DNA from: a bacterium
GTDB lineage: Bacteria; Zhuqueibacterota; Zhuqueibacteria; Residuimicrobiales; Krinioviventaceae
DNA: 64,000 nt
Assembly (NCBI GenBank): GCA_963675755.2
Contig: CAXXMD010000001.1
Span: 256,001 to 320,000 of the forward strand
Direction: 5' to 3'
This document shows, one piece after another, positions 1 through 64,000 of the stretch. The position numbers and the translations under genes are program-made. The notes under the pieces are model-generated. The model saw nothing but the letters and a program-made list of their open reading frames with translations, did not search any database and was not told the origin of the DNA. Positions within the stretch are counted from its first letter, which is position 1; each line of letters starts with the position of its first letter.

Positions 1-251
1 TGTTGGTTGGCTTGGTTGCCATTACTGTTATAACCCGTATTATTGCTGCCAAAGTTGTTAAACATTTATCTCCCTCAATTGCCAGATATACCTTTATTTT
101 TACGGGTGCATTGGGTTTATATTATCTTGTTGATATATTAATCCATAATTCACTTTTTTATCTCAATATTTATTTTTATTTTTGGCTGCTTGTTATCACA
201 ATACAAATCATTTATTACATCCGATCAAAATACATGTGGAAAAATGACTAA
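1..251 (+). CDS. C-terminal fragment of an integral membrane protein (5' truncated by window)
   Basis: Open frame from the window edge with about 3 hydrophobic segments; the stop overlaps the next start. Confidence 0.6.
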   Translation, partial: LVGLVAITVITRIIAAKVVKHLSPSIARYTFIFTGALGLYYLVDILIHNSLFYLNIYFYFWLLVITIQIIYYIRSKYMWKND

Positions 252-774
252 TGAAAAAAAAGTTTGGGATCTGATAAAATCCAAATCAAATGCTGAAACT
301 TTTGGCGTATCAGATGCCGATTGGAATGCTTTTGTATTAAAAGTTGATGCCTGTTTTGATAAACCCAAAGCAGAAAAATATTATCTTTATTCTGATGGTG
401 CTGCTCGCGGGAATCCTGGTCCTTCAGGAGTAGGTATTTATATTGAAGATGATCAAGGCAACATTGTGAAACAGCATTTTGAATATTTGGGTGAGCAAAC
501 CAACAATTGTGCTGAATATCTGGCTCTGTCAATAGGGTTGGATATTGCAAAAGAAAAGGAATTGGACAATATAACTGTATATACAGATAGCGAATTAATG
601 GCGAAACAGTTGAATGGCATTTATAAAGTAAAAAACAAATCGCTCATCGAATTGTATATGCAGGTTACGCAAAAAATTAATTCCTTTAGTAGTATAGAAA
701 TACAACACGTAACTCGTGATAAAAATAAAAACGCTGACCGGTTGGCCAATATGGCAATCGATTCTCATGCTTGA
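244..774 (+). CDS. rnhA: Ribonuclease HI (RNase HI-like, archaeal/actinobacterial-type) with short N-terminal extension
   Basis: Motifs SDGAARGNPG, TNNCAEY, YTDSEL, NKNADRLAN; ATG at 244 is coupled to the upstream stop. Confidence 0.9.
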   Translation: MTNEKKVWDLIKSKSNAETFGVSDADWNAFVLKVDACFDKPKAEKYYLYSDGAARGNPGPSGVGIYIEDDQGNIVKQHFEYLGEQTNNCAEYLALSIGLDIAKEKELDNITVYTDSELMAKQLNGIYKVKNKSLIELYMQVTQKINSFSSIEIQHVTRDKNKNADRLANMAIDSHA

Positions 775-784
775 GGGAGGAAAT

Positions 785-1849
785 ATGAAAGCCCTGATCA
801 CCGCTGGCGGTAAAGGAACTCGCTTACGCCCGTTAACTCACACTCAAAATAAGCATATGCTTGCTATAGCAAATAAACCTATACTGCATTATGCTATTGA
901 AAAAGTTGTGAATGCAGGGATCACTGAAATAGGTATAGTGACCAATCAGGAAGGCACAGAAGTTAAAGAGGCCATTGGTGATGGCAGCACCTGGGGAGTA
1001 AATATAACATATATTCCTCAAGATGCTCCTTTGGGTCTGGCCCATGTTGTAAAAATATCTCAGGATTTTATTGGTGATGACTCTTTCATCTTTTATCTTG
1101 GTGACAATATGGTTGTTGGCGGGTTGGAAAAGTTTATTCAGGCTTTTAAAGATTCCGGTACCAACTGTCATTTGACACTGGCTAAGGTTAAAGACCCTGA
1201 ACGCTTTGGAGTTCCGGAGCTTAAAGATGGTCGTATTATTGGTATAGAGGAAAAACCGGAAGCACCCAAAAGTGAATATGCGGTTTCGGGTATTTATATT
1301 TATGACAGCAATATTTTCAAAGCTGTTAATGCTATAGAACCCAGTGCAAGAGGTGAGCTTGAAATTTCAGATGCTCATCAATACCTGCTTGATAACGATT
1401 ATCAAATCAGCTATTCTGAAATTACCGGATGGTGGAAAGATACCGGCAAGCCTGAAGATATTCTGGAAGCAAACAGACTTGTACTGGAACATACGACCGG
1501 TGAGACTCTGGGAGAGGTAGATTCTAATTCAACAATAACCGGTGAAGTTGTCATTGAAAAAGGTGCTTCAGTCATCAATAGTGTAGTACGGGGACCGATT
1601 GTTATTGGAAGTAATACACGCATTGAGAACAGTTATGTGGGTCCCTTTACATCTATTGGCAAGAATTGTATCATAAACGAAAGTGAAGTTGAATTCAGTA
1701 TCATACTCGATTCATGCGAGATAAATGATGTTGGTGTTCGGATAGAAAATAGTTTGTTGGGAACCGGTGCACGTGTTGTACGTGCTACCTCACGACCGCA
1801 AACGCATCGTTTTATGGTGGGTGATCAAAGCTTGATTGAAATACGATAG
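785..1849 (+). CDS. rmlA: Glucose-1-phosphate thymidylyltransferase, long form with C-terminal hexapeptide domain
   Basis: AGGKGTRLRPLT, QDAPLGLAH, EEKP, PSARGELEISD, WWKDTG; SD GAGGGAGG before ATG 785. Confidence 0.88.
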   Translation: MKALITAGGKGTRLRPLTHTQNKHMLAIANKPILHYAIEKVVNAGITEIGIVTNQEGTEVKEAIGDGSTWGVNITYIPQDAPLGLAHVVKISQDFIGDDSFIFYLGDNMVVGGLEKFIQAFKDSGTNCHLTLAKVKDPERFGVPELKDGRIIGIEEKPEAPKSEYAVSGIYIYDSNIFKAVNAIEPSARGELEISDAHQYLLDNDYQISYSEITGWWKDTGKPEDILEANRLVLEHTTGETLGEVDSNSTITGEVVIEKGASVINSVVRGPIVIGSNTRIENSYVGPFTSIGKNCIINESEVEFSIILDSCEINDVGVRIENSLLGTGARVVRATSRPQTHRFMVGDQSLIEIR

Positions 1850-1886
1850 TAAAATTATCATAATTTTAGTAATTTAAAATTACATC

Positions 1887-1915
1887 TTGCGATTCTAGAA
1901 AAAAAATCTTATTTT
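1887..1915 (+). promoter_or_regulatory. Putative sigma70 promoter for carAB
   Basis: TTGCGA-17 bp-TATTTT; the same TATTTT -10 and spacing occur upstream of the sulfatase. Confidence 0.45.
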
Positions 1916-1957
1916 AAAGTAATAAAATTCTGCACGACAACTCTAAATTTGACATAC

Positions 1958-1999
1958 AACCCCGATCCGCTGATGGAAAGCTGGCGAATTGGGGTTTTT
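1958..1999 (+). terminator. Terminator-like hairpin in the carA leader (possible attenuator)
   Basis: AACCCCGATCCGC...GCGAATTGGGGTT followed by T-run, lying between the predicted promoter and the carA start. Confidence 0.55.
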
Positions 2000-2037
2000 A
2001 GCACACTAATCAATCATTTTTTTTAGCAAAGATAATT

Positions 2038-3111
2038 ATGGAAAAAAAGAAAATCAAAGCAAGACTCGAACTAGAAGATGGCTCGGTTTTTCATGGATTT
2101 TCCTTCGGTGCCCAAAAATCTGTTGCGGGTGAGGTGGTTTTTAATACCAGCATGATGGGATACCCCGAAAGCATGACTGATCCGTCATATTATGGACAGA
2201 TACTGGTTCTAACATATCCACTTGTAGGAAATTACGGAATACCTGAAAAAGAACTTGTTGACGGTCTGGACCGTTGGTTTGAATCTTCAAATATCCAGAT
2301 CACAGGATTAATTGTTTCCGAATATTCTTTTAATTACAGTCACTGGAGCGCTGTAAAAAGCCTGGGTGATTGGCTTACCGAACATGATATTCCCGGATTG
2401 TATGGTATTGATACCCGTATGTTGACCATGCGTTTGCGAGATGAAGGTACAATGCTGGGACGCATGTTGTTTTTTACTGATGAAATAGATTTTTACGATC
2501 CGAACAAGAGCAATCTTGTTGAAAAAGTAAGTATTGACGAACCTGTTGAGTATGGCAAGTCTGGTCAAAAAGTCATTTTAATTGATTGTGGATGCAAAGA
2601 TAATATTATTAGAAACCTGGTAAGTCGCGATATTATAGTTAGACGGGTACCCTGGAATTATGACTTTACAAACGAAGATTATGATGGGGTGTTTATCTCT
2701 AATGGACCGGGAGACCCCAAAATGTGTCGTGAGACTGTAGACATTATCTCAAAAACACTGGAAGGTGATCGACCGGTTTTTGGTATTTGCATGGGCAACC
2801 AACTGCTTTCCCTGGCTGCCGGAGCAGATACTTATAAATTAAAGTTTGGTCATCGCAGTCAGAACCAGCCTTGTGTAGAAGTAGGTACAAAACGCTGTTA
2901 TATTACATCTCAGAATCACGGATTTGCAGTTGACGGACGTACCTTACAGGAAGGGTGGGAGCCCTGGTTTGTAAACGCCAATGATGGTACCAACGAAGGA
3001 ATTCGCCATGTGTCCAAACCATTTATGAGCGTTCAGTTTCACCCGGAAGCAGCTCCGGGACCGGTAGATACTTCTATACTTTTTGATGATTTTAAAAGGA
3101 TGCTTTTATGA
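2038..3111 (+). CDS. carA: Carbamoyl-phosphate synthase small subunit
   Basis: GEVVFNT..GYPESMTDPSY.GQ, SNGPGDP, GICMGNQ (catalytic Cys), VQFHPEA. Confidence 0.97.
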   Translation: MEKKKIKARLELEDGSVFHGFSFGAQKSVAGEVVFNTSMMGYPESMTDPSYYGQILVLTYPLVGNYGIPEKELVDGLDRWFESSNIQITGLIVSEYSFNYSHWSAVKSLGDWLTEHDIPGLYGIDTRMLTMRLRDEGTMLGRMLFFTDEIDFYDPNKSNLVEKVSIDEPVEYGKSGQKVILIDCGCKDNIIRNLVSRDIIVRRVPWNYDFTNEDYDGVFISNGPGDPKMCRETVDIISKTLEGDRPVFGICMGNQLLSLAAGADTYKLKFGHRSQNQPCVEVGTKRCYITSQNHGFAVDGRTLQEGWEPWFVNANDGTNEGIRHVSKPFMSVQFHPEAAPGPVDTSILFDDFKRMLL

Positions 3112-6100
3112 TAAATAAACCGAAAAAAGTCATAATTCTCGGCAGCTCGGCCTTAAAGATTGGAGAAGCCGGAGAGTTTGATTATTCCGGAAGTCAGGCC
3201 ATCAAGGCACTCAAAGAAGAAGGTGTATATACCATTCTGGTGAATCCCAATATTGCCACTATCCAAACTTCGGACCATTTGGCAGATCAGGTATATTTTT
3301 TACCTGTTACTCCATATTTTGTGGAACAGATCATTCAAAAGGAAAAACCGGATGGGATCCTTTTAGGTTTTGGCGGCCAAACTGCTCTGAATTGCGGTAT
3401 TGAACTTGAAAAAAGCGGTGTCTTGAGTCGGTATGGTGTTAATGTATTGGGAACTCAGGTTGAAGCTATTCTCAATACTGAAGACAGACAGTTGTTTGTT
3501 TCCAAGCTGGACCAGATTGAAGTGAAAACAGCAATAAGTAAAGCTGTTGAAAATATTGATGATGCTGTTAAATATGCGGAAAAGATCGGTTACCCGGTTA
3601 TGGTCCGTATTGCTTTTGCGTTGGGTGGTCTGGGATCAGGCATTTGTAGAAATGAAGAAGAATTACGTGAACTTGCCCAAAAGGCTCTTTCTTATACCAA
3701 CCAGATTTTGATTGAAGAATATCTGTTAGGTTGGAAAGAAGTAGAGTATGAGATTGTACGAGACCGGTTCGACAATTGTATTGCCGTATGTAATATGGAA
3801 AATTTTGACCCTATGGGTATCCATACCGGTGAGAGTATTGTTGTAGCACCCAGCCAGACATTATCTAATCGTGAATATCATAAACTTCGTGAGATTGGTA
3901 TTCGCACCGTACGTCATATGGGTATTGTTGGCGAGTGTAATATACAATATGCCTTTGACCCCTATTCGGAAGATTATCGTGTAATTGAGATTAATGCACG
4001 TTTGTCCCGAAGTTCCGCACTGGCATCTAAAGCAACCGGTTATCCATTAGCGTTTGTTGCTGCCAAACTGGCCCTGGGATATAGTTTAATTGACCTTCCC
4101 AATTCAGTTACAAAAATAACCAAAGCCTGCTATGAACCGGCACTTGATTATATTGTTGTGAAAATACCGAGATGGGACCTGAAAAAATTTAAACAAGTCT
4201 CGAAAAAAATCGGTTCCGGGATGAAATCCGTTGGTGAAGTTATGGCAATCGGAAGGACCTTTGAAGAAGCATTGCAAAAAGGTCTGAGAATGCTTGAAAT
4301 TGGCGCCAACGGTATTGTACAAAATCCCAGTATAACTATAGACGATATAAAACTGGAACTTGAAGAACCAACGGATCTCCGGGTTTATGCAGTGCCTGAA
4401 GCTTTGAAGCAGGGCATGACAGTAGACGATATACACAAATTGAGTCATATTGACCGGTGGTTTCTATATAAAATCGAAAATATTGTTCGTATTGAAAAAG
4501 AGTTGTTTGGTGTTGGTGAACAGCGTTGCCCAAAAGATTTGCTGCTTGAGGCTAAACAAGCAGGATTTTCTGACAAGCAAATCGGTTTGATTCTGGCCAA
4601 AGATGAATTAGAGGTTCGTCAGCTTCGTCAGAATTATGGTTTAACCCCTTGGGTAAAACAGATCGATACCCTTGCAGCCGAATATCCCGCGCAAACCAAT
4701 TATCTGTATCTGACATATAACGGTCAGGAAGATGATTTGTCATTTCTTGATAGAAATGCAGTAATGGTTTTGGGAAGCGGAGCCTACCGTATAGGAAGCT
4801 CGGTTGAGTTTGACTGGTGTTGTGTAAACTCTGTTAAAACCCTCAAAGATTTAAATTACCAGACCATTATGGTGAATTATAATCCCGAGACAGTTAGTAC
4901 GGATTATGATGAATGTGACAAACTTTATTTTGATGAAATCAGTTTTGAAACAGTTGTAGATATATATGAAAAAGAAAAAGCTACAGGTATTATCATATCC
5001 ATGGGCGGGCAGATTCCCAATAACCTTGCATTAAGATTGGACAAGTTTGGTGTTAAAGTGCTGGGTACATCCGCTAAAAATATTGATAATGCAGAAGATC
5101 GTCATAAATTTTCAAAGCTGCTCGATGATATAGGTGTAGATCAGCCGGAATGGAGCGAGCTCACATCCATGGAAGAAGCAAGATCTTTTGCGGAAAAAGT
5201 CGGGTATCCGGTACTCATTCGTCCATCGTATGTTTTGAGTGGTGCGGCTATGAGCGTGGCATCAAATGACGCAGAGCTTGAAAAATATCTGGGCAAAGCA
5301 TCTGATATTTCTGCGGACCATCCTGTAGTAATGAGCAAGTTTATTGAACGCGCCAAAGAGATCGAGATTGATGCGGTAGGGCAGGATGGTGAACTTTTGA
5401 TTTATGCCATCTCTGAGCATGTTGAAAATGCAGGTGTACATTCGGGTGATGCTACCCTGGTACTGCCACCCCAGCGTACCTATCTGGAAACAACACGACG
5501 TGTGAAAAAGATAGCCCGTAAAATTGCCAAAGCGTTACGGATTAATGGTCCGTTTAATATGCAGTTTGTTGCCAAAGATAACGATGTAAAAGTTATCGAG
5601 TGTAACTTGCGCGCGTCTCGTAGCTTTCCATTTGTCTCCAAAATTTTCAAAGTCAATTTTATTGACCTGGCAACCCGCGTGATTATGGAACGGCATGTAC
5701 CCAGAATTGATAAATCTGTATTTGAACTGGATTATGTAGGTGTCAAAGCTCCCCAGTTTTCATTTACAAGATTGATTGGCGCTGATCCTACACTGGGTGT
5801 TGAAATGGCATCAACAGGTGAAGTAGGATGTATTGGCTCTGATTTTGAGGAAGCGTTTTTGAAATCTCTCATCTCGGTCGGTTATAAATTACCGGTAAAA
5901 AATATACTGCTTTCCACAGGTCCCATTGAAAGCAAAGCCGAATTTTTAAACAGTACACGTCTGCTTGCGGATATGGGAATGAACTTTTTCGCAACCGGTG
6001 GAACCGCCCGGTTTATGGAAGACAATGGATTCGAGGTAACACATTTGCATTGGCCGCTTACGAAAAAGAGCCCCAATGTGATAGATTATCTCAGTGAGAA

Positions 6101-6299
6101 AAAAATTGATTTGGTAATCAATATCCCCAAGAACTTTCAGGAAGAAGAGCTTACCAATGATTATATCATCCGGCGTAAAGCAGTGGATTTTGCAATTCCC
6201 ATGTTCACCAATTTACAGCTAGCCAGACGATTTGTTGAAGCGATCAGCCGCAAAAATATAAAGAGTTTGTCAATCAAAAGCTGGAGCGAATACGAATAG
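3108..6299 (+). CDS. carB: Carbamoyl-phosphate synthase large subunit
   Basis: IGEAGEFDYSG, two ATP-grasp halves, IEINARLSRSSALASKATG, C-terminal MGS domain; ATGA overlap with carA. Confidence 0.98.
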   Translation: MINKPKKVIILGSSALKIGEAGEFDYSGSQAIKALKEEGVYTILVNPNIATIQTSDHLADQVYFLPVTPYFVEQIIQKEKPDGILLGFGGQTALNCGIELEKSGVLSRYGVNVLGTQVEAILNTEDRQLFVSKLDQIEVKTAISKAVENIDDAVKYAEKIGYPVMVRIAFALGGLGSGICRNEEELRELAQKALSYTNQILIEEYLLGWKEVEYEIVRDRFDNCIAVCNMENFDPMGIHTGESIVVAPSQTLSNREYHKLREIGIRTVRHMGIVGECNIQYAFDPYSEDYRVIEINARLSRSSALASKATGYPLAFVAAKLALGYSLIDLPNSVTKITKACYEPALDYIVVKIPRWDLKKFKQVSKKIGSGMKSVGEVMAIGRTFEEALQKGLRMLEIGANGIVQNPSITIDDIKLELEEPTDLRVYAVPEALKQGMTVDDIHKLSHIDRWFLYKIENIVRIEKELFGVGEQRCPKDLLLEAKQAGFSDKQIGLILAKDELEVRQLRQNYGLTPWVKQIDTLAAEYPAQTNYLYLTYNGQEDDLSFLDRNAVMVLGSGAYRIGSSVEFDWCCVNSVKTLKDLNYQTIMVNYNPETVSTDYDECDKLYFDEISFETVVDIYEKEKATGIIISMGGQIPNNLALRLDKFGVKVLGTSAKNIDNAEDRHKFSKLLDDIGVDQPEWSELTSMEEARSFAEKVGYPVLIRPSYVLSGAAMSVASNDAELEKYLGKASDISADHPVVMSKFIERAKEIEIDAVGQDGELLIYAISEHVENAGVHSGDATLVLPPQRTYLETTRRVKKIARKIAKALRINGPFNMQFVAKDNDVKVIECNLRASRSFPFVSKIFKVNFIDLATRVIMERHVPRIDKSVFELDYVGVKAPQFSFTRLIGADPTLGVEMASTGEVGCIGSDFEEAFLKSLISVGYKLPVKNILLSTGPIESKAEFLNSTRLLADMGMNFFATGGTARFMEDNGFEVTHLHWPLTKKSPNVIDYLSEKKIDLVINIPKNFQEEELTNDYIIRRKAVDFAIPMFTNLQLARRFVEAISRKNIKSLSIKSWSEYE

Positions 6300-6325
6300 A
6301 TTTAACAGATTTATATCTGATTTTC

Positions 6326-6358
6326 AAGCCCTTTTTAAAATTTTAAAAAGGGCTTTTT
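6326..6358 (+). terminator. Intrinsic terminator after carB
   Basis: Perfect 30-bp palindrome AAGCCCTTTTTAAAA/TTTTAAAAAGGGCTT plus T-run. Confidence 0.8.
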
Positions 6359-6562
6359 GTATTTATGATCTTATAAAAACGGTTGAAACCATTTTATCAA
6401 ATTATCAATCTAACCTCTCTAGCCCCAAAATTTAGATTATAATGTATTCCTGGACCATATTTTCACATTATAAATCAAATAGCTCTAATATACTAATCTT
6501 GAAATCATATTTTAAATTTATTTTGATAATAGTGATTTAATAATTCAATTGGCATTTATTTA

Positions 6563-6652
6563 TTGCGATCTTTGCTTTATTTGCACCCTCTGCGTTTTTT
6601 TAAAATTATAATACAAAACGCAGAGAACGCAGAGAATTTGCTGTGGTCGCAA
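6563..6652. repeat. Long imperfect inverted repeat with tandem AACGCAGAG unit (REP/MITE-like)
   Basis: CTCTGCGTTTT (6588-6598) pairs with AAAACGCAGAG (6615-6625); outer TTGCGATC/GGTCGCAA; AACGCAGAG duplicated at 6617-6634. Confidence 0.5.
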
Positions 6653-6773
6653 AACGAACCATCAATGTATTGAAATTACTTTATTAGACACTACCAATAT
6701 TTTCCTGATTTGTGTAAATTTGTGTTTTCAGAGTTTTTCGTGTTCTATTTTTTATTATCCAATGTACCAAAAT

Positions 6774-6806
6774 AAAAAATCCCCGGCATCAAATACCTGC
6801 CGGGGA
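6774..6806 (-). terminator. Intrinsic terminator of the hybrid kinase gene
   Basis: TCCCCGGCA/TGCCGGGGA stem with an A-run on + (U-run on -). Confidence 0.75.
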
Positions 6807-6837
6807 AGACCACTGTGACGTGTTGTATTGTATAATA

Positions 6838-8376
6838 TCAGCTGTATGAGAGATCAAATAGTGTGGCCAGTTTTTGACTTGTTAAAGGTTTTGATACCAG
6901 TTTTTTGATACCCACAGATTGGGTAGTAGCTTCATTAACACTGTTTATATATCCCGTACAAAGAATGATTGGGATGGATGCATTGGTATTCAATAGCAAT
7001 CGGGATAGTTCAAGTCCGTCCATATTGGGCATATTCATATCTGTTACGACCAAATCATAAAATTCCGGATTGCTGTTAAAATTATCAAGTGCCGTTTTTC
7101 CATCACTGAATAAAGTGACCTTGTGTCCCATTTGCTGGAACAACATGCCTTGTACTTGAAGAACATCCTGATCATCATCGACCAACATGATGTGTAATTT
7201 TTTTTCATTTGTTGCCATAAAATAATCTTGGGCCATTTTTTTCTTTTCTTCTACCAAAGAAGGCAAATAGACATGAAAAATGGTACCAGAACCCGGTTTA
7301 CTTTTAACCGTTATGTCGCCATCATTGTTTTTTACAATGCTGTGCACGGTAGCAAGACCAATTCCTTTACCCTTGCCTTTGTCTTTGGTTGTAAAATAAG
7401 GATCGAAAATTTTGCTAATGATTTCTTGCGGAATTCCTGATCCTGTATCTTTAACGCAAATATCAATATACTTGCCCGGTTTTAAATTCAATAGCTTTGA
7501 AAGCAGCATATCTTCGGTATACTCGTGCTCACTCAGTTTAACAGTTAACTCTCCACCGTCTTCTTCCATAGCATGGATTGCGTTTGTGCAAAGGTTCATG
7601 AGTATCTGATGGATATGTATTGCATCTGCATTGATTCTTGAAATACCTGCTTTAACTGTATGTTCTATTTTAATATTATCCGGTGCAAGTCCTGAAATAA
7701 AGTTCAATACTTCTTTGATAATATTTTCTACCTGAATCGGTTCTTTTTTCTGTGTTTCCGGTTGTCCAAAAGTGTGTATTTGTTTAACCAGATCTTTGGC
7801 CCTTCCCGCAGCTTTTGAAATATTGTTTACATATTTAAAAATATTCCCCTCATTGGGTACCAGTTCAATAAGCAGATCTGAATAACCGATAATTGGGCTG
7901 AGAATGTTATTCAAATCATGTGCTATACCTCTTGCCATTTTACCTATTGAATCCATTTTTTCTGCCTGCTGTAAACGGATTTGCAGGGTTTTATTTCGCT
8001 GCCGGGTTTTGCAAAGTTGGGTAATGTCAGTTACAAAACCTTCATAATACAAGATATTATCATCATCATCTTTAACGATACAAACGTTTTCCGAAATCCA
8101 TAATTTTTGATCATTTTTGGTATGAATTTGAGAAACAAAATCCTTAACAATACCATGGGTCTGCATTTCGTGAATAAATTCCTGCCGACGTTCAGGGTCA
8201 ACATACAATTGGTCGGCAATATTAGTAATAGATTCAATCAGCTCTTCAGGTGAGTCGTATCCATACATTCTTGCAAGTGAAGGATTAACATTTAAATATT
8301 GGCCATCTGGGGTACTTTGAAAGATACCCTCAACAGCATTCATAAAAATAGAATGATAAACATTGTCAATGTGCAT
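6838..8376 (-). CDS. Cytoplasmic hybrid sensor kinase PAS-HisKA-HATPase-REC (CckA-like architecture)
   Basis: PAS (NPSLARMYGY), H-box GIAHDLNN, N-box NLCTNA, DTGSGI, FDPYFTTK, GIGL, REC LVDDD..TDMNMP..KP; SD GGAGA before ATG 8376. Confidence 0.92.
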   Translation of the reverse strand: MHIDNVYHSIFMNAVEGIFQSTPDGQYLNVNPSLARMYGYDSPEELIESITNIADQLYVDPERRQEFIHEMQTHGIVKDFVSQIHTKNDQKLWISENVCIVKDDDDNILYYEGFVTDITQLCKTRQRNKTLQIRLQQAEKMDSIGKMARGIAHDLNNILSPIIGYSDLLIELVPNEGNIFKYVNNISKAAGRAKDLVKQIHTFGQPETQKKEPIQVENIIKEVLNFISGLAPDNIKIEHTVKAGISRINADAIHIHQILMNLCTNAIHAMEEDGGELTVKLSEHEYTEDMLLSKLLNLKPGKYIDICVKDTGSGIPQEIISKIFDPYFTTKDKGKGKGIGLATVHSIVKNNDGDITVKSKPGSGTIFHVYLPSLVEEKKKMAQDYFMATNEKKLHIMLVDDDQDVLQVQGMLFQQMGHKVTLFSDGKTALDNFNSNPEFYDLVVTDMNMPNMDGLELSRLLLNTNASIPIILCTGYINSVNEATTQSVGIKKLVSKPLTSQKLATLFDLSYS

Positions 8377-8574
8377 AAATTCTCCAATATCAGCGTCGTA
8401 GATTTTCATGCCTTGTCCCAATGCAAAGAATGGGCCAAAAATTAACAAATGTTTAGCACGTAACTTGTTAATTTACAATGGGAATTTTGATTCCAGAATT
8501 TCAAGTGTTTCCTGAATGAGATTCAAGTACGGGAGGTGTGAACTGGATGGGACAATCAAGTTATCTGGTGTATT

Positions 8575-8604
8575 TCCCCGGTATTATCCATTTAATACCG
8601 GGGA
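8575..8604. terminator. Strong hairpin between kinase and outer-membrane protein genes
   Basis: TCCCCGGTATTA-6 nt-TAATACCGGGGA; the T-rich tail is on + only. Confidence 0.5.
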
Positions 8605-8676
8605 TTTGTTTAACTTGATGTGAATATTGTTGTTGAAAGACGATTAAATTCTGGTTATGAAGAAAATTATTTATGA

Positions 8677-10074
8677 TTATATTTCATACTTGAACTGCAT
8701 TGAAATAAAGGAAGGATCATTAAAGAATTCCCTTGATAACAACATTTGTCCCTGCAGATGATCAGATAATGTGAATTGTAATCCTAAACAATCAAAGTTT
8801 TTGGTTTCAATTTCATATGATAGTGAAATTACCTCTGAGTATATTGAATATGTGAATTTTGTACTATTGGTTAATTTAAACGAAAAACCGTATGATAATT
8901 GAATAACGCCATCATGTAATTTACTGTCACTGTATGAATTCCTTTCAGAGGTTGAATCCTGTTCCTGATAGAAATATTTGTATGTTCCAATTTCCTTACT
9001 TTTACGTAAATAATTGGTAATGACAAAAGTTAAATAATTATTCATTTTATTGAAAATATTAAATTCTACACCTGCACCAACATTGATATTGCGAATACTA
9101 TTATCTTTGGTTCTATGAGTGTATCTATAATCCTCATCGGTTTGGATTGTATCTTGCGGATATGTTCTATAAGTATCTTTGATCCATGTAGAGTAATAAT
9201 ATTCCTGATAATAATCCATTTTAAAATAGTTAAATATAAATCTGGATTTAGATTTTTCATTAATCTGCCAATCCAATTGTATACCAAGTTTATATGTTTC
9301 AAATGATAGTTCAGGGGATATATCAGTAGATAGATAATATCGCTCATGTATTGTGTAATAAAAGTCTTCAAAAGTGCTCAATGTATTCCAGTAATTATTA
9401 ATTGATTCTATTTGACGATATGCTTTTTTCTGAAATGTGGAAATACCCAACACTGGATTTAGTATGAGCTTTTCATTGATTTTGATTTTACCGCCCAACT
9501 TTCCCTTGAATTCTTTCGAGTTTCCTTCTATGTTCAGCAAAGGATCCAGTATTTTTTCATTACCGGTATAGTTTAATGTCCAGTATGTATAAGAGTTTGG
9601 ATTATCTCTTTCCAAATATTGGAATGAAATGCCAATTCCTATTCGGGTATTAATTTTTTTGTTTAACAATAAAAGACAACTGTTGTATTTATCATCCAAC
9701 CTCGGTTTTAACTTGGGTTCAGAGTAATAATCATACTCATTATATACAGATGCTACTTTTTTATCAGCCATTAAACCGACGTTCCAGGACTTAATCGGGA
9801 GGAATACATTTAAATGTTCACTGTCAATGTAGGTGTTTGATATGTCATTATATGTACCAATTTTATTATATCTTGCACCTGTAAAAATAGTAAGATGATC
9901 AAAATCCATCATGGCGGGATTCAAATATGAATCCATAATGGGATCGGCAATAACTCCGGTAATGCGGTCTCCAGCTTTACTTTGTAATTGGAGCGATATG
10001 GGAGTTTGGGCCCAAAGCATATTTACTGTTAATGCATACCATACTACCGTTAATAACCATAATCTGTTTCGCAT
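8677..10074 (-). CDS. Hypothetical exported/outer-membrane beta-barrel protein (paralog 2)
   Basis: Signal peptide, N-terminal IADP..DSYLNPAMMDF, alternating beta-strand pattern, C-terminal MQFKYEI. Confidence 0.7.
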   Translation of the reverse strand: MRNRLWLLTVVWYALTVNMLWAQTPISLQLQSKAGDRITGVIADPIMDSYLNPAMMDFDHLTIFTGARYNKIGTYNDISNTYIDSEHLNVFLPIKSWNVGLMADKKVASVYNEYDYYSEPKLKPRLDDKYNSCLLLLNKKINTRIGIGISFQYLERDNPNSYTYWTLNYTGNEKILDPLLNIEGNSKEFKGKLGGKIKINEKLILNPVLGISTFQKKAYRQIESINNYWNTLSTFEDFYYTIHERYYLSTDISPELSFETYKLGIQLDWQINEKSKSRFIFNYFKMDYYQEYYYSTWIKDTYRTYPQDTIQTDEDYRYTHRTKDNSIRNINVGAGVEFNIFNKMNNYLTFVITNYLRKSKEIGTYKYFYQEQDSTSERNSYSDSKLHDGVIQLSYGFSFKLTNSTKFTYSIYSEVISLSYEIETKNFDCLGLQFTLSDHLQGQMLLSREFFNDPSFISMQFKYEI

Positions 10075-10140
10075 GTTAATCTCACAGTTTGAAATTGTTT
10101 GTTTTGGAATTTAAAAAAAAGTTAGCAAAATATTTTTTAT

Positions 10141-11511
10141 TTACAAGCATAATTCAAACTGCATGGCATAAAAAGATGGTGTATTATAAAACTCTCGGGT
10201 ACATATAAAATTACCAGCCAGGCTGTCTGTTATTGACATTTTAAAACCGATCCAGTCAATGTTTTTGGTTTTATATTTTGTTCCATTAATACTTGTAACA
10301 TTAATTGCATAAGTCAATATAAATTGAGGTAAAATCCTGAAATGTAATCCATATGATATTTGGTCCACATTTTTGCTATGGTTTGATTGCCCCGGTTGAT
10401 CTTCTGTATAAGGTCTATCTTTGAAAAAATTCATATCATATTTATAGATGGTTTGGATATCATAATTTGTGCTAGTTATGGATATATAATTATTTATTCG
10501 ATTAAGAATATTAAATTCAATTCCAATTCCTACTGCCATAGTTTGTATAGATTTGTTTTCATATCGTCTATAGTCAAAGAAACTGGAACTGTATTCAATA
10601 CTATCCTGGGGCATTATCGTTATTACGCTTGATCCTTCATGATGTAGATGTGCTGTTTCAGTATATTTTAGTTTATTATAGTTTCCCCAAAATCTTGTTT
10701 TAACGTATTTATGAATATTATAGCTTCCAATAACAGAAAACGTACTTTTAGGAAAACTAAAAGCAGGATAATTATCATTGTTGTATGATATTGAATCATA
10801 AAATTTTACATAAAAGTCATTATAATTATATATATAATTGCTTTTAGAACGAATGGTATATTGATTGTTATATAATTCCTTATTTACTAATGAATAGGAG
10901 AATGATGGGCAAATATCCAGCTTTTTCTTATATTTTATTTTGCCACCAATTGTGAGTTTTTTGATTCCCATGTCTCCCTGAATTTTGTAAAGCGGATCAA
11001 GAATGTACTCATTACCTGTATAGTTGTAAATAGTATTGTACTCTTTGTATGTGTTATTCCGCTTTTGGTATTCCAATGATATACCCAAGCTGTGAACTGT
11101 GCTCAACTTTTTTGATATCGAGAATACATATTTTTCATTTATATGATCCAGATTTGGATTTTCATAATAATAAGTATCAAAATATATTGTGTTTATAATT
11201 TTATCTGCCATAATACCAAAAGACCAGGATTTGTAAGGGATAAATATATATAGGTGTTGTTGATCAAAATATGATTGAGATATATTGTCAAGTTCTTCAA
11301 TCCTTGTAAAACGTGCACCGCTATATATTGTTGGCTTTATAAAATCCATCATGGCGGGATTGATATAAGAATCCGTAATAGGGTCAGCAATAGTGCCTAA
11401 TATTTTTTCACCGGCTTTGCTTTGTAGTTCGAGTGAAACCGGTTGCTGCGAATATACTGATTTACATACGAATAATAAAATTGTTAAAAGAAACCAAAAT
11501 TTATTTGGCAA
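10141..11511 (-). CDS. Hypothetical exported/outer-membrane beta-barrel protein (paralog 1)
   Basis: TTG start with AGGGG SD, signal peptide; shares SLxLQSKAG..IADP..DSY.NPAMMDF, NYTGNE.ILDPL and REF.N.PSF..MQF with its neighbour. Confidence 0.7.
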   Translation of the reverse strand: MPNKFWFLLTILLFVCKSVYSQQPVSLELQSKAGEKILGTIADPITDSYINPAMMDFIKPTIYSGARFTRIEELDNISQSYFDQQHLYIFIPYKSWSFGIMADKIINTIYFDTYYYENPNLDHINEKYVFSISKKLSTVHSLGISLEYQKRNNTYKEYNTIYNYTGNEYILDPLYKIQGDMGIKKLTIGGKIKYKKKLDICPSFSYSLVNKELYNNQYTIRSKSNYIYNYNDFYVKFYDSISYNNDNYPAFSFPKSTFSVIGSYNIHKYVKTRFWGNYNKLKYTETAHLHHEGSSVITIMPQDSIEYSSSFFDYRRYENKSIQTMAVGIGIEFNILNRINNYISITSTNYDIQTIYKYDMNFFKDRPYTEDQPGQSNHSKNVDQISYGLHFRILPQFILTYAINVTSINGTKYKTKNIDWIGFKMSITDSLAGNFICTREFYNTPSFYAMQFELCL

Positions 11512-11650
11512 AGTGTACCCCTGTCATTGTAATATTCTTGATATTGAAGATTGATTTATATCCCCCGATATTTCGTTTAGCCCGGAAAAGTTAAATATTC
11601 ATTGATTGTTTATTTCAAACTCTTTTCGTTCTTGAAAAGTTCCCCGTAAC

Positions 11651-14035
11651 TTATAAATTGAACCGGTATGAGCATTTTAACAACAGTATTCTATCGTCAA
11701 AATCGAAACTACGGGATTCTCCGGTAAATGATTCGTCGGAACGTCCTTCGTTATAGGCGAGGTATAAAAAGCTGCCGGGACGGTATTCCCAACTGATGAG
11801 AGTGCTCAACAGGTATTGGTTTTCTGTGACTTTGTCTCCATACCAGGTGGTACCAAAATTACCCTGCATATGTAATCGAAAATAAAAATCTTTGTTTAAC
11901 ATAAAGGTGGTATAGGATGAAAACTGCCAGAATTCACCATCCTTTTTATCAATAGGATTGAATGTCTTTGTATATTCACCTTCAAGGGTGGAGAGGATGT
12001 GAGTGTGCAAACGGCCGGTCCCTGCCAGGGTTACGCTTTGCAGTGAGCCCACATGTTTTTGCTTAAAGTTGTAAAATGTACCACCATTTGCCCCCAGAAT
12101 CATTTCAATCCTTGCTCCCTTGTTTACGGGGCGTGAAGTGAAATTAGCTACCCAGGTGTTTTCTGTATAGATTTCGGTTATTTCACTGCGTTGGGCTTGT
12201 TGTAAACCAGCTACAAAGATCATTTCATTCATCAACTGCACTTCAAGTTCTTCTTCCGCACGCCAGTTTTGAAAATCCCGTTTGCCGGGGCCAATCATTG
12301 CTGTTCCATCTGTATATGAAAAAGCACTCTCTCCAAATTCGTCGTTAAATACAATATTTGGATTTTCTTCCAACCAGTCTGTTATATATCTGTCTGTAAA
12401 ATGATCATAGCTGATTTCACCTTCGGTAGAGAAGCTGATGCGGCGGAGGATCTTACGGTTCAGCCGCGGACCATAGCGAAAGCCCGCTTCGTATTCGGTC
12501 TCACCGCGATTGGCTTCTTTGCGCATATAGCCAATCCGATTGACCTCAAAATAGGGATCGGTATGTGTATAACCCAGCGACATGCCGAAATCGTCACCGG
12601 TTGTGGTGAGTTCTGCATAATATGCATTGCTGTTGTCAGTATGCTGTTCCGTTTGTCCGGTAGCAGCCTGAGCATCCAGTAAAATATTTTTTTTCACCAC
12701 AAACGATCCATCAATACCCAGTACGCGGTTGTATTCATTGTCGTATTCTTTGGTAGCTCCCAGAATGCCAATGTTGCTGGAATTGAAAACATCTTTTTTA
12801 ACTCGAAAAACTCCATAATTGGCTTCTTCTGAAGCGGTATTATCTATCTGACTGTGTGACATTGCAGATTCGCCGGTAAAACAGCTAATAGCACCAAATT
12901 CAAATCCTTTAGCCAGCTTGCCGGTCATTTTACCACCGCCAAGAATATCGCCCATGGCGCCAATACGTCGACTGTAAAACAGCTCAAGCGGGGTGTTGAA
13001 AATATTGGTCCTTTCCGTAAAAAAAGGACGAAGTTCCTGAAAACGGGTTGGGTAGCGGGTCAGATTGATTTCAACCACATCTGCATCTATTTGCGCAAAA
13101 TCAGGATTAACAGTCAAATCCGCTGTAATACTGGTAGAGGGACTGTAGCGAAGATCCAGTCCGTAATTTAGTTGCCCGCTTCTTGGGTCTGGCGCGGTCT
13201 GTTCCATTCCGGTAAGTACATAGGGGCGAATCTCAAAATTTCGTCCGGCATTTATGTTTTTGATCCCGGTGATGTGTCCCATTGTTGACATGCGTGTTGT
13301 CATATCCCATTCCCACAGGTGCGGTTTCCATTGCCCTCTTGAACCGTTTTTGGAAATATTACGCATCACATTAAAGCCAAAGATATGTTCTTCCAGGTCA
13401 TTAAAACGCAGGTTAAAGAAAGGGATTTTAATTTCCGCATACCAGCCTTTATCGTCAATAGTAGCTTCAGAATACCAGACCCCGTTCCAGTTTCGGTCGC
13501 GTTTGATATCATCATATCGCAATTCATCACCCTGAACGCCGGCGGGGGAGACATTAAATTTATATCCTGTTCGATGATCGTGAAACGTATCCAGAAACAG
13601 ATTCAGATTGTCCGGTACGTTTGAACCACGCGGAGTGACCAGATTGACAATTTTATCCGGATCGCTGTCCCAGCACCAAACTCCGATATAGAGATTATTT
13701 GCATCATATAAAACAGCGAATTCGGTTTCGTCTGACATGGGTACTAGTGGATAGGGTTCTTTTTCAAGCAGATCATCTTCGTGTTCAGCAAGGTGCCATT
13801 CTTTTTCATCCAGAACACCATCAATATTGATTTCTGCATCATCATTCAGCCTTAGGGCCTCAATGCTGTATAGTTCTATTAATGTATCATAAACAGCGGT
13901 CCGGACCGAGTCGATATAGGTCTGCTCAAAATATTTAGGATCAATGTCTCTCTGGCTGTAAAGATTGGAGGTGAAACAATAAAGTGCAAGTATGAGTGTT
14001 TGAAGGAATAGAATAACTGTTGTTTTAAACTGCAT
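11651..14035 (-). CDS. CBM9-like + DUF5916 outer-membrane-type protein
   Basis: IDGVLDEKEW, WYAEIKIPF..LRF, LTVNPDFAQIDAD, E.RPFF.E, LFYSRRIG, C-terminal WEYRPGS.LYL.YN. Confidence 0.82.
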   Translation of the reverse strand: MQFKTTVILFLQTLILALYCFTSNLYSQRDIDPKYFEQTYIDSVRTAVYDTLIELYSIEALRLNDDAEINIDGVLDEKEWHLAEHEDDLLEKEPYPLVPMSDETEFAVLYDANNLYIGVWCWDSDPDKIVNLVTPRGSNVPDNLNLFLDTFHDHRTGYKFNVSPAGVQGDELRYDDIKRDRNWNGVWYSEATIDDKGWYAEIKIPFFNLRFNDLEEHIFGFNVMRNISKNGSRGQWKPHLWEWDMTTRMSTMGHITGIKNINAGRNFEIRPYVLTGMEQTAPDPRSGQLNYGLDLRYSPSTSITADLTVNPDFAQIDADVVEINLTRYPTRFQELRPFFTERTNIFNTPLELFYSRRIGAMGDILGGGKMTGKLAKGFEFGAISCFTGESAMSHSQIDNTASEEANYGVFRVKKDVFNSSNIGILGATKEYDNEYNRVLGIDGSFVVKKNILLDAQAATGQTEQHTDNSNAYYAELTTTGDDFGMSLGYTHTDPYFEVNRIGYMRKEANRGETEYEAGFRYGPRLNRKILRRISFSTEGEISYDHFTDRYITDWLEENPNIVFNDEFGESAFSYTDGTAMIGPGKRDFQNWRAEEELEVQLMNEMIFVAGLQQAQRSEITEIYTENTWVANFTSRPVNKGARIEMILGANGGTFYNFKQKHVGSLQSVTLAGTGRLHTHILSTLEGEYTKTFNPIDKKDGEFWQFSSYTTFMLNKDFYFRLHMQGNFGTTWYGDKVTENQYLLSTLISWEYRPGSFLYLAYNEGRSDESFTGESRSFDFDDRILLLKCSYRFNL

Positions 14036-14115
14036 TTTACTACCCTGTCTGATATGTTTTTGTCATATCCGCAATTGAACCGGACGGATGAATTCAATCA
14101 ATAATTGATTTACAT

Positions 14116-14153
14116 AATTTTACAATTTAATAAAAGTGAAAAATTGTAAAATT
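14116..14153. promoter_or_regulatory. 13-bp perfect inverted repeat in divergent promoter region (candidate operator)
   Basis: AATTTTACAATTT-12 nt-AAATTGTAAAATT. Confidence 0.4.
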
Positions 14154-14191
14154 TAAACTTTCTGGTATTCTGTTGTTTGGTAGAATAACTG

Positions 14192-14220
14192 TTGACGCTT
14201 TTAATAGTAATTTGTATTTT
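14192..14220 (+). promoter_or_regulatory. Putative sigma70 promoter of the sulfatase gene
   Basis: TTGACG-17 bp-TATTTT, followed by SD GGAGG and ATG 14245. Confidence 0.55.
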
Positions 14221-14244
14221 AAATTTCAACAGGGAGGAGTAATA

Positions 14245-16068
14245 ATGTTAAAAAATACTACCAGACGATCATTTATCAAAACTATGGGTGCGGCTGCATT
14301 GACTTTGCCTGTAATGAATTGCTCTTTGCAAAAAGATCAGCCCAATATACTTTGGCTAACCAGTGAAGATAACAGCCCTTTCCTAGGTTGTTATGGAGAT
14401 GAACTGGCTAACACACCAAATTTTGATAAGTTTGCATCCGAATCTATTCTTTACGAAAATGCGTTTGCCAATGCACCGGTTTGCGCACCTGCCCGATCCA
14501 CAATTATTACCGGTATGTATGCCTGTTCTTTGGGTACACATCAGATGAGAAGCCAGAATCCTGTACCTGAGCAGGTACAATTCTTTCCACAATATCTGAG
14601 AAAAGCCGGTTATTATTGTACCAATAATCATAAAAAAGATTACAATACCATAGAGCCTGAAGGAGTTTGGGACGAGTCAAGCAGAGAAGCAACATATGAA
14701 AACTGCCCTGATGGCCAACCTTTTTTTGCGATATTTAATCATACAATTACTCATGAAAGTCAACTGCACAAGTGGCTTGAACCTGTGCACGATCCCTCAA
14801 AAATGAAATTACCTCCTTATCATCCGGATACGCCCGAGGTCCGTCATGACTGGGCGCAGTATTATGACAAGATTACTGAACTTGACAAGCAGATAGGTGA
14901 GAAACTGCAAAGATTGGAAGACTTGGGCCTTGCAGAAAACACCATCGTATTTTATTATGCAGATCATGGCGGGGTGTTGACCCGCAGTAAACGGTTTTTG
15001 TATGACTCTGGCACCCATGTTCCCATGATGGTACGGTTTCCCAAAAAGTATAAACATCTTGCAACGCATAAAGCCGGAGAACGAACCGATCGCCTGGTTA
15101 GCTTTGTAGATCTTGCTCCTACGGTTCTCAGTCTGGCAGGTATAACTGTTCCTGAAATTATGCAAGGAGAGGCATTCCTTGGCAAACAAGCCCTGAAAGA
15201 ACGGGACTATGTCTATCTGTTCCGTGGCAGAATGGATGAACGTTATGATCATATTCGAGCCATTCGGGATAAGCAATTTAAATATATACGTAATTATATG
15301 CCGCACAGGATCTGGGGGCAGCACCTCAATTATCTCTGGAGAATGCCAACAACCCGTGCATGGTATAAATTGCACCTTGAAGGAAAATTAAATCCGGTGC
15401 AAGATAAATTCTGGAATAAAAAGCCGAAAGAAGAATTGTTTGATACTACTTTAGATCCCTGGGAAGTGAAAAATCTTGCTGATGATCCCAAATACAAAGA
15501 TGTGCTTGAACGAATGCGCAGTGCATTAAATGACTGGGTGTTGGATGTTGGCGACCCCGGTTATCTGCCCGAAGCTGAAATGGTCATGCGTGCTGAGGGA
15601 TCAACTGTCTATGAAATGGGTCAGGATCCACAGAAATATAATCAAAAACGCATCATGCAAGTGTTGGATATTGTAAATGATTGTGATGAGAAGAATATTC
15701 CACAATTGATTGCATGGTTATCTGATGAGGATAGTGCTGTACGGTACTGGGCAGCAGAAGGTTTTATTGCATTGGGCGAAAAAGCTCAAACAGCCAAGAC
15801 CGAGCTGATCAAAGCGCTTGAAGATTCTGCTCCCAATGTGCGAATTGCAGCTGCTGAAGCCATTTTCAAGTTTGAGAATTCTGAAAAAGCATGGCAGGTA
15901 ATCATTCAGGCACTTGACCATCCTGTTGAATGGGCAAGACTGCAAGCAGCCAATGTAATGGATTTTCAGGATAAGCGGGCCAGAAAGTATTTATCAATTA
16001 TGAAAAGTAAGCTGGAAGATGGGTATCCCGGCAGGGTTATGCTTTCAGCAATAGAAGAGATTCAATAA
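14245..16068 (+). CDS. Tat-exported formylglycine-type (S1) sulfatase with C-terminal HEAT repeats
   Basis: TRRSFIK Tat motif, PNILWLTSED, CAPARS.IITG (CxPxR), ADHG, VSFVDLAPT; HEAT repeats D.DSAVRYWAA / DSAPNVRIAAA. Confidence 0.9.
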   Translation: MLKNTTRRSFIKTMGAAALTLPVMNCSLQKDQPNILWLTSEDNSPFLGCYGDELANTPNFDKFASESILYENAFANAPVCAPARSTIITGMYACSLGTHQMRSQNPVPEQVQFFPQYLRKAGYYCTNNHKKDYNTIEPEGVWDESSREATYENCPDGQPFFAIFNHTITHESQLHKWLEPVHDPSKMKLPPYHPDTPEVRHDWAQYYDKITELDKQIGEKLQRLEDLGLAENTIVFYYADHGGVLTRSKRFLYDSGTHVPMMVRFPKKYKHLATHKAGERTDRLVSFVDLAPTVLSLAGITVPEIMQGEAFLGKQALKERDYVYLFRGRMDERYDHIRAIRDKQFKYIRNYMPHRIWGQHLNYLWRMPTTRAWYKLHLEGKLNPVQDKFWNKKPKEELFDTTLDPWEVKNLADDPKYKDVLERMRSALNDWVLDVGDPGYLPEAEMVMRAEGSTVYEMGQDPQKYNQKRIMQVLDIVNDCDEKNIPQLIAWLSDEDSAVRYWAAEGFIALGEKAQTAKTELIKALEDSAPNVRIAAAEAIFKFENSEKAWQVIIQALDHPVEWARLQAANVMDFQDKRARKYLSIMKSKLEDGYPGRVMLSAIEEIQ

Positions 16069-16099
16069 AAAAAGCGGCTTGATTCAAGCCGCTTTTTTT
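16067..16099. terminator. Bidirectional intrinsic terminator
   Basis: A7-GCGGCTTGA/TCAAGCCGC-T7 between convergent genes. Confidence 0.9.
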
Positions 16100-16109
16100 A
16101 TGTGCTAAA

Positions 16110-18371
16110 TTATTTTGCAATTCCCCATTTTTTGTTGGGTTCAGGACCCATCTCAAACACCAAAGTCCCGCCCTTAACCAGCTCTTTATGAGTTATATGG
16201 CTCTTGTTATAGGACTTGCCATTTAACATAGCCGATTGGATGTAAATATTGTCTTTTGTCAAATTATTTGCCTCAATAACCATAGATTTTCCATTGTAAT
16301 AATCGGGGTCGAGTTTGATTTCAACTCGATCAAAAATAGGAGCCGTAATTTGATAAACCGGATCGCCCACACTGATCTGAAACAACCCCATAGAGCTTAA
16401 TACATACCAGGCTGCCATACAACCATAATCGTCATCCATTTCGATCAGGTATCCATCCGGAGTAGTTTTATAGATATAATCTACAATTGGTTCAGGAAAA
16501 ATCTGGTGTGTACCATATTGCTGAGGAAAGGGTTCGGTTAGTATCTTGCGGACCCATTTTTGTGTCAACCAGGGAGCTCCGGCAGGATTAAAAAGATATG
16601 GAGTTTGTATATCCGGCTGGTTTCCTGCCTGATACAGATCATTATTGAAAAAGTAATCCAACTGTTCTACAAAATAATCTTTACCGCCAAATAACTCAAT
16701 CAAACCCGGTACATCATGAAGCACAAACCAGCGCCAGTGCCACTTGCTGCCTTCATAGGTGTATTTTTCCCGATTCATTCTGGGATCCTCTGGGAAATCC
16801 AGCCATTTTCCGTTTGCAGCTTTTGCCCGGAAATATTTAATAGACGGGTCCCATACATTTTTATAATAGTTTGCCCGTTTACTGAATTTTTTATAATCGT
16901 CTTTTTCACCCACTGCTTTGGCAACCTGAGCAACGCACCAGTTTGCGTAAGAATATTCATTCGTTTGGTCCGGTCGTTCAGGAATATATCCAAATTTTTC
17001 AAATTTATCAGGCATTTGCATCATCATCTCGTTGCGAATACCAGGGTAAATGGTTTTCATATCAACATCAACCAGACCTTTGAAATACGCATCGGTAGGA
17101 ATGGATAACATGTGTTCATTTCGACAAGAGCGGATCGGTTGATAACCATTAGGCCCCTTGGGCGCGAGTCCGGGACTGTTGTGCGGTTTATGGTCTGAAT
17201 CGGGAAAGGGTGCGTAATTGTCAACCTGGTCATAGATGTCCCGAATGGATAATGTGATATCATGCATCAATTTGGGAGCAGTTATGCTGTATAGCGGGTA
17301 CTTTGTTCGGAATGAGTCCCAGAATGCATAATTATCATAATGGGTATATCCAACCGCTTTATGATTTTGAATATCGTGACCTGGGTATGTTCCGTCAACG
17401 TCTGTTGTCGTGACCGGTAAAAAATAAGTGTGATATAAAGCAGTATAGAATATGGTCATATCTCGTTTACTGCCTTCAACCTTGATTCTGTCAAGATAAT
17501 AACTCCATTTTTTTGCTGCTTTTTTGATTGTATTTTGAATTTTCCAGTCTGTGATTTCATATTCCAGATTAGTCATTGCACCTTCCAGGGATGCAGAAGA
17601 CATGCCGGATTTTATTGATATTTTATCACCCGCTTTAACAGCAAAGTCAAAAACTATTGCTGTATTTTTGCCATTTATACTTGATGTTATTTCCATTTGG
17701 TCTTTAAATGCAGTAAATTTTTCAAAAGGTTTGTTAAAGACCATATGCATATAGAATTTGGCTTGTCCATAAGTTAATTCGCAATTGAGTTCAGTATCGG
17801 AAAGAATATCTATTTTAAAATTCCGTGTACGCGCCCAGTTACCCGGATATAATAGTATGTGGGCTGTTCCCTCGTTATTAAAAGTATATTGATGATACCC
17901 TGAATGTGTGTCAGCTGAGAGCAAGGCGTCTATTTTATTTTCCTGTAATGAAACTGAATAAACACCAGGGCTGGCCTTTTCAGTTTTTTTATCAATAGGG
18001 AGGTAGGGATTTTTAAGATCAATTTCACCATAGTAGGGTAGAATAGAGATATAACCGGCCCTGTCACCAACGGTGGTACCGCCAGAGCTGCCAGAGTGAA
18101 AATGACTGAATCCGCGCACATGATCATCTGCGTAATTGTAACCGGAATGTGCCCAATCACCGTCTCCTGTCAAGCTGGATGGGTAAGAATCGGGGCCCAG
18201 TTTAACGAGTCCATTGGGTACCAATGCAGATGGATGCCAATGCCCATGATCTCCTTCAGTACAAATAAATGGATCAACATATTCTAATGCTGAAAAATTT
18301 TTTTGCGTGCAAGCTGCAAAGAATAATGCTGCAAGCAGAAAGACAATACTACAGATTTTAACATGTTTCAT
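16110..18371 (-). CDS. GH92 family glycoside hydrolase, lipoprotein (divergent subtype)
   Basis: Lipobox FAAC, YVDPFI, FYTALYH, WDSFR, YEG..W.WRWFV.HD, GNQPD, EMDDDYG.M.AWY. Confidence 0.9.
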   Translation of the reverse strand: MKHVKICSIVFLLAALFFAACTQKNFSALEYVDPFICTEGDHGHWHPSALVPNGLVKLGPDSYPSSLTGDGDWAHSGYNYADDHVRGFSHFHSGSSGGTTVGDRAGYISILPYYGEIDLKNPYLPIDKKTEKASPGVYSVSLQENKIDALLSADTHSGYHQYTFNNEGTAHILLYPGNWARTRNFKIDILSDTELNCELTYGQAKFYMHMVFNKPFEKFTAFKDQMEITSSINGKNTAIVFDFAVKAGDKISIKSGMSSASLEGAMTNLEYEITDWKIQNTIKKAAKKWSYYLDRIKVEGSKRDMTIFYTALYHTYFLPVTTTDVDGTYPGHDIQNHKAVGYTHYDNYAFWDSFRTKYPLYSITAPKLMHDITLSIRDIYDQVDNYAPFPDSDHKPHNSPGLAPKGPNGYQPIRSCRNEHMLSIPTDAYFKGLVDVDMKTIYPGIRNEMMMQMPDKFEKFGYIPERPDQTNEYSYANWCVAQVAKAVGEKDDYKKFSKRANYYKNVWDPSIKYFRAKAANGKWLDFPEDPRMNREKYTYEGSKWHWRWFVLHDVPGLIELFGGKDYFVEQLDYFFNNDLYQAGNQPDIQTPYLFNPAGAPWLTQKWVRKILTEPFPQQYGTHQIFPEPIVDYIYKTTPDGYLIEMDDDYGCMAAWYVLSSMGLFQISVGDPVYQITAPIFDRVEIKLDPDYYNGKSMVIEANNLTKDNIYIQSAMLNGKSYNKSHITHKELVKGGTLVFEMGPEPNKKWGIAK

Positions 18372-18392
18372 GTTACTCCCTTTGTGTATGAT

Positions 18393-20720
18393 TTATTTGC
18401 GCCAAAAATAAGTTAGTTTTAACATTAATGCGCGGTTTGAAACCAGGCCATCTGATGCGCCGAATAATCTGGTATCGTTATAAACAATATAGAAATCACT
18501 ACCGGGACGATATGTCCATCTAAACAACAAATTTGCAAGAGATATACGATCTCCATCATTGTTTAATTTATCATCATTAAACTGGATATATGCTTTCAGG
18601 TACATTTTGGTTGAAAAATAGTAATACAATCTGCAGCTAAATGTTTGTGCTTGAAAATCACCTTCAGGTAAACTGACATAATTAATATCAAAATTAAATT
18701 CAGCGTTCATTCTGTTAATCGATGTTGATACAATTTCCGGTGCCATAGAGAACCGGGTGCCTGTAAAATAATCACCATACGTCATTCTTAACCGACCAAA
18801 TAAATCCTTACTTTCATCAGTTTGCATGAATAAAAATGAACTCAAATCATCATAGGTTTCCATGGGGATAATAAAACCCGGGCGGACTTCCCAATCTTCG
18901 TCAATAAATTCTTTTTTATGGGCAAGTCCGGCATATATAAAACCACCATTTTGAAATCGCACTCCGATCATGGAGCTTATTTCAGCTTCCAGCATTTTAT
19001 CCTTTTGATCTGTCAGATATGACAGTTCGGTTTGCCATCTGTACTGACGAATTGATTTAAATTTATGAGAGCGGGGAGAAAAATCAATTTCACTAGCTGT
19101 ATTTTTGATGCCAGTTCGGCGTATGTAACCCATTTCTGCGTTGAAATTTTCCTGAATATTTAAATGTGAAAATGCAACATCAAGCAGATCAGAATCAAAT
19201 GCAGCACCCAGATTGCCGGCAAGATTATCTTCATCCATTTTATAGAATTCATCATCTTCGGTATAATCCGGACCCAGTGTTTGAGCGATAGAACCGTTAA
19301 TTTTAAATCTGTCTGTAATTGGGAAATTGCCATCGAATCCTACAGAACGATTGTAAAATGTACTGTCTATTTGTTCTTTATTAAGAAACATCATACCAAT
19401 ACTGGATCGTTTCAGGATATCACGACGCAGCCGAAAAACTGTAAAGTTGCTGGATTTGAAATTCTTCCATTCTCCTGTGCTTTCAGAAGCATTTTCATCA
19501 TCATTGTCATCGTCGTCATCATCCTCGTCGTAAATATTGATTTCATCTGTTAACACATTTATCAAACCCATTTGATATTTTCCTGATTTACCAAATAACT
19601 TTACACCATTATTTATGGGTTGCTGAAATCCGTCTTCAATACCAATTCTTCTGCTGTAAAAGAGCCGAATACCATTGCTTGGCCCTCTACCGCTGATACT
19701 TTGCCCACCAAAATTAAAGATTTCCGCTCCGTCAAGAAAGAAATCTCTTTTCTCCGGAAAGTAGAGAGAGAATCGCGTAAGGTTAACGCGCTCCTGGTCT
19801 GCCTCAACTTGTGCGAAATCCGTGTTCCAGGTAAAGTTCATGGAAATATTGGAGGTGATATTAAATTTTGACTCGAATCCCCAATTGCCTTTTGTTTCAA
19901 GATCAAAATTTGTATTGGCATCTTTGGTGGCGCTTGAGAGTAAATAAGGTTCAATTTCCAGATTTCCCCCGGCTTGCATACCACTCAAGCCGGTGAGGGT
20001 ACCCGCTTGTGAGACACGAAAAAATCCCATTCTGCCAGCATCACGAGGTACAAGCTGCCAAAAATCAGTTTCATTTTTGCGACGAATTTCTCTGGAAAAG
20101 TTAATTCCCCATGTTAAAGAATCACCTTTGCCAAATCGCAGGGTTTTCCATGGAATGGCAATTTCTGCGAACCAACCCTGATCATTAATTTGTGTTTCGC
20201 ATTCCCAAATTCCATTCCATTCAGAATTGTAACTGGTACCTTCATCCCCAAAGGTAGCATCTCTTCTACATCCATTTGGATTGATATTGAAATAGAACCC
20301 GTTCCTGCGATCATTAAATGTATCGAAAACTATTCTGAAATTATCGTCATTGTCAAGATGCGCATCTCTACGCATTTCACGAGCAATGATTTTATCAGGT
20401 TCTTTGTCAAAACATTTAATGGCTATATAAAGTTTGCTTTGATTATAAAGTAGTGCAATTTTTGTATCTTCTGTTGCAGGATCACCTACATCAGGTTCAC
20501 GTTGTATAAAGTTGCCAATAAATTGAATTTTCTCCCATTCTTCTTCATCTATTTTTCCATCAATATTTAAAAAAGATTGAATTTGTGTAGCTGAAATGTT
20601 TCGAAAGGGAATGGTAAAGTCTCTGTGTTCGTTTGACAAGTCTTGTGCAGCGTGTAATTGAAATAAAAATCCCCATAAAACTATGATTAGACATACTAAT
20701 CCGAATACTACCCGTTTCAT
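18393..20720 (-). CDS. CBM9-like + DUF5916 outer-membrane-type protein with acidic loop
   Basis: IDGKIDEEEW, WFAEIAIPWKTLRF, NTDFAQVEAD, FPEKRDFFL, LFYSRRIG, RWTYRPGSDFYIVYN. Confidence 0.82.
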   Translation of the reverse strand: MKRVVFGLVCLIIVLWGFLFQLHAAQDLSNEHRDFTIPFRNISATQIQSFLNIDGKIDEEEWEKIQFIGNFIQREPDVGDPATEDTKIALLYNQSKLYIAIKCFDKEPDKIIAREMRRDAHLDNDDNFRIVFDTFNDRRNGFYFNINPNGCRRDATFGDEGTSYNSEWNGIWECETQINDQGWFAEIAIPWKTLRFGKGDSLTWGINFSREIRRKNETDFWQLVPRDAGRMGFFRVSQAGTLTGLSGMQAGGNLEIEPYLLSSATKDANTNFDLETKGNWGFESKFNITSNISMNFTWNTDFAQVEADQERVNLTRFSLYFPEKRDFFLDGAEIFNFGGQSISGRGPSNGIRLFYSRRIGIEDGFQQPINNGVKLFGKSGKYQMGLINVLTDEINIYDEDDDDDDNDDENASESTGEWKNFKSSNFTVFRLRRDILKRSSIGMMFLNKEQIDSTFYNRSVGFDGNFPITDRFKINGSIAQTLGPDYTEDDEFYKMDEDNLAGNLGAAFDSDLLDVAFSHLNIQENFNAEMGYIRRTGIKNTASEIDFSPRSHKFKSIRQYRWQTELSYLTDQKDKMLEAEISSMIGVRFQNGGFIYAGLAHKKEFIDEDWEVRPGFIIPMETYDDLSSFLFMQTDESKDLFGRLRMTYGDYFTGTRFSMAPEIVSTSINRMNAEFNFDINYVSLPEGDFQAQTFSCRLYYYFSTKMYLKAYIQFNDDKLNNDGDRISLANLLFRWTYRPGSDFYIVYNDTRLFGASDGLVSNRALMLKLTYFWRK

Positions 20721-20937
20721 TACTTCTCCTGGGAGATTAATTCTTTTCCTACTTCCATCTTAATATATAAAAAACATAAATTAAATAATGTAAAAAATTG
20801 TAAGTATTTTGTTTTGTTTCTTTGATGTGATAATAATTTTTTATATTTTAGTAGATTAAAATTTAAATATTAAGTTTAAATATTAGAATTTAGTATTTTT
20901 ATTTTTCTTTATTAAAAATATATAGGAGCTTGAGGAA

Positions 20938-22401
20938 ATGAGTGGAATAACACGAAGAGATTTTGTGAAAAATTCCGTTGGTGCTGGTATCGCATTATCC
21001 TTATCCAGTGCTTCAATGTCTAAAGTATTAGGTGCAAATGATACTATCAATATGGCTGTCATCGGTATACGAAGTAAAGGTGCACAACATATAAATGTTT
21101 TTCATGAATTACCAAATGTGAATGTTGTTGCATTGTGTGATGTTGATAAAGAAATTTTGGATCGAGAAGTTAAAAAATTTACAGATCGTGGTGAAAAAGT
21201 CAAGGCATATACCGATTTCCGCAAGGTATTAGATGACAAAGATGTAGATGCTGTATGTATTGCAACTCCCAATCACTGGCATTCATTAATATCTATTATG
21301 GCTTGCCAGGCAAAAAAAGACGTTTATGTTGAAAAACCCATTTCTCACAATGTGTGGGAGGGACGTCAACTGGTCAAAGCTGCTCAAAAATATAAACGAA
21401 TAGTACAGGCAGGAACCCAAAACAGATCTGATGTGGGTTTGCGTGAAGTTTGGCAATACCTGAATGATGGTGGTATTGGTAAAATTAAAGCTGCACGCGG
21501 ATTTTGTTATAAACGAAGAGCAAGTATTGGTAAAGTAGCCGGACCTCAACCTATTCCTTCTACAGTTGATTATGATATGTGGAGTGGTCCCTCAGCGTTG
21601 CAACCACTGATGCGTGAAAGTTTACATTATGATTGGCATTGGCAATGGCATCAGGGTAATGGTGATTTAGGCAATCAGGGAATTCACGAAATGGATTTGT
21701 GCCGCTGGTTCCTGGGTGCTGATGGATATCCCAAAAATGTTATGAGTATCGGTGGACGTCTTGGTTATGATGATGATGGTACCACTGCAAATACACAGCT
21801 TATCTTGATGGAATATGAGCAAGCTCCAATTCTGTTCGAAGTACGCGGACTACCTACTAAAAAAGGTGAATCGGGTATGGACAATTATAAAGGCATTCGT
21901 ATCGGTGTTGTTATTGAAGGAGAAGACGGTTATTTTGCCGGTGGTCGCGGTGGCGGCTGGATTTATGATAATGCCGGTAAAAAAGTTAAACAATTCAAAG
22001 GTGATGGTGGCGGTACCCACCAGGCTAATTTTATTGATGCTGTAAGAAGCCGCAAAACCAGTGATTTAATTGCGCCAGTAATTGAAGGTCATTTGTCTTC
22101 TGCTTTGTGTCATCTTGGAAATATTTCATACAGACTGGGCGAAGAAACCCCAACTGAAGATATTAAAGAAGCAATAAAGTCTGAAAAATTACTGCCAGAA
22201 GGATTCTATAGAATGCAGGATCATTTGTTCCAGAATTGGGTGGACTTGAAAGAAACACCGGCAAAACTTGGACCTAAATTGACCTTTGATTCCGCTTCAG
22301 AAAAATTCATTTCAAATGAAAAATATGATAGTGGATACTGGGCAAATACCATGTTGAAACGTAAATATCGTGAACCTTTTGTAGTTCCTGAAAAGGTTTG
22401 A
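20938..22401 (+). CDS. Tat-exported Gfo/Idh/MocA NAD-dependent oxidoreductase
   Basis: TRRDFVK, IATPNHWH, VYVEKP, GTQNRS, GNQGIHEMD. Confidence 0.92.
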   Translation: MSGITRRDFVKNSVGAGIALSLSSASMSKVLGANDTINMAVIGIRSKGAQHINVFHELPNVNVVALCDVDKEILDREVKKFTDRGEKVKAYTDFRKVLDDKDVDAVCIATPNHWHSLISIMACQAKKDVYVEKPISHNVWEGRQLVKAAQKYKRIVQAGTQNRSDVGLREVWQYLNDGGIGKIKAARGFCYKRRASIGKVAGPQPIPSTVDYDMWSGPSALQPLMRESLHYDWHWQWHQGNGDLGNQGIHEMDLCRWFLGADGYPKNVMSIGGRLGYDDDGTTANTQLILMEYEQAPILFEVRGLPTKKGESGMDNYKGIRIGVVIEGEDGYFAGGRGGGWIYDNAGKKVKQFKGDGGGTHQANFIDAVRSRKTSDLIAPVIEGHLSSALCHLGNISYRLGEETPTEDIKEAIKSEKLLPEGFYRMQDHLFQNWVDLKETPAKLGPKLTFDSASEKFISNEKYDSGYWANTMLKRKYREPFVVPEKV

Positions 22402-22418
22402 GCTATAGAGTAATTTAC

Positions 22419-22453
22419 AAGCCGGTTGCTTAAAAGTAACCGGCTTTTTTTTT
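22419..22453 (+). terminator. Intrinsic terminator
   Basis: AAGCCGGTTGCTT/AAGTAACCGGCTT stem plus long T-run. Confidence 0.85.
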
Positions 22454-22526
22454 ATTTTCTACAGCTACCAGGGGGAAATCAAACTGTTTTATTCTGATTT
22501 CCAAGTTTTAAATATATTTTAACAAC

Positions 22527-22544
22527 TGTGATGTGATGTGATGT
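22527..22544 (+). repeat. (TGTGA) pentamer tandem repeat, about 3.6 units
   Basis: TGTGATGTGATGTGATGT immediately upstream of a -35 box. Confidence 0.7.
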
Positions 22545-22550
22545 TTTTTA

Positions 22551-22584
22551 TTGCATTTTTCAATATTTTATTGTATGATACAAT
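22551..22584 (+). promoter_or_regulatory. Promoter with overlapping GntR-type operator palindrome
   Basis: TTGCAT-17 bp-TATGAT; ATTGTAT-G-ATACAAT (22570-22584) covers the -10. Confidence 0.7.
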
Positions 22585-22587
22585 GTT

Positions 22588-23601
22588 ATGAAAAGTATGC
22601 CCGTATATAAAAGACTGTTTGAGAATTATAAGCAGGCTATTCTTACCCAGCAATATGCTCCGGGTTCAAGGATTGATTCAATTAACAGCATGATGGATCG
22701 ACACCGCGTATCCAGAGAGACCGCCAAGTTGGTATTGAATCTTTTAGCACAGGAAAAGTTAATTGAAAAGATTGCTGGTAAAGGATCTTTTGTTGCTGAT
22801 CTGGGTCCCAGAAAACCGGTTTGGGGTGTGATTGTACCATTCTTGTCTGCTCAGATTGATGACCTGCTGCTACATTTAGGTAGATTTGCAAGTGATGCTG
22901 GTAACCGTCTTGAATGTTTTGTGGATTATAACAGTTGGCAGGAAGAAATTCGTTTAACCGGTACCCTGATCAATCAGGGATATGAAGCAGTCGTGGTTAT
23001 TCCAACTTTTGATGAGCGTAAAACTGCCTCATTTTATCAAAATCTCGTCTCTGGTGGAACTGTTGTAACTTTACTGGATCATACTATGGCGGGTTCTTAT
23101 TTTACCTATGCAATTCAGAGTTATGATCTGGGAGTAAAGCGTGCAGCGCAATATCTTGATAAAAGTGATGGAAAACTCGCATTTGTAAAAAATGCCATGT
23201 GGGCCGGACGTAATATGGTGCAGGAAGTAATGGAAGAAACGTTTAAAACTTTTAACGGCACTGAAAATACAAAGGTAGTGGATCGATTTGATATTATTAC
23301 CCCTGATTTTATAGAAAAAAATAATATAAAAGGATTGTTTTGCTGTGATGACATTGATGCAATCCGAATTGTTGGCAGATTAAAAGAAGCCGGATTAGTA
23401 TTTCCTGATGATATATCCATTGTCAGTTACGGGAATACAGATATGGCAAAATATTTTACCCCAAGCATTACTTCGGTTGATTGTCACAATGAACAATTGG
23501 CCCTGAAAACATCAGAAATCATAATAAACTATCGCAATGGAATTGATGTTTCAAAAAGTCAGTATGTCATACAACCAGAGCTTGTAGTACGTGAAACCTA
23601 A
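22588..23601 (+). CDS. GntR wHTH + LacI-type sugar-binding domain transcriptional regulator (AraR-like architecture)
   Basis: Y.PGSRI.S...VSRET...L...GKGSFV N-terminus; C-terminal FPDDISIVSYGN, PSITSVD, PELVVRET. Confidence 0.9.
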   Translation: MKSMPVYKRLFENYKQAILTQQYAPGSRIDSINSMMDRHRVSRETAKLVLNLLAQEKLIEKIAGKGSFVADLGPRKPVWGVIVPFLSAQIDDLLLHLGRFASDAGNRLECFVDYNSWQEEIRLTGTLINQGYEAVVVIPTFDERKTASFYQNLVSGGTVVTLLDHTMAGSYFTYAIQSYDLGVKRAAQYLDKSDGKLAFVKNAMWAGRNMVQEVMEETFKTFNGTENTKVVDRFDIITPDFIEKNNIKGLFCCDDIDAIRIVGRLKEAGLVFPDDISIVSYGNTDMAKYFTPSITSVDCHNEQLALKTSEIIINYRNGIDVSKSQYVIQPELVVRET

Positions 23602-23613
23602 GCAGGTAAAAAA

Positions 23614-24975
23614 ATGAATAGTAGAGATCTTGTAATAAATGCGATACAAAGAAAGCCTATTGAGCGAGTACCCTGGGTACCTTTTGTGGGTGTGCATGGC
23701 GCCGCATTGCTGGGTACAGATGCAAAAACATATTTATATTCTCCGGAAATGATATTTCAGGGAGCCAAGCTTGCTGTAGAAAAATATCATGCTGATGGCC
23801 TGCCGGTTACCTTTGACCTGCAAATTGAACCGGAATGTCTGGGTTGTGAATTAAAATGGAACGATAAAAATCCACCTGCCGTTGTAACTCATCCATTGAC
23901 TGCCGGTGTCAAGTTGGAAGATTTAAAAGTACCGGGCCCTGATGATGGACGAATTCCAATTGTAATGGAAGCTGCTCGCAAGATTCGTAAAGAATTCCCG
24001 GATATTGCACTTTATGGATTGGTTGCAGGTCCTTTTACCCTGGCACTTCATTTATTGGGCACAGAAGTATTTATGAAAATGTTTGATTCTCCGGAATATG
24101 TTTATTCAGTCCTGGAATTCTGTTCGCAAGTTACCATGGCAATGACCGATTATTATTGTGATGCCGGATGTGATATTATTGCGGTTGTTGATCCCATGAC
24201 CAGCCAGATTGGTGAGGACCAATTCAGGCAATTTGTTACAAAACCTGCCACCATCGTATTTGATCATATTCGTGCCAAAGGAAAGTATTCGTCCTTTTTT
24301 GTTTGCGGGCATGCGCAGCATAATATTAAAGCCATGTGTGAATGTGGGCCGGATAATATTTCAGTTGATGAAAACGTTCCTCTGGATTATGTAAGAGATA
24401 TTGCCAAAGCTCACAATATCAGTATGGGGGGAAATTTAAAACTGACTGTAGTACTGTTGTTTGGTGATCAGGTTGATTCACAGCAGAATGCAATGCGCTG
24501 TATACAACAGAGTGAGGGAGAAGGCTTTATTCTTTCACCAGGCTGCGATTTGCCCTTTGATACGCCTCCTGAAAATTTGGCTGTGGTAGGAAATCTTGTC
24601 CGTGATCCTTATCAACAACAGGTTGTGCTCAGTATGGCTGCCCACGCCGAGGATGATGACCTTCCGGATTTGAGTAATTATGGTACTGATGGGCCAGTAC
24701 AGATTGATATCATAACACTGGACTCTGAATCTTGTCCGCCTTGTCAATATATGGTTGAAGCTGTGCAGCGGATTATTCCCGAATTTCATGGCAAAGCTGA
24801 ATGGCGCGAGCACCCCATAAAAGAACCGGCAGCAGTCAAATTTATGAAAGCGCTGGGAGTAAAGAATATACCCACTATATGTATTGATAGTAAACCGGCG
24901 TTTGTTTCCATCATTCCCAAAAGAGATGAGCTCATGCAGGCAATTCAAGATCGTATTGATGAGAAAAAGGTCTAG
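23614..24975 (+). CDS. UroD/MtaA (methylcobamide methyltransferase-like) family protein fused to a C-terminal thioredoxin-like domain
   Basis: MNSRDLV..AI...ERVPWVP, GPFTLA, GGN, ILSPGCDLP.DTPPEN; C-terminal SCPPCQYM and GVKNIPTICID. Confidence 0.85.
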   Translation: MNSRDLVINAIQRKPIERVPWVPFVGVHGAALLGTDAKTYLYSPEMIFQGAKLAVEKYHADGLPVTFDLQIEPECLGCELKWNDKNPPAVVTHPLTAGVKLEDLKVPGPDDGRIPIVMEAARKIRKEFPDIALYGLVAGPFTLALHLLGTEVFMKMFDSPEYVYSVLEFCSQVTMAMTDYYCDAGCDIIAVVDPMTSQIGEDQFRQFVTKPATIVFDHIRAKGKYSSFFVCGHAQHNIKAMCECGPDNISVDENVPLDYVRDIAKAHNISMGGNLKLTVVLLFGDQVDSQQNAMRCIQQSEGEGFILSPGCDLPFDTPPENLAVVGNLVRDPYQQQVVLSMAAHAEDDDLPDLSNYGTDGPVQIDIITLDSESCPPCQYMVEAVQRIIPEFHGKAEWREHPIKEPAAVKFMKALGVKNIPTICIDSKPAFVSIIPKRDELMQAIQDRIDEKKV

Positions 24976-24982
24976 GTAGAGC

Positions 24983-25894
24983 TTGGCAGATTCAATTAAA
25001 ATACCATTCTTTCTGGTTACCGGATTCCTTGGCAGTGGAAAAACCAGCTTTTTAAAGCGCTTTCTTTCCATATATTCAAAACATTACCGGATTGCCATTG
25101 TGCAAAATGAATTTTCATCAGTTAATATTGATGGAAAAGAATTGCATCATATCGACAAATCGGTCAAGATTGTAGAGATGAATAACGGTTCTGTTTTTTG
25201 TGTTTGCATGATCTCGGATTTCAAACAAACGTTGCATGATCTTGTAGATCATAAAGTTTTTGATGCAATTATTGTTGAAGCAACGGGCTTGGCTGACCCT
25301 ATTGCGGTTACACAGGTTTTTCATGATCCTTTTCTTGCAGAAAATTTGTATCTTGCACATATCTGGACGATAGTGGATGCCGAAAATTATTCTAAAATTG
25401 AAAAGATAAAAAGTGCGGAACGACAAATTCGTTTTGCAGATACTATCATCTTGAACAAAATGGACCGATTTACAGGAGATGTAGAGGCTCTGACTCTAAA
25501 CGTGGCCCAAATGAACAAGACTGCAAATCTGGAATTAGCGGAATTTAGTAATGTATCCCTGCCAGATGATTTATCCTCTATACTTGCGGTTCCTGTTAAA
25601 GATAAGAAATTGAGTGGTATACCTGCTAAACGTCCGGCAGTTGATACCATTGTAATCAAAGATGAAAAAAGTATTACCCGGCAACAATTTGAAATGTTTA
25701 TCAACAAGATTAAAGGGAATATATATAGATTAAAAGGTTTTTTGAAAATGGATGGAAATACTTTTCTGATTCAAAAAACATTTGGACAAATTGAATATAA
25801 TCAATTACATTACAATAATAATACTGAACTGATTATTATAGGCACTGATCTGGATAATGAAAAGGTTCAGCAGTTATGGCAAGATCCACTCTGA
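24983..25894 (+). CDS. COG0523/CobW-family metallochaperone GTPase
   Basis: TTG start; VTGFLGSGKT, QNEF, NGSVFCVC, VEATGLADP, LNKMD, IYRLKGF. Confidence 0.9.
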   Translation: MADSIKIPFFLVTGFLGSGKTSFLKRFLSIYSKHYRIAIVQNEFSSVNIDGKELHHIDKSVKIVEMNNGSVFCVCMISDFKQTLHDLVDHKVFDAIIVEATGLADPIAVTQVFHDPFLAENLYLAHIWTIVDAENYSKIEKIKSAERQIRFADTIILNKMDRFTGDVEALTLNVAQMNKTANLELAEFSNVSLPDDLSSILAVPVKDKKLSGIPAKRPAVDTIVIKDEKSITRQQFEMFINKIKGNIYRLKGFLKMDGNTFLIQKTFGQIEYNQLHYNNNTELIIIGTDLDNEKVQQLWQDPL

Positions 25895-25934
25895 TAATAA
25901 AACAATAAATAAATAAATACAACTAGAGGTCGAC

Positions 25935-26600
25935 ATGAGTGAAATGATTGAAATTTTGGCAACTTGTATTGAACGTGGTAAAGTAGACAAAAACTCTCCA
26001 TTTCCTCCGGATTTAAAAGATCAGGATGGTGCGGATGAATATGCAAAAAAGGCAGTAGATGATGGATTGGCACCAGATGATATATTAAAGGCCTGTATGA
26101 TTGGTATGCAGCGAATTGGTGAAAAATTCAGCAAAAACCAGGCTTTTGTGCCTGAATTATTAATGTCAGCCAAAGCGATGAATGCTGTTATGGTACATTT
26201 GCGTCCATTTTTTCAAAGCGGCAGTGTTAAACACAAAGGTACTTTTATTGTGGGTACTGTTACAGGTGATCTGCACGATATTGGTAAGAATCTGGTAGCC
26301 ATGGTTATAGAAGGTAATGGCTGGCAGGTTGTTGATTTGGGTGTTGATGTTTCTGCTGATAAATTTGTAAATGCTGTTAAAGAATATCCCAATTGTGTTG
26401 TAGGACTTAGTGCGTTACTTACAACGACCATGGTAAATATGGAATCCATTATTCAGGCAATTAAAAATGAAAATCCTGATGTACCGGTTATTGTTGGCGG
26501 AGCACCATTGTCTCAGGATTTTGCCAATAAAATCAATGCAGATGGTTATGCTTCCGATCCACATAATGCTGTTCAGTTAATTTCTAAATATGCTGCCTAA
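25935..26600 (+). CDS. Corrinoid (B12-binding) protein of the MtaC/MttC type
   Basis: Cap domain GM.RIGEKF...FVPELLMSA; DLHDIGKN (DxHxxG), SALLTTT, VGGAP. Confidence 0.93.
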   Translation: MSEMIEILATCIERGKVDKNSPFPPDLKDQDGADEYAKKAVDDGLAPDDILKACMIGMQRIGEKFSKNQAFVPELLMSAKAMNAVMVHLRPFFQSGSVKHKGTFIVGTVTGDLHDIGKNLVAMVIEGNGWQVVDLGVDVSADKFVNAVKEYPNCVVGLSALLTTTMVNMESIIQAIKNENPDVPVIVGGAPLSQDFANKINADGYASDPHNAVQLISKYAA

Positions 26601-26613
26601 TCTCTTCCCTTTT

Positions 26614-26641
26614 GCCCCTGTAACAAACAGGGGCTTTTTTT
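26614..26641 (+). terminator. Intrinsic terminator closing the corrinoid operon
   Basis: GCCCCTGT-AACAA-ACAGGGGC plus T7. Confidence 0.85.
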
Positions 26642-26705
26642 CCGTTAATATTAACAATTAAATAAAAAATATTGGAATTCATTGCTGAATTGTTAAATTT
26701 CAATA

Positions 26706-26721
26706 TTGAATTCGTATTCAA
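26706..26721. promoter_or_regulatory. Candidate operator TTGAAT-N4-ATTCAA (copy 1)
   Basis: TTGAATTCGTATTCAA just downstream of TTGGAA-16-TAAATT; second copy at 31069. Confidence 0.5.
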
Positions 26722-26764
26722 AGCTATATTTGAATTGTACCCAGACACTGTCAGGAGGAACAGG

Positions 26765-29020
26765 ATGATCAAATCCATTTTTCGTATTACTCTAGTATTG
26801 CTGTTGTTTATTTCCGTTTCATTTTCACAAAGTATTTATGATAAATTTGTGACATCTGAAAAACCTTCTACCCCTGTAGACTATGTTGATCCTTATATTG
26901 GCGGCATCAGCCATACATTACAGCCAACTCGTCCTACAGTGCATTTACCGCTGTCAATGATCCGGTTGCTTCCTAATTTTTCATCACAGATCCCGGACAT
27001 TTATCTTGCTTCACGAATTGAAAGCTTTTCAATAAACATACCTTCCCATCGTGAACCCTACGTTTCAAGTATTATGGCGTTAACCGGTGATTCCAAAGTT
27101 GATGAATATACCGGTACCAAATTCGATCATGATTTTGAAAAAGTAACTCCCTATTTATATTCAGTTCTCCTGGAAGATGAAAACATAATTGCAGAATATT
27201 CTCCCGCTCATAAAGCGCAAATGTTTCGTTTTCAGGCATTGGATGACAAACCCGTATCTGTATTGCTTACATTCAAAACCAGTGCACAGATCAAGATATT
27301 GGATGATAAAACCCTTACAGGTTATGAATCTTTTAAAGATATGAAGCAATATTTCTATTTGCAATTTGATCAACCCATGGATCTGCAATACAGTAACGCG
27401 CAGGCCAAAGATGATCAATATGCCGGTGATAATATTCAGATCCAATGTGTTTTTAAAAATCCAAAATCCAATACAGTTCTCGTAAGAACAGGTATCTCTT
27501 ATATCGATGACGACCAGGCTAAAGAAAATCTTGTCAAAGAGATTAACCATTGGGATTTTGATCGTCTGGTTTCAGATGCCAAAGCCGAGTGGAATAAAAC
27601 TTTGGGGAAAATATCTATAACCGGTGGTACAGTGGACCAAAAAGTTGTATTTTACACCTCTCTTTATCGTTGTATGGAACGTATGGTAAATATAAACGAA
27701 TATGGACGTTATTACAGTGGTTTTGATGACAAGGTCCACAAAGATGATCGCGCTTTTTATGTAGATGATTGGGTATGGGACACCTATCGTTCCCTGCATC
27801 CATTGCGTCTTTTAATTATGCCGGATGTGGAACAGGATATGGTCCAGTCTTATGTTACCATGTATGAACAAAGCGGATGGGTACCCAGTTTCCCCAAAGT
27901 ATATGGTGATTACGGAGCAATGATTGGCCATCACCAGGCAGCTTTGATTACCGATACTTATTTTAAAGGATACCGTAATTTTGATGTAAAAACTGCCTAT
28001 GAAGGATTGAAAAAGAATGCAATGGAAGGAACCATGATTCCATGGCGTGAAGGACCTACAACTGTATTGGATGATCATTACAGAAGTCATGGTTATTTCC
28101 CGGCAATTGGTCCTGATGAAGAAGAAACCATTCCTGAAGTTCATAGCTTTGAACGACGTCAAGCAGTTGCGGTTACTCTTGAACATGCACATGATGATTG
28201 GTGCTTGTCCAATCTGGCAAAAGAGTTGAACAAGGATGATGATTATGAAATGTTTAAAAAACGTGGACAAAATTATCGCAATCTGTTTAATCCTGAAATA
28301 GGATTTATGGCTCCCAAAGATATCAACGGTAACTGGATTCAGCCGTTTGATCCCAAAATGTCCGGAGGAATTGGCGGCCGTTTGTATTATGCCGAAATGA
28401 ACAGCTATACCTATACCTGGTATGTTCCACAGGATATTGATGGTTTGACCGAACTTTTGGGCGGCAAAGATGCGTTTGTAAACAAGCTTGATGCCATGTT
28501 TGAAGAAGGCTTTGGTCGTATAAAATGGCGCCACTTTGCTCAATTTCCGGATGCTACCGGTATGGTTGGTCAGTTTTCTATGGGTAATGAACAAAGTTTT
28601 CATATCCCTTATCTTTATTCTGTTCAAGGTGTTGCCTGGAAATCTCAGAAACGTGTTCGTCAATTGATGGATCAATGGTTCCGTAATGATTTAATGGGCG
28701 TAAGTGGTGATGAAGATGGTGGTGGTTTATCTTCATTTTATGTGTTCAGTGCATTGGGTTTTTACCCGGTATGTGCTGGTAACCCGGTTTATTATATTGG
28801 TACTCCATTGTTTAAAACGGCTATTCTGGATATGGGTAACGGTAAAAAACTGGAACTGGTTGCCAACAATGTTTCTGACCAGAATAAATACATCCAGTCT
28901 ATGAAACTCAATGGCAAAACGTGGAATAAAGCCTGGTTTAATCATAAAGATATTAAAGATGGCGGCAAGATCGTCTTTGAAATGGGCCCCCGTCCCAATA
29001 AAAGCTGGGGCACCAAATAA
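26765..29020 (+). CDS. GH92 family alpha-mannosidase-like glycoside hydrolase
   Basis: Signal peptide, YVDPYIG, WDTYRSLHPL, YAEMNSYTYTWYVPQD, MGNEQSFH, GDEDGGGLS; SD AGGAGG. Confidence 0.92.
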   Translation: MIKSIFRITLVLLLFISVSFSQSIYDKFVTSEKPSTPVDYVDPYIGGISHTLQPTRPTVHLPLSMIRLLPNFSSQIPDIYLASRIESFSINIPSHREPYVSSIMALTGDSKVDEYTGTKFDHDFEKVTPYLYSVLLEDENIIAEYSPAHKAQMFRFQALDDKPVSVLLTFKTSAQIKILDDKTLTGYESFKDMKQYFYLQFDQPMDLQYSNAQAKDDQYAGDNIQIQCVFKNPKSNTVLVRTGISYIDDDQAKENLVKEINHWDFDRLVSDAKAEWNKTLGKISITGGTVDQKVVFYTSLYRCMERMVNINEYGRYYSGFDDKVHKDDRAFYVDDWVWDTYRSLHPLRLLIMPDVEQDMVQSYVTMYEQSGWVPSFPKVYGDYGAMIGHHQAALITDTYFKGYRNFDVKTAYEGLKKNAMEGTMIPWREGPTTVLDDHYRSHGYFPAIGPDEEETIPEVHSFERRQAVAVTLEHAHDDWCLSNLAKELNKDDDYEMFKKRGQNYRNLFNPEIGFMAPKDINGNWIQPFDPKMSGGIGGRLYYAEMNSYTYTWYVPQDIDGLTELLGGKDAFVNKLDAMFEEGFGRIKWRHFAQFPDATGMVGQFSMGNEQSFHIPYLYSVQGVAWKSQKRVRQLMDQWFRNDLMGVSGDEDGGGLSSFYVFSALGFYPVCAGNPVYYIGTPLFKTAILDMGNGKKLELVANNVSDQNKYIQSMKLNGKTWNKAWFNHKDIKDGGKIVFEMGPRPNKSWGTK

Positions 29021-29028
29021 ATTTTCTC

Positions 29029-29060
29029 ATCCGCTCCCTGCAACGGGGAGCGGATTTTTT
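29029..29060 (+). terminator. Intrinsic terminator
   Basis: ATCCGCTCCC/GGGAGCGGAT plus T-run. Confidence 0.85.
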
Positions 29061-29112
29061 GCTGTTTTGATAAACGATACATTTCACTCTTTACCTGCTG
29101 CAAGAGTTGGTT

Positions 29113-30972
29113 ATGAAAAAATTATTTCTGTTAATACCATTTCTTCTTTTGTCTTGTCATAAACCTGTTGAAAATATAAATTTCAAATCCGCTTGTATTG
29201 AAACTTTGACAGTTTTTACTGACACCTTGATTGATTTACAAATTAAAAATCCCAATAGTCCTGATTATGGTGCAATACAGTGTCATGCTTGTGATGTGCT
29301 GCATACTAGAGCAGCTGAAGCTGTCTTTCCCTTTGTTGTGCGTTACCAGGAAACCGGGGATGAAAAGTGGCTCGATGCGGCTATCCGTTTGGGGAATTGG
29401 CTTATTCAACAGCAGCAATCCGATGGTTCCTGGAAAGAAACACCGGAAGAGTGGACCGGTACAACAACCGATCAGTTGTTAATGCTGCTGAAAGCATGGC
29501 CCGTATTAAAAACAAAATTAAATCCTGATGAAATAACAGCCTGGCAGCAGTCAATGATAGACGCAGCAGGTTTTTTGGTAAAGGAAATGAGTCCTGATTT
29601 TGCCAGTATAAATTATTGTGCAACAACAACAGCAACACTTGCATTGATGAATGAGCATTTTCCCGATGCACGCTATCTTGATAAAGCCGGACAATTGGCT
29701 TTTCAGGTTTTATCTAAAATGAATGATGATGGATTTATTTGTGCCGAGGGAGACCGTGTTTATGGTGTTAAATATGGAGCGGATGTTGGATATGAAATAG
29801 ACATGTCGTTGTGGGGTCTTGGCATGTATGCCAAAATCACAGGTGATACCCTCACAGAAAGTTATGTTACAGAATCTTTAAAGAACCATCTTGCTTTTGT
29901 ATATCCTAATGGAGCTATTGACGGCTCATGGGGGATACGTTCAAACAAATGGACAACTTTTGGCAGTGAAACTGCAGATGGCTGCCAGGTGTTATTTGCA
30001 ATGTTTGCGGACAAAGATCCACGTTATATACGTGCTGCTTTTCTTAATTTACAATATTTGAATGGTATGATACACAACGGGCTGTTAGGATACGGCCCCC
30101 AATATTTTGAATTGTTCGATAAACCCCCTTGCATATATCCTACTTTTGTCAGATCCAAAAATCTGGCAATGGCTGCGAGTATGGATCTAGATGTTGTCGA
30201 TATTTCATCCAGACTTTATTCTGAACAACCCGGATTTTTTAAATTTTACCCGTCAGTAGATGTTGCTTTGGTTCGTACAAAAGAATTTATGGCTACAGTA
30301 ACTTCATATGGATATGAAGAATTAAAAAAACGAAATAAAAGCAAGTATATGCATCGTCCAACAGGTGGGTCCATATCCAATCTTTGGGTTAAAGATCATG
30401 GCTTTTTGCAGTTATCCAGCCAGACAGAATATCATCGCTGGGAGCCCATGCATTTTCCTGAAATTGGAGATGTATTGCCATTAACCTCCCGGATTGAGTT
30501 TACCAATGAGAATGGGTATTTTACCAATTTGTATGAATATGATGCAAGGATGGATGTAGATAAAGATAGCAATAGTATTACAATAGCTGGAGAGTTGAAA
30601 AATAACATGTTGCTGCAGGGTGGTGTTGCCTACAAGTGGCAATATTCATTTTCTGATAATGCTATTGTGAAAAATGTACATTTACGATACCACGATGGAA
30701 CAAGAAATGTGAAAATTATTGAACCGGTAATTTTGATTGATGGATTAACTATTGAACAAAAAGATGAAAAAACTGTGAATATTAAAGGACCCCATAAAAC
30801 TATACAGCTCAAAGTACTTGAAGGCTCTGTAACACTCGAGAGTGGTGTTGATAAAGAAAAGTACTGGGCTGCTTTTCCATCTGTAAAAGCATATCCACTG
30901 GTATTAAAGGTAAATTGTCCAAAGGATCAATTCAGACAATCTGTTCGTTATGCGATTCAGGTTTTGCACTAG
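29113..30972 (+). CDS. Hypothetical lipoprotein, probable (alpha/alpha) toroid + beta-sandwich carbohydrate-active-like fold
   Basis: Lipobox LLSC; CHACDVLHTR; TGDEKWLDAAIRLGNWL..QQ.SDGSW repeat typical of six-hairpin folds. Confidence 0.65.
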   Translation: MKKLFLLIPFLLLSCHKPVENINFKSACIETLTVFTDTLIDLQIKNPNSPDYGAIQCHACDVLHTRAAEAVFPFVVRYQETGDEKWLDAAIRLGNWLIQQQQSDGSWKETPEEWTGTTTDQLLMLLKAWPVLKTKLNPDEITAWQQSMIDAAGFLVKEMSPDFASINYCATTTATLALMNEHFPDARYLDKAGQLAFQVLSKMNDDGFICAEGDRVYGVKYGADVGYEIDMSLWGLGMYAKITGDTLTESYVTESLKNHLAFVYPNGAIDGSWGIRSNKWTTFGSETADGCQVLFAMFADKDPRYIRAAFLNLQYLNGMIHNGLLGYGPQYFELFDKPPCIYPTFVRSKNLAMAASMDLDVVDISSRLYSEQPGFFKFYPSVDVALVRTKEFMATVTSYGYEELKKRNKSKYMHRPTGGSISNLWVKDHGFLQLSSQTEYHRWEPMHFPEIGDVLPLTSRIEFTNENGYFTNLYEYDARMDVDKDSNSITIAGELKNNMLLQGGVAYKWQYSFSDNAIVKNVHLRYHDGTRNVKIIEPVILIDGLTIEQKDEKTVNIKGPHKTIQLKVLEGSVTLESGVDKEKYWAAFPSVKAYPLVLKVNCPKDQFRQSVRYAIQVLH

Positions 30973-31066
30973 ATTGTTTGTTTTTAAATAGTGTATTTCA
31001 CGTTTCCTAATCGTTCGTACAATTGTTTACTTGATAGAACTGTGATTTTTTTTAAATTTTATATAG

Positions 31067-31086
31067 GTTTGAATGGATATTCAAAC
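31067..31086. promoter_or_regulatory. Candidate operator TTGAAT-N4-ATTCAA (copy 2, 8-bp arms)
   Basis: GTTTGAAT-GGAT-ATTCAAAC just downstream of TTGATA-16-TAAATT. Confidence 0.55.
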
Positions 31087-31117
31087 TTGCTAAAAAATGA
31101 TGTAAAAGAGGATTGTG

Positions 31118-32083
31118 ATGAAAAAATTAATCATGTTATTTGTTTTTTTCTTGTCCGGCGTTTCATTATCAATGGAATCAGATACTCTCACCGTATTGCA
31201 AATGACAGATATACATTTTTGCAATTTGGCGGGCTACCATCCACGTTTTGTGGAAAAGAGAAATCATTATGGCAATGTAGCAGAAACTTTTCAATCCTTT
31301 TTAAAAGATAAACCCAAACAGGTAAATGCTGATCTTGTTGTTATAACCGGTGATTTAATCGATTATTATGAAGCAGAGACAGCCAGAGGCCCCTGGCAGG
31401 CAACCCAGGTTGAGCAATTTGTTCCTATGTTGAGTGTTTGTCCGGTTCCGGTTTATTTGACTTTGGGCAACCATGATATTGCTTCTTATTGGATAGTTGA
31501 TAATGAAAAGGACCAGTTTCAGGTTTATGTTCAGCGTGCAAGAGCAGACTGGATCCGTAATGCCCCAAGCTTTGCACAAGGCACATGGTACAGTCGGGAT
31601 GTTAAAGTTGGTAATTCTGAAATGCATTTTATTTTTCTGGACAATGGTTATAGTCTTGAAAATGGAAATTATATCGAGAAAATACAACTGGATTGGTTGA
31701 AAAATGATCTCAAGCAGTCAGGCGATAAACCTGTTATCATCTTTATGCATAAATATCTTCCGGTTAAAGACTATAACAATGACGGAAATGTATTTAATAG
31801 AGATACTCAATTAGAAATGACTATTGAAAACTGTTCAAAAGACATTTTTAAAATTTTGAATGATAATTCAAATATTCAGGCATTATTTACAGGACATGGC
31901 CACCGAAGCATAACAGAACCCATACAGTTTCCAGCAGGACACACAATATTGCAGATAGAAACTGCAGCGTTTGCTCAAAATACCGAAAAACATTGGAGAG
32001 TCTTCAAGGTTACAGAAAACTCACTAATCTTGATGGAAACCGGTGGTGATCGAGTTGAACAGGTTTTTGAATTTAACCCATAA
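31118..32083 (+). CDS. Exported calcineurin-like metallophosphoesterase
   Basis: Signal peptide; TDIH, TGDLID, LGNHD, FMH, TGHGH. Confidence 0.9.
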   Translation: MKKLIMLFVFFLSGVSLSMESDTLTVLQMTDIHFCNLAGYHPRFVEKRNHYGNVAETFQSFLKDKPKQVNADLVVITGDLIDYYEAETARGPWQATQVEQFVPMLSVCPVPVYLTLGNHDIASYWIVDNEKDQFQVYVQRARADWIRNAPSFAQGTWYSRDVKVGNSEMHFIFLDNGYSLENGNYIEKIQLDWLKNDLKQSGDKPVIIFMHKYLPVKDYNNDGNVFNRDTQLEMTIENCSKDIFKILNDNSNIQALFTGHGHRSITEPIQFPAGHTILQIETAAFAQNTEKHWRVFKVTENSLILMETGGDRVEQVFEFNP

Positions 32084-32101
32084 CAGGTCTGGTGAAATAA
32101 T

Positions 32102-33334
32102 ATGAAAAAAATATTTTTGATTATTTTTCTCTTGTTGTTCTTTCAGCAGCTTTATTCACATAATGTGGGAGAGGTCCTTCCGCAATGGTCTGAAGGATAT
32201 CTGGATATACACCATATCAATACGGGCAAGGGAGAATGTGTATTGTGTATATTGCCCGATGGTACTACGTTGTTGATTGATGCCGGAGCAACCAATCGAC
32301 CCAAACCCCGAGTAACAGACCCCAGACCTGATGGTAGCAAAACACCCGGTGAATGGATTACCAGATATATAAATCACATGCTTTCTTTCAAGTCTGATAT
32401 AATGCTGGATTATGTTTTACTTTCTCATTTTCACGATGACCATATGGGTAGTATAACAGATCAATCTCCCTTATCCCAAAATGGAAACTATCGATTGTCC
32501 GGATTGACTGAGGTGGGAGATTATATACCAATTAAAAAATTAGTGGATCGTGCCTGGCCGGATTATAATTATCCGTATCCGCTCAAAAGCCGGATGATTG
32601 AGAACTATCGCCAATTTCTTGACTGGCATATGGAAAATACCGGGTTGATTGCAGAAAAAATTATCCCCGGAAGTAATGAGCAATTTTTATTGAAAAATGA
32701 TCCTGCAACATATCCGGGATTTGAGATCAGAAATGTTGCCGCAAATGGCGAGGTGTGGACGGGGGTTGCAAATAATACCCGACATCATTTTCCTCCCATT
32801 GAAACTTTGGATAAATCTCAATTTCCTTCAGAAAATATGTGCAGCAGCGCAATAAAAATTTCTTACGGTAGTTTTGATTATTTTAATGGAGGCGATATAA
32901 CCGGTGTGCTTGATGAAAATTCTCCCGTATGGAGAGATGTTGAGACTCCGGTAGCAAAAGCTGTGGGTCCAGTTGAAGTGAACGAGTTGAATCATCATGG
33001 TTATACCGATTCTGAAAACGCGTTTTTTGTGAGCACACTTGCTCCTCAGGTGCATATATTACAGGTTTGGTCGCCAAGCCATCCCACAATGCGCGTATTG
33101 CGTCGGTTACTGTCCACAGATCTGTATCCCGGTCCCCGGGATATTTTTGCAACCAATATGATGCAGGAAAACAATGTCGTAATAGGCAGCAACCTGAGTA
33201 AATTGAAAAGTGATCAGGGACATATACTCGTAAGAGTTGAACCCGGTGGCGATTCTTTTCATATCATTATTCTGGATGATGCTGCTGAGAGTTATAAAGT
33301 TAAATCCGTCCATGGGCCATACAAAAGCCGATGA
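32102..33334 (+). CDS. Exported metallo-beta-lactamase-fold hydrolase (ComEC/Pce-like)
   Basis: Signal peptide; LLIDAG, SHFHDDHMG (HxHxDH), GGD, NHHG. Confidence 0.85.
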   Translation: MKKIFLIIFLLLFFQQLYSHNVGEVLPQWSEGYLDIHHINTGKGECVLCILPDGTTLLIDAGATNRPKPRVTDPRPDGSKTPGEWITRYINHMLSFKSDIMLDYVLLSHFHDDHMGSITDQSPLSQNGNYRLSGLTEVGDYIPIKKLVDRAWPDYNYPYPLKSRMIENYRQFLDWHMENTGLIAEKIIPGSNEQFLLKNDPATYPGFEIRNVAANGEVWTGVANNTRHHFPPIETLDKSQFPSENMCSSAIKISYGSFDYFNGGDITGVLDENSPVWRDVETPVAKAVGPVEVNELNHHGYTDSENAFFVSTLAPQVHILQVWSPSHPTMRVLRRLLSTDLYPGPRDIFATNMMQENNVVIGSNLSKLKSDQGHILVRVEPGGDSFHIIILDDAAESYKVKSVHGPYKSR

Positions 33335-33371
33335 TTTTTACCAGAACCAAATACCTGAAAGCGAGAAAAGG

Positions 33372-35582
33372 ATGAGAACCAACATGAGGAAAAGATCAGG
33401 TAGTCTTTTTATTATTTGTTTTATTGTATTTATTACAACTGTAAATGTATTTGCAGCAGAGATTAAAGGTGTTATAACCGATGCAGATAAAAATACACCG
33501 TTATCCGGTGTAAATGTAACCGTTAAAGGTACAGATACAGGTGCATCAACGAATGCACGTGGTGAATATGCTATCAAAGGGATACAGCCCGGTTCATATT
33601 TACTGGTTATATCCATGATGGGGTATGATGAACAAATCAAATCCGTAAATGTTTCCGTAGCAAAAACAGCAACAATGAACGCGCAACTAGATCCGGTGGT
33701 TATACCCATGCAGGCAGTACAAATTATGGGGCGTAGCACACGTAATATTATCGAAAATCCGGAAATGGTTTCTCCCGGATTGGGAATTTCAACAACCATA
33801 ATCGATCGTAAAGAGATTGAAAAACAAGCACCCGTTACTTTGATTGATGCATTGCAGTATATTCCAGGTGCGGTAGTTGAAACCCGGGGACGTAAAGTAA
33901 AACAGTTTTTCTCTGTTCGCGGGCAGCGATATCCATATCCCGATTATGCTATTGACGGAGTTTGGCAAAAAGAATTCCATGAAACACCCTATGTATTTCC
34001 GGCATCCATGATCGAATCAATCCAGATCATACGGTCTAGTGCCGCATTGCTATCAGGATTAGGTGGATTGTCTGGCGTAATTGATGTAAAAACCCGTGAA
34101 TTTGATCAACCCGAAACCACCACTGAACTGGAGTATGGTTCGTTTAATACGTTCCGCGGACATGTTTCTCATGGCGCAACCCGGGGTACGGTTTCTTATG
34201 CGGGAGGGATAGGATATTATCAAACAGATGGCCCGGATGATAGACACGCAGCCGAAACCCTTGCTAACGGATTTGCCAAAGTTAAATGGCAGCCATCTGA
34301 CCAATTTTATGTACAGTCTTCAATCATTCACCTTAATGGAACCCGTGAACTTGCAACAGGTTTGCCGCCTGCTGCTGAAAAATTTTATGTGAATCTTGAA
34401 GAGTTTGATCCTGTAAAAACAACACTGGTTTCTTTACGTTCTCAATACATTGAAAGCGAGAATGCTTCGACGGAAATCAAGCTGTCTTATGCGGATCGAA
34501 AACCGGTATATCACATTGAGTATACATCACTGGATGCAGATGCTGAACAGGATGAATATGACCATGAATTTAATGCCGGTCTGATTCAATCATTGTCTTT
34601 GGTTCGTAACAATGTTTTAAGAGCTGGCTTGTTGTACAATCACTGGGTAGCGCCTGAAGGAAAGCGTTTCTATACTGGTAAACCCTGTGATACTGAAACT
34701 ATTGCCGCAGTTTTGACGGATGAGCACCAGTTTGGTCGTTTGCAGATAGACGCGGGATTCAAATGGCAGCGTTCTTATTACAACGAATATGGTGGTTTTG
34801 GAATAGAGGGAAGTGCCAAAGGTTTTCAAAAAGTTGAACCTATTATGGATGAATGGCAAAAACCATTGTTGATTGGTTCGTTAGGAATGTCTTATTATTT
34901 GAATCAAAGTATTACTCTGAACCTGAATGCTTCAGCCGGTAGTATTGAACCCAGAAGCGGCAGTCTGGATGTAAATATGGCAGAACCTCTGAATGAAAAA
35001 CGTACCCAGATTGATGCGGGCATTCACTATAATTTTGAAAATGTGGGTGATATTGCGTTTACTGCCTTTACAGTTTATCAGCAGGATGCTATTGTCCTGA
35101 GTGGTAAAACCTATACATTAAATGATAAAGTGATGGAATTGTACCTGAACCGTGATCAGGTACAATCCGGTATTGAAGTGGAAGCCAGGGCCAATACGCT
35201 GTGGAACAAGATTCAACCTTTTTGCAATGTAACCTGGATGGTCAGTAAACAGGATGAGGATGGAGACATGGTTGAATCCAAAGAGTTCCCAACATTGGTT
35301 TCATCTGCGGGTATTTATGGGAAATGGTCACGATTGGATGTGAATATGCTGATCAAGTATATCTCATCTTTTGAAAACTCGCGTTTTTCAGCAATACCTG
35401 AACCACAGCCATTGGGTGATTTTGTTAATATGGATATCATTGCCGGATGGGATTTTGCTCCTCTGTTACCTGTGCATGTGTACGCAGAGATACGAAATGT
35501 TTCTGACGAATTATATTCTACAGTTGTAGGATTTCCTGATTTTGGTCGTCGATTTAACCTAAGAGTTGTACATCGTTTTTAA
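33372..35582 (+). CDS. TonB-dependent receptor with N-terminal carboxypeptidase-regulatory-like domain (not SusC-like)
   Basis: Signal peptide, IKGVITD...PLSGVNV, plug DALQYIPG..SVRG..IESIQIIR..GVI, C-terminal N..DE.Y...GRRFNLRVVHRF; start may be 33384. Confidence 0.88.
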   Translation: MRTNMRKRSGSLFIICFIVFITTVNVFAAEIKGVITDADKNTPLSGVNVTVKGTDTGASTNARGEYAIKGIQPGSYLLVISMMGYDEQIKSVNVSVAKTATMNAQLDPVVIPMQAVQIMGRSTRNIIENPEMVSPGLGISTTIIDRKEIEKQAPVTLIDALQYIPGAVVETRGRKVKQFFSVRGQRYPYPDYAIDGVWQKEFHETPYVFPASMIESIQIIRSSAALLSGLGGLSGVIDVKTREFDQPETTTELEYGSFNTFRGHVSHGATRGTVSYAGGIGYYQTDGPDDRHAAETLANGFAKVKWQPSDQFYVQSSIIHLNGTRELATGLPPAAEKFYVNLEEFDPVKTTLVSLRSQYIESENASTEIKLSYADRKPVYHIEYTSLDADAEQDEYDHEFNAGLIQSLSLVRNNVLRAGLLYNHWVAPEGKRFYTGKPCDTETIAAVLTDEHQFGRLQIDAGFKWQRSYYNEYGGFGIEGSAKGFQKVEPIMDEWQKPLLIGSLGMSYYLNQSITLNLNASAGSIEPRSGSLDVNMAEPLNEKRTQIDAGIHYNFENVGDIAFTAFTVYQQDAIVLSGKTYTLNDKVMELYLNRDQVQSGIEVEARANTLWNKIQPFCNVTWMVSKQDEDGDMVESKEFPTLVSSAGIYGKWSRLDVNMLIKYISSFENSRFSAIPEPQPLGDFVNMDIIAGWDFAPLLPVHVYAEIRNVSDELYSTVVGFPDFGRRFNLRVVHRF

Positions 35583-35599
35583 TTTATGAAAAAAGTAGT

Positions 35600-36802
35600 A
35601 TGAAAAAGAAAATTTTGATTCTATTTGCCGGGACCCTGTTTTTTTTGGTCCTGGCAAAATCGTTTGTATTTGCCTGTAATGTTCCTGTCTTTCGATACGC
35701 GTTAGAACGCTGGAGTGCTGATCCGTATCGGCTAATCGTGTTTTACGAAAACAATTTCTCTGAAGATGAACAGACGTTAATTGAAGAGCTGGAACAGTCT
35801 GCAGCGGATTCTACTTTAAACATCTCGGTTACACTATTAAATATCCATGATGTTCCCGAGAATGCAAGACCCATGAATGCCACGCAATATCCCTGGATGG
35901 AATTGCATTATCCTGTATCCGCAAATATTCGGGGACATGTTTGGGCAAATACATTAACTCGTGAAAATACAGCGTTAATTTCAGATTCAAAGATGTTGAC
36001 CGAATTATCGACCCGATTGATCAATGGTGATGCCGCGGTCTGGATTTTGCTGGAATGCAGTGACGAGCACAAAAATGCTGATGCAAAATCTTTGTTGGAA
36101 AAAACACTGAAGAACATGACAAAAGAACTCAAAGTTCCAACAATCGGGTATGATATCAATGGAAATGAGATCAAGGTTGATGATTTTAAAGATTATGATG
36201 TTACTTTTTCAATGCTGTCGCTTTCCAAAAAAAATACAAATGAATCGGTTCTGGTTCAAATTTTACTGGGTTCTGAAGAAGATTTGACGTATTTTGATGA
36301 ACCTATGGCGTTTCCGGTTTTTGGAAGAGGCCGGGCTTTATATGGATTAATTGGCAAAGGTCTGAGTCAAAAAAATATAGAATATGCTTGCCAATCCATT
36401 GTCGGTTGGTGTTCCTGTGAGATCAAAGACGATAATCCGGGTATTGATTTGTTAATCAATCGGGATTGGTCGAATCCAGTAGGAGGTACTCTGGTTAAAA
36501 ATGAACCTTTACCACCATTAACAGGTATTTCTGCGTTTATTGAAGACACAGATACTACCCCAAAAGCTGAAAAGTCGTTAAAACAAATCGATACTGAATC
36601 TGAGCTAATGGTAAAAGACAGTATTAACTCAGATACAATCCAAACAAAATCCAGGCATGATTCACTGGATATTACAATCTCGCCTGTTACTGTGGTTGAG
36701 AAAAAAAACAGCAACCTTTTATTGAGAAATATTTTATTTTTGTTTGGCACAGGTTTAGCGGTATTGCTGTTGGTTACCTGGTTGGTACAGCGAAAGAAAT
36801 AA
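35600..36802 (+). CDS. Hypothetical exported protein with C-terminal membrane anchor (CNVPVFRYALERW type)
   Basis: Signal peptide ending AC, PVFGRGRAL, GWCSCEIKDDNPGIDLL, low-complexity linker, terminal TM helix then RKK. Confidence 0.75.
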   Translation: MKKKILILFAGTLFFLVLAKSFVFACNVPVFRYALERWSADPYRLIVFYENNFSEDEQTLIEELEQSAADSTLNISVTLLNIHDVPENARPMNATQYPWMELHYPVSANIRGHVWANTLTRENTALISDSKMLTELSTRLINGDAAVWILLECSDEHKNADAKSLLEKTLKNMTKELKVPTIGYDINGNEIKVDDFKDYDVTFSMLSLSKKNTNESVLVQILLGSEEDLTYFDEPMAFPVFGRGRALYGLIGKGLSQKNIEYACQSIVGWCSCEIKDDNPGIDLLINRDWSNPVGGTLVKNEPLPPLTGISAFIEDTDTTPKAEKSLKQIDTESELMVKDSINSDTIQTKSRHDSLDITISPVTVVEKKNSNLLLRNILFLFGTGLAVLLLVTWLVQRKK

Positions 36803-36821
36803 TAGGAATTTGGGAAAATAA

Positions 36822-38087
36822 ATGAAAATTTGGAATTTGGTTATCAAAGAGATCATTCAGCGGAAATTGAATTTTACTCTTGGCTTGATCTCGGTTATCA
36901 TTGCCGTTACCGCTCTTGCCGGTTCTGTATTCATGTTACGAATACATGATTTGCAAACCGAAGAGATTATTGCTAATAAGCAAAAAGAGACCGAAGAAAG
37001 AATGGCTCTTTTAAAAGATGATTACCGCAAAATCATGAAGTTGTTGGGATTCAATCTGCTCATTCTGCCGGAAAATCAAAATCTGGCAGATTTGTATGCA
37101 AACGATTATGCTACACAATATATGAGTGAAGATTATGTTACAAAGCTCTCCAACTCTAAAATGATGTCCATTCGACACTTACTCCCGAGTATAGAACAAA
37201 AAGTAAAGTGGCCGGAAGAAAAAAGGACTATAATTCTCATCGGTACCCGGGGTGAAGTCCCTTTTGCGCATCGTGATCCCAAAGAACCCATGTTGATTGC
37301 CGTCCCCAAAGACAGCCTGGTAATGGGTTACGAGTTGTGGAACAGTATTGGTTTAAAGGTGGGAGATACGGTTAAATTATTTGACAGAAATTTTTCTATC
37401 CAAAAGTGTAACGAAGAACGTGGAAGCAAGGATGATATTTCAATCTGGGTAGAGCTTGCTCAAGCTCAGGATATCCTCAACCGTCCCAATCAGATCAATG
37501 CAATCCTTGCATTAAAATGTCATTGTTTTGGTAATAATATTTCCCAGGTACGGGATGAAATTAAAGCTATTTTGCCCGGTACCAAAGTCATTGAAAAAGA
37601 TACCAAGGTTGTAACCCGTGCAGAAGCCCGTGACAGGGCAGCCTTGGAAGCCCAGCAGGCAATTGATGCTGAAATAGCGAATCGGCAGGCTATGAAGGAG
37701 GAACGCGAAAAATTGCTTTCCATTCTGCTTCCTCTTATATTACTTGCATGTGCCGTTTGGATTGTACTTTTATTCATTATTAATGTACGGGAACGTAAAA
37801 GTGAGATCGGTATTCTACGGGCTATTGGTGTGCATTCATCGGCAATCTTAAGACTTTTTCTCATCAAAGCTTTAATTATGGGAGTTGCAGGTGGCTTGCT
37901 GGGATACATGCTTGCCTTTATTACCGGTAAATTGTTTTATAATGTCTTGACTCTTATGAGCGTATCAGGACCGGAATTGTTTTTTACTGCAATCATCATG
38001 TCTACTCTGCTGGCAGTTATTGCAAGTTGGGTACCCGCATTACTGGCTTCAAAACAAGATCCTGCAGAAATATTGAGAGAGGAGTAG
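36822..38087 (+). CDS. MacB/FtsX-type ABC transporter permease
   Basis: One N-terminal TM, large periplasmic loop, NVRERKSEIGILRAIG, PA..AS..DPAEILREE. Confidence 0.9.
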   Translation: MKIWNLVIKEIIQRKLNFTLGLISVIIAVTALAGSVFMLRIHDLQTEEIIANKQKETEERMALLKDDYRKIMKLLGFNLLILPENQNLADLYANDYATQYMSEDYVTKLSNSKMMSIRHLLPSIEQKVKWPEEKRTIILIGTRGEVPFAHRDPKEPMLIAVPKDSLVMGYELWNSIGLKVGDTVKLFDRNFSIQKCNEERGSKDDISIWVELAQAQDILNRPNQINAILALKCHCFGNNISQVRDEIKAILPGTKVIEKDTKVVTRAEARDRAALEAQQAIDAEIANRQAMKEEREKLLSILLPLILLACAVWIVLLFIINVRERKSEIGILRAIGVHSSAILRLFLIKALIMGVAGGLLGYMLAFITGKLFYNVLTLMSVSGPELFFTAIIMSTLLAVIASWVPALLASKQDPAEILREE

Positions 38088-38090
38088 ACA

Positions 38091-38726
38091 TTGCTTAAAC
38101 TGGAACATGTAAATAAAGCTTATAATAAAGACCACCATAAAGTAGATGTATTGACCGATTTTACATTAGAAATTGGTAAAGGCGAATTTGTTGCCATTAA
38201 AGGTCCCAGTGGTTGTGGTAAAACCACATTGTTATTGATTGCCGGCGGGCTGTTAGAACCCGATTCCGGCGAGGTTATTGTTAATAATGAAAATATGTAT
38301 CAAAAAAGCCCTGAAGAACGTTCCATGTTTCGAGCAGGAAATATTGGATTTGTTTTTCAACAATATCATCTCATTCCATATTTAACGGTTTTGGAAAACA
38401 TCATGGCTCCCGGTCTTGCCAAAGGTGTTCATGTAGAAACAGATAAAGCATATGAACTTTTGGAACGATTTGGAATTGCTCATCGTGCCAAACATGTACC
38501 GGGTGAAATGAGTGTGGGAGAAAAGCAGCGCGTTGCTTTGGCCAGAGCTTTGGTTAATGAGCCTGCAATACTGTTAGCAGATGAAATTACCGGTAATCTG
38601 GATGAAAAAAATATCGATATTGTAACCGGTTATCTTGATGATTATCATCAAAAGGGAGGTACAATCGTTCTTGTAACTCATGATCACAATACCGCGGAAA
38701 AAGCTGAAAAAATAATTTCATTATAA
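38091..38726 (+). CDS. ABC transporter ATP-binding protein (LolD/MacB-like)
   Basis: TTG start; GPSGCGKTT, IGFVFQ, MSVGEKQRVALARAL, LLADE.TGNLD, VTHD. Confidence 0.93.
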   Translation: MLKLEHVNKAYNKDHHKVDVLTDFTLEIGKGEFVAIKGPSGCGKTTLLLIAGGLLEPDSGEVIVNNENMYQKSPEERSMFRAGNIGFVFQQYHLIPYLTVLENIMAPGLAKGVHVETDKAYELLERFGIAHRAKHVPGEMSVGEKQRVALARALVNEPAILLADEITGNLDEKNIDIVTGYLDDYHQKGGTIVLVTHDHNTAEKAEKIISL

Positions 38727-38743
38727 ATATATCAAGGGTAGAT

Positions 38744-41700
38744 ATGAAAAAAGCAGTATTTATGGTTTTTACAGTTTTAATTCTGACATCTGTTGTTACA
38801 AATGTTTTTGCTGTAGACTGGCCCATGTGGCGTTTTGATGAGGGTAGAAGTGCATGCTCAACAGAGCAATTGCCAGATCAGTTGGATGCAATTTGGTCCT
38901 GGAAATTCAGCCCTCGTGAACCGGTCTGGGATGATCCCCTAAACCGCGATATGATGCAATATGATAAACAGTTTGAACCCATTGTTTTGGGAAATACATT
39001 GTTTGTAGGCTTTAATGATAAAGACAAGGTTGTTGCCATAGATACAGAAAGCGGCCAGGTAAAGTGGAGTTTTTATGCGGACGGACCGGTTAGGATGCCG
39101 TTGGCAGGCAGAAATGGCAAACTCTATTTTACCAGTGATGATGGTTTTTTGTATTGTCTTTCTGCGATAAGCGGAGAGGTTTTGTGGAAGTTCCAGGGAG
39201 GTCCGCTTGACCGTAAAATACTGGGGAATAAACGCTTGATCTCATCCTGGCCCGCACGTGGTGGTGTTGTATTAAAAGACGACAAGGTTTATTTTGCTGC
39301 CAGTATCTGGCCGTTAATGGGTACATTTATTTATTCGCTTGATGCAGAAACCGGAAAGGTTGTTTGGCGTAACGAAGGTATGGGCTCCCGTTATATGCTG
39401 CAGCCCCACAATTCGCCGGCTTTTGCCAGTATTGCTCCCCAAGGGACCTTTGTAGTGAGTGGTGATTATCTGTTAATTCCCGGTGGCAGGTCTGTACCGG
39501 CATGTTTTGACCGTCATACCGGGGAAATGATCTATTACCATCTAGCGGATTATAACAAGAATGGTGGTGCATTTGTTTGCGCCAATGATACTTATTTTTT
39601 CAATCATGCGCGTGACAGAGAAACCAATCTATTCGATCTGAAAACCGGAGAACGGTTATTGCACAATTTGGGCAAGTATCCTGTACTGGATGACAAGGTC
39701 TTTTACATGTCAGGTGATTCTATTATTGTGCGTAATGCCCTTGATCCGGAAAAAATATTATCAGTTATCCAGGTTGAAGCGAATGGTGATCTGATCAAAG
39801 CAGGTAACTTTCTTTATGCAGGAGGAAAAGATCATATTACCTGTATTGATGTAAACGACAGTGAGAATCAAGGTAGGATCAAGTGGACCCAAAAAATTGA
39901 TGGTACTATCGCTCGATTAATAGCTGCCAATGAAAAACTATTTGCCGTAACAACAAAAGGTGAAATTTTAGCTTTTGGAACCAGGTCATCATCTTTTAAT
40001 CAGTATGCTGAAAACAAATCGGATGATTTTAAAATTGATAAATCTATCTCGAAAATTCTTGAACAAACAGATACCCAAGAAGGTTATGCACTGTATTATG
40101 GAATTGATAAAGATAAACTCGCAAGTTTTGCAAAGCAATCCGAGTTTTCCATTATTGCGTTTGAAGCGGATCCTAATAAAGTTGATGGATTGCGAAAAGA
40201 ATTTGATGCTAATGGATTGTTGAGTGCAAAATTGAGCATTTTACCGGGTGAACCGGAAACCGCATCCGTACCTCCATATATGGCTTCATTGATTGTGGTG
40301 AATAATGTTGACCGTATTCGAAAAATGAATGATTTGAATAGCCTTGCACATCTGTTTGATGCAATTCGTCCATATGGTGGTAAAATGTGGATGCCCGATA
40401 AAAAAGGTTTGTTTGAAAAATTGACCAATTTTGCCAAAGGTTATTCTGAAAGTGAATTGAATGTTGAAAAAGTCAAAGACGGTATTGTTGTTTGTAAAAC
40501 CGGCCCTTTAAAAGGTGCCTCAAACTGGACCCATCAGTATGGAAATATCTCCAACACGGTAAAGTCGGATGATGAACTGGTAAAATTGCCTCTGGGTATT
40601 CTCTGGTTTGGCGGTAACTCGAATCTGGAAGTATTACCCCGACATGGGCATGGCCCCCCGGAACAGATTATGGATGGACGTTTAATCATTGAAGGAATGG
40701 ATTGTATCAGTGCACGTGATGTATATACCGGGCGGGTTTTTTGGAAAACTGAACTGGACTGTACGAATGTTTATGATACCTATTATGATGAATCCTATAC
40801 TGATACACCATTGGTTGCAACATATAACCAGGAGCATTTACCCGGTGCAAATTCACGCAATACCAATTTTGTTGTAACCAAAGATAATGTGTACGTCCTG
40901 GAAAATGACACCTGCCGTGTGTTGGATATTGAAACCGGCAAAGATGTTAAAAAAATTATGCTGCCTGCTCAGGAAAATGAACAACCCGAGTGGGGATATA
41001 TTGGTATTGTTCAAGATCTGCTCATTGCAGGATCAGATTTTGTTCCATTTTCAGCAATGACACCGTTAACCAAAGAAGACGAAGCGGCAATGGCAGAAAT
41101 GTCTCGAAAAAATCGCCGCAAAGAAAAAATATGGGGTGATTTTGATGATACCGCTAGTAAAGAATTGGTCATTCTGGATCGTCATACCGCTCAAGTCAAA
41201 TGGGAACAATCATCGCGATATGGATTTATTCATAATGCCATAACAGCATCTGACGAACTTTTATACTGTCTGGACAAGCTTCCACCCGGTGTTGAAAAGA
41301 AAATGCAGCGTCGTGGTATGGATGCACCAACCGATTATCGATTAATAGCATATGATTTGGAAAGCGGCAAACCCGCATGGACGATAACAGAAGGTGTTTT
41401 TGGGAGCTGGCTCAGTTATTCCAAACAATATAATCGTCTCATTCAGGCAACACGTCCTTCACGAGATATGATACGCGGTGAAGATGGTGAGAGAATGTCA
41501 GTTTACAATGCCACCACTGGCGAGCTGATTTGGGACAAACCCATAGAATATCATAATCCTCCGATATTGCATGGTGATCGAATCATTACAGATAATGCAG
41601 CTTATAACCTGGAAACAGGTGAAGCAATCTTTAGAACGGATCCCATTACCGATCAGAAAATACAATGGACCTATTCACGAGCTTATGGTTGTAATTATAA

Positions 41701-42484
41701 TATTGCCAGTGAATACCTGCTTTCCTTTCGTTCAGCAGCAGCAGGATTTTATGATCTTTATCGTGAAAGTGGTACCGGTAATTTTGGTGGATTCAAATCC
41801 GGCTGTACTTCCAATCTGATAGCCGCAGGCGGACTGCTAAACGCTCCCGACTATACCCGTACCTGTCAATGCTCGTATCAGAATCAAACATCACTGGCGT
41901 TTATACATATGCCGGAGTTGGAATACTGGACGACCAATGATTTTGAGTGGAACGGCAGTGCTATACAACATGTGGGAATTAATCTGAATGCACCTGGTGA
42001 TCGTATTGATGACAACGGTACATTGTGGATGGATTATCCCAGTGTGGGTGGAAAATCACCGGATATACCCATCAAGATCGATTCTCTTGGAATAAGTGAT
42101 ATACGTAGGCATTCACTCTTTTTAGATCAAAATGGTTTTGAATGGATTGGAGCTTCTGCATTGACCGGTCCCATTGATCTGGATATTACAGTCGATAATG
42201 CTACAAATATTGAGCATATTTACAATATCAATCTGGTTTTTGCCGAGTTGGAAGATATGGAGCCCGGTGAGCGTGTGTTTGATGTCTATATTCAGGGTAT
42301 CAAAGTTCTTGCAGATTTTGATGTTGTCAAAGAAGCCGGGGGACAAGATCTCCCCATCACTCGATCATTTGAAGATATTAAAGTTACTCAAGATGTTGAA
42401 ATCCGTTGTGTTTCGGTGAATGGCTCTCAGGCAGATCCTTTATTGTGTGGAGTTGAATTGATAAATGCTTCATTCAGGCAATAA
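38744..42484 (+). CDS. Large exported protein: PQQ-type beta-propeller + degenerate methyltransferase-like domain + second propeller + malectin-like domain
   Basis: DWPMWRFD.GRS, repeated A.D..TG.V.W, NWTHQYG, C-terminal LVFAELE...GERVFDVYIQG..VL.DFDV.KEAGG. Confidence 0.8.
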   Translation: MKKAVFMVFTVLILTSVVTNVFAVDWPMWRFDEGRSACSTEQLPDQLDAIWSWKFSPREPVWDDPLNRDMMQYDKQFEPIVLGNTLFVGFNDKDKVVAIDTESGQVKWSFYADGPVRMPLAGRNGKLYFTSDDGFLYCLSAISGEVLWKFQGGPLDRKILGNKRLISSWPARGGVVLKDDKVYFAASIWPLMGTFIYSLDAETGKVVWRNEGMGSRYMLQPHNSPAFASIAPQGTFVVSGDYLLIPGGRSVPACFDRHTGEMIYYHLADYNKNGGAFVCANDTYFFNHARDRETNLFDLKTGERLLHNLGKYPVLDDKVFYMSGDSIIVRNALDPEKILSVIQVEANGDLIKAGNFLYAGGKDHITCIDVNDSENQGRIKWTQKIDGTIARLIAANEKLFAVTTKGEILAFGTRSSSFNQYAENKSDDFKIDKSISKILEQTDTQEGYALYYGIDKDKLASFAKQSEFSIIAFEADPNKVDGLRKEFDANGLLSAKLSILPGEPETASVPPYMASLIVVNNVDRIRKMNDLNSLAHLFDAIRPYGGKMWMPDKKGLFEKLTNFAKGYSESELNVEKVKDGIVVCKTGPLKGASNWTHQYGNISNTVKSDDELVKLPLGILWFGGNSNLEVLPRHGHGPPEQIMDGRLIIEGMDCISARDVYTGRVFWKTELDCTNVYDTYYDESYTDTPLVATYNQEHLPGANSRNTNFVVTKDNVYVLENDTCRVLDIETGKDVKKIMLPAQENEQPEWGYIGIVQDLLIAGSDFVPFSAMTPLTKEDEAAMAEMSRKNRRKEKIWGDFDDTASKELVILDRHTAQVKWEQSSRYGFIHNAITASDELLYCLDKLPPGVEKKMQRRGMDAPTDYRLIAYDLESGKPAWTITEGVFGSWLSYSKQYNRLIQATRPSRDMIRGEDGERMSVYNATTGELIWDKPIEYHNPPILHGDRIITDNAAYNLETGEAIFRTDPITDQKIQWTYSRAYGCNYNIASEYLLSFRSAAAGFYDLYRESGTGNFGGFKSGCTSNLIAAGGLLNAPDYTRTCQCSYQNQTSLAFIHMPELEYWTTNDFEWNGSAIQHVGINLNAPGDRIDDNGTLWMDYPSVGGKSPDIPIKIDSLGISDIRRHSLFLDQNGFEWIGASALTGPIDLDITVDNATNIEHIYNINLVFAELEDMEPGERVFDVYIQGIKVLADFDVVKEAGGQDLPITRSFEDIKVTQDVEIRCVSVNGSQADPLLCGVELINASFRQ

Positions 42485-42630
42485 AGAGTAATGCACATAC
42501 AAATGAAATTGATTTGATTATTATCCCTTTTTTATAATTGGAAATATTACAGACTGTCTTTATAATTATGAGACAGTCTGTTTTATATAGCATTTATAAT
42601 TTTTTTTATACTGAAACGAAAAGGAGCAAA

Positions 42631-44940
42631 ATGAAACAAAGTCTAATCTCCATTATGGTTGTATTTTTACTATCTCTTTTTTCTTGCAGTCAGAAAACTG
42701 AATGGATTGATTATGTTGACCCGTTGATTGGTACGGGCCCCAGTACAACTAAAAGTAATATGAAGCATGGATCTGAACATGTAAATTATGCAAATGCTCA
42801 GGTCATTCCGGCAGTTACCATGCCGTTTGGGATGACAAACTGGACTCCCCAAACCCGGGAAACTGAAAAAAAATGTAATGCGCCATTCTATTATACTGAT
42901 CCCTATATCCAGGGATTCCGGGCCAGTCATTGGTTAAGTGGATCCTGTGCACAGGATTACGGCAGTTTTACTATTATGCCGGTTACCGGTGAATTAAAAT
43001 GTGCTCCATCTGTTCGTGGTGCCCATTTTGACCAGAATGCACAAATTACATCTCCGGCGTATTATGCCGTAGAATTGGAAGATTATCATGTAAAAGCTGA
43101 AATGACAGCATCAACCCGAAGTGCAATTTTTCGTTTCACTTTTGAAAATGCAGATTCTGCATTTATTCTCATTGATACCAACAGCGATGAAGGACAAGGC
43201 TTTATTCAGGTGAATCACGAGGCAAATGAGATTGTAGGTTATAATCCTGTTCACAGACTTTATCAGGGAATTGGTAAATATGCAGGATTTAAAGGATATT
43301 TTGTGATAAAGTTCGATAAACCGTTGCAGAATTTTGGTGTTTATCAGGAGAATACGCCGAAATACAAACAAAACAATATAAAAGATGAAAACAATATCGG
43401 CGGGTTTGCCGCTTTTCAGGTTAAAGCCGGTGATGAGTTATTGGTCAAAGCCGCGTCATCTTTTACCAGTATTGAACAGGCCAGAAAAAATCTGGATACA
43501 GAAATTCCAAATTGGGATTTTGAAAAAGTACATCAAAATATTCGTGACCATTGGAATGATTTATTGGGTCGTTACGAGATCAAATCCAAAAATAAAGATG
43601 ATTATGTTAAATTCTATACATCCATATACCATTGCTATCAACAACCCAGAATTGTAAATGATGTTGATGGTACCTATACCGGATTTGCACAGGATGATAA
43701 TGTATATCAAGCTGATGGATTTAATTATTTTGACGATTTTTCCATGTGGGATACATACAGAGCATTACATCCCTTGTATACCATCATGAACACCAAAGAA
43801 ACTATTTCGATGTTAAAATCCATTGTTATGAAAGCAGAGCAGGGCGGCTGGCTGCCAATTTTCCCCATGTACAACAGTTATACTTCTGCAATGATTGGTG
43901 ATCATATGATTTCTCTGGTTGGCGATGCATATATGAAAGGAATTGATGATTTTGATGTTGAAACCGCATATAAATATATGCGTCAGAATGCGTTCGAGTC
44001 TCCCGAGTCTTTAGATGATTATGCAGATGGCAAAGGACGACGTTCTTTGGGATCATATCTTAAATACGGATATATTCCGGTTGAAGATCCGGTACTTTAT
44101 GCTTTTCATAAACGGGAACAGAGTTCACGCACACTGGAATATGCTTATGATGATTTTGTACTTGCCGAAATTGCACAAAAACTGGGCAAAACAGATGATT
44201 ATAACAAACTCCTGGAACGGGCGCAATATTATAAAAATGTATTTGATCCAAATCTCGGGTATCTGCGCGGTAAACACCAAGATGGCAGCTGGGTTAAAGA
44301 TGCGGATTATAAAAAGCCACAACGATATGTTACCGAAGCAACACCTTTTCACTATTCCTGGTATGTTCCACATGATGTAGCGGGCCTGATTGATATAATG
44401 GGTGGTGCCGATTCTTTTACAGCAAGGCTGGATACTTTTTTTGTAGAAACCCACTATTGGCATGGAAACGAACCCAGTCATCAGGTGGTGTATATGTACA
44501 ATTATGCAGGGTATCCTGAAAAAGCACAAAAGACTATCCGTAATATTTTAAAAGAAGAATATGATGTGGGCCCAGGCGGTTTGAGCGGTAATGACGATTC
44601 GGGACAAATGTCTGCGTGGTATTTGTTTTCTGCTTTAGGCTTTTATCCGGTGTGCCCGGGTGTTCCTGAATATGTAATTGGAACACCATCATTTGATATC
44701 GTAACATTAACATTGGAAAATGATCGTAAATTCAAAATTATAGCTCACAATAATTCTGATGAAAATTGTTATATTGAATCCATTAAACTCAATGGTAATG
44801 ACTATAATAAAACATTTATTACTCATAAAGATATTGTGGCAGGTGGGAAATTGGAGTTCTTTATGACTTTTGATCCCAATACGGGTTGGGGAAGTGATAA
44901 TGATTCTGTTCCTTATTCTTTGTCAAATACAATACAGTAA
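42631..44940 (+). CDS. GH92 family alpha-mannosidase, lipoprotein
   Basis: Lipobox LFSC, YVDPLIGT, SMWDTYRALHPL, TEA.PFHYSWYVPHD, YWHGNEPSH, GNDDSGQMSAWY; SD AGGAG. Confidence 0.93.
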   Translation: MKQSLISIMVVFLLSLFSCSQKTEWIDYVDPLIGTGPSTTKSNMKHGSEHVNYANAQVIPAVTMPFGMTNWTPQTRETEKKCNAPFYYTDPYIQGFRASHWLSGSCAQDYGSFTIMPVTGELKCAPSVRGAHFDQNAQITSPAYYAVELEDYHVKAEMTASTRSAIFRFTFENADSAFILIDTNSDEGQGFIQVNHEANEIVGYNPVHRLYQGIGKYAGFKGYFVIKFDKPLQNFGVYQENTPKYKQNNIKDENNIGGFAAFQVKAGDELLVKAASSFTSIEQARKNLDTEIPNWDFEKVHQNIRDHWNDLLGRYEIKSKNKDDYVKFYTSIYHCYQQPRIVNDVDGTYTGFAQDDNVYQADGFNYFDDFSMWDTYRALHPLYTIMNTKETISMLKSIVMKAEQGGWLPIFPMYNSYTSAMIGDHMISLVGDAYMKGIDDFDVETAYKYMRQNAFESPESLDDYADGKGRRSLGSYLKYGYIPVEDPVLYAFHKREQSSRTLEYAYDDFVLAEIAQKLGKTDDYNKLLERAQYYKNVFDPNLGYLRGKHQDGSWVKDADYKKPQRYVTEATPFHYSWYVPHDVAGLIDIMGGADSFTARLDTFFVETHYWHGNEPSHQVVYMYNYAGYPEKAQKTIRNILKEEYDVGPGGLSGNDDSGQMSAWYLFSALGFYPVCPGVPEYVIGTPSFDIVTLTLENDRKFKIIAHNNSDENCYIESIKLNGNDYNKTFITHKDIVAGGKLEFFMTFDPNTGWGSDNDSVPYSLSNTIQ

Positions 44941-44967
44941 TATTTAATATTATTTATAAAATTAAAA

Positions 44968-45010
44968 TCCCGTCATGTCAAATTTTTGAAATGTGACGGG
45001 AGATTTATTT
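44968..45010 (+). terminator. Probable terminator hairpin
   Basis: TCCCGTCA...TGACGGGA stem followed by T-rich tail. Confidence 0.55.
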
Positions 45011-45209
45011 GTCTAATAACGGATGCTGTTAAAGTGTGTTTTTAGAAAAAACATTGAGATTTAATAAAAAATAACTATATTAAAAAATATTTATTTTATC
45101 GCAAATATATTATGTTGTTGTAATAAAGTAGCAGAGATTAGCAGGCACCTTTTCTGATAATTTAATCTGATTTGATATTATTCTCATTAAATTTTAAAAC
45201 GGATAAAAA

Positions 45210-47249
45210 ATGCGTAAAATAATTTTCTACTCTATTGTAATATTTTTTACATCAATTCTGTCAGCCGCTGATTTGACCAGGTATGTTGATCCATTTATCT
45301 GTTCGGCAGGAGATCATGGACAACTTGATCCATCTGCAAATGTTCCCTTTGGGATGATCAAATTGGGGCCCCAGACGCTTCCCGGTGGTCATACCGGATA
45401 TGATTATAATGCCAAAGAAATATCTGGTTTTACCCACACCCGCTTGATGGGAGTAGGGTGCAGTGGCGCAGGTGGAGTACTGTTAACCAAGCCAGGATTA
45501 GGTGAGCCGAATGCAGACGCCGTAGAATATCTCAAAAATAGCGAAACTGCTACTCCTGGTTACTATGCTGTTAAATTTACCAATGGCATTCAGGCCGAGA
45601 TGACAATTAATCAACATGTGGGTTTGCAGCGTTTTACTTTTCCTCAATCCGATAAATCATTTATCATGATTGATCCGGCTTCTTCAATAGAGCAGGTACT
45701 CAGTTCTGAATATAAAATTAAATCTAACCGTGAAATTACTGGTAGAATAACTGCGCGTAATAATTGTAAGTTTGGCATGTACACCAATTATTATGTTATT
45801 ACTTTTGATAAGGCATTTGATTCTGTTGAAGAAAAAGACGGCAAAGTATTTCTGGTTTTTTCTTTAAAGCAAAATGATACTGTCAACATGAGTACAGCAC
45901 TTTCTCCGTTAAGTGTTGAACAGGCCAGAGAGGATTTGTACTCTGCATTACAAAACAAGTCTTTTGATACAGTTAAAGCAGAAGCACAGCAGGCCTGGGA
46001 GAAAATTTTTGAACGGGTTGTTGTTGAGGGTAAAGAAGAGTATAAAACCTTGTTTTATACCCATCTGTATCATTCCAGTTTATCTCCGTTCAACAGTACC
46101 AGCTCTTCCGGTACGTACAGGGGAACGGACAATAAAATTTACAAAGCTGAAGGTTATACCCATTACGATTCATGGTCCATTTGGGATACATTTCGCACAA
46201 AATTTCCCCTTGTAACTTTGCTTGAACCCGGTTTGATGCGGGATTTTTGTTTGTCACTGGTTGATTTGTACAATACAGGTTTAACGTATCAGCCGAGTAA
46301 TAGTGAACCCATTGTTACCTGCCGTACTGAGCATGCATCTATAGTTTTACTGGATGCGTGGAAAAAGGGCATTCCTTTTGATTTAAAAGCGGTTTATCCC
46401 AAGCTGGTAGAAGAAACAAAACAGTTTTCTACCGATTCTCCTGATAAAAAGCTGGAAGCAGCATATGATTATTGGGGATTAGCAGAAATTGCTAAAATCG
46501 TAGGAAATGATGCTGACTATGTTAAATATTCCAAAATGGCCGGTATGTATAAAGACATCTGGGTGGAAAAATTCAAAGTCATGAATGAAAATGCAGACAT
46601 CATGCATGGTGATGGATTATATGAAGGAACACTTTGGCAGTATCGCTGGTTTGTTCCCCAGGATATTTCGGGATTGTTGGAATTGTTTGAAGGAAAAGAC
46701 AATTACACTCAAGATTTAACCTATTTTTATGAAAATGATCTTTATAATCACGGTAATCAACCGGATATACATGTGCCGTTCATGTTTGCATTCAGCAACT
46801 CACCCTGGTTATCTCAAAAGTGGGTGAATGAAATATTAACCAAAGAAACAAAAAATTATTATGGTACCCATGTGAAATGGGACAAACCTTTTGTTGGTAG
46901 AATCTATAATACCAGTCCGCAAGGCTATATTCCAGAGATGGATGACGATGATGGAACCATGTCTGCCTGGTATGTTTTTGCAGCAATGGGGCTATATCCG
47001 TATTGTGTAGGTAAACCTGAATACGTGATAACCACCCCAATTTTTGACAACATCAAGATAGATCTTGAAAATGGTAATCCGTTAGAAATTAAAACCAAAA
47101 ACTTTTCTGATGAAAATTACTATATTCAATCTGTAACGTTTAATGGAAAAAAAATAAATTCGGCAATAATTACCCACGAGCAGCTGATGGAAGGCGGCGT
47201 TCTGGAGTATGAATTGGGAAACAAGCCCAATACTAAATTATTCAAGTAA
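45210..47249 (+). CDS. GH92 family glycoside hydrolase (short divergent subtype)
   Basis: Signal peptide, YVDPFI, WSIWDTFRTKFPL, LYEGTLWQYRWFVPQD, HGNQPDIH, EMDDDDGTMSAWY. Confidence 0.9.
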   Translation: MRKIIFYSIVIFFTSILSAADLTRYVDPFICSAGDHGQLDPSANVPFGMIKLGPQTLPGGHTGYDYNAKEISGFTHTRLMGVGCSGAGGVLLTKPGLGEPNADAVEYLKNSETATPGYYAVKFTNGIQAEMTINQHVGLQRFTFPQSDKSFIMIDPASSIEQVLSSEYKIKSNREITGRITARNNCKFGMYTNYYVITFDKAFDSVEEKDGKVFLVFSLKQNDTVNMSTALSPLSVEQAREDLYSALQNKSFDTVKAEAQQAWEKIFERVVVEGKEEYKTLFYTHLYHSSLSPFNSTSSSGTYRGTDNKIYKAEGYTHYDSWSIWDTFRTKFPLVTLLEPGLMRDFCLSLVDLYNTGLTYQPSNSEPIVTCRTEHASIVLLDAWKKGIPFDLKAVYPKLVEETKQFSTDSPDKKLEAAYDYWGLAEIAKIVGNDADYVKYSKMAGMYKDIWVEKFKVMNENADIMHGDGLYEGTLWQYRWFVPQDISGLLELFEGKDNYTQDLTYFYENDLYNHGNQPDIHVPFMFAFSNSPWLSQKWVNEILTKETKNYYGTHVKWDKPFVGRIYNTSPQGYIPEMDDDDGTMSAWYVFAAMGLYPYCVGKPEYVITTPIFDNIKIDLENGNPLEIKTKNFSDENYYIQSVTFNGKKINSAIITHEQLMEGGVLEYELGNKPNTKLFK

Positions 47250-47285
47250 TCCACCAAACCGAATTGAAAAACAGGAGTATACTTT

Positions 47286-47855
47286 ATGAACCCCGCAATT
47301 AAAGATGCAATTGCCTTCCATAAACAGGCAATTGATGAATTTGAAAAAAACAGCCCGGCGTTATTACAAGAGATCGCCGATGCAATTACTAAAAGTTTGA
47401 ATAACAAAGGTACAGTTTACCTTTGTGGTAATGGTGGCTCTGCTGCCGATTGCCAGCATATAGCAGGTGAATTTGTAGGACGTTTTCGCAAAGAACGCAA
47501 AGCATTACCGGGAGTGGCATTGTCAACAGATACTTCAGTAATTACATGTCTTGGCAATGATTATGATTATAAAGATATTTTTTCACGTCAGGTTGAAGCT
47601 TTAATGGACAGCCAGGATATGTTGTGGGCATTTTCCACCAGTGGTACATCTGCAAATGTTATCAAAGCTGCAAAAGCAGCCAAAGAAAAAGGCGCCAAGG
47701 TTATAGCTTTTACCGGAAAAAGCAACAGCGAACTGGAAAAGATATCTGATTATTGTATCTGTGCAAACGCCAACTGGACCAGCACTTCTCAGGAAGTACA
47801 TCAGCTTTCTTACCATATAATATGTGATATTGTCGAACAGAACTTTGTAGAATAG
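47286..47855 (+). CDS. gmhA: Phosphoheptose (sedoheptulose-7-phosphate) isomerase-like SIS protein
   Basis: CGNGGSAADCQHIAGEFVGRF, GNDY...FSRQVEAL, STSG.S.NV, QEVH...HIIC. Confidence 0.88.
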   Translation: MNPAIKDAIAFHKQAIDEFEKNSPALLQEIADAITKSLNNKGTVYLCGNGGSAADCQHIAGEFVGRFRKERKALPGVALSTDTSVITCLGNDYDYKDIFSRQVEALMDSQDMLWAFSTSGTSANVIKAAKAAKEKGAKVIAFTGKSNSELEKISDYCICANANWTSTSQEVHQLSYHIICDIVEQNFVE

Positions 47856-47870
47856 AAATTTGAGGGAATA

Positions 47871-49775
47871 ATGAAAATTGAACGTGTCCGTGAGATCACT
47901 GAAAAAATTAAAGATGTAAAAATCGCCGTTTATGGAGATTTTTGCCTTGATGTATACTGGCCGCTTGATCCTAAAGGTGGTGAAATGTCAGTGGAAACTG
48001 GTATTCAGGCTGAAGCTGTTAGCCAGCAAAGTTATTCGCTTGGTGGCGCTTCAAATATTGTAGCAAATTTAACTGCGCTTAATCCTGCTTTGATCAAGGT
48101 AATTGGCGTAAGAGGTGACGATGTTTTTGGCCGGGAACTTGAACGTCTGTTAAAAGAAAAAAATGTAGATACCAGTGAACTGTTTATTCAAAAAGAGAAT
48201 TTTGATACATTCACTTATATTAAGCGCATTTTGGAAGATAAAGAACAACCCCGAATTGATTTTGGCTTTTTAAATAAACGATCTGCTGAAACCGATGAAA
48301 AATTATTAGCAGGTATTGAAAAAGCACTGCAGGAATTTGATATTATTATATTCAACCAACAGGTTGTAGGCAGTATACCCAACAAGGCCTTTATTGAAAA
48401 GGTCAATGAATTATGTCAAAAATATCCTGATAAAAATCTGGTGTTTGATTCACGCCATTATGGTGCCGAGTTTCACTATGTTTTGCGTAAACTGAATGAT
48501 ATTGAGGCAGGTATTTTAAATGGTGTTGAATATGAAGCGACTGATGTAATTACTGTTCAGGATGCTGAAGTTTATGCCAAGGCCCTTTATGAACGCTCTA
48601 AAAAACCGGTTGTACTGACTCGTGGTGGCCGTGGAATTCTGGTTTGTGATGAAACCGGTGTTACCGAGATTCCCGGTATTCAATTGTTAAAGAAACTAGA
48701 TACCGTAGGTGCGGGTGATACCACTATTAGTGCATTAGCACTCTGTCTGGCCGCTGGAATTGATACGGTTGATGCTGCCCGTTTTGCCAACATGGCTGCG
48801 GCTGTAACGGTACAAAAACTTTATACAACCGGAACCGCAAATGCTGAAGAAATAATGCAAATTGCGAGTGATACCAACTATTTATATCAACCGGAACTTG
48901 CCGATGATCCACGAAAAGCACAATATTACAAAGATACTGAAATCGAGTTGACATACAGTCTGGATTCCATGCAATTTGGCAGAATTAAATTTGCTGTATT
49001 TGATCATGATGGCACCATCAGTACCTTGCGTCAGGGCTGGGAAGCCATTATGGAACCCATGATGGTAAAAGCGATTCTGGGTGATCAGTATGAAACCGCT
49101 GGTGAAACCTTGTATCATAACGTTGTTCAACGTGTTCGTGATTTTATTGATCAATCTGTTGGAATTCAGACCATTTTGCAAATGGAAGCTCTTGTTGAAC
49201 TTGTTAAAGAATTTGGTATTGTACCGGAGGACCAGATTCTCGATAAATTTGGTTACAAAGAAATTTACAATGATGCATTGATGATTTCTGTTCGTAAACG
49301 TATGGCAAAGCTGGAGCGTAAAGAATTGAGCACTCCGGATTGGACCATGAAAGGTGCTGTTGAATTTTTGCAATCGATGCGTGATAAAGGCGTAACTTTG
49401 TATATGGCTAGTGGAACCGATAAAGAAGACGTTATTAACGAAGCCAAAACCCTGGGTTATGCTGACCTGTTTAATGGCGGTATTTATGGCGCAGTTGGTG
49501 ATGTATCCAAGTTTTCGAAAAAAATGCTCATTGAGCAGATCATGAAAGAGAATAACCTGCATGGATCAGAATTGGTTGTTTTTGGTGATGGTCCGGTTGA
49601 AATCCGTGAATGTCGTAAACGGGATGGTATAGCTGTAGGTATTGCAAGTGATGAATTACAACGTCATAGCCTGAATATTGATAAACGTACCCGTTTGATC
49701 AAGGCTGGCGCCCAGGTCGTCATTCCTGATTATTCTCAACGTGATTATTTGATGGATTTATTATTTAATGGTTAA
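47871..49775 (+). CDS. RfaE/HldE domain-I-like PfkB kinase fused to a C-terminal HAD phosphatase
   Basis: AVYGDFCLDVY, GGASNIVANL, DTVGAGDT, AN.AAAVTVQK..T; HAD motifs FDHDGT, ASGT, FGDGPVE; no HIGH nucleotidyltransferase motif. Confidence 0.85.
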   Translation: MKIERVREITEKIKDVKIAVYGDFCLDVYWPLDPKGGEMSVETGIQAEAVSQQSYSLGGASNIVANLTALNPALIKVIGVRGDDVFGRELERLLKEKNVDTSELFIQKENFDTFTYIKRILEDKEQPRIDFGFLNKRSAETDEKLLAGIEKALQEFDIIIFNQQVVGSIPNKAFIEKVNELCQKYPDKNLVFDSRHYGAEFHYVLRKLNDIEAGILNGVEYEATDVITVQDAEVYAKALYERSKKPVVLTRGGRGILVCDETGVTEIPGIQLLKKLDTVGAGDTTISALALCLAAGIDTVDAARFANMAAAVTVQKLYTTGTANAEEIMQIASDTNYLYQPELADDPRKAQYYKDTEIELTYSLDSMQFGRIKFAVFDHDGTISTLRQGWEAIMEPMMVKAILGDQYETAGETLYHNVVQRVRDFIDQSVGIQTILQMEALVELVKEFGIVPEDQILDKFGYKEIYNDALMISVRKRMAKLERKELSTPDWTMKGAVEFLQSMRDKGVTLYMASGTDKEDVINEAKTLGYADLFNGGIYGAVGDVSKFSKKMLIEQIMKENNLHGSELVVFGDGPVEIRECRKRDGIAVGIASDELQRHSLNIDKRTRLIKAGAQVVIPDYSQRDYLMDLLFNG

Positions 49776-49794
49776 TTAGGTTTTCAGGTGTTGA

Positions 49795-51492
49795 ATGAAA
49801 AGAAGACGTTTTTTACAACTTGCTGGAGCAGTTTCTTTAACTGTTTCCAATAGATTCGCTTTTGCATCATCTTTAACCGAGTCAGATGTGTTTAAAACAC
49901 TCGTTCGGCAAAATGATGATCTGGTGAAAAAGCTTTTACAGGACCAGGAAACGGATGCATCGCATCAATGGTATGGAGCCATTCGAAACGATAATGGTAT
50001 ACATTATCCCATATTAACGGCTAATTATATCTGCTACCTGGTCAGTGCTTTTGTTACACCGGAATCAAATTATTACAAATCCAGCGAGTTGGTTAAATCG
50101 TTGGAACTTGCTGCGAACTATATGATCAATGTAAAGCATAAAGATGGTACAATTGATCTGCTCTCTACAAACTTTCATTCAACACCGGATACCGCTTTTG
50201 CGGTGGAATGGATTGCCATTGCATATACAATTTTGGACCAATCTTCTTTTACTGAAATGAATTCGTCCAAAGATGCGTTGGGTCGTTTTTTGAAAAATGC
50301 GGGCAATGCACTGACAGTGGGAGGTATACATACGCCGAACCATCGTTGGGTTGTCAGTATGGGGTTGGCGCGTATTCACTATTTATTTCCGGATGAAAAG
50401 TATGTTAAACGCATTAATCAATGGCTGAATGAAAAGATTGATATTGATGTGGATGGACAGTACAATGAAAAAAGTACTGCTATTTATTCACCCATTGTCG
50501 ATCGTTGTCTTTTAACCATTGCACGATTGTTGGACAATACTGAATTGTTTGAACCTGTTCGCAGAAATCTTGATATGACTTTGTATTATCTACATCCCAA
50601 TGGTGATGTAGATACAACCGCATCGAGACGTCAGGATCAGGGACGGCGCATGAGTATGGCCCCATATTATTACTCGTACCGTTTTATGGCATTAAAAGAT
50701 AAAAACGGCCAATTTGCATCAATCTGTAAATTAATTGAAAATACAGCGATTGATGGATTAAAGATCGATTTGCCATTATTGATTGAAGATAAAAGTTTAA
50801 CAAAATCATTACCCAAAGAACATCCATTACCAACCCATTATGCCAAACATTTTTCCGGCTCTGAATTGGTAAGAATTCGTCGTGGGGATAAAAGTGCAAC
50901 AATTGCTGTGAACAATTCTACATTTTTCTCATTTTACAAAGGAAATGCCGCTTTGACCGGTTTACGTTTTGCTTCATCATTTTTTGGTAGAAAAGGTCAA
51001 TTCAGTGCAAACCACTTGCAAATTGAGGGGAATAAATATATATTAACAAAAAAAGTAACAGGACCCTATTATCAACCTTATCCTGTTGATGAACTACCGA
51101 ATGATGGTGACTGGGATAAAATGCCCAGATCTAATCGGCCTTTGAGCGAGATCCAAACCTTGATATCGGAAATTGAAATTGTGGAAAATGATGGTGAATT
51201 TGCTGTCAATTTTCATATCCATGGTACTGATCGTATACCGTTTGCAATTGAACTGGGTTTTCGCGAAAACGGTAAGTTAAAAGGTGTTGTTCCGGTTCCC
51301 GGTATAGAGAATGCATTTCTTTTAGAATCCGGTATGGGCTCATTCACACTTGGTGATGATACGATTCAATTTGGCTCCGGTCAGGCAAAGCATACATGGA
51401 CACAATTAAGAGGTGCAGAACCTAAACTTGAAGGTAAAAGTGTTTACATTACCGGTTACACACCTTTGCAATATACTTTAAAAATCAGTTGA
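49795..51492 (+). CDS. Tat-exported hypothetical protein, probable alpha-toroid lyase/hydrolase-like fold
   Basis: KRRRFL Tat motif; GGIHTPNHRW, DGQYNEKS..YS, helical N-half and beta-rich C-half. Confidence 0.65.
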   Translation: MKRRRFLQLAGAVSLTVSNRFAFASSLTESDVFKTLVRQNDDLVKKLLQDQETDASHQWYGAIRNDNGIHYPILTANYICYLVSAFVTPESNYYKSSELVKSLELAANYMINVKHKDGTIDLLSTNFHSTPDTAFAVEWIAIAYTILDQSSFTEMNSSKDALGRFLKNAGNALTVGGIHTPNHRWVVSMGLARIHYLFPDEKYVKRINQWLNEKIDIDVDGQYNEKSTAIYSPIVDRCLLTIARLLDNTELFEPVRRNLDMTLYYLHPNGDVDTTASRRQDQGRRMSMAPYYYSYRFMALKDKNGQFASICKLIENTAIDGLKIDLPLLIEDKSLTKSLPKEHPLPTHYAKHFSGSELVRIRRGDKSATIAVNNSTFFSFYKGNAALTGLRFASSFFGRKGQFSANHLQIEGNKYILTKKVTGPYYQPYPVDELPNDGDWDKMPRSNRPLSEIQTLISEIEIVENDGEFAVNFHIHGTDRIPFAIELGFRENGKLKGVVPVPGIENAFLLESGMGSFTLGDDTIQFGSGQAKHTWTQLRGAEPKLEGKSVYITGYTPLQYTLKIS

Positions 51493-51533
51493 TACTTAAC
51501 ATACCGTCACTCACTTAAACGAGGGAAGATGAA

Positions 51534-52811
51534 ATGAATACCACTACCGCGTCGGCAGGCGCAGCGACTTCTGGAAACAGGAGAAAGTACCTTGTACCTT
51601 TTTTATTAATGACCCTGTTGTTCTTTTTATGGGGTGCTATCGTTTCTCTTAACGATATTTTAATACCTCACCTTAAAAGCCTGTTCAACATGAATTATGC
51701 TCAAACCATGTTGATCCAGTTTTGTTACTTTGCAGCCTATTTCACCATGGCAGTTCCCGCAAGTATGATCATAGGCAAGATTGGTTATAAACGCGGTATT
51801 GTTGTTGGCTTACTCGTAGTAGGTGCGGGATGTTTAATCTTTATTCCTGCTGCATATGTTATTTCTTACGGCTTGTTCCTGTTTGGTCTTTTTGTAATGG
51901 CTACAGGTAATGTGTTTTTACAGGTTGTAGGTAATCCGTATGTTGCAATTCTTGGCCCAGCTGAAACTGCATCCAGTCGTTTGAACTTTGCACAGGGTAT
52001 TAATTCAATTGCTACCGCTTTGATGCCTTATCTTGGTGCTATTTTTATTCTGGGTGATTTTGATAACGCTGCAGATCATGCTGCATCTGTTCAGGGTCCC
52101 TATATTGTACTGGCAGGTTTTGCTGTTTTGGTTGCTATTATTTTTGCAATTCTGCATTTACCCACAATTCAAACTGAATCTAAAACCAAAGTTACTGGCA
52201 GTGTGTTGAGATTCCGTCAGCTTCGCTGGGGTGTTATTGCCCTGACACTTTATGTTGGTGCAGAGGTAACTATTGGTAGCTTTATTGTAAACTTTTTAGG
52301 CGAACCTTATATCGCCGGACTGGCAGAAAAAGCTGCAGCAAAATATATCCCCTTGTATTGGGGCGGTTTAATGGTTGGTCGTTTGTTGGGATCAGCTATC
52401 CTTCAAAAGATTAAAGCCAATGTAGTATTGGTTGTTGCTGCTATTATGTCATTTATCCTTGTTCTTGTAACTATCCTGACTCAGGGTAAAGTTGCAATGT
52501 GGTCAATCTTGTTAGTGGGATTGTTTAATTCTATCATGTGGTCTAATATTTTTGCTATGGCAATTGACGGACTGGGTGAGTATACCAATAAAGCATCTGG
52601 TATTCTGGTTATGGCACCTGTTGGTGGTGCAATTATTCCATTATTACAAGGTGTTTTGGCAGACATTCCGCAAATCGGATTGCATAATTCATATGTATTG
52701 CCTTTACTTTGTTACCTGGTTATCCTTTTCTATGGTATTAATGGATACAAACCTGGTAAAGATGAACTTGATATAAAACTTGATAGCGCCTTGAGTGCTG
52801 AAGCCGCTTAA
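51534..52811 (+). CDS. MFS sugar:H+ symporter (FucP/GluP family)
   Basis: LFFLWG...LNDILIP, KIGYKRGI, NPYV..LGP..TASSRLN.AQG.NS, YVGAEV, GGAIIP; 12 TM. Confidence 0.92.
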   Translation: MNTTTASAGAATSGNRRKYLVPFLLMTLLFFLWGAIVSLNDILIPHLKSLFNMNYAQTMLIQFCYFAAYFTMAVPASMIIGKIGYKRGIVVGLLVVGAGCLIFIPAAYVISYGLFLFGLFVMATGNVFLQVVGNPYVAILGPAETASSRLNFAQGINSIATALMPYLGAIFILGDFDNAADHAASVQGPYIVLAGFAVLVAIIFAILHLPTIQTESKTKVTGSVLRFRQLRWGVIALTLYVGAEVTIGSFIVNFLGEPYIAGLAEKAAAKYIPLYWGGLMVGRLLGSAILQKIKANVVLVVAAIMSFILVLVTILTQGKVAMWSILLVGLFNSIMWSNIFAMAIDGLGEYTNKASGILVMAPVGGAIIPLLQGVLADIPQIGLHNSYVLPLLCYLVILFYGINGYKPGKDELDIKLDSALSAEAA

Positions 52812-52823
52812 TTGTTAACCGAC

Positions 52824-52886
52824 TGTAATATTTGCAGAGCTCTGGTGCTCTGCAAATATTACATATTTTTATAATATGTAATATTT
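52824..52886. repeat. Two overlapping inverted repeats built from three alternating TGTAATATTT units
   Basis: 17-bp stem 52824-52840/52847-52863 and 14-bp stem 52854-52867/52873-52886. Confidence 0.8.
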
Positions 52887-52997
52887 ACCCCATAATATCC
52901 AGAGTTCGTCTATACATTCGGATTCTTTATTCAGTTTGATCTATAACGCGTATATTTTCAATCGTACAGAACTTTATTTAAACACTGTTAATCCTGA

Positions 52998-54194
52998 ATG
53001 AATATGCAACCATGGACAAATAAAATACCTCCTGGACGAAAAGAAGAATTGATTCTCACTTTTCATTCTGCTTTATTTGATGATATTATTCCTTTTTGGG
53101 AAAAATATTCCCCGGATACTGAATTTGGCGGATATCTTACCCGGCTTGAACGCGATGGTAAACCTTATTCCGGTGATAAAGATATGTGGATGACCGGCAG
53201 GGAAATCTGGATGTTCAGTCACCTCTATAATCAATACAAATATGAATCCCGCTGGAAGGATTATGCCAGGCATGGTCTTGAATTTTTATTGAAATTCGGA
53301 TTCAAAGATGATGATAAAATGTATTTCCGTCTGGACCGGCAAGGAAATCCCATAGCATCTTCACTCAGCTTGTTTACCAAAGTTTTTGCATCCATCGGTA
53401 TGGCGGAATACTGGAAAATTGACAACGATCCTGATCTGAAAACCAAAGCTGAAAATTTATATCAACAAATGATGCAAAAATTTGGCTTACCCAGTGATAC
53501 ACCCATGCTTGGGTATCCCATGAATGCAGAATTTCATTTACATTCACATGATATGTGCAAATTAACAGTGGCCTGGGTATTTAATGACATCTGGCCAGAC
53601 AATCAATACGAGCAGGATTGTGCGGATGCCATTACATCAATACTGAATTTGCACTGGAAACCGCAGGAAAAGGTGCTATATGAAAATGTAGCGATGGATG
53701 GCACTCCTTTGCTGCAATATCCTGAAGGCAGACTTTTTCATCCTGGTCACAGTATTGAAAGCTCGTGGATGCTGATGGAAGCTGCAGAAAAGAACAGAGA
53801 TAAGATGTTGCTGCAAACGGCCATAGATATACTACTCGCTTCTCTTGAACAGGGATGGGATAAAGAATTTGGAGGTATCCGTTATCTCACCAATGTGGAT
53901 TGGACACCCTGTCACAGTCTGGAAGCTGATTTAAAGTTATGGTGGCCGCATAGTGAAGCACTGTATGCATTAATGCTGGCTTGGGCTTTAACCGGCAGAC
54001 AAGATATTTCAGATTGGTATACCAAGGTACATGATTATACTTTTAGCCACTTTCCTGACCCGGAATATGGCGAGTGGTTCGGTTACCTGAACCGTGATGG
54101 TTCACCGGTGTGGACTGCCAAGGCTAACGGCTGGAAAGGATTTTTTCATACACCGCGTGCTTTGTTCAGATGTTACCAGTTGTTAAATAAATAA
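52998..54194 (+). CDS. AGE family (N-acylglucosamine 2-epimerase-like) epimerase/isomerase
   Basis: IIPFW...D.EFGGY, W..GR..W.FS, PGHSIE.SW, KLWWPHSEALY, GEWFGYL.R.G, KG.FH.PR. Confidence 0.9.
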   Translation: MNMQPWTNKIPPGRKEELILTFHSALFDDIIPFWEKYSPDTEFGGYLTRLERDGKPYSGDKDMWMTGREIWMFSHLYNQYKYESRWKDYARHGLEFLLKFGFKDDDKMYFRLDRQGNPIASSLSLFTKVFASIGMAEYWKIDNDPDLKTKAENLYQQMMQKFGLPSDTPMLGYPMNAEFHLHSHDMCKLTVAWVFNDIWPDNQYEQDCADAITSILNLHWKPQEKVLYENVAMDGTPLLQYPEGRLFHPGHSIESSWMLMEAAEKNRDKMLLQTAIDILLASLEQGWDKEFGGIRYLTNVDWTPCHSLEADLKLWWPHSEALYALMLAWALTGRQDISDWYTKVHDYTFSHFPDPEYGEWFGYLNRDGSPVWTAKANGWKGFFHTPRALFRCYQLLNK

Positions 54195-54209
54195 TAATCG
54201 GGAAAAGAT

Positions 54210-55532
54210 TTGAATCAATTTATAAAAATTTTAGCAATATTCATTATTGTAATGGTGCTGACTGTTGGTTGTGGTAACCAAGTTCCTAAAAGTGTGCATG
54301 TATCAGATATTGCATTGGGTTGGGCGCAAAATAGCGTGAATACTACAATTTTGCGCAAGAATTCACTGGTTACTTTTAATGATACGCAATATGCCGCTTT
54401 TTATGATTCAATTGGTCATGTTGTACTTGCCAAACGGCAATTGGGCACAGATCAGTGGCTGGTCAAGCAAACCCGCTATTCCGGTAAAATTACGGATGCT
54501 CACAATTCCATCAGCATTATGGTGGATGGTGATGGTTATTTGCACATGGCCTGGGACCATCATAATGATTCTCTGCGCTATTGTAAAAGCATTGCTCCTG
54601 GTTCACTTGATTTTACTGAAAAGCAATCCATGATTGGCAGAGATGAAGTCAAGGTAACCTACCCTGAATTTTATCGGTTACCCAACGGAGATTTGATTTT
54701 TCTTTATCGTGTAGGGAAATCCGGTGACGGCAAACTGGTTATGAATCGATATGATCTCATTAAACGGGAATGGGAACGTATACACGATAATTTGATTGAT
54801 GGAGAAGGGGAGAGAAATGCCTATTGGCAATTTGCAGTAGACTTGTACGGAACATTTCATCTGTCATGGGTATGGCGTGAAACCGGTGATGTAGCGACCA
54901 ATCATGATATGTGTTACGCAAAATCCACAGATGGAGGCGTAACCTGGATAAAGACAACAGGTGATCTGTGTCAGATTCCCATAAATAAAAACAATGCCGA
55001 ATATGCAGTTCGAATCCCACAAAACAGTGAACTGATCAATCAAACATCCATGTGTGCGGATTCAAAAGGACGCCCCTACATTGCTACTTTTTATCGTCAA
55101 GATGGAGAATCAGTACCGCAATATCATCTGATTTATCATGATGGCAATAACTGGCAAACCCGACAGGTATCTGACCGGGAGATACCCTTTTCATTAAGCG
55201 GAGGTGGGACAAAACGCATCCCTATGAGTCGCCCTGTTATTGTTGCAGATACTTTGAATAACCAGGATGCGGCATACATGCTGTTTCGGGATATAGAATA
55301 TGAAAACAGGGTAATGGTTGCAGTATGTAATGATCTGACGACGAATACATGGAAGAATATAGTATTGTCCACTTTATCTGTTGGCGCCTGGGAACCCAGC
55401 TATGATACAGAATTGTGGAAAAAAAGTAAAATTCTGCATATATTTATACAGAATTCGGGTCAAGGAGACGGAGAAAAACTGGAAGCTTTGCCATCGCAGA
55501 TGGTTAGCGTAATACAATGGAAACCAGAGTGA
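54210..55532 (+). CDS. BNR_4 beta-propeller lipoprotein, GH145/PL42-like
   Basis: TTG start, lipobox VGC; DAHNSISIMVDGDGYLH..WDHH, VTYPEFY, RNAYWQ, SWVWRET, TNHD.CYA.S.DGG.TW, IPQNSELINQTSM. Confidence 0.8.
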   Translation: MNQFIKILAIFIIVMVLTVGCGNQVPKSVHVSDIALGWAQNSVNTTILRKNSLVTFNDTQYAAFYDSIGHVVLAKRQLGTDQWLVKQTRYSGKITDAHNSISIMVDGDGYLHMAWDHHNDSLRYCKSIAPGSLDFTEKQSMIGRDEVKVTYPEFYRLPNGDLIFLYRVGKSGDGKLVMNRYDLIKREWERIHDNLIDGEGERNAYWQFAVDLYGTFHLSWVWRETGDVATNHDMCYAKSTDGGVTWIKTTGDLCQIPINKNNAEYAVRIPQNSELINQTSMCADSKGRPYIATFYRQDGESVPQYHLIYHDGNNWQTRQVSDREIPFSLSGGGTKRIPMSRPVIVADTLNNQDAAYMLFRDIEYENRVMVAVCNDLTTNTWKNIVLSTLSVGAWEPSYDTELWKKSKILHIFIQNSGQGDGEKLEALPSQMVSVIQWKPE

Positions 55533-55560
55533 TTTAACCGAAAAATCAAAAGGAAAACCT

Positions 55561-56535
55561 ATGAGCGAGAAAACATATATTGGAATTGATATTGGTGGAA
55601 CCAAAACAGCCGTATTGCTGGTTGATGAAACGGGAAAATTGATTGAACGTAAACAGTTTCAAACCTTTACAGGTAATGGCGGCTGGCAAAAAAGTCTGGA
55701 TGAAATTATTTCCATGATAAAGGAATATCAAGATCAAGCTTCTCCTGCAGCGATTGGTATCAGTTGCGGCGGTCCCCTGAACAGCAGAACCGGTATGATC
55801 TTGTCTCCACCCAATTTACCGGGATGGGATAATGTACCCATTATTGAACTTTTGAACAAAGAATTTGGTTTACCTGTTGCTCTGGAAAATGATGCAAATG
55901 CAGGTGCACTGGCTGAATGGCGTTTTGGTGCAGGCAAGGGCAGTCGTAATATGATATTTTTAACCTTTGGTACGGGTCTGGGAGCAGGACTTGTTTTGGA
56001 TGGCCGGTTATATTCCGGAACCAATGATCTGGGTGGTGAAGCAGGACACCTGCGTTTGGATGATGACGGTCCCATTGGTTTTAACAAACGCGGATCTTTT
56101 GAAGGCTTTTGCAGCGGCACCGGTTTGTCACAAATGATGGCTTTTGAACTGTTATGTCTGGCTGAAGAAATTGGCAAAGAAGCTATGCTTGAAAAATATA
56201 AAGAACCGGGCCAGGTTACAGGCAAAGATGTTGTAATATGGGCACAGGCTGGCGATCCTCTTGCGCTCAAAGTTGTTGAAAAAAGCGGTACCTATTTGGG
56301 CAAAGGATTATCGTTTTTAATTGATATTATAAATCCTGAATTGATAGTGATTGGCAGTATGGGCGTGCGCCTGGGTGACATGCTTTTTGATCCTGCCAGA
56401 AAAGTGATTGAAAAAGAAGCTATACCCGGTGCGGTTGAGGTCTGTAAAATTGTGCCCGCGGAACTGGGTGAGAAAATTGGTGATTATGCTGCATTATGTG
56501 TGGCTATCAAAGCAGAAGAAAATAGTGTAAACTAA
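55561..56535 (+). CDS. ROK family sugar kinase
   Basis: IGIDIGGTK, LENDANAGALAE, GTGLGAG, GEAGH, GSFEGFCSG; no HTH. Confidence 0.92.
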   Translation: MSEKTYIGIDIGGTKTAVLLVDETGKLIERKQFQTFTGNGGWQKSLDEIISMIKEYQDQASPAAIGISCGGPLNSRTGMILSPPNLPGWDNVPIIELLNKEFGLPVALENDANAGALAEWRFGAGKGSRNMIFLTFGTGLGAGLVLDGRLYSGTNDLGGEAGHLRLDDDGPIGFNKRGSFEGFCSGTGLSQMMAFELLCLAEEIGKEAMLEKYKEPGQVTGKDVVIWAQAGDPLALKVVEKSGTYLGKGLSFLIDIINPELIVIGSMGVRLGDMLFDPARKVIEKEAIPGAVEVCKIVPAELGEKIGDYAALCVAIKAEENSVN

Positions 56536-56561
56536 ATGTTCCTCTTGAAATGAGGTGGTCT

Positions 56562-57803
56562 ATGAAACGTTTTGCAAGCCGTTTAAATAGCAATATTGAC
56601 AATCCAAGCCGACGGGATTTCCTCAAGCAGGGAGGCATAGCTGCTTTGGGAATTTCATTATCCGCGAACCCATCTTTTGCGGTTAATACTGCACCAAAAA
56701 AACTCCGAATAGGTATAGTAGGTGGAAGGTTTGGAGCCAGTTTCTTTTTTCATGAACATCCGGATTGTATTGTTCAAGCTGTGAGTGATTTAAGGCCGGA
56801 ACGACGTGAGCACCTCATGAAAACCTACAATTGTTCAAAATCTTACAACTCTCTTGAAGAGTTGGTTAAAGACAAAGATATTGATGCGGTAGGCGTTTTT
56901 ACTGAAGGTCCTAACCATGTAAAACATGTTTTGGAATGTTTAAAACATGGCAAACATGTGATCTGTGCGGTTCCTGCCTGTTGGGCAACCCTGGATGAAG
57001 CAGAACAGTTGTATAATGCGGTAAAATCTTCCGGATTGATTTATATGATGGCTGAAACCAGCTATTATCAGCAGCACACTATATCAGCCCGCGATTTTTA
57101 TAAAAAAGGCGAGTTTGGTGAAATCTATTACTGTGAATCTGAATATCAGCATAACGGGTTGGAATCTTTATATATTGAAGATGGTAAACGGACCTGGCGT
57201 TATGGAGTAGCTCCTATGCATTACCCCACACATTGTACCGCACATTTGCTTAGTGTAACGGGTGAACGCCTTGTGCAAGTCTCCTGTAATGGATGGGGAG
57301 ATGGTGATCCGATACTAAAAGACAATCCATACAATAATCCTTTTTGGAACGAATCCGCAATGTTTACAACGAATAAAGGCCATGCCTTTCGGGTAAATGT
57401 TTGGTGGAAAGGCGCGCATTTGGGTTGTGAACGGGCCCAATGGATTGGAAACAAGATGAGTTTTTATACCAGTAATCCGGTTGGATATGGGCCAACCCTG
57501 GTTGAAACGACCAGTGTTTTGGGTAAAGACGATGCAGGATTTGCCAGAATAGAAGCCAAAAAGACGCCTTATGAACAGCCGGAATGGTGGAAAACGGATT
57601 TGTTGCCTGAACCGTTGCGTCATAACAGCGGACATCATGGATCGCATACATTTTTGACCCATGAATTTGTTGATGCTTGTTTACATGAACGCAAACCGGT
57701 TGTAGATATTCATGAGGCCCTGGCGTATACCGTACCCGGAATTGTTGCACACCAGTCCGCATTGAATGGTGGAGCAAGTAAAGCAATTCCACAGTTTGTT
57801 TAA
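56562..57803 (+). CDS. Tat-exported Gfo/Idh/MocA oxidoreductase
   Basis: SRRDFLK Tat motif, IGIVGG.FG, GKHVICAVP (EKP variant), YMMAET, HYPTH, GHHGSH; SD GAGGTG. Confidence 0.85.
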   Translation: MKRFASRLNSNIDNPSRRDFLKQGGIAALGISLSANPSFAVNTAPKKLRIGIVGGRFGASFFFHEHPDCIVQAVSDLRPERREHLMKTYNCSKSYNSLEELVKDKDIDAVGVFTEGPNHVKHVLECLKHGKHVICAVPACWATLDEAEQLYNAVKSSGLIYMMAETSYYQQHTISARDFYKKGEFGEIYYCESEYQHNGLESLYIEDGKRTWRYGVAPMHYPTHCTAHLLSVTGERLVQVSCNGWGDGDPILKDNPYNNPFWNESAMFTTNKGHAFRVNVWWKGAHLGCERAQWIGNKMSFYTSNPVGYGPTLVETTSVLGKDDAGFARIEAKKTPYEQPEWWKTDLLPEPLRHNSGHHGSHTFLTHEFVDACLHERKPVVDIHEALAYTVPGIVAHQSALNGGASKAIPQFV

Positions 57804-57821
57804 ACCAATCAAGGTAGCTGT

Positions 57822-59396
57822 ATGCGTATGTTTAAGATAATTCGAAAAATTGTATTACTGCTATTGTTTGTCGGATGTTTCAGTTTTGTTTTTCCTGATC
57901 AATATAATATATTGGATTATGGTGCAGTTGGAGATTCTCAATTCCTGAATACCAGTGCAATCCAGACTGCAATTGATGCGTGTACAAAAGCCGGAGGTGG
58001 GACTGTATTTGTACCGGCAGGTATCTGGTTAACCGGAACGCTAATACTAAAGGATAATGTTTCCCTTTATCTGGAATCCGGTGCAACACTTTTTGGCAGT
58101 CCCTATTTACGGGATTATTCCCTCACTATACCGGCAATACGTTCGTACACCGATAATTATACAAACAAGAGTCTGATTTACGCAGAGAATGCAGAAAATG
58201 TCTCCATATTGGGACAAGGTGCTATCAATGGTCAGGGTGAGTTGTTTACCGGGGATTATAAAACACGCCCCTATCTCATCCGCATGATTGGCTGCTCGAA
58301 TGTTACGGTGAAAAATATTTCATTGCTTCATTCACCCATGTGGGTACAGCATTATCTTGAATGTGATCATGTTTTGATTGACGGGATAACCGTACGCAGC
58401 TTGAAAGAACAGAATAATGATGGTATTGATATTGATAGCTGCCATTTTGTACGCATTGCCAATTGCGACATTGATTGTGGCGATGATGCAATTGTATTGA
58501 AAAGCACAACAAACCGTATTTGCAGGGATGTTGTGATTACAAACTGTATTTTAAAATCGCAGGCCAGTGCGTTAAAATGCGGGACCGAATCCAATGGCGG
58601 GTTTGTAAATATTACCATTGATAACTGTGTGGTGCGCGACACCCGTCGTTCAGGCATCGCCCTGGAGATGGTGGATGGTGGTATTATGGATCGTGTTACT
58701 GTTTCCAATATTATTATTGAGAATTCCGGCAGTGCGATATTTGTCCGCCTTGCCAATCGGGCACGCCCCATTAACGCGGAAAGAGGACGGTCCTATGGCG
58801 ATTTAAAAAGACCGGGTATGGGGACTATGCGAAACATTATGATCAGTAATGTACAGGCAACCGGTATTGACAGTATAGGGTCATCCATAACCGGACAGCC
58901 GGGGCATCCTATAGAAAATATTACGCTCGAGAATATTCGCATCCAATATAATGGCGGTGGTACACATGAACATGCCGCGAGAGAGGTTGAAGAACACCCG
59001 GAATCGTATCCCGAATATGATCGCCTGGGCGGTCCTTTGCCTGCATATGGATTTTATTGTCGTCATGTGAACAATTTGAGATTGGAAAATATAGAGGTTA
59101 CCTTTGCTCAGGACGATGAGCGTCCTGCTCTGTTTTGTGACGATGTAAAGCAATTAAAGATTTTAGATTATAATGCAAAATTGTTGCATAATGTTAATGC
59201 AATGATTTATTTGAAAAATGTTCAGGACGCATATGTTTCAAACTGCAGCTCCTTTACTCCGGTCCAACATTTGGTTTGGGCAAAGGGTGAACATACTCGT
59301 CAGATTGTTGTTGATGCAAAAGATCCCTGGAACGTCAATAAAATACTAGAACTGGATTCCAGTGTATCAAAAAAGGAAATAAAAATATACAAATGA
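57822..59396 (+). CDS. GH28 family (polygalacturonase-like) beta-helix glycoside hydrolase
   Basis: YNILDYGAVGD...T.AIQ.AIDAC...GGGTV.VPAG, NNDGIDID, GDDAIVLKS, ALKCGTES. Confidence 0.9.
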   Translation: MRMFKIIRKIVLLLLFVGCFSFVFPDQYNILDYGAVGDSQFLNTSAIQTAIDACTKAGGGTVFVPAGIWLTGTLILKDNVSLYLESGATLFGSPYLRDYSLTIPAIRSYTDNYTNKSLIYAENAENVSILGQGAINGQGELFTGDYKTRPYLIRMIGCSNVTVKNISLLHSPMWVQHYLECDHVLIDGITVRSLKEQNNDGIDIDSCHFVRIANCDIDCGDDAIVLKSTTNRICRDVVITNCILKSQASALKCGTESNGGFVNITIDNCVVRDTRRSGIALEMVDGGIMDRVTVSNIIIENSGSAIFVRLANRARPINAERGRSYGDLKRPGMGTMRNIMISNVQATGIDSIGSSITGQPGHPIENITLENIRIQYNGGGTHEHAAREVEEHPESYPEYDRLGGPLPAYGFYCRHVNNLRLENIEVTFAQDDERPALFCDDVKQLKILDYNAKLLHNVNAMIYLKNVQDAYVSNCSSFTPVQHLVWAKGEHTRQIVVDAKDPWNVNKILELDSSVSKKEIKIYK

Positions 59397-59432
59397 TCAT
59401 AGAATTATGTTTTTATTGAGAAAGGCTGTACC

Positions 59433-62207
59433 ATGAAAAAGTTGCTCGTTATTTCCATTTTACTGTTTTGCGCAGAGGTGTTTGCTATGCCGGACATGAG
59501 CTATTTACCTGAATTAAACGGAACACATGATCTGAGTTTACCGGACTGGGGCCCCTATACCAAACGATATATTGGTGTATCTCATATTACAGATGTTGAC
59601 CAGGGAATCCGTTTTGATCTGAGTGTGTTCCCCGGATATTACCGACGCAAGGTATTTGTCCCAAACGTTTTTTACGAATCAGGATACCATCCCTGGGAAG
59701 CCTCTCCAAATTTTGAATATTTCAGTTTTCGTCATGAAATTGAATGGCAGGATAAAGTATATACAGATGTTTCTTATTCAGAGATTGACAAGAATTCCCG
59801 ACTGGTACGTGTGGAATGTGTAAATAATACGGATCTAAACCAGAATTTGGCTCTGCATTTTATGGCGTCTTTGCATTTTCCGCCTATCAAGGCATACAGT
59901 CCTTATACACCACTGTATATGGGATTGATTACTTTACCTGCAAAAGCAGTCTGGATTGACGCACTGGACTATCAGGATTTGACCTTTATCAATCCACGTC
60001 CTCAGGATAATCTGGTGTACGATGGTAAAATGCGAGCGGAAATCCGTGATGATGGATTTGTAAATGGATCAGGTATTGGCCTTGGCTTTGGCGCGGACAA
60101 GGGTGATAAAGTCAGCTATGTAATAAAGACTGATGTACCTGTTGATGATGCGGTACTGTATATACGTTATAATATGAGTGAAAATCACAGTGTAAATTTT
60201 AATGTAACAGGTATGGTAACTGCCAATTTAACTTTATCGGGTAATGGTGATTTTGCATACCAGACTATTGACCTCGGTAAAGTTTATCCCGGCTCACAGT
60301 TGCTGACTCTGGAATCTCAGGGCGGCAGTCCTGTAAAGCTGGACGGAATGACTGTGGTATCAAAACAGGATGTGAAATCAATCAATATTGTACAAAAAGA
60401 TTGGGATCCCGTCCCGGAAATACTTGACGGTCCGGTAACGAATTCTGTGATCCTGAAATACAAAGATATTGATCTTTATTATGGTATTTCATGGGATTTT
60501 GACATGTTTCAGATTCGTGAATGGTATATGCGCGACCTGGGTGATTATTTTAAACAAATGAGCAATGAACATGTAAAAACTGTCTTTAAAGGAGAAGGTA
60601 AAGGCCATTTTACCAATATTTTTTTCAGACCTGTGAATATTGAACCCCGATCCACCAAAATTATTAACGGAATGGTTTGTTGTGGAACCAAAGAAGAGGT
60701 TGAAAGCTATCTGAGTGACAACAGCAATACCACAGAAAAATATGATTCTATTTATAAAGATGCACGATCTCACCTGGTTAATCTGGATGCTACTCCTGAA
60801 GGAGAAAAATACAAGTTTAGTATAGAGCGCATGACCGCAACCACCACATGTAATGTGGTATATCCGGTATATACTCAGAAACAATATATCCGTCACAGTG
60901 CACCCGGTCGCTGGTGGGACTGTTTGTACACATGGGATTCCGGATTTATTGGCATTGGATTGCTGCAGCTTGATGAGCGTCGTGCTGTGGAAAATCTGAA
61001 TGCTTATGTGAATGAACCCGGAGCTCAGTCCGCATTCATCCATCATGGCACACCGGTTCCGGTTCAGCATTACCTATTTCTCGAGTTGTGGAACCAGCTC
61101 CAGTCTGCCAAGTATTTGGAATATTTTTATCCTCGTTTAAAACAATATCACGAATTTATGGCCGGACGTTTGGGCAGTTCTACAACCCGTGCTATGAAAT
61201 CCAATCTGTTAAAAACCTGGGACTATTTTTACAATTCAGGCGGCTGGGATGATTATCCTCCTCAGAAATATCTGCATGAACAACGCTGGGAAAGTAATGT
61301 TACTCCGGTTGTTACAACCGCGCATGTCATACGTACCGCTAAAATCCTGAAAATGGCTGCCGCGCAATTGGGTTTGACCCAGGACATCAAGGCTTACGAT
61401 AAAGATATTGAAATGTTTTCCAAGGCACTGCAAAAACATTCCTGGGATGAGGATTCCGGATATTTTGGGTACGTGGTGCACAATGAAAAGGGAAAGCCGG
61501 AACACATTATGAAATATGAAGACAAAGTAAATTATAATATGGGTCTCGGTGGAGCCTACCCCTTGTTTTCTGGTATTTGTAATGATGAACAGAAGCAGAT
61601 CTTGTTGGAAAAGTTGAAATCCGATAAACATATCTGGTCTCAGGTTGGATTGTCTGCTGTAGATCAATCCGCACCTTATTATCGCACAGATGGTTACTGG
61701 AATGGTACGGTTTGGCTGTCACATCAATGGTTTTTCTGGAAATCCATGCTGGATCTGGGTGAAGGAGAATTTGCATTCAAGATTGCAAAAACCGCACTCG
61801 AAACCTGGAAACGCGAAGTTGAAGCCTCATATACATGTGCTGAGCATTTCCTCATTGAAACCGGACGCGGAGCCGGGTGGCACGAGTTTGGCGGACTCTC
61901 TGCACCGGTACTGGACTGGTATACATCCTATTTTCGTCCCGGACATTTAACAACCGGCCTGGATGTCTGGACAACCAAAACGGTATTTGATCAGGATAAT
62001 ACTGAATTGAACACAGAGTTTGATATTTTTAGTGATGATAACAAGACCTGTTCAGTTGTGGTTTGTATGAATCCGGAATATTCATATAAAGCTGTTTGGA
62101 ATGGTGTTGAAGTTCCTGTTAACGAGTTTGCAAAAGGTACGTTGAGTATTGACCTGCCCATCGAAAAACTGGAACACGGTTCATTAAAGGTTACCAAGGC
62201 AAATTAA
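59433..62207 (+). CDS. Exported GH63/trehalase-like (alpha/alpha)6 glycoside hydrolase with internal CBM-like domain
   Basis: Signal peptide; LYTWDSGF, SGGWDDYP, YWNGTVW, C.EHF; internal jelly-roll-like segment. Confidence 0.75.
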   Translation: MKKLLVISILLFCAEVFAMPDMSYLPELNGTHDLSLPDWGPYTKRYIGVSHITDVDQGIRFDLSVFPGYYRRKVFVPNVFYESGYHPWEASPNFEYFSFRHEIEWQDKVYTDVSYSEIDKNSRLVRVECVNNTDLNQNLALHFMASLHFPPIKAYSPYTPLYMGLITLPAKAVWIDALDYQDLTFINPRPQDNLVYDGKMRAEIRDDGFVNGSGIGLGFGADKGDKVSYVIKTDVPVDDAVLYIRYNMSENHSVNFNVTGMVTANLTLSGNGDFAYQTIDLGKVYPGSQLLTLESQGGSPVKLDGMTVVSKQDVKSINIVQKDWDPVPEILDGPVTNSVILKYKDIDLYYGISWDFDMFQIREWYMRDLGDYFKQMSNEHVKTVFKGEGKGHFTNIFFRPVNIEPRSTKIINGMVCCGTKEEVESYLSDNSNTTEKYDSIYKDARSHLVNLDATPEGEKYKFSIERMTATTTCNVVYPVYTQKQYIRHSAPGRWWDCLYTWDSGFIGIGLLQLDERRAVENLNAYVNEPGAQSAFIHHGTPVPVQHYLFLELWNQLQSAKYLEYFYPRLKQYHEFMAGRLGSSTTRAMKSNLLKTWDYFYNSGGWDDYPPQKYLHEQRWESNVTPVVTTAHVIRTAKILKMAAAQLGLTQDIKAYDKDIEMFSKALQKHSWDEDSGYFGYVVHNEKGKPEHIMKYEDKVNYNMGLGGAYPLFSGICNDEQKQILLEKLKSDKHIWSQVGLSAVDQSAPYYRTDGYWNGTVWLSHQWFFWKSMLDLGEGEFAFKIAKTALETWKREVEASYTCAEHFLIETGRGAGWHEFGGLSAPVLDWYTSYFRPGHLTTGLDVWTTKTVFDQDNTELNTEFDIFSDDNKTCSVVVCMNPEYSYKAVWNGVEVPVNEFAKGTLSIDLPIEKLEHGSLKVTKAN

Positions 62208-62216
62208 GATATATTG

Positions 62217-62253
62217 AAAAGGATCGGTAGTGAAAAATACCGGTCTTTTTTTT
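62217..62253 (+). terminator. Intrinsic terminator
   Basis: AAAAGGATCGGTA/TACCGGTCTTTT stem plus T-run. Confidence 0.8.
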
Positions 62254-62318
62254 ATTTGCTATTCAGTATTTTTTTTAGTATGGTAAAAAATGAGTAAGGA
62301 AAGGGAAGAGAGGCGTTT

Positions 62319-63017
62319 ATGAAGAAATTAATTTTTGCAATGCTTGTAATGGTTTTATTGTTCCTGTCATCATGTTCACAACAACCAGAGTGGAAACCGT
62401 TATTTGATGGAAAAACATTCGATGGCTGGAGAGGACTGAATCGTACAGCTATACCGGATTCCGGATGGGTAATTGAAGACGGTATGATTAAATGTAACGG
62501 TGTACCCGGAAGTGGTGATATCATTACTGAAAAAGAATATGGACAATTTGAATTTAAATTCGAATGGAAAATGATCACCAAGGGCGGCAACAGTGGAATC
62601 AAATATTTTGTTGTTGAAGAGCTTAGCACAGGTCATGGCGGTATAGGACTGGAATTTCAACTTCTTGATGATTTAAACCATCCCATGATGCAGGAAGGTA
62701 CCATGAAGCCCAATGACTTTCATACTACCGGTGCATTGTATGAATTGTATGCCCCCAGTGAGGATAAGGTGTTGCATCACTATGGCGAATGGAACACTGG
62801 AAAAATCGTTTCAAAGGGGAATCATTTGGAGCACTGGTTGAATGGAAAACTGGTAATGGAGTGTGAACGCGGCAGCGATGATTTCCAGGCAAGAGTTGCA
62901 AAAAGTAAATTTAATAAATATCCGGATTATGCATTATCAGAAACCGGCCATATATTGATACAAAACCACAGCAGTCAAACGGTATTACGAAACCTCTACA
63001 TTCGCGAATTAAAGTAA
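62319..63017 (+). CDS. DUF1080 (3-keto-disaccharide hydrolase family) lipoprotein
   Basis: Lipobox LSSC; WKPLFDGKTFDGW, GGNSGIKY, EFQLLDD, GEWN, EHWLNG, GHILIQNH. Confidence 0.92.
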   Translation: MKKLIFAMLVMVLLFLSSCSQQPEWKPLFDGKTFDGWRGLNRTAIPDSGWVIEDGMIKCNGVPGSGDIITEKEYGQFEFKFEWKMITKGGNSGIKYFVVEELSTGHGGIGLEFQLLDDLNHPMMQEGTMKPNDFHTTGALYELYAPSEDKVLHHYGEWNTGKIVSKGNHLEHWLNGKLVMECERGSDDFQARVAKSKFNKYPDYALSETGHILIQNHSSQTVLRNLYIRELK

Positions 63018-63026
63018 GGAACTTTC

Positions 63027-64000
63027 ATGACTTCAAGAGAACGATTGCTAACGGCGCTGAATCATCAGGAACCTGACCGGGTACCAATTGACCTTGCCAG
63101 TGTGCAGGTAACCGGGATTTCTGCCATTGCCTATAACAGATTAAGAGAGTATTTGGGATTGGATGCTCGTGAACCTCAGATTTGTGATGCAATTCAACAA
63201 ATCTGCATCCCTCACGATGATATATATGATAAATATGGTATAGATACACGGGGCCTTTGGCCGTTAATGAACCATATGGATTTTACCGATACCGATGAGG
63301 GTGAATATCTTGCTCATATTGATGAATGGAGCTTTGCCTATCGTCGTAAAAAAGATGCTTTTTGGTATGATCTATACAAATCTCCCATGGAAAATGATAC
63401 GCTTTCAGCAGAATTGATTGATAAATTTTCTTTCCCAAAAGGTGATGAAAAACGACGCATAGAAGGGCTTAAAGCTCAGGCACAGGCATATCGGGATCAG
63501 GGATATGCAGTCGTTTTGAAAAGTATTTGTGCCGGATTGTTTGAAATGATGATACGGCTGCGGGGAATGCAGAATGCCATGATCGATCTCATGATGGACC
63601 CTGTAAACTCGGGGAAATTAATAGATCGTATTCTACAGCATAAAATAGAGTTTTTTGAGATGGCACTCGATGAACTGGGTGATCTGGTGGATATTGTTGC
63701 AGAAGGAGATGATTTTGGAACTCAGGCTTCACAATTGATTTCGCTGGATACCTGGCGTGATATTTTCAAACCTCGTCAGGTTGAACTGATTCAGACCATG
63801 CATAAAAAAGCGCCCAATGCCAAAGTGTTTTTTCATTCCTGCGGTAATATTCGTCCGTTTTTGCCCGAGTTTATCGAAATGGGAATCGATATCATCAATC
63901 CCGTGCACATAACCGCAGACGGTATGGAGCCTAAGCAGCTCAAAAAGGATTTCGGCAAGGATGTTGTGTTCTGGGGTGGAGGCGTAGATACCCAGGGCAC
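63027..64000 (+). CDS. UroD/MtaA family protein (3' truncated by window)
   Basis: MTSRERLLTALNHQEPDRVPIDL, LRGMQNAMIDL, GDDFGTQ...LIS, FFHSCG, NPVH, LKKDFG...FWGGGVDTQ; frame open to the window end. Confidence 0.88.
   Translation, partial: MTSRERLLTALNHQEPDRVPIDLASVQVTGISAIAYNRLREYLGLDAREPQICDAIQQICIPHDDIYDKYGIDTRGLWPLMNHMDFTDTDEGEYLAHIDEWSFAYRRKKDAFWYDLYKSPMENDTLSAELIDKFSFPKGDEKRRIEGLKAQAQAYRDQGYAVVLKSICAGLFEMMIRLRGMQNAMIDLMMDPVNSGKLIDRILQHKIEFFEMALDELGDLVDIVAEGDDFGTQASQLISLDTWRDIFKPRQVELIQTMHKKAPNAKVFFHSCGNIRPFLPEFIEMGIDIINPVHITADGMEPKQLKKDFGKDVVFWGGGVDTQG

Follow-up and report, generated by a model that had tools for sequence, protein, structure and literature searches.

The locus raises the question of why genes for corrinoid-dependent methyl transfer stand among glycoside hydrolases, and whether sugars would be the source of the methyl groups.

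A four-gene operon in a mannan-type glycan locus

In the 64,000-nucleotide stretch of DNA analysed here (the window), from a genome that probably belongs to candidate division KSB1, positions 22588-26600 of the plus strand hold a tight unit of four genes. They encode a regulator, MtaA-Trx (an MtaA-like UroD-family protein with one fused thioredoxin-like domain of the CxxC type), a GTPase of COG0523 and a corrinoid protein, with gaps of 12, 7 and 40 nt between them. A terminator-like hairpin at 22419..22446 (+; 12-pair stem with 6 GC pairs, then a T run) terminates the preceding oxidoreductase gene and marks the 5' boundary of the operon, and a second one at 26614..26634 (+; 8-pair stem with 6 GC pairs, then a T run) closes it ahead of a GH92 gene. 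These were the two strongest terminator-like hairpins in 20700-27000; the scan of this interval gave 7 sites versus 4.9 ± 2.2 in shuffled sequences, and the hairpin set by itself is therefore not significant. The terminator-bounded operon described in an earlier note was recovered, with all four ORFs on the plus strand between the hairpins. That note had also read it as a corrinoid methyltransferase module, and gene content, motifs and operon structure bear this out: the genes form one regulated transcription unit, predicted to encode a cytoplasmic module for corrinoid methyl transfer.

The surroundings agreed with the claimed glycan locus, which is of the mannan type; the window also encodes four GH92 enzymes, a GH28, a GH63-like protein, two GFO oxidoreductases with TAT signals and a DUF1080 protein. 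On the left flank lies a periplasmic GFO/IDH/MocA oxidoreductase (20938..22401, +; Pfam), with a TAT-type RRDF signal at its N-terminus and a partial match to a glycoside 3-dehydrogenase family (NCBIfam BT_2158_fam, 157.7 bits, far under the cutoff of 750). The operon had been described as flanked by a sugar oxidoreductase and GH92s; these are indeed nearby, but just one GH92 gene (26672-29020, on the right) is directly adjacent, and the left one (16110-18371) lies beyond the oxidoreductase and a DUF5916/CBM9 protein.

The MtaA-Trx protein (23614..24975, +; 453 aa) matched Pfam URO-D with 212.7 bits, and its best solved relative was MtaA (4AY7, E 4.6e-26), although it scored below the NCBIfam MtaA/CmuA cutoff (156.6 versus 235.4 bits). 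The match of the fused domain to Thioredoxin_3 was also under the Pfam cutoff (21.6 versus 24.8 bits); further support for the thioredoxin-like assignment comes from a CPPC motif (residues 374-377) and from homologues with PF13192. The zinc-site positions are occupied by Phe229, Cys231, His233 and Cys311, with the H-I-C of MtaA aligned to F-V-C. The canonical zinc-ligand His is replaced by Phe229, and this, like the sub-cutoff MtaA/CmuA score, counts against the explanation that we prefer below. The FFVCG motif was kept in 78/78 family members and the two zinc-site Cys in 77/78, the sole exception being an alignment gap; across 46 sequences, both Cys and many active-site residues were invariant.

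The COG0523/CobW-family GTPase (24983..25894, +; 303 aa, TTG start; Pfam cobW and CobW_C) has the P-loop GFLGSGKT and YjiA (1NIJ) as its PDB match. Its FCVCM replaces the GCxCC of the family, and the third Cys of CxCC was missing in 65 of 66 subfamily sequences, this one included, which counts against the explanation that we prefer below. The corrinoid carrier (25935..26600, +) consists of a cap domain and a Rossmann B12-binding domain (Pfam B12-binding_2 and B12-binding), with DLHDIG (DxHxxG) at residues 112-117; it scored 167 bits with NCBIfam pyl_corrinoid, under the cutoff of 215, and matched 1Y80, 7XCN_M, 4JGI and MetH in the PDB. COG0523 genes adjoining corrinoid methyltransferases are a described pattern, and PMC2770081 reports that they cluster with mta genes.

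Conserved partners and regulation of the cassette

A relative of the MtaA-Trx/COG0523 pair was encoded in at least 562 of 593 pattern-matched genome stretches (species-level genomes). Partners were counted within 6 kb of the MtaA-Trx anchor in 77 loci with a full anchor (L numbers below denote related loci), and in the 50 with at least 5 kb on both sides. The GTPase was found in 49/50 of the latter and 65/77 of all full-anchor loci, the corrinoid protein in 43/50 and 60/77, a homocysteine-binding S-methyltransferase (PF02574) in 38/50 and 51/77, a MetH-activation-like protein (PF02965-like) in 17/50 and 22/77, an extra UroD paralogue in 17/50 and 20/77, and RACo in 2/77. Among 52 sequences of the PF02574 protein, at least 95% retain the NCG and GGCCG motifs; these proteins matched the Hcy region of MetH with 174-192 bits, and no pterin-binding protein was detected among the cassette-neighbour representatives scanned. 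In L053, L075 and L076, the surrounding 8 kb also include MetA and a Cys/Met PLP enzyme. In the KSB1 relative L001, the same order of regulator, MtaA-Trx, GTPase and corrinoid protein is followed by UroD, homocysteine methyltransferase, activation-like and UroD genes. What stays with the module across loci is a homocysteine-binding methyltransferase together with a MetH-activation-like protein, and CAZymes are not among its conserved partners.

An acceptor and a reactivator, which the earlier note had proposed to look for, thus exist in relatives, but neither is in the window. The absence of a reactivase, a MetH-like acceptor and a known MT1 from the window was upheld: the Pfam scan of 39 window ORFs of at least 150 aa detected no S-methyl_trans, Pterin_bind, RACo, MtaB or MttB, and tblastn of the window with the homocysteine methyltransferase, activation-like and RACo proteins of relatives gave nothing significant. 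The lack of a homocysteine module and an activation domain here counts against our main explanation. On gene content and motifs, we judge it an even call that the four genes are the constant core of a cobalamin methyl-transfer cassette, itself widespread and uncharacterised, which in relatives would be a dismantled methionine synthase with UroD-family enzymes replacing the folate domain.

The regulator (22588..23601, +; 337 aa) is AraR-like, with a GntR winged-helix N-terminus (Pfam GntR, 31.6 bits, cutoff 27) and a LacI/PBP1-type effector domain (Peripla_BP_3, 58 bits); its PDB matches were weak, to LacI-family proteins and AraR (3TB6). Orthologues with 43-65% identity were found in L001, L009, L012 and L021, and they head the cassette in the first three. 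An operator-like element of three tandem TGATG, GTGATGTGATGTGATG (22528..22543, +), lies 45 nt 5' of the regulator start codon; the exact 16-mer is also upstream of the orthologues in L001 and L021, and a copy with 2 mismatches in L012, whereas only one further hit with up to 2 mismatches was found in 1.38 Mb on both strands. As judged from this conservation, the regulator and its (TGATG)3 element go with the cassette and not with glycan genes, and the proposed sugar-sensing regulator of the locus gives way to a cassette-specific one.

Alternative functions of the module

The first alternative is an oxygen-independent O-demethylase, in which the module would move O-methyl groups from methylated sugars of the glycan locus onto the corrinoid protein; we regard it as possible but doubtful. 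It would fit the position of the operon among the glycan genes of the window, and in 11/77 related loci, from at least four clades of the family tree, the same-strand run of the anchor includes glycoside hydrolases or 3-keto-glycoside genes (GH172-like, GH120-like, GH16, GH3/GH97 or SASA esterase genes being the same-strand glycan genes found). However, the runs of the other 66/77 cassettes have no glycan gene, GH92 was found in none of 80 related loci, and glycan genes made up an even 9-10% of the neighbours at all distances from 0 to 8 kb, without enrichment close to the cassette; the expected general co-occurrence with CAZymes did not materialise. Moreover, the regulator is linked to the cassette also at CAZyme-free loci (L009 and L012), and the GFO enzymes and DUF1080 protein are periplasmic, whereas the methyl-transfer proteins are all cytoplasmic. 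The rule quoted in PMC10418091 ties a zinc site with Cys to S/Se rather than O chemistry, and the Cys-rich site is kept in MtaA-Trx; by the same rule, a UroD protein of L001 with His-x-Asp would be of the O type.

The window holds a second, divergent UroD-family gene (63027..63998, +), cut by the window end; as the earlier note had it, the gene is real, though its URO-D match is weak (43.5 bits). It has an H-S-C motif at residue 270, adjoins a gene for a DUF1080 (3-keto-disaccharide hydrolase) family lipoprotein (62319..63017, +; Pfam 149.9 bits; signal peptide), and is 36% and 28% identical to UroD2-class proteins of L007 that adjoin the cassette together with DUF1080, GFO and GH120-like genes. 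Full-length members of this class show His-x-Cys...His; they occur with the same three kinds of genes in L034 and L063 as well, and with a GFO gene in L052. This His-Cys-His class, the window gene included, does track 3-keto-glycoside genes, and as O-demethylase candidates other UroD classes rank above MtaA-Trx.

Among known demethylases, the aryl O-demethylases that acetogens and Desulfitobacterium use are three-component systems (MT I, corrinoid protein and MT II, with an activase) and likewise combine a UroD-family MT I with a small corrinoid protein, and that of D. hafniense (4JGI) is a good match to the window carrier; unlike them, the window has neither a pterin-binding MT II nor an activase, and they act on aryl methyl ethers, from which phenolate leaves. 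For an alkyl sugar ether, as with methanol, Lewis-acid activation would be required. The only sugar-demethylation route found in the literature searches was a P450, which we count in favour of the O-demethylase reading; this 6-O-methyl-galactose demethylase of marine Bacteroidota (PMC6292453, PMC9400963) would be a functional analogue if that reading were true, as it removes sugar O-methyl groups inside polysaccharide loci, but its protein family is unrelated, and its reaction depends on oxygen and yields formaldehyde.

We consider it unlikely that the module handles methyl-S or methyl-Se compounds (methanethiol, DMS, methylmercaptopropionate or methylselenides), passing the methyl group to another thiol, with the CxxC domain taking care of the resulting thiol or selenol. 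The near-invariant zinc-site Cys speak for this, since PMC10418091 links Cys-rich sites to S/Se methyltransferases and describes an Mlp2 as methylating selenide; the closest characterised relatives, MtaA and MtpA (which acts on mercaptopropionate; 10.1101/548461), are thiol methylases. GntP-type carboxylate permeases adjoin 13 cassettes, and L079 carries sulfur-transport and rhodanese genes. The thioredoxin-like domain also matched the NCBIfam HUIPC thioredoxin-like (seleno)protein family, and the GTPase a CobW-related selenoprotein family, but weakly and far below cutoffs. Against it, the canonical His is missing, and the site is therefore not the His-Cys-Cys triad of the rule as quoted. Among the closest described systems are the type 1 mlp clusters (Kountz and Balskus, PMC10418091), which have several MtaA-like UroD proteins and a corrinoid protein but lack a folate methyltransferase, are widespread outside methanogens and have no known physiological substrate. 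These have Mlp2 and Mlp3 with His-Cys-Cys and a Ram/RACE activase, and are reported there mostly from Firmicutes and from obligate anaerobes only. Here, in contrast, the operon has a single UroD gene with Phe-Cys-Cys, a thioredoxin fusion, a COG0523 GTPase and no Ram/RACE, its relatives have homocysteine-module partners, and the family spans Bacteroidota, KSB1 and Planctomycetota, with members in Cyclobacteriaceae and in the planctomycetes Gimesia and Crateriforma. These last three are aerobes. The single UroD gene, the missing Ram/RACE, the occurrence in such taxa and the sub-cutoff NCBIfam matches all count against the S/Se reading. A term search of PMC10418091 gave no hit for CobW, COG0523, Bacteroid- or GntR; thioredoxin occurs there just in a reference title.

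Less probable still is a B12 housekeeping pair, by analogy with CblC/CblA-type processing or with a reductive activase, in which the MtaA-like domain would dock on the corrinoid protein or free alkylcobalamin, and dealkylation, reduction or loading of the cofactor would fall to the dithiol domain and the GTPase. The pair is the most constant unit of the cassette and stands without a nearby corrinoid protein in several non-Bacteroidota loci (Planctomycetota, SAR324 and Calditrichia), and the scarcity of RACo and activation-like proteins means that another reactivating function is needed. In P0363, Fer2 and RACo are fused to a related UroD domain whose metal site is degenerate, which shows that domains of this kind can serve for docking instead of catalysis; this case and the pairs without a corrinoid protein also count against our main explanation. 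In L001 a cobalamin riboswitch and a TonB receptor lie directly upstream. G3E GTPases act as B12-enzyme chaperones; thioredoxin-type dithiols, however, are too weak as reductants for Co(II)/Co(I) unless coupled to another reaction, and the invariance of the zinc-site Cys and active-site residues is that expected of a catalyst.

The MtaA-Trx tree is mostly phylum-wise, with 62 Bacteroidota rows in one clade, and the window protein has its longest terminal branch (0.62); it also lacks the second thioredoxin-like domain of its relatives, which measure 520-580 aa in all 77 related anchors. It may thus be in decay or serve another purpose, which also counts against our main explanation. That the window copy is a decaying or orphaned fragment without function in the glycan locus, its operon stopping at a terminator where L001 continues with the 3' half, is nevertheless very unlikely: the four ORFs are intact, CPPC, FFVCG, PGCD, the P-loop and DxHxxG are all preserved, the upstream element is an exact match, forms with one Trx domain (451-461 aa) make up natural clades elsewhere, and the contig, between 390 kb and 6.5 Mb long, may carry the missing genes at another place.

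Known systems and the proposed mechanism

The dismantled methionine synthase that we favour has parallels in known systems. As in MtaA/MtaB/MtaC (methanol:coenzyme M, Methanosarcina), a UroD-fold methyltransferase adjoins a DxHxxG corrinoid protein; the window differs in having no MtaB or RamA, in the His to Phe change, the fused thioredoxin-like domain and the sub-cutoff MtaA/CmuA score. Coenzyme M, unlike in Methanosarcina, is not expected in a bacterial host. The B12 domain of MetH is matched by the corrinoid protein, and relatives add the PF02574 and PF02965-like partners, a likeness to MetH and its split forms; the cassette differs from these in that no folate module was found among the neighbours scanned and, in the window, by the missing homocysteine and activation modules. 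MtgBCD of Ruegeria pomeroyi uses one shared corrinoid core for donor demethylation and methionine synthesis (PMC12478193). Its donor side is of the MttB family rather than the UroD family. Term searches of PMC7857596 and PMC13759103, which deal with split MetH and folate-independent synthases, gave no mention of UroD, thioredoxin or COG0523 partners.

From these parts, we infer the catalytic steps, the direction of transfer and the donor as follows. The core would comprise a MetH/MtaC-type corrinoid carrier, the cysteine-rich methyltransferase MtaA-Trx, a dedicated COG0523 GTPase and a cassette-owned AraR-like regulator, joined in relatives by the homocysteine-binding methyltransferase and the MetH-activation-like protein. 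The Co(I) carrier would be methylated by a donor-specific UroD-family enzyme, and the methyl-Co(III) form discharged onto a thiol, in relatives converting homocysteine to methionine, and here acting through MtaA-Trx itself or through a homocysteine module beyond the 64 kb in view. The GTPase would insert a metal or cofactor into MtaA-Trx or the carrier. The UroD2 gene at 63027 is a candidate for the donor-side methyltransferase, and through it, next to the DUF1080 gene, the donor in this genome may be sugar-derived, which would make a link between the cassette and sugars possible.

The operon and the surrounding glycan locus

The gene content of the window was established by ORF calling together with Pfam/NCBIfam scans, and this bore out the four-gene operon, with its domain types, that the earlier note had proposed. 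Four co-directional genes run from 22588 to 26600 on the forward strand: a regulator of 337 aa that combines a GntR winged-helix with a LacI/PBP1-type domain (22588-23601); MtaA-Trx, a protein of 453 aa in which the URO-D domain is followed by a C-terminal thioredoxin-like domain (23614-24975); a GTPase of 303 aa with cobW/CobW_C domains and a TTG start (24983-25894); and a corrinoid protein of 221 aa composed of cap and Rossmann domains (25935-26600). The intergenic gaps measure 12, 7, and 40 nt, and the operon is framed by predicted terminators at 22419-22446 and 26614-26634, the region's two longest terminator-like hairpins; the hairpin scan as a whole gave 7 sites vs. 4.9 ± 2.2 in shuffles, a number not above that of the shuffled sequences. 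No signal peptide was found in any of the three methyl-transfer proteins, and a twin-arginine leader was identified in the GFO oxidoreductase that flanks the operon.

The remaining window is a mannose-type glycan locus with four GH92 genes, GH28, a GH63-like protein, BNR_4, an AGE-family epimerase, ROK and PfkB kinases, a second TAT-signal GFO enzyme, and a DUF1080 lipoprotein. The second UroD gene announced at 63027 was confirmed; it starts 10 nt 3' of the lipoprotein gene and is cut by the window end. Two GFO/IDH/MocA oxidoreductases with twin-arginine leaders (20938-22401 and 56550-57803) are found in the window along with the DUF1080 lipoprotein (62319-63017), and this set suggests a periplasmic 3-keto-glycoside route, i.e., oxidative glycoside cleavage, in the locus. 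The Rfam scan of the window returned no family at gathering score. CarA encoded in the window shares 73-84% identity with proteins named candidate division KSB1, which makes this the probable phylum of the organism.

Several further features of the window were recorded. The tract at 6001-12000 has a low GC content (0.31-0.35 vs. about 0.39) and may be acquired DNA; besides a hybrid histidine kinase/response regulator, it contains two ORFs (465 and 456 aa) without a Pfam match. Four ORFs of the glycan locus, of 400-621 aa, had no Pfam match at E ≤ 0.001 (29107-30972, 32102-33334, 35600-36802, and 49795-51492); the second of them shares 98 nt with the start of a TonB-receptor-like ORF at 33237, and one of the two starts is therefore probably miscalled. 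The fourth GH92 (45210-47249) is short, at 679 aa, with its catalytic domain match split into three stretches, and this copy has possibly diverged or been damaged.

The cassette proteins and the UroD classes

MtaA-Trx matched Pfam URO-D, a UroD TIM-barrel fold, with 212.7 bits over residues 3-330, and MtaA (4AY7) with an E value of 4.6e-26. It missed the cutoff of the MtaA/CmuA family TIGR01463 (156.6 vs. 235.4 bits) and scored 130.9 bits with the MtaA_Meth profile, against a cutoff of 400. The match of the C-terminal domain to Thioredoxin_3 (21.6 bits) fell below the cutoff of 24.8, and a CPPC motif is present in this domain. With 4AY7 as the reference, the His-x-Cys...Cys zinc triad is incomplete: the H-I-C of MtaA aligns with F229-V-C231, and Cys311 is kept. 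The aligned MtaA positions are its zinc ligands, an assignment that in part follows the preprint by Kountz and Balskus (PMC10418091).

Among 8000 scored candidates, 5114 relatives of MtaA-Trx were found at E ≤ 0.001, with identity never above about 62%. When the window's own protein (P0001) was excluded, the best 119 matches were 535-550 aa long because they contain a second, mostly Cys-less thioredoxin-like domain, of which tblastn showed no remnant within the window. One-thioredoxin forms of 451-461 aa do occur in more distant clades, at 34-44% identity. No fused form was found at E ≤ 1e-20 among the searched proteins of at least 794 aa, which is weak evidence. More distant relatives (31-34% identity in the UroD domain) are fused to other modules: P0363 (880 aa) joins it to a 2Fe-2S ferredoxin (Fer2) and a RACo ASKHA domain and has lost both motif-1 ligands, and P0322 (544 aa) joins it to a B12-binding cap and Rossmann domain and has the canonical H-x-C. 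A scan of species-representative genomes confirmed at least 562 relatives among the 593 pattern matches listed and returned 80 loci, mostly from Bacteroidota (Prolixibacteraceae, Porphyromonadaceae, and Cyclobacteriaceae), with others from KSB1, Calditrichia, Planctomycetota, Chitinivibrionales, Verrucomicrobiota, and SAR324. A quick ML tree grouped all 62 rows from Bacteroidota in one clade; the window MtaA-Trx belonged to the other clade, of 14 rows, and had the longest terminal branch (0.62).

By their zinc-site residues, the UroD proteins fall into three classes. Class 1 comprises the anchors, i.e., the MtaA-Trx relatives around which the loci are drawn; FFVCG is found in 78/78, the next residue being His in 70 and Gln in 8, and PGCD in 77/78, and relatives more distant than these have x-F-x-C-G-D. 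Class 2 proteins (332-343 aa) have the canonical H-x-C...C; in eight loci, their gene lies between the anchor and that of the corrinoid protein. Class 3, or UroD2 (357-428 aa), has H-S-C...His and includes the window gene at 63027. The KSB1 relative L001 additionally carries a UroD with H-T-D. According to PMC10418091, His-Cys-Cys is the mark of S-methyltransferases, and the O-methyltransferases have the Cys swapped for carboxylates or non-ligands; by this rule, the anchor is atypical for an O-demethylase. Better candidates for that activity would be the divergent UroD classes.

The GTPase contains the cobW (136.5 bits) and CobW_C (44.2 bits) domains and a P-loop, GFLGSGKT, at residues 14-21. 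COG0523 proteins are defined by a CxCC metal-binding motif (GCxCC); the window protein has FCVCM at residues 72-76 (25196-25210) instead. The third Cys is missing in 65/66 sequences of this subfamily, from the window and 65 loci, where the motif reads FC[VAI]C[LMTV], and its loss may reflect a metal or client other than that of the zinc-chaperone subfamilies. A COG0523 subfamily co-localizing with corrinoid methyltransferases was described by Haas et al. (PMC2770081). The corrinoid protein showed a B12-binding_2 cap (54.4 bits), a Rossmann B12-binding domain (94.8 bits), and DxHxxG as DLHDIG at residues 112-117; it did not reach the cutoff of the methyltransferase-cognate corrinoid family TIGR02370 (167.3 vs. 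215.3 bits) and scored 182.7 bits with the MtgC_2 profile, against a cutoff of 370.

Conservation of the cassette in related loci

ORFs called in the 80 loci were clustered together with the window proteins, and cluster representatives were scanned with Pfam. Three systematic batches of these scans covered clusters that had a member at ≤8 kb from the anchor and whose representative was ≥150 aa long; annotations were carried from the scanned representative to the cluster members. Counts omit L052, L069, and L073, where the ORF caller gave no anchor of ≥430 aa, which leaves 77 loci, with a subset of 50 that have at least 5 kb on both sides; partners were counted at ≤6 kb from the anchor and other classes at ≤8 kb. 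COG0523 was found in 65/77 loci (49/50 in the subset), the corrinoid protein in 60/77 (43/50), and a PF02574 S-methyltransferase in 51/77 (38/50). The PF02574 proteins keep NCG and GGCCG and match the homocysteine region of MetH, BHMT, and YitJ-type proteins. An additional UroD paralogue was present in 20/77 loci (17/50), and a soluble protein of about 235 aa with a weak match to PF02965 (MetH activation) in 22/77 (17/50); RACo was found in only 2/77 (1/50), and MetA, a Cys/Met PLP enzyme, or MetRS in 4/77 (4/50). No pterin-binding protein was detected among the window ORFs or the scanned neighbor representatives. The gene order in L001 is that of the window, and its corrinoid gene is followed by a UroD, a PF02574 protein, an activation-like protein, and another UroD, a second half that is missing from the window.

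At least 95% of the 22 activation-like proteins (e.g., L012 13433-14140 and L001 15332-16051) conserve NR.SPGYC.W and a C-terminal cysteine motif, Y.C..C....C, the latter pointing to a possible metal or iron-sulfur site. The MetH activation domain is not known to have such a site. In three Prolixibacteraceae/Odoribacter loci (L053, L075, and L076), homoserine O-succinyltransferase (MetA) follows the anchor at a distance of about 7-9 kb, with a Cys/Met PLP enzyme also within 8 kb in L075. FrdCAB-type genes are found downstream of many Prolixibacteraceae cassettes; they form a fumarate-reductase operon of a membrane protein with FrdA/FrdB and were set aside as lineage synteny.

The regulator has the AraR-type architecture, with an N-terminal GntR HTH (31.6 bits) and a C-terminal Peripla_BP_3 (58 bits), and AraR (3TB6) matches it at E 4.6e-7. 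Its PBP1 domain shows only weak similarity to sensors of sugars, purines, and nucleosides; PurR and CytR are among the matches, showing that PBP1 domains also bind purines and nucleosides. Orthologues with 43-65% identity were found in L001 (65%), L009, L012, and L021, and in all but L021 the cassette starts with the orthologue. The exact 16-mer GTGATGTGATGTGATG, a (TGATG)3 element, lies at 22528-22543, 45 nt 5' of the regulator, with exact copies at 8648-8663 in L001 (222 nt upstream) and 3695-3710 in L021 (112 nt upstream), and one with 2 mismatches at 7181-7196 in L012 (48 nt upstream); beyond these, a single match at ≤2 mismatches was found in 1.38 Mb. The element precedes the regulator in KSB1, Chitinivibrionales, and Bacteroidia loci, is followed 3' by a T-rich stretch and then TTGCA or TTGACA, and is probably the operator or a promoter part of the regulator. 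The orthologues and the shared 16-mer indicate that, in three or four phyla, the cassette comes with its own regulator and probable operator, also in loci that lack CAZymes. When six loci were scanned with Rfam, the sole match was a cobalamin riboswitch in L001 (5769-5963, 115.7 bits), in front of a TonB-dependent receptor, with the regulator and cassette immediately downstream; no SAM riboswitch was detected.

The earlier note had suggested that the cassette may act on O-methyl sugars and proposed to measure its co-occurrence with CAZymes. With distance from the cassette as the control, no enrichment of glycan genes was seen, their share among non-core neighbors being flat at 10, 9, 9, and 9% in 2-kb bins to 8 kb. 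Glycan-related genes were found at ≤8 kb from the anchor in 23/50 full-flank loci, and none of the 80 loci contained GH92. In 11/77 loci, spread over at least four tree clades, glycan genes share the same-strand run of the anchor (gaps ≤150 nt): GH172-like genes directly 3' of the PF02574 gene in five Porphyromonadaceae-type loci; GH120-like, GH16, DUF1080, and GFO genes in three Mariniphaga-type loci; a SASA esterase and a DUF5703 protein in two loci; and GH3/GH97 in one. In two Bacteroidales loci, L041 (1130-3460) and L049 (7602-9929), a large DUF5703 protein lies directly upstream of the anchor, accompanied by a SASA-type esterase, and L049 has pectinesterase, GH127, and GH78 genes nearby as well; in L020 (15484-17919), such a protein is flanked by GH20 and GH95 genes and is encoded on the strand opposite to the anchor, about 4 kb downstream of it. 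UroD2 accompanies DUF1080, GFO, and xylose-isomerase-like genes in L007, L034, and L063 and a GFO gene in L052, and the window shows the same pattern of UroD2 with DUF1080 at 62319-63998. Sugar O-demethylation by UroD2 is plausible, and it would be chemically no harder than the activation of methanol by MtaB.

Possible roles of the cassette and their meaning

The absence from the window of RACo and of MetH-like acceptor modules, pointed out in the earlier note, was confirmed: RACo, PF02574, PF02965, and pterin-binding proteins were all not found. A type 1 mlp cluster, by the criteria of PMC10418091, differs in that the window has one UroD gene with a Phe-Cys-Cys site and lacks RACo. From a split cobalamin-dependent methionine synthase, the window lacks the PF02574 homocysteine module present in most related loci, the SAM-dependent PF02965 activation module, weakly matched by the 22-locus cluster of relatives, and the pterin-binding (methyl-folate) module, which the scanned neighbors lack as well. 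Compared with a three-component O-demethylase (MT I/CP/MT II/activase), it has neither a pterin-binding MT II nor an ATP-dependent activase, and RACo occurs in only 2/77 related loci. The cassette is described in none of the related papers retrieved, which deal with type 1 mlp clusters, folate-independent methionine synthases, MtgBCD, MtpA, and the P450 route. Searchable full text, with subscription journals and bioRxiv supplements outside it, yielded no paper on the cassette or on a corrinoid-dependent sugar demethylase and no description of a UroD-thioredoxin fusion.

The role of MtaA-Trx has three options. It could be a docking and redox maintenance factor, as suggested by P0363, where a related degenerate-site UroD domain is fused to Fer2 and RACo, and by P0322, where another UroD domain is fused to a B12 domain. 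It could also be a donor-side or thiol-side methyltransferase, or else an S/Se-type enzyme.

In the best-supported picture, the cassette would be a modular corrinoid methyl-transfer machine with homocysteine as the acceptor in most lineages and an exchangeable UroD-family donor side, and the window would carry only its constant core. A more specific scheme, which we regard as rather unlikely, would make it an oxygen-independent, B12-dependent methyl salvage route in several phyla. Exchangeable UroD enzymes, including the His-Cys-His UroD2 that travels with 3-keto-glycoside genes, would take methyl groups off sugar ethers released in glycan loci and pass them by a shared corrinoid carrier to homocysteine, giving methionine without methyl-folate, and the new MtaA-thioredoxin/COG0523 pair would maintain the carrier or its zinc enzymes.

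Methylated sugars block glycan breakdown, and the sole demethylation route found in the searched literature is the oxygen-requiring P450 route described for 6-O-methylgalactose. An anaerobic route, if true, would supply a missing step in the carbon cycling of sediments and guts. Since cultivated carriers exist (Mariniphaga and Maribellus), the question is open to direct testing. The cassette, present in at least 562 species-level genomes, resembles a methionine synthase with the folate domain replaced by UroD-family enzymes; if this holds, it would be a new way of feeding methyl groups into methionine, and functions would be assigned to an MtaA homologue with a thioredoxin fusion as well as to a COG0523 subfamily without the canonical CxCC.

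Follow-up and report, generated by a model that had tools for sequence, protein, structure and literature searches.

A conserved kinase-HAD fusion with a GmhA-like neighbour suggests a sugar-phosphate module associated with sugar uptake

ADP-L-glycero-beta-D-manno-heptose is made by a route comprising GmhA, HldE/HldA, GmhB, HldC and HldD, in which HldA-type kinases make the beta-anomer. In the Leloir pathway, and in the pairing of maltose or trehalose phosphorylase with beta-phosphoglucomutase (beta-PGM), a sugar is activated at its anomeric position and transformed, its phosphate is brought to the terminal carbon, and the product enters central metabolism. The nanLET/RokA-type route of Bacteroides combines an AGE-family epimerase, a ROK kinase and an MFS transporter. 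LOR/SDH, the ArgZ/AgrE cyclodeaminase and deoxyhypusine synthase all use a nicotinamide-type cofactor transiently. LarA racemases, the NPAD-dependent ornithine cyclodeaminase and NphT are nickel-pincer enzymes (PMC13524815).

We analyzed a bacterial DNA stretch of 64,000 nucleotides (the window), in which the following features are relevant to a comparison with these systems:

42538..44940, + strand: canonical GH92 alpha-mannosidase, 800 aa (Pfam GH92, 569 bits; TIGR01180, 567 bits), with a hairpin 3' of it
44969..45000, + strand: terminator-like hairpin closing the upstream unit
45210..47249, + strand: divergent short GH92, 679 aa, with a Sec-type signal peptide; first gene of a five-gene unit
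47286..47855, + strand: GmhA-like SIS_2 sugar-phosphate isomerase, 189 aa, cytoplasmic (PDB 2xbl, TIGR00441)
47871..49775, + strand: fusion gene, PfkB plus HAD (profile searches)
47871..48887, + strand: N-terminal domain of the fusion, PfkB kinase nearest to RfaE domain I/HldA (heptose-7-phosphate 1-kinase)
48888..49775, + strand: C-terminal domain of the fusion, C1-capped HAD like beta-PGM or a sugar-phosphatase (AF2 and Foldseek)
49795..51492, + strand: Tat-signal protein, 565 aa, family unassigned (twin-arginine N-terminus RRRFLQ)
51534..52811, + strand: FucP/GluP-type MFS monosaccharide:H+ symporter; last gene of the five-gene unit
52824..52863, + strand: intrinsic-terminator-like hairpin, a 17-bp stem followed by a T-run
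52998..54194, + strand: AGE-family epimerase/isomerase, nearest to N-acylglucosamine 2-epimerase; first gene of a second unit
54210..55532, + strand: BNR_4 beta-propeller resembling the alpha-L-rhamnosidase BT3686 (PF15892, NF052497)
55561..56535, + strand: ROK sugar kinase (PF00480, 188 bits)
56550..62207, + strand: GFO/IDH/MocA oxidoreductase, GH28-like and GH63-like proteins, the rest of the second unit

The eight genes from the divergent GH92 to the ROK kinase, which the initial annotation had described as one closely spaced set, were each found at these positions on the plus strand; their adjacency held, but hairpins divide the set. The hairpin at 44969–45000 (minimum free energy −17.2 kcal/mol, z −4.25; 0 of 200 shuffled sequences as stable) is followed by 200 bp of AT-rich DNA, with promoter-like hexamers or sites at 45054–45220, and the hairpin at 52824–52863 is stronger still (−26.4 kcal/mol, z −7.21). 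Because these two hairpins bracket a five-gene unit (45210–52811), the AGE, BNR_4 and ROK genes were placed in the next unit, which a hairpin at 62216–62251 closes. The five-gene unit comprises the secreted GH92, the GmhA-like isomerase, the RfaE-I-like kinase-HAD fusion, the Tat-exported protein and the FucP/GluP-type MFS, with intergenic gaps of 36, 15, 19 and 41 bp, the 15 bp being those between the isomerase and fusion genes.

Like the ADP-heptose route, the unit encodes a GmhA-family isomerase, a PfkB kinase nearest to RfaE-I and a HAD-superfamily domain. The isomerase matches the phosphoheptose isomerase structure 2xbl (E 2e-43, about 47% identity over 163 residues). For the kinase domain, the best subfamily was rfaE_dom_I (TIGR02198, 141 bits), followed by ribokinase (71 bits); it also matches the HldA structure 4e84 (E 3e-13), and its VGAGDT motif is kept in at least 95% of 79 aligned homologues. 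Unlike enzymes of the known route, both score under the NCBIfam equivalog cutoffs: 183 against 209 (TIGR00441) and 189 against 276 for the isomerase, and 141 against 345 bits for the kinase. The locus also lacks an adenylyl- or guanylyltransferase, an SDR epimerase and a heptosyltransferase, and its genes share a transcription unit with those for a secreted glycosidase and an importer. Among the window open reading frames scanned, no HldD, heptosyltransferase (Glyco_transf_9) or GmhB-type HAD was found. The initial annotation had reported the window to be free of hldD, heptosyltransferases and adenylyl/guanylyltransferases; the scan agrees on the first two, but a nucleotidyltransferase is present at 716–1849 (449 bits against a cutoff of 320). 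Since it is of the RmlA-long type and lies about 45 kb upstream, it is not heptose-specific.

The HAD domain marks a further departure from the ADP-heptose route, in that it is C1-capped and beta-PGM-like, whereas GmhB is capless. In a model built with AF2 from a 75-sequence alignment (pLDDT 90.1), the top Foldseek matches in the PDB were the beta-PGMs 4gib and 6hdk (E 4e-9 to 1e-8, TM(target) 0.71–0.74), and other matches included AlnB, the phosphatase domain of MtlD and phosphoglycolate phosphatases. Across the alignment, the motifs DxDGT, ASGTD and GDGPVE do not vary. By its modeled fold the domain thus resembles beta-PGM or a sugar-phosphatase, and not GmhB. Because the matches are only 13–20% identical and phosphatases reach scores like those of the mutases, the fold fits either activity.

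The kinase-HAD fusion is a conserved family. We found 226 relatives and fetched 80 loci from at least eight phyla, kept at 48–65% identity over the full length; one locus (L001), 98% identical, was set aside as the same species, so that counts rest on the other 79. Partners of the fusion in these loci are the GSU2086 family (56), AGE-like proteins (37), GmhA-like SIS proteins (18), ROK kinases (10) and FucP-type MFS transporters (5), and of the 44 loci that extend 2.5 kb or more to each side, only 3 lack all of them. AGE-like and SIS genes never occur together (0 of 79), and one locus has a D-lyxose/mannose isomerase near the fusion (L080). Other neighbours include ABC, SSF and MFS sugar importers, DHDPS-type and DeoC-type aldolases, and glycoside hydrolases. 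In the 18 loci a GmhA-like gene adjoins the fusion, and in two more (L081, L082) it adjoins the fusion or its split parts; together these loci span Bacteroidota, Ignavibacteria, KSB1, Chloroflexota, Thermodesulfobacteriota and a Clostridia-labelled MAG. The SIS protein of L059 reaches the gmhA equivalog cutoff (212 against 209), and rfaE_dom_I is the best subfamily of the kinase in the window and in both additional loci. This recurrence in other phyla indicates that the adjacency is not due to chance. In the split form (L081), genes for HAD, GSU2086, kinase and SIS lie within an RbsB-type ABC importer/DeoC/GFO operon on a Chloroflexota plasmid. With importers and ROK kinases as neighbours, and neither HldD nor heptosyltransferase among the annotated ones, the proposal that the GmhA-like and RfaE-like genes are tied to sugar uptake rather than lipopolysaccharide (LPS) assembly was supported; no LPS genes were seen near the fusion in the loci examined.

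The other genes of the window are linked to the fusion to different degrees. The MFS exceeds the gluP cutoff (TIGR01272, 298 against 202.55 bits) and is 66–70% identical to transporters that adjoin the fusion in 4 of the 79 loci (L032, L050, L053 and L061). The ROK kinase is 50–55% identical to ROK proteins of nine Bacteroidota fusion loci, whose genes lie 31–57 bp downstream of the fusion in eight and 583 bp in the ninth, and it is orthologous to them. The AGE protein (PF07221, 175 bits; NF052547, 348 against a cutoff of 600) has an orthologue in L001 only, AGE-like proteins of other loci being 22–28% identical, so that its proposed membership in the pathway found no backing in the 79 loci. 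The second unit and the MFS resemble the nanLET/RokA route of uptake, 2-epimerization and phosphorylation of a free sugar, but the window has no sialate lyase, its propeller (PF15892, 311 bits; NF052497, 642 against 700) is rhamnosidase-like rather than a sialidase, and its ROK kinase belongs with those 3' of the fusion. The Tat-signal protein is probably periplasmic and lies outside the conserved module, a relative occurring, among the 80 loci, only in L001. It matched no family in Pfam (even at E≤5), NCBIfam or a PDB sequence search; in the ESM Atlas it matches 'hypothetical protein' clusters at 0.99, while heparinase II/III-like or ulvan-lyase clusters are a less strong lead at 0.95.

The first gene of the unit encodes one of four GH92 proteins in the window; its N-terminus reads MRKIIFYSIVIFFTSILSA. 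It scores above the family cutoff (TIGR01180, 357 against 249.55 bits), and the alpha-mannosidases CcMan5 (2xsg, E 2e-90) and BT3130 (6f8z, E 7e-83) are its best relatives of solved structure. Unlike these, it is short, and the Pfam model aligns to its catalytic domain in three stretches (349 bits, against 569 for the neighbouring GH92), for which reason we regard it as divergent. It has LYEG where CcMan5 has LYQG, and the Glu of this motif is presumably the general acid. As a pathway partner, GH92 did not hold up well: it lies within 10 kb of the fusion in only 5 of 79 loci.

The most conserved partner, GSU2086, is present in 50 of the 62 loci whose upstream flank measures at least 1.1 kb, and tblastn detected no such gene in the window. 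Its modeled fold matches 3c2q (LOR/SDH, best), ArgZ/AgrE cyclodeaminase domains and deoxyhypusine synthase at a moderate level (TM 0.44–0.51), and the family weakly matches TIGR00300, 'ornithine cyclodeaminase, nickel-pincer nucleotide-dependent'. Lar genes occur in nine Bacteroidota loci: in seven, LarE-LarB-LarC lie directly 5' of the GSU2086 gene and the fusion, and in two (L067, L068) they directly precede the fusion without GSU2086. In its Lar neighbours in Bacteroidota, its 3c2q fold match and its weak TIGR00300 match, the family recalls the nickel-pincer enzymes (PMC13524815), from which the window differs in having neither Lar genes nor GSU2086.

We tentatively favour a nucleotide-free, Leloir-like funnel that would bring an imported manno-configured sugar into sedoheptulose-7-phosphate. 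Gene content, operon boundaries, families, folds and synteny across phyla are observed here, and from them we infer the flux direction, the substrate and the mutase and epimerase roles. The pair at 47286–49775 would be a reduced copy of a conserved cytoplasmic module. One part of this module isomerizes manno-configured sugars and is a GmhA-like SIS protein or, depending on lineage, an AGE-like one; the others are an RfaE-I/HldA-like kinase phosphorylating the anomeric position, a beta-PGM-like HAD domain and, usually, a GSU2086-family enzyme of the deoxyhypusine-synthase/ornithine-cyclodeaminase fold. In the window this module is co-transcribed with the secreted GH92, the Tat-exported protein and the FucP-type importer. 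Periplasmic enzymes would release a manno-configured monosaccharide for import by the MFS. The kinase domain would add a beta-phosphate at C1, and ROK may provide a terminal phosphate; since HldA-type kinases make the beta-anomer, the product would suit a beta-PGM-like mutase. Where present, GSU2086 may epimerize the ring-locked sugar phosphate via transient oxidation, and could thus be a counterpart of the HldD epimerase; as the window has no such gene, this step would be missing here or encoded elsewhere. The HAD domain would shift the phosphate from C1 to the terminal carbon or remove it, and GmhA would convert the aldose phosphate to a ketose phosphate for the pentose-phosphate pathway or glycolysis. 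Because the isomerase and kinase are both nearest to heptose enzymes, D-glycero- or L-glycero-D-manno-heptose leads the candidate substrates, although the sugar may also be a hexose epimer of mannose. The whole scheme would parallel the Leloir pathway without using nucleotides, sharing its logic and that of the phosphorylase/beta-PGM systems: the top HAD folds are beta-PGMs and a ROK kinase accompanies the module. It would differ in using an ATP-dependent HldA-like kinase instead of a phosphorylase or GalK, in forming no nucleotide sugar and in having a mutase role that is predicted. The funnel replaces the route first proposed, from MFS via ROK to GmhA, which left the conserved fusion without a job; likewise, simple reversal of biosynthesis requires neither kinase nor HAD. 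If ROK and GmhA suffice for D,D-heptose, the fusion would be redundant. Against the funnel, joining a kinase and a phosphatase-like domain in one protein is an arrangement met more typically in biosynthesis or bisphosphate control than in catabolism.

It is unlikely, if by no means far-fetched, that GmhA, kinase and HAD domain instead work forwards like GmhA-HldA-GmhB, converting sedoheptulose-7-phosphate to beta-heptose-1-phosphate or an epimer for an envelope or secreted glycoconjugate, with the nucleotidyltransferase encoded elsewhere and the position in a foraging operon reflecting salvage or co-regulation. This order of chemistry fits the ADP-heptose route, both enzymes being nearest to GmhA and RfaE-I, and a terminal HAD phosphatase step is typical of biosynthesis. 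Two settings also count against the funnel: the triad on the Solidesulfovibrio plasmid pDCAR1 has an rfaE_dom_II-like nucleotidyltransferase fused to it and lies within a biosynthetic NeuB/PseF-type glycan cluster (NeuB-like, cytidylyltransferase, methyltransferase and radical-SAM genes), and in 44 Planctomycetota loci an AGE-like/GSU2086/fusion trio sits beside the housekeeping genes thrS, infC, rplT and pheS, with no importers seen near it. However, no nucleotidyltransferase adjoins the fusion in the fusion loci, the few found there being 6–8 kb away (RmlA-like in L024 and L035; rfaE_dom_II-like in L028, across a divergent AraC gene). The lack of any heptosyltransferase or HldD equivalog among the genes annotated, the C1-capped HAD domain and the repeated co-orientation of the fusion with importers and a free-sugar ROK kinase likewise speak against biosynthesis, as do the split form in Chloroflexota and the fusion in the Clostridia-labelled MAG, since both groups normally lack LPS.

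That the module handles mannose released by GH92 is improbable. ROK would then yield mannose-6-phosphate, the GmhA-like protein would be a phosphomannose isomerase, and the fusion would make or interconvert mannose-1,6-bisphosphate and mannose-1-phosphate as an ATP-driven phosphomannomutase stand-in or supplier of mutase cofactor. The four GH92 genes fit this idea, and GmhA chemistry is the C7 analogue of phosphomannose isomerization. In Bacteroidota, moreover, the SIS proteins (type B, 211 aa) have 26 additional residues inserted and altered TDTS and GNDY motifs, which suggests an altered substrate, and mannose/lyxose or AGE-like isomerases stand in for SIS elsewhere. Mannose, however, requires just a hexokinase and a phosphomannose isomerase, leaving the conserved GSU2086, kinase and HAD unexplained; RfaE-like kinases yield a beta-anomer that GDP-mannose synthesis does not use; GH92 is weakly linked; and the window SIS is of the canonical GmhA type.

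More doubtful again is the idea that gmhA is an ordinary LPS-core gene beside an unrelated sugar kinase/phosphatase, with a meaningless GH92/MFS adjacency. The window GmhA is 41–48% identical to PGAP-named GmhAs and 39–45% to fusion-linked ones, with no separating signature; being equally close to both groups, the window protein could be the housekeeping copy of the genome, which also weighs against the funnel. Coincidence is countered by the adjacency recurring across phyla and by the 15-bp spacing within a hairpin-bounded unit. Finally, a PFK-2/FBPase-2-like fusion that does not carry pathway flux but controls how much of a sugar 1,n-bisphosphate is present to activate or prime other enzymes would account for a kinase and an opposing phosphatase-like domain conserved in one polypeptide across phyla, but is very improbable given the tight and wide operon coupling to an isomerase and GSU2086, a split form in which fusion is not essential, and no evident target enzyme.

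As for heptose scavenging as originally put forward, the sugar-uptake context agrees with it, and the weak GH92 linkage, the non-GmhB HAD domain, the absence of GSU2086 and the pDCAR1 cluster do not. Taken together, these data partly support that interpretation and place the isomerase and the fusion in a widespread, uncharacterised sugar-phosphate module that appears tied to the uptake of sugars and not to building the cell wall.

All genes that the initial annotation had named as a sugar-catabolic set enclosing heptose enzymes were recovered by ORF listing and family scans, each on the + strand:

45210-47249, + strand: divergent GH92, 679 aa, with a signal peptide (TIGR01180, 357 bits against a cutoff of 249.55)
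47286-47855, + strand: GmhA-family SIS_2 isomerase (PDB 2xbl, phosphoheptose isomerase, E 2e-43)
47871-49775, + strand: PfkB kinase-HAD fusion (best kinase subfamily rfaE_dom_I, 141 bits)
49795-51492, + strand: protein with a Tat motif (RRRFLQ), no family
51534-52811, + strand: MFS transporter of the gluP/fucP type (family scan)
52998-54194, + strand: AGE-family enzyme (family scan)
54210-55532, + strand: BNR_4 propeller resembling the BT3686 rhamnosidase
55561-56535, + strand: ROK kinase (family scan)

The genes within 45210-52811 are separated by 36, 15, 19 and 41 bp, and hairpins lie at 44969-45000, 3' of the upstream GH92 (-17.2 kcal/mol, z -4.25), and at 52824-52863, 3' of the MFS gene (17-bp stem and T-run, -26.4 kcal/mol, z -7.21). 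The hairpins and short gaps thus place the gmhA-like gene and the fusion in one five-gene unit with the signal-peptide GH92, the Tat protein and the importer. The set had been described as a single co-oriented run, and its order on the + strand stands, but it is not one unit: the AGE, BNR_4 and ROK genes open a second unit past the hairpin, which continues with GFO, GH28-like and GH63-like genes and ends at a hairpin at 62216-62251. Within 56550-63017, a GFO/IDH/MocA oxidoreductase with weak matches to glycoside 3-dehydrogenases and a DUF1080 '3-keto-disaccharide hydrolase' bracket the GH28-like and GH63-like genes, a gene set that suggests oxidative (3-keto) glycoside cleavage. The Tat protein had no match in Pfam (even at E<=5), NCBIfam or PDB sequences; the ESM Atlas gave a lead to heparinase II/III-like or ulvan-lyase clusters (0.95), and a single homologue, in the 98% identical locus L001, was available for alignment. 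Rfam at the gathering threshold gave 0 matches over the whole window, and hence no riboswitch clue to the ligand.

ADP-heptose biosynthesis is the nearest known system, and the parts of the module belong to known superfamilies, but the locus differs from that system in having no nucleotidyltransferase, HldD, GmhB-type phosphatase or heptosyltransferase. The reported absence of hldD and heptosyltransferase genes was borne out among the window ORFs scanned, among which a GmhB-type HAD was likewise not found. The window had also been said to contain no adenylyl- or guanylyltransferase; it does encode a nucleotidyltransferase, of the RmlA-long type, at 716-1849 (449 bits against a cutoff of 320), about 45 kb upstream of the five-gene unit, and is the sole NTP-transferase of the window. 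Its ORF overlaps an RNase H-like ORF (190-774) by 59 bp, and its GTG start is probably placed too far upstream, since the family match begins at residue 24-25.

The isomerase is assigned at the level of fold and family (PF13580, 111 bits; about 47% identity to 2xbl, counted by eye on the printed alignment) and scores below the equivalog cutoffs, the curated NCBIfam scores for same-function assignment (TIGR00441, 183.1 against 209.45; NF010546, 188.9 against 276). Its motifs QHIAGEF, TDTS, STSG and QEVH...YH align with 2xbl; we take the His/Glu of QHxAGE and the Gln and His of QExH...H to be the catalytic and Zn-binding residues of GmhA. Alignment comparison divided the fusion-linked SIS proteins (GmhA-like isomerases) into two types: type A, canonical-looking with motifs kept, which includes those of the window and of loci L048, L059 and L061, and type B, from Bacteroidota, of 211 aa with a 26-residue insertion and changed TDTS and GNDY motifs. 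The L059 protein attains the gmhA equivalog cutoff (212.2 against 209). Pairwise identities did not separate a fusion-linked GmhA subfamily: the window protein is 41-48% identical to PGAP-named GmhAs and 39-45% to fusion-linked type A, and owing to this equal nearness sequence alone cannot mark it as a dedicated copy.

The kinase domain of the fusion (PF00294, 104 bits) is closest to the RfaE domain I subfamily (TIGR02198, 141.4 bits; next subfamily ribokinase, 71 bits), is below the rfaE_dom_I equivalog cutoff of 345, and has HldA (4e84, E 3e-13) as its best solved relative. It is 26-27% identical to annotated hldE/rfaE1 genes and retains the GAGD catalytic motif, VGAGDT being conserved among homologues. 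No partner adenylyltransferase (RfaE domain II/HldC), fused or adjacent, was found among ORFs of at least 100 aa at 36822-64000. In the C-terminal HAD domain of about 295 aa, some 130 residues lying between motifs I and II form a helical cap, and the model of the domain (alignment of 75 sequences, pLDDT 90.1) identifies it as a predicted C1-capped HAD. Its catalytic motifs DxDGT, ASGTD and GDGPVE are invariant in the alignment and correspond to the beta-phosphoglucomutase-like set (DxD, S/T, K, GDxxxD/E). The best Foldseek matches were beta-phosphoglucomutases (4gib, E 3.9e-9; 6hdk, target TM 0.74), with AlnB, phosphoglycolate phosphatases, BT2127 and the MtlD phosphatase domain scoring about equally, all at 13-20% identity. 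GmhB is a capless HAD-IIIA protein of about 180 aa; none of the best Foldseek matches listed, which were C1-capped HADs, was described as GmhB, and the modelled fold places the domain outside the capless GmhB type.

When 185,579 species genomes were scanned once with the fusion protein, 226 relatives were found, and 80 loci (48-65% identity over the full length) were kept. L001, syntenic throughout, was excluded as the same species, and counts refer to the 79 other loci. According to record titles, the loci are 44 from Planctomycetota, 22 from Bacteroidota, 3 from Ignavibacteria, 2 from Calditrichaceae, single loci from KSB1, Neomarinimicrobiota, Aegiribacteria, Kiritimatiellia, Victivallales, Lentisphaerota and 'Clostridia', and unclassified MAGs. 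Naive ORF calls were clustered, but they were mis-called in the high-GC Planctomycetota loci L020, L027 and L076 (long antisense ORFs), so the neighbour counts were redone by tblastn. The commonest neighbour was a protein of about 345 aa, assigned to the 'GSU2086 family' of NCBIfam (313 bits; cutoff 250) and encoded directly beside the fusion in 56 of 79 loci; where the sequence extends 1.1 kb or more upstream, the figure is 50 of 62. AGE-family genes occurred in 37 loci (34 of them Planctomycetota), their products being 22-28% identical to the window AGE and nearer to cellobiose 2-epimerase, and GmhA-like SIS genes in 18. AGE-like and SIS genes were never found together (0/79), so that they look like alternative solutions for one isomerisation step, a pattern that phylogeny confounds. 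A ROK kinase 50-55% identical to that of the window was encoded in nine Bacteroidota loci (31-57 bp 3' of the fusion in eight, 583 bp in the ninth) and one of 30% identity in a further locus, and a FucP-type MFS in five, four of them 66-70% identical to the window protein. Of the 44 loci flanked by 2.5 kb or more on each side, only 3 had none of these partners.

Further annotation covered 117 neighbour proteins from 18 loci (8 of 125 selected, short or distal, were left out) and revealed ABC, SSF and MFS sugar importers, a D-lyxose/mannose isomerase (L080), glycoside hydrolases, DHDPS- and DeoC-type aldolases, GFO oxidoreductases and xylose-isomerase-like TIM barrels; no heptosyltransferase or HldD equivalog was seen among the fusion neighbours scanned. 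The catabolic neighbourhood expected from the initial annotation is recovered in part: importers and ROK kinases recur and LPS-type equivalogs were not seen, but only 5 of the 79 loci encode a GH92 at a distance of up to 10 kb from the fusion. In Planctomycetota, loci lie amid the housekeeping genes thrS, infC, rplT and pheS, with no importer seen.

The GSU2086 protein, which the one paper returned by a full-text search does not mention, was modelled from 47 sequences (pLDDT 88.6). The model best matched the Methanococcus maripaludis LOR/SDH protein 3c2q, ArgZ/AgrE cyclodeaminase domains and deoxyhypusine synthase (TM 0.44-0.51), and weak family matches were to TIGR00300, 'ornithine cyclodeaminase, nickel-pincer nucleotide-dependent' (NCBIfam), and ArgZ-like_C (Pfam). 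LarC was encoded in 9 of the 79 loci, all Bacteroidota, and LarE and LarB in eight of them (L056 is truncated upstream). The order LarE-LarB-(alkaline phosphatase)-LarC-GSU2086-fusion was seen in L011, L032, L033, L047, L050, L056 and L073, and LarE-LarB-LarC-fusion-SIS, with no GSU2086 gene, in L067 and L068 (Cyclobacteriaceae-type). PMC13524815 cites Desguin 2025 for an NPAD-dependent ornithine cyclodeaminase, and states that many genomes make the nickel-pincer cofactor without LarA. The position of LarE-LarB-LarC directly 5' of GSU2086 and the fusion in Flavobacteriaceae makes the GSU2086 protein a candidate nickel-pincer or nicotinamide enzyme, possibly acting on a sugar phosphate. In the window itself, tblastn with two GSU2086 proteins gave a best E of 3.7, and no AIRC, Ni_insertion or LarE-type match indicative of larB, larC or larE was found among the ORFs scanned.

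Two plasmids carry the components as separate or rearranged genes. In L081 (CP069395.1, Chloroflexota ZRK35 plasmid, 1-14008), the HAD, GSU2086 (386 bits), RfaE-I-like kinase (139 bits) and GmhA-like SIS (118 bits) are separate genes, in an operon that adds an RbsB-type ABC importer, DeoC (189 bits against a cutoff of 117), two GFO oxidoreductases and a sugar-phosphate isomerase. This importer operon speaks for a part in the use of a sugar taken up from outside, in a lineage normally lacking LPS. In L082 (NZ_CP026539.1, Solidesulfovibrio carbinolicus pDCAR1, 6552-15058), an rfaE_dom_II-like nucleotidyltransferase is fused to an RfaE-I-like kinase in a domain-swapped HldE-like arrangement, nucleotidyltransferase N-terminal and kinase C-terminal, followed by GSU2086 (384 bits), a divergent SIS and three radical-SAM genes, two of them B12-binding. 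Its neighbours (a NeuB-like synthase, pseF, a CMP-transferase, methyltransferases and transketolase halves) clearly mark a biosynthetic cluster and argue against a purely uptake-linked reading; from gene content, L082 appears to be an uncharacterised cluster for higher-carbon-sugar biosynthesis. On comparison of these variants, the constant core is SIS, RfaE-like kinase and GSU2086; importer-linked loci add the HAD domain as a fourth element, whereas a biosynthetic locus adds a nucleotidyltransferase.

The initial annotation had proposed that GH92 enzymes free heptose, which the MFS imports, ROK or PfkB phosphorylates and GmhA feeds to the pentose-phosphate pathway. This scheme explains the importer link, but leaves the most conserved parts, the fusion and GSU2086, without a role. 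The divergent GH92 belongs to its family (PF17678, N-terminal, 169 bits; PF07971, catalytic, 349 bits in a three-piece match, against 569 for the GH92 just upstream; TIGR01180 above cutoff), its nearest solved relatives being CcMan5 (2xsg, E 2e-90) and BT3130 (6f8z, E 7e-83). Heptoside cleavage by this enzyme is unsupported rather than refuted. CcMan5 is a mannose-1-phosphate uncapping enzyme; the window protein has LYEG where CcMan5 has LYQG, the Glu presumably being the GH92 general acid, and an uncapping function was provisionally rejected on this difference. A link to sulfated mannan, with mannose-6-sulfate as a phosphate mimic, was dropped, as the main text of the diatom-mannan paper PMC13063451 contains no kinase, isomerase, MFS, heptose, epimerase or phosphatase.

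Several further features of the window were noted. A corrinoid methyltransferase set (22588-26600: a GntR/LacI-type regulator, a URO-D/MtaA-like protein with a thioredoxin-like tail, CobW and a B12-binding protein) lies directly 5' of a GH92 at 26672-29020, and a second MtaA-like gene stands at the window end (63027-63998). MtaA-like genes also occur near GSU2086 and the fusion in 4 of the 79 loci (L036, L041, L052 and L075). These corrinoid/MtaA genes suggest demethylation of O-methylated sugars during mannoside breakdown. The protein of 1246 aa encoded at 38744-42484 combines PQQ/BamB-like beta-propeller repeats with a malectin domain at its C-terminus; its gene is preceded by a LolCDE-like FtsX/ABC pair (36822-38726) and followed by the canonical GH92 just upstream of the five-gene unit. 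On the - strand (11651-20720), two DUF5916/CBM9 proteins stand on either side of a GH92, with a HEAT-repeat sulfatase on the + strand between them. Two adjacent - strand ORFs of about 460 aa (8677-10074 and 10141-11511) have no family match above threshold; around residue 30, each gives a weak sub-threshold match (E 0.03-0.1) to one shared short helical Pfam model, and the two may be paralogues. A TonB-dependent receptor is encoded at 33237-35582 with no SusD partner; no SusD-family match, which would point to the SusC/SusD pair of Bacteroidota-type PULs, was found among the window ORFs scanned.

We propose that the module is a nucleotide-free, Leloir-like route, every step of which is inferred. 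The imported sugar would be phosphorylated by the HldA-like domain at the anomeric carbon in the beta configuration, and ROK may add a terminal phosphate to give a 1,n-bisphosphate. GSU2086, where present, would epimerise the ring-locked sugar phosphate via transient oxidation, the beta-phosphoglucomutase-like HAD domain would transfer or remove the C1 phosphate, and GmhA would turn the aldose phosphate into a ketose phosphate. HldA-type kinases give the beta-anomer, which suits a beta-mutase-type HAD. With the HAD exchanged for a nucleotidyltransferase, the same triad is a plausible biosynthetic mirror of this route, and fits the Solidesulfovibrio cluster. The leading candidate substrate would be L,D- or D,D-manno-heptose, converted to sedoheptulose-7-phosphate, because the isomerase and the kinase are both nearest to heptose enzymes and because three unrelated families of isomerases for manno-configured sugars alternate beside the fusion; a hexose epimer of mannose is possible. 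The Leloir-like route has weak points: the window has no GSU2086 gene, the fusion would be redundant for D,D-heptose, and the Planctomycetota housekeeping context shows no importer.

The fullest joint reading, which we consider rather unlikely, is that LPS-core heptose is catabolised through this module, as the first pathway of its kind, with C6 epimerisation by GSU2086, accompanied by a biosynthetic mirror. It would be spread among glycan degraders of sediments and the sea, in Planctomycetota, Bacteroidota, Ignavibacteria, KSB1, Chloroflexota and other groups. On entry, heptose in the L,D or D,D form would pass to the HldA-like anomeric kinase, then to GSU2086, the HAD phosphate shift and GmhA to give sedoheptulose-7-phosphate. 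As part of this doubtful combination, GSU2086 would bind a nickel-pincer or nicotinamide cofactor on a new scaffold, and the form with a nucleotidyltransferase replacing the HAD would represent an unseen biosynthesis in which heptose is epimerised before nucleotide activation.

Full-text search, with supplements and about 1.7 million PMC articles lying outside it, found no paper with phrases for heptose use, breakdown or salvage or for a heptosidase, and nothing among the 15 of 121 matches listed joined phosphoheptose isomerase to GH92, mannan and PULs. What appears to be new, judging from gene content, is the rewiring of heptose-type phosphate-handling enzymes to sugar uptake, together with an uncharacterised partner family. 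Regardless of the substrate, the fusion family and GSU2086 make up an operon-level unit that is widespread and has no assigned function. The LarE, LarB and LarC genes adjacent to this unit in Bacteroidota point to a candidate for one more nickel-pincer enzyme family, with sugar phosphates as its substrates. Cultured carriers, namely Cerina litoralis F89, Flavilitoribacter nigricans DSM 23189 and Agaribacillus aureus BMA12, make the hypothesis testable. Heptoses occur in the inner core of most Gram-negative LPS, and enzymes of the heptose type that are conserved and tied to importers would provide the first handle on the recycling of heptose from bacterial necromass.
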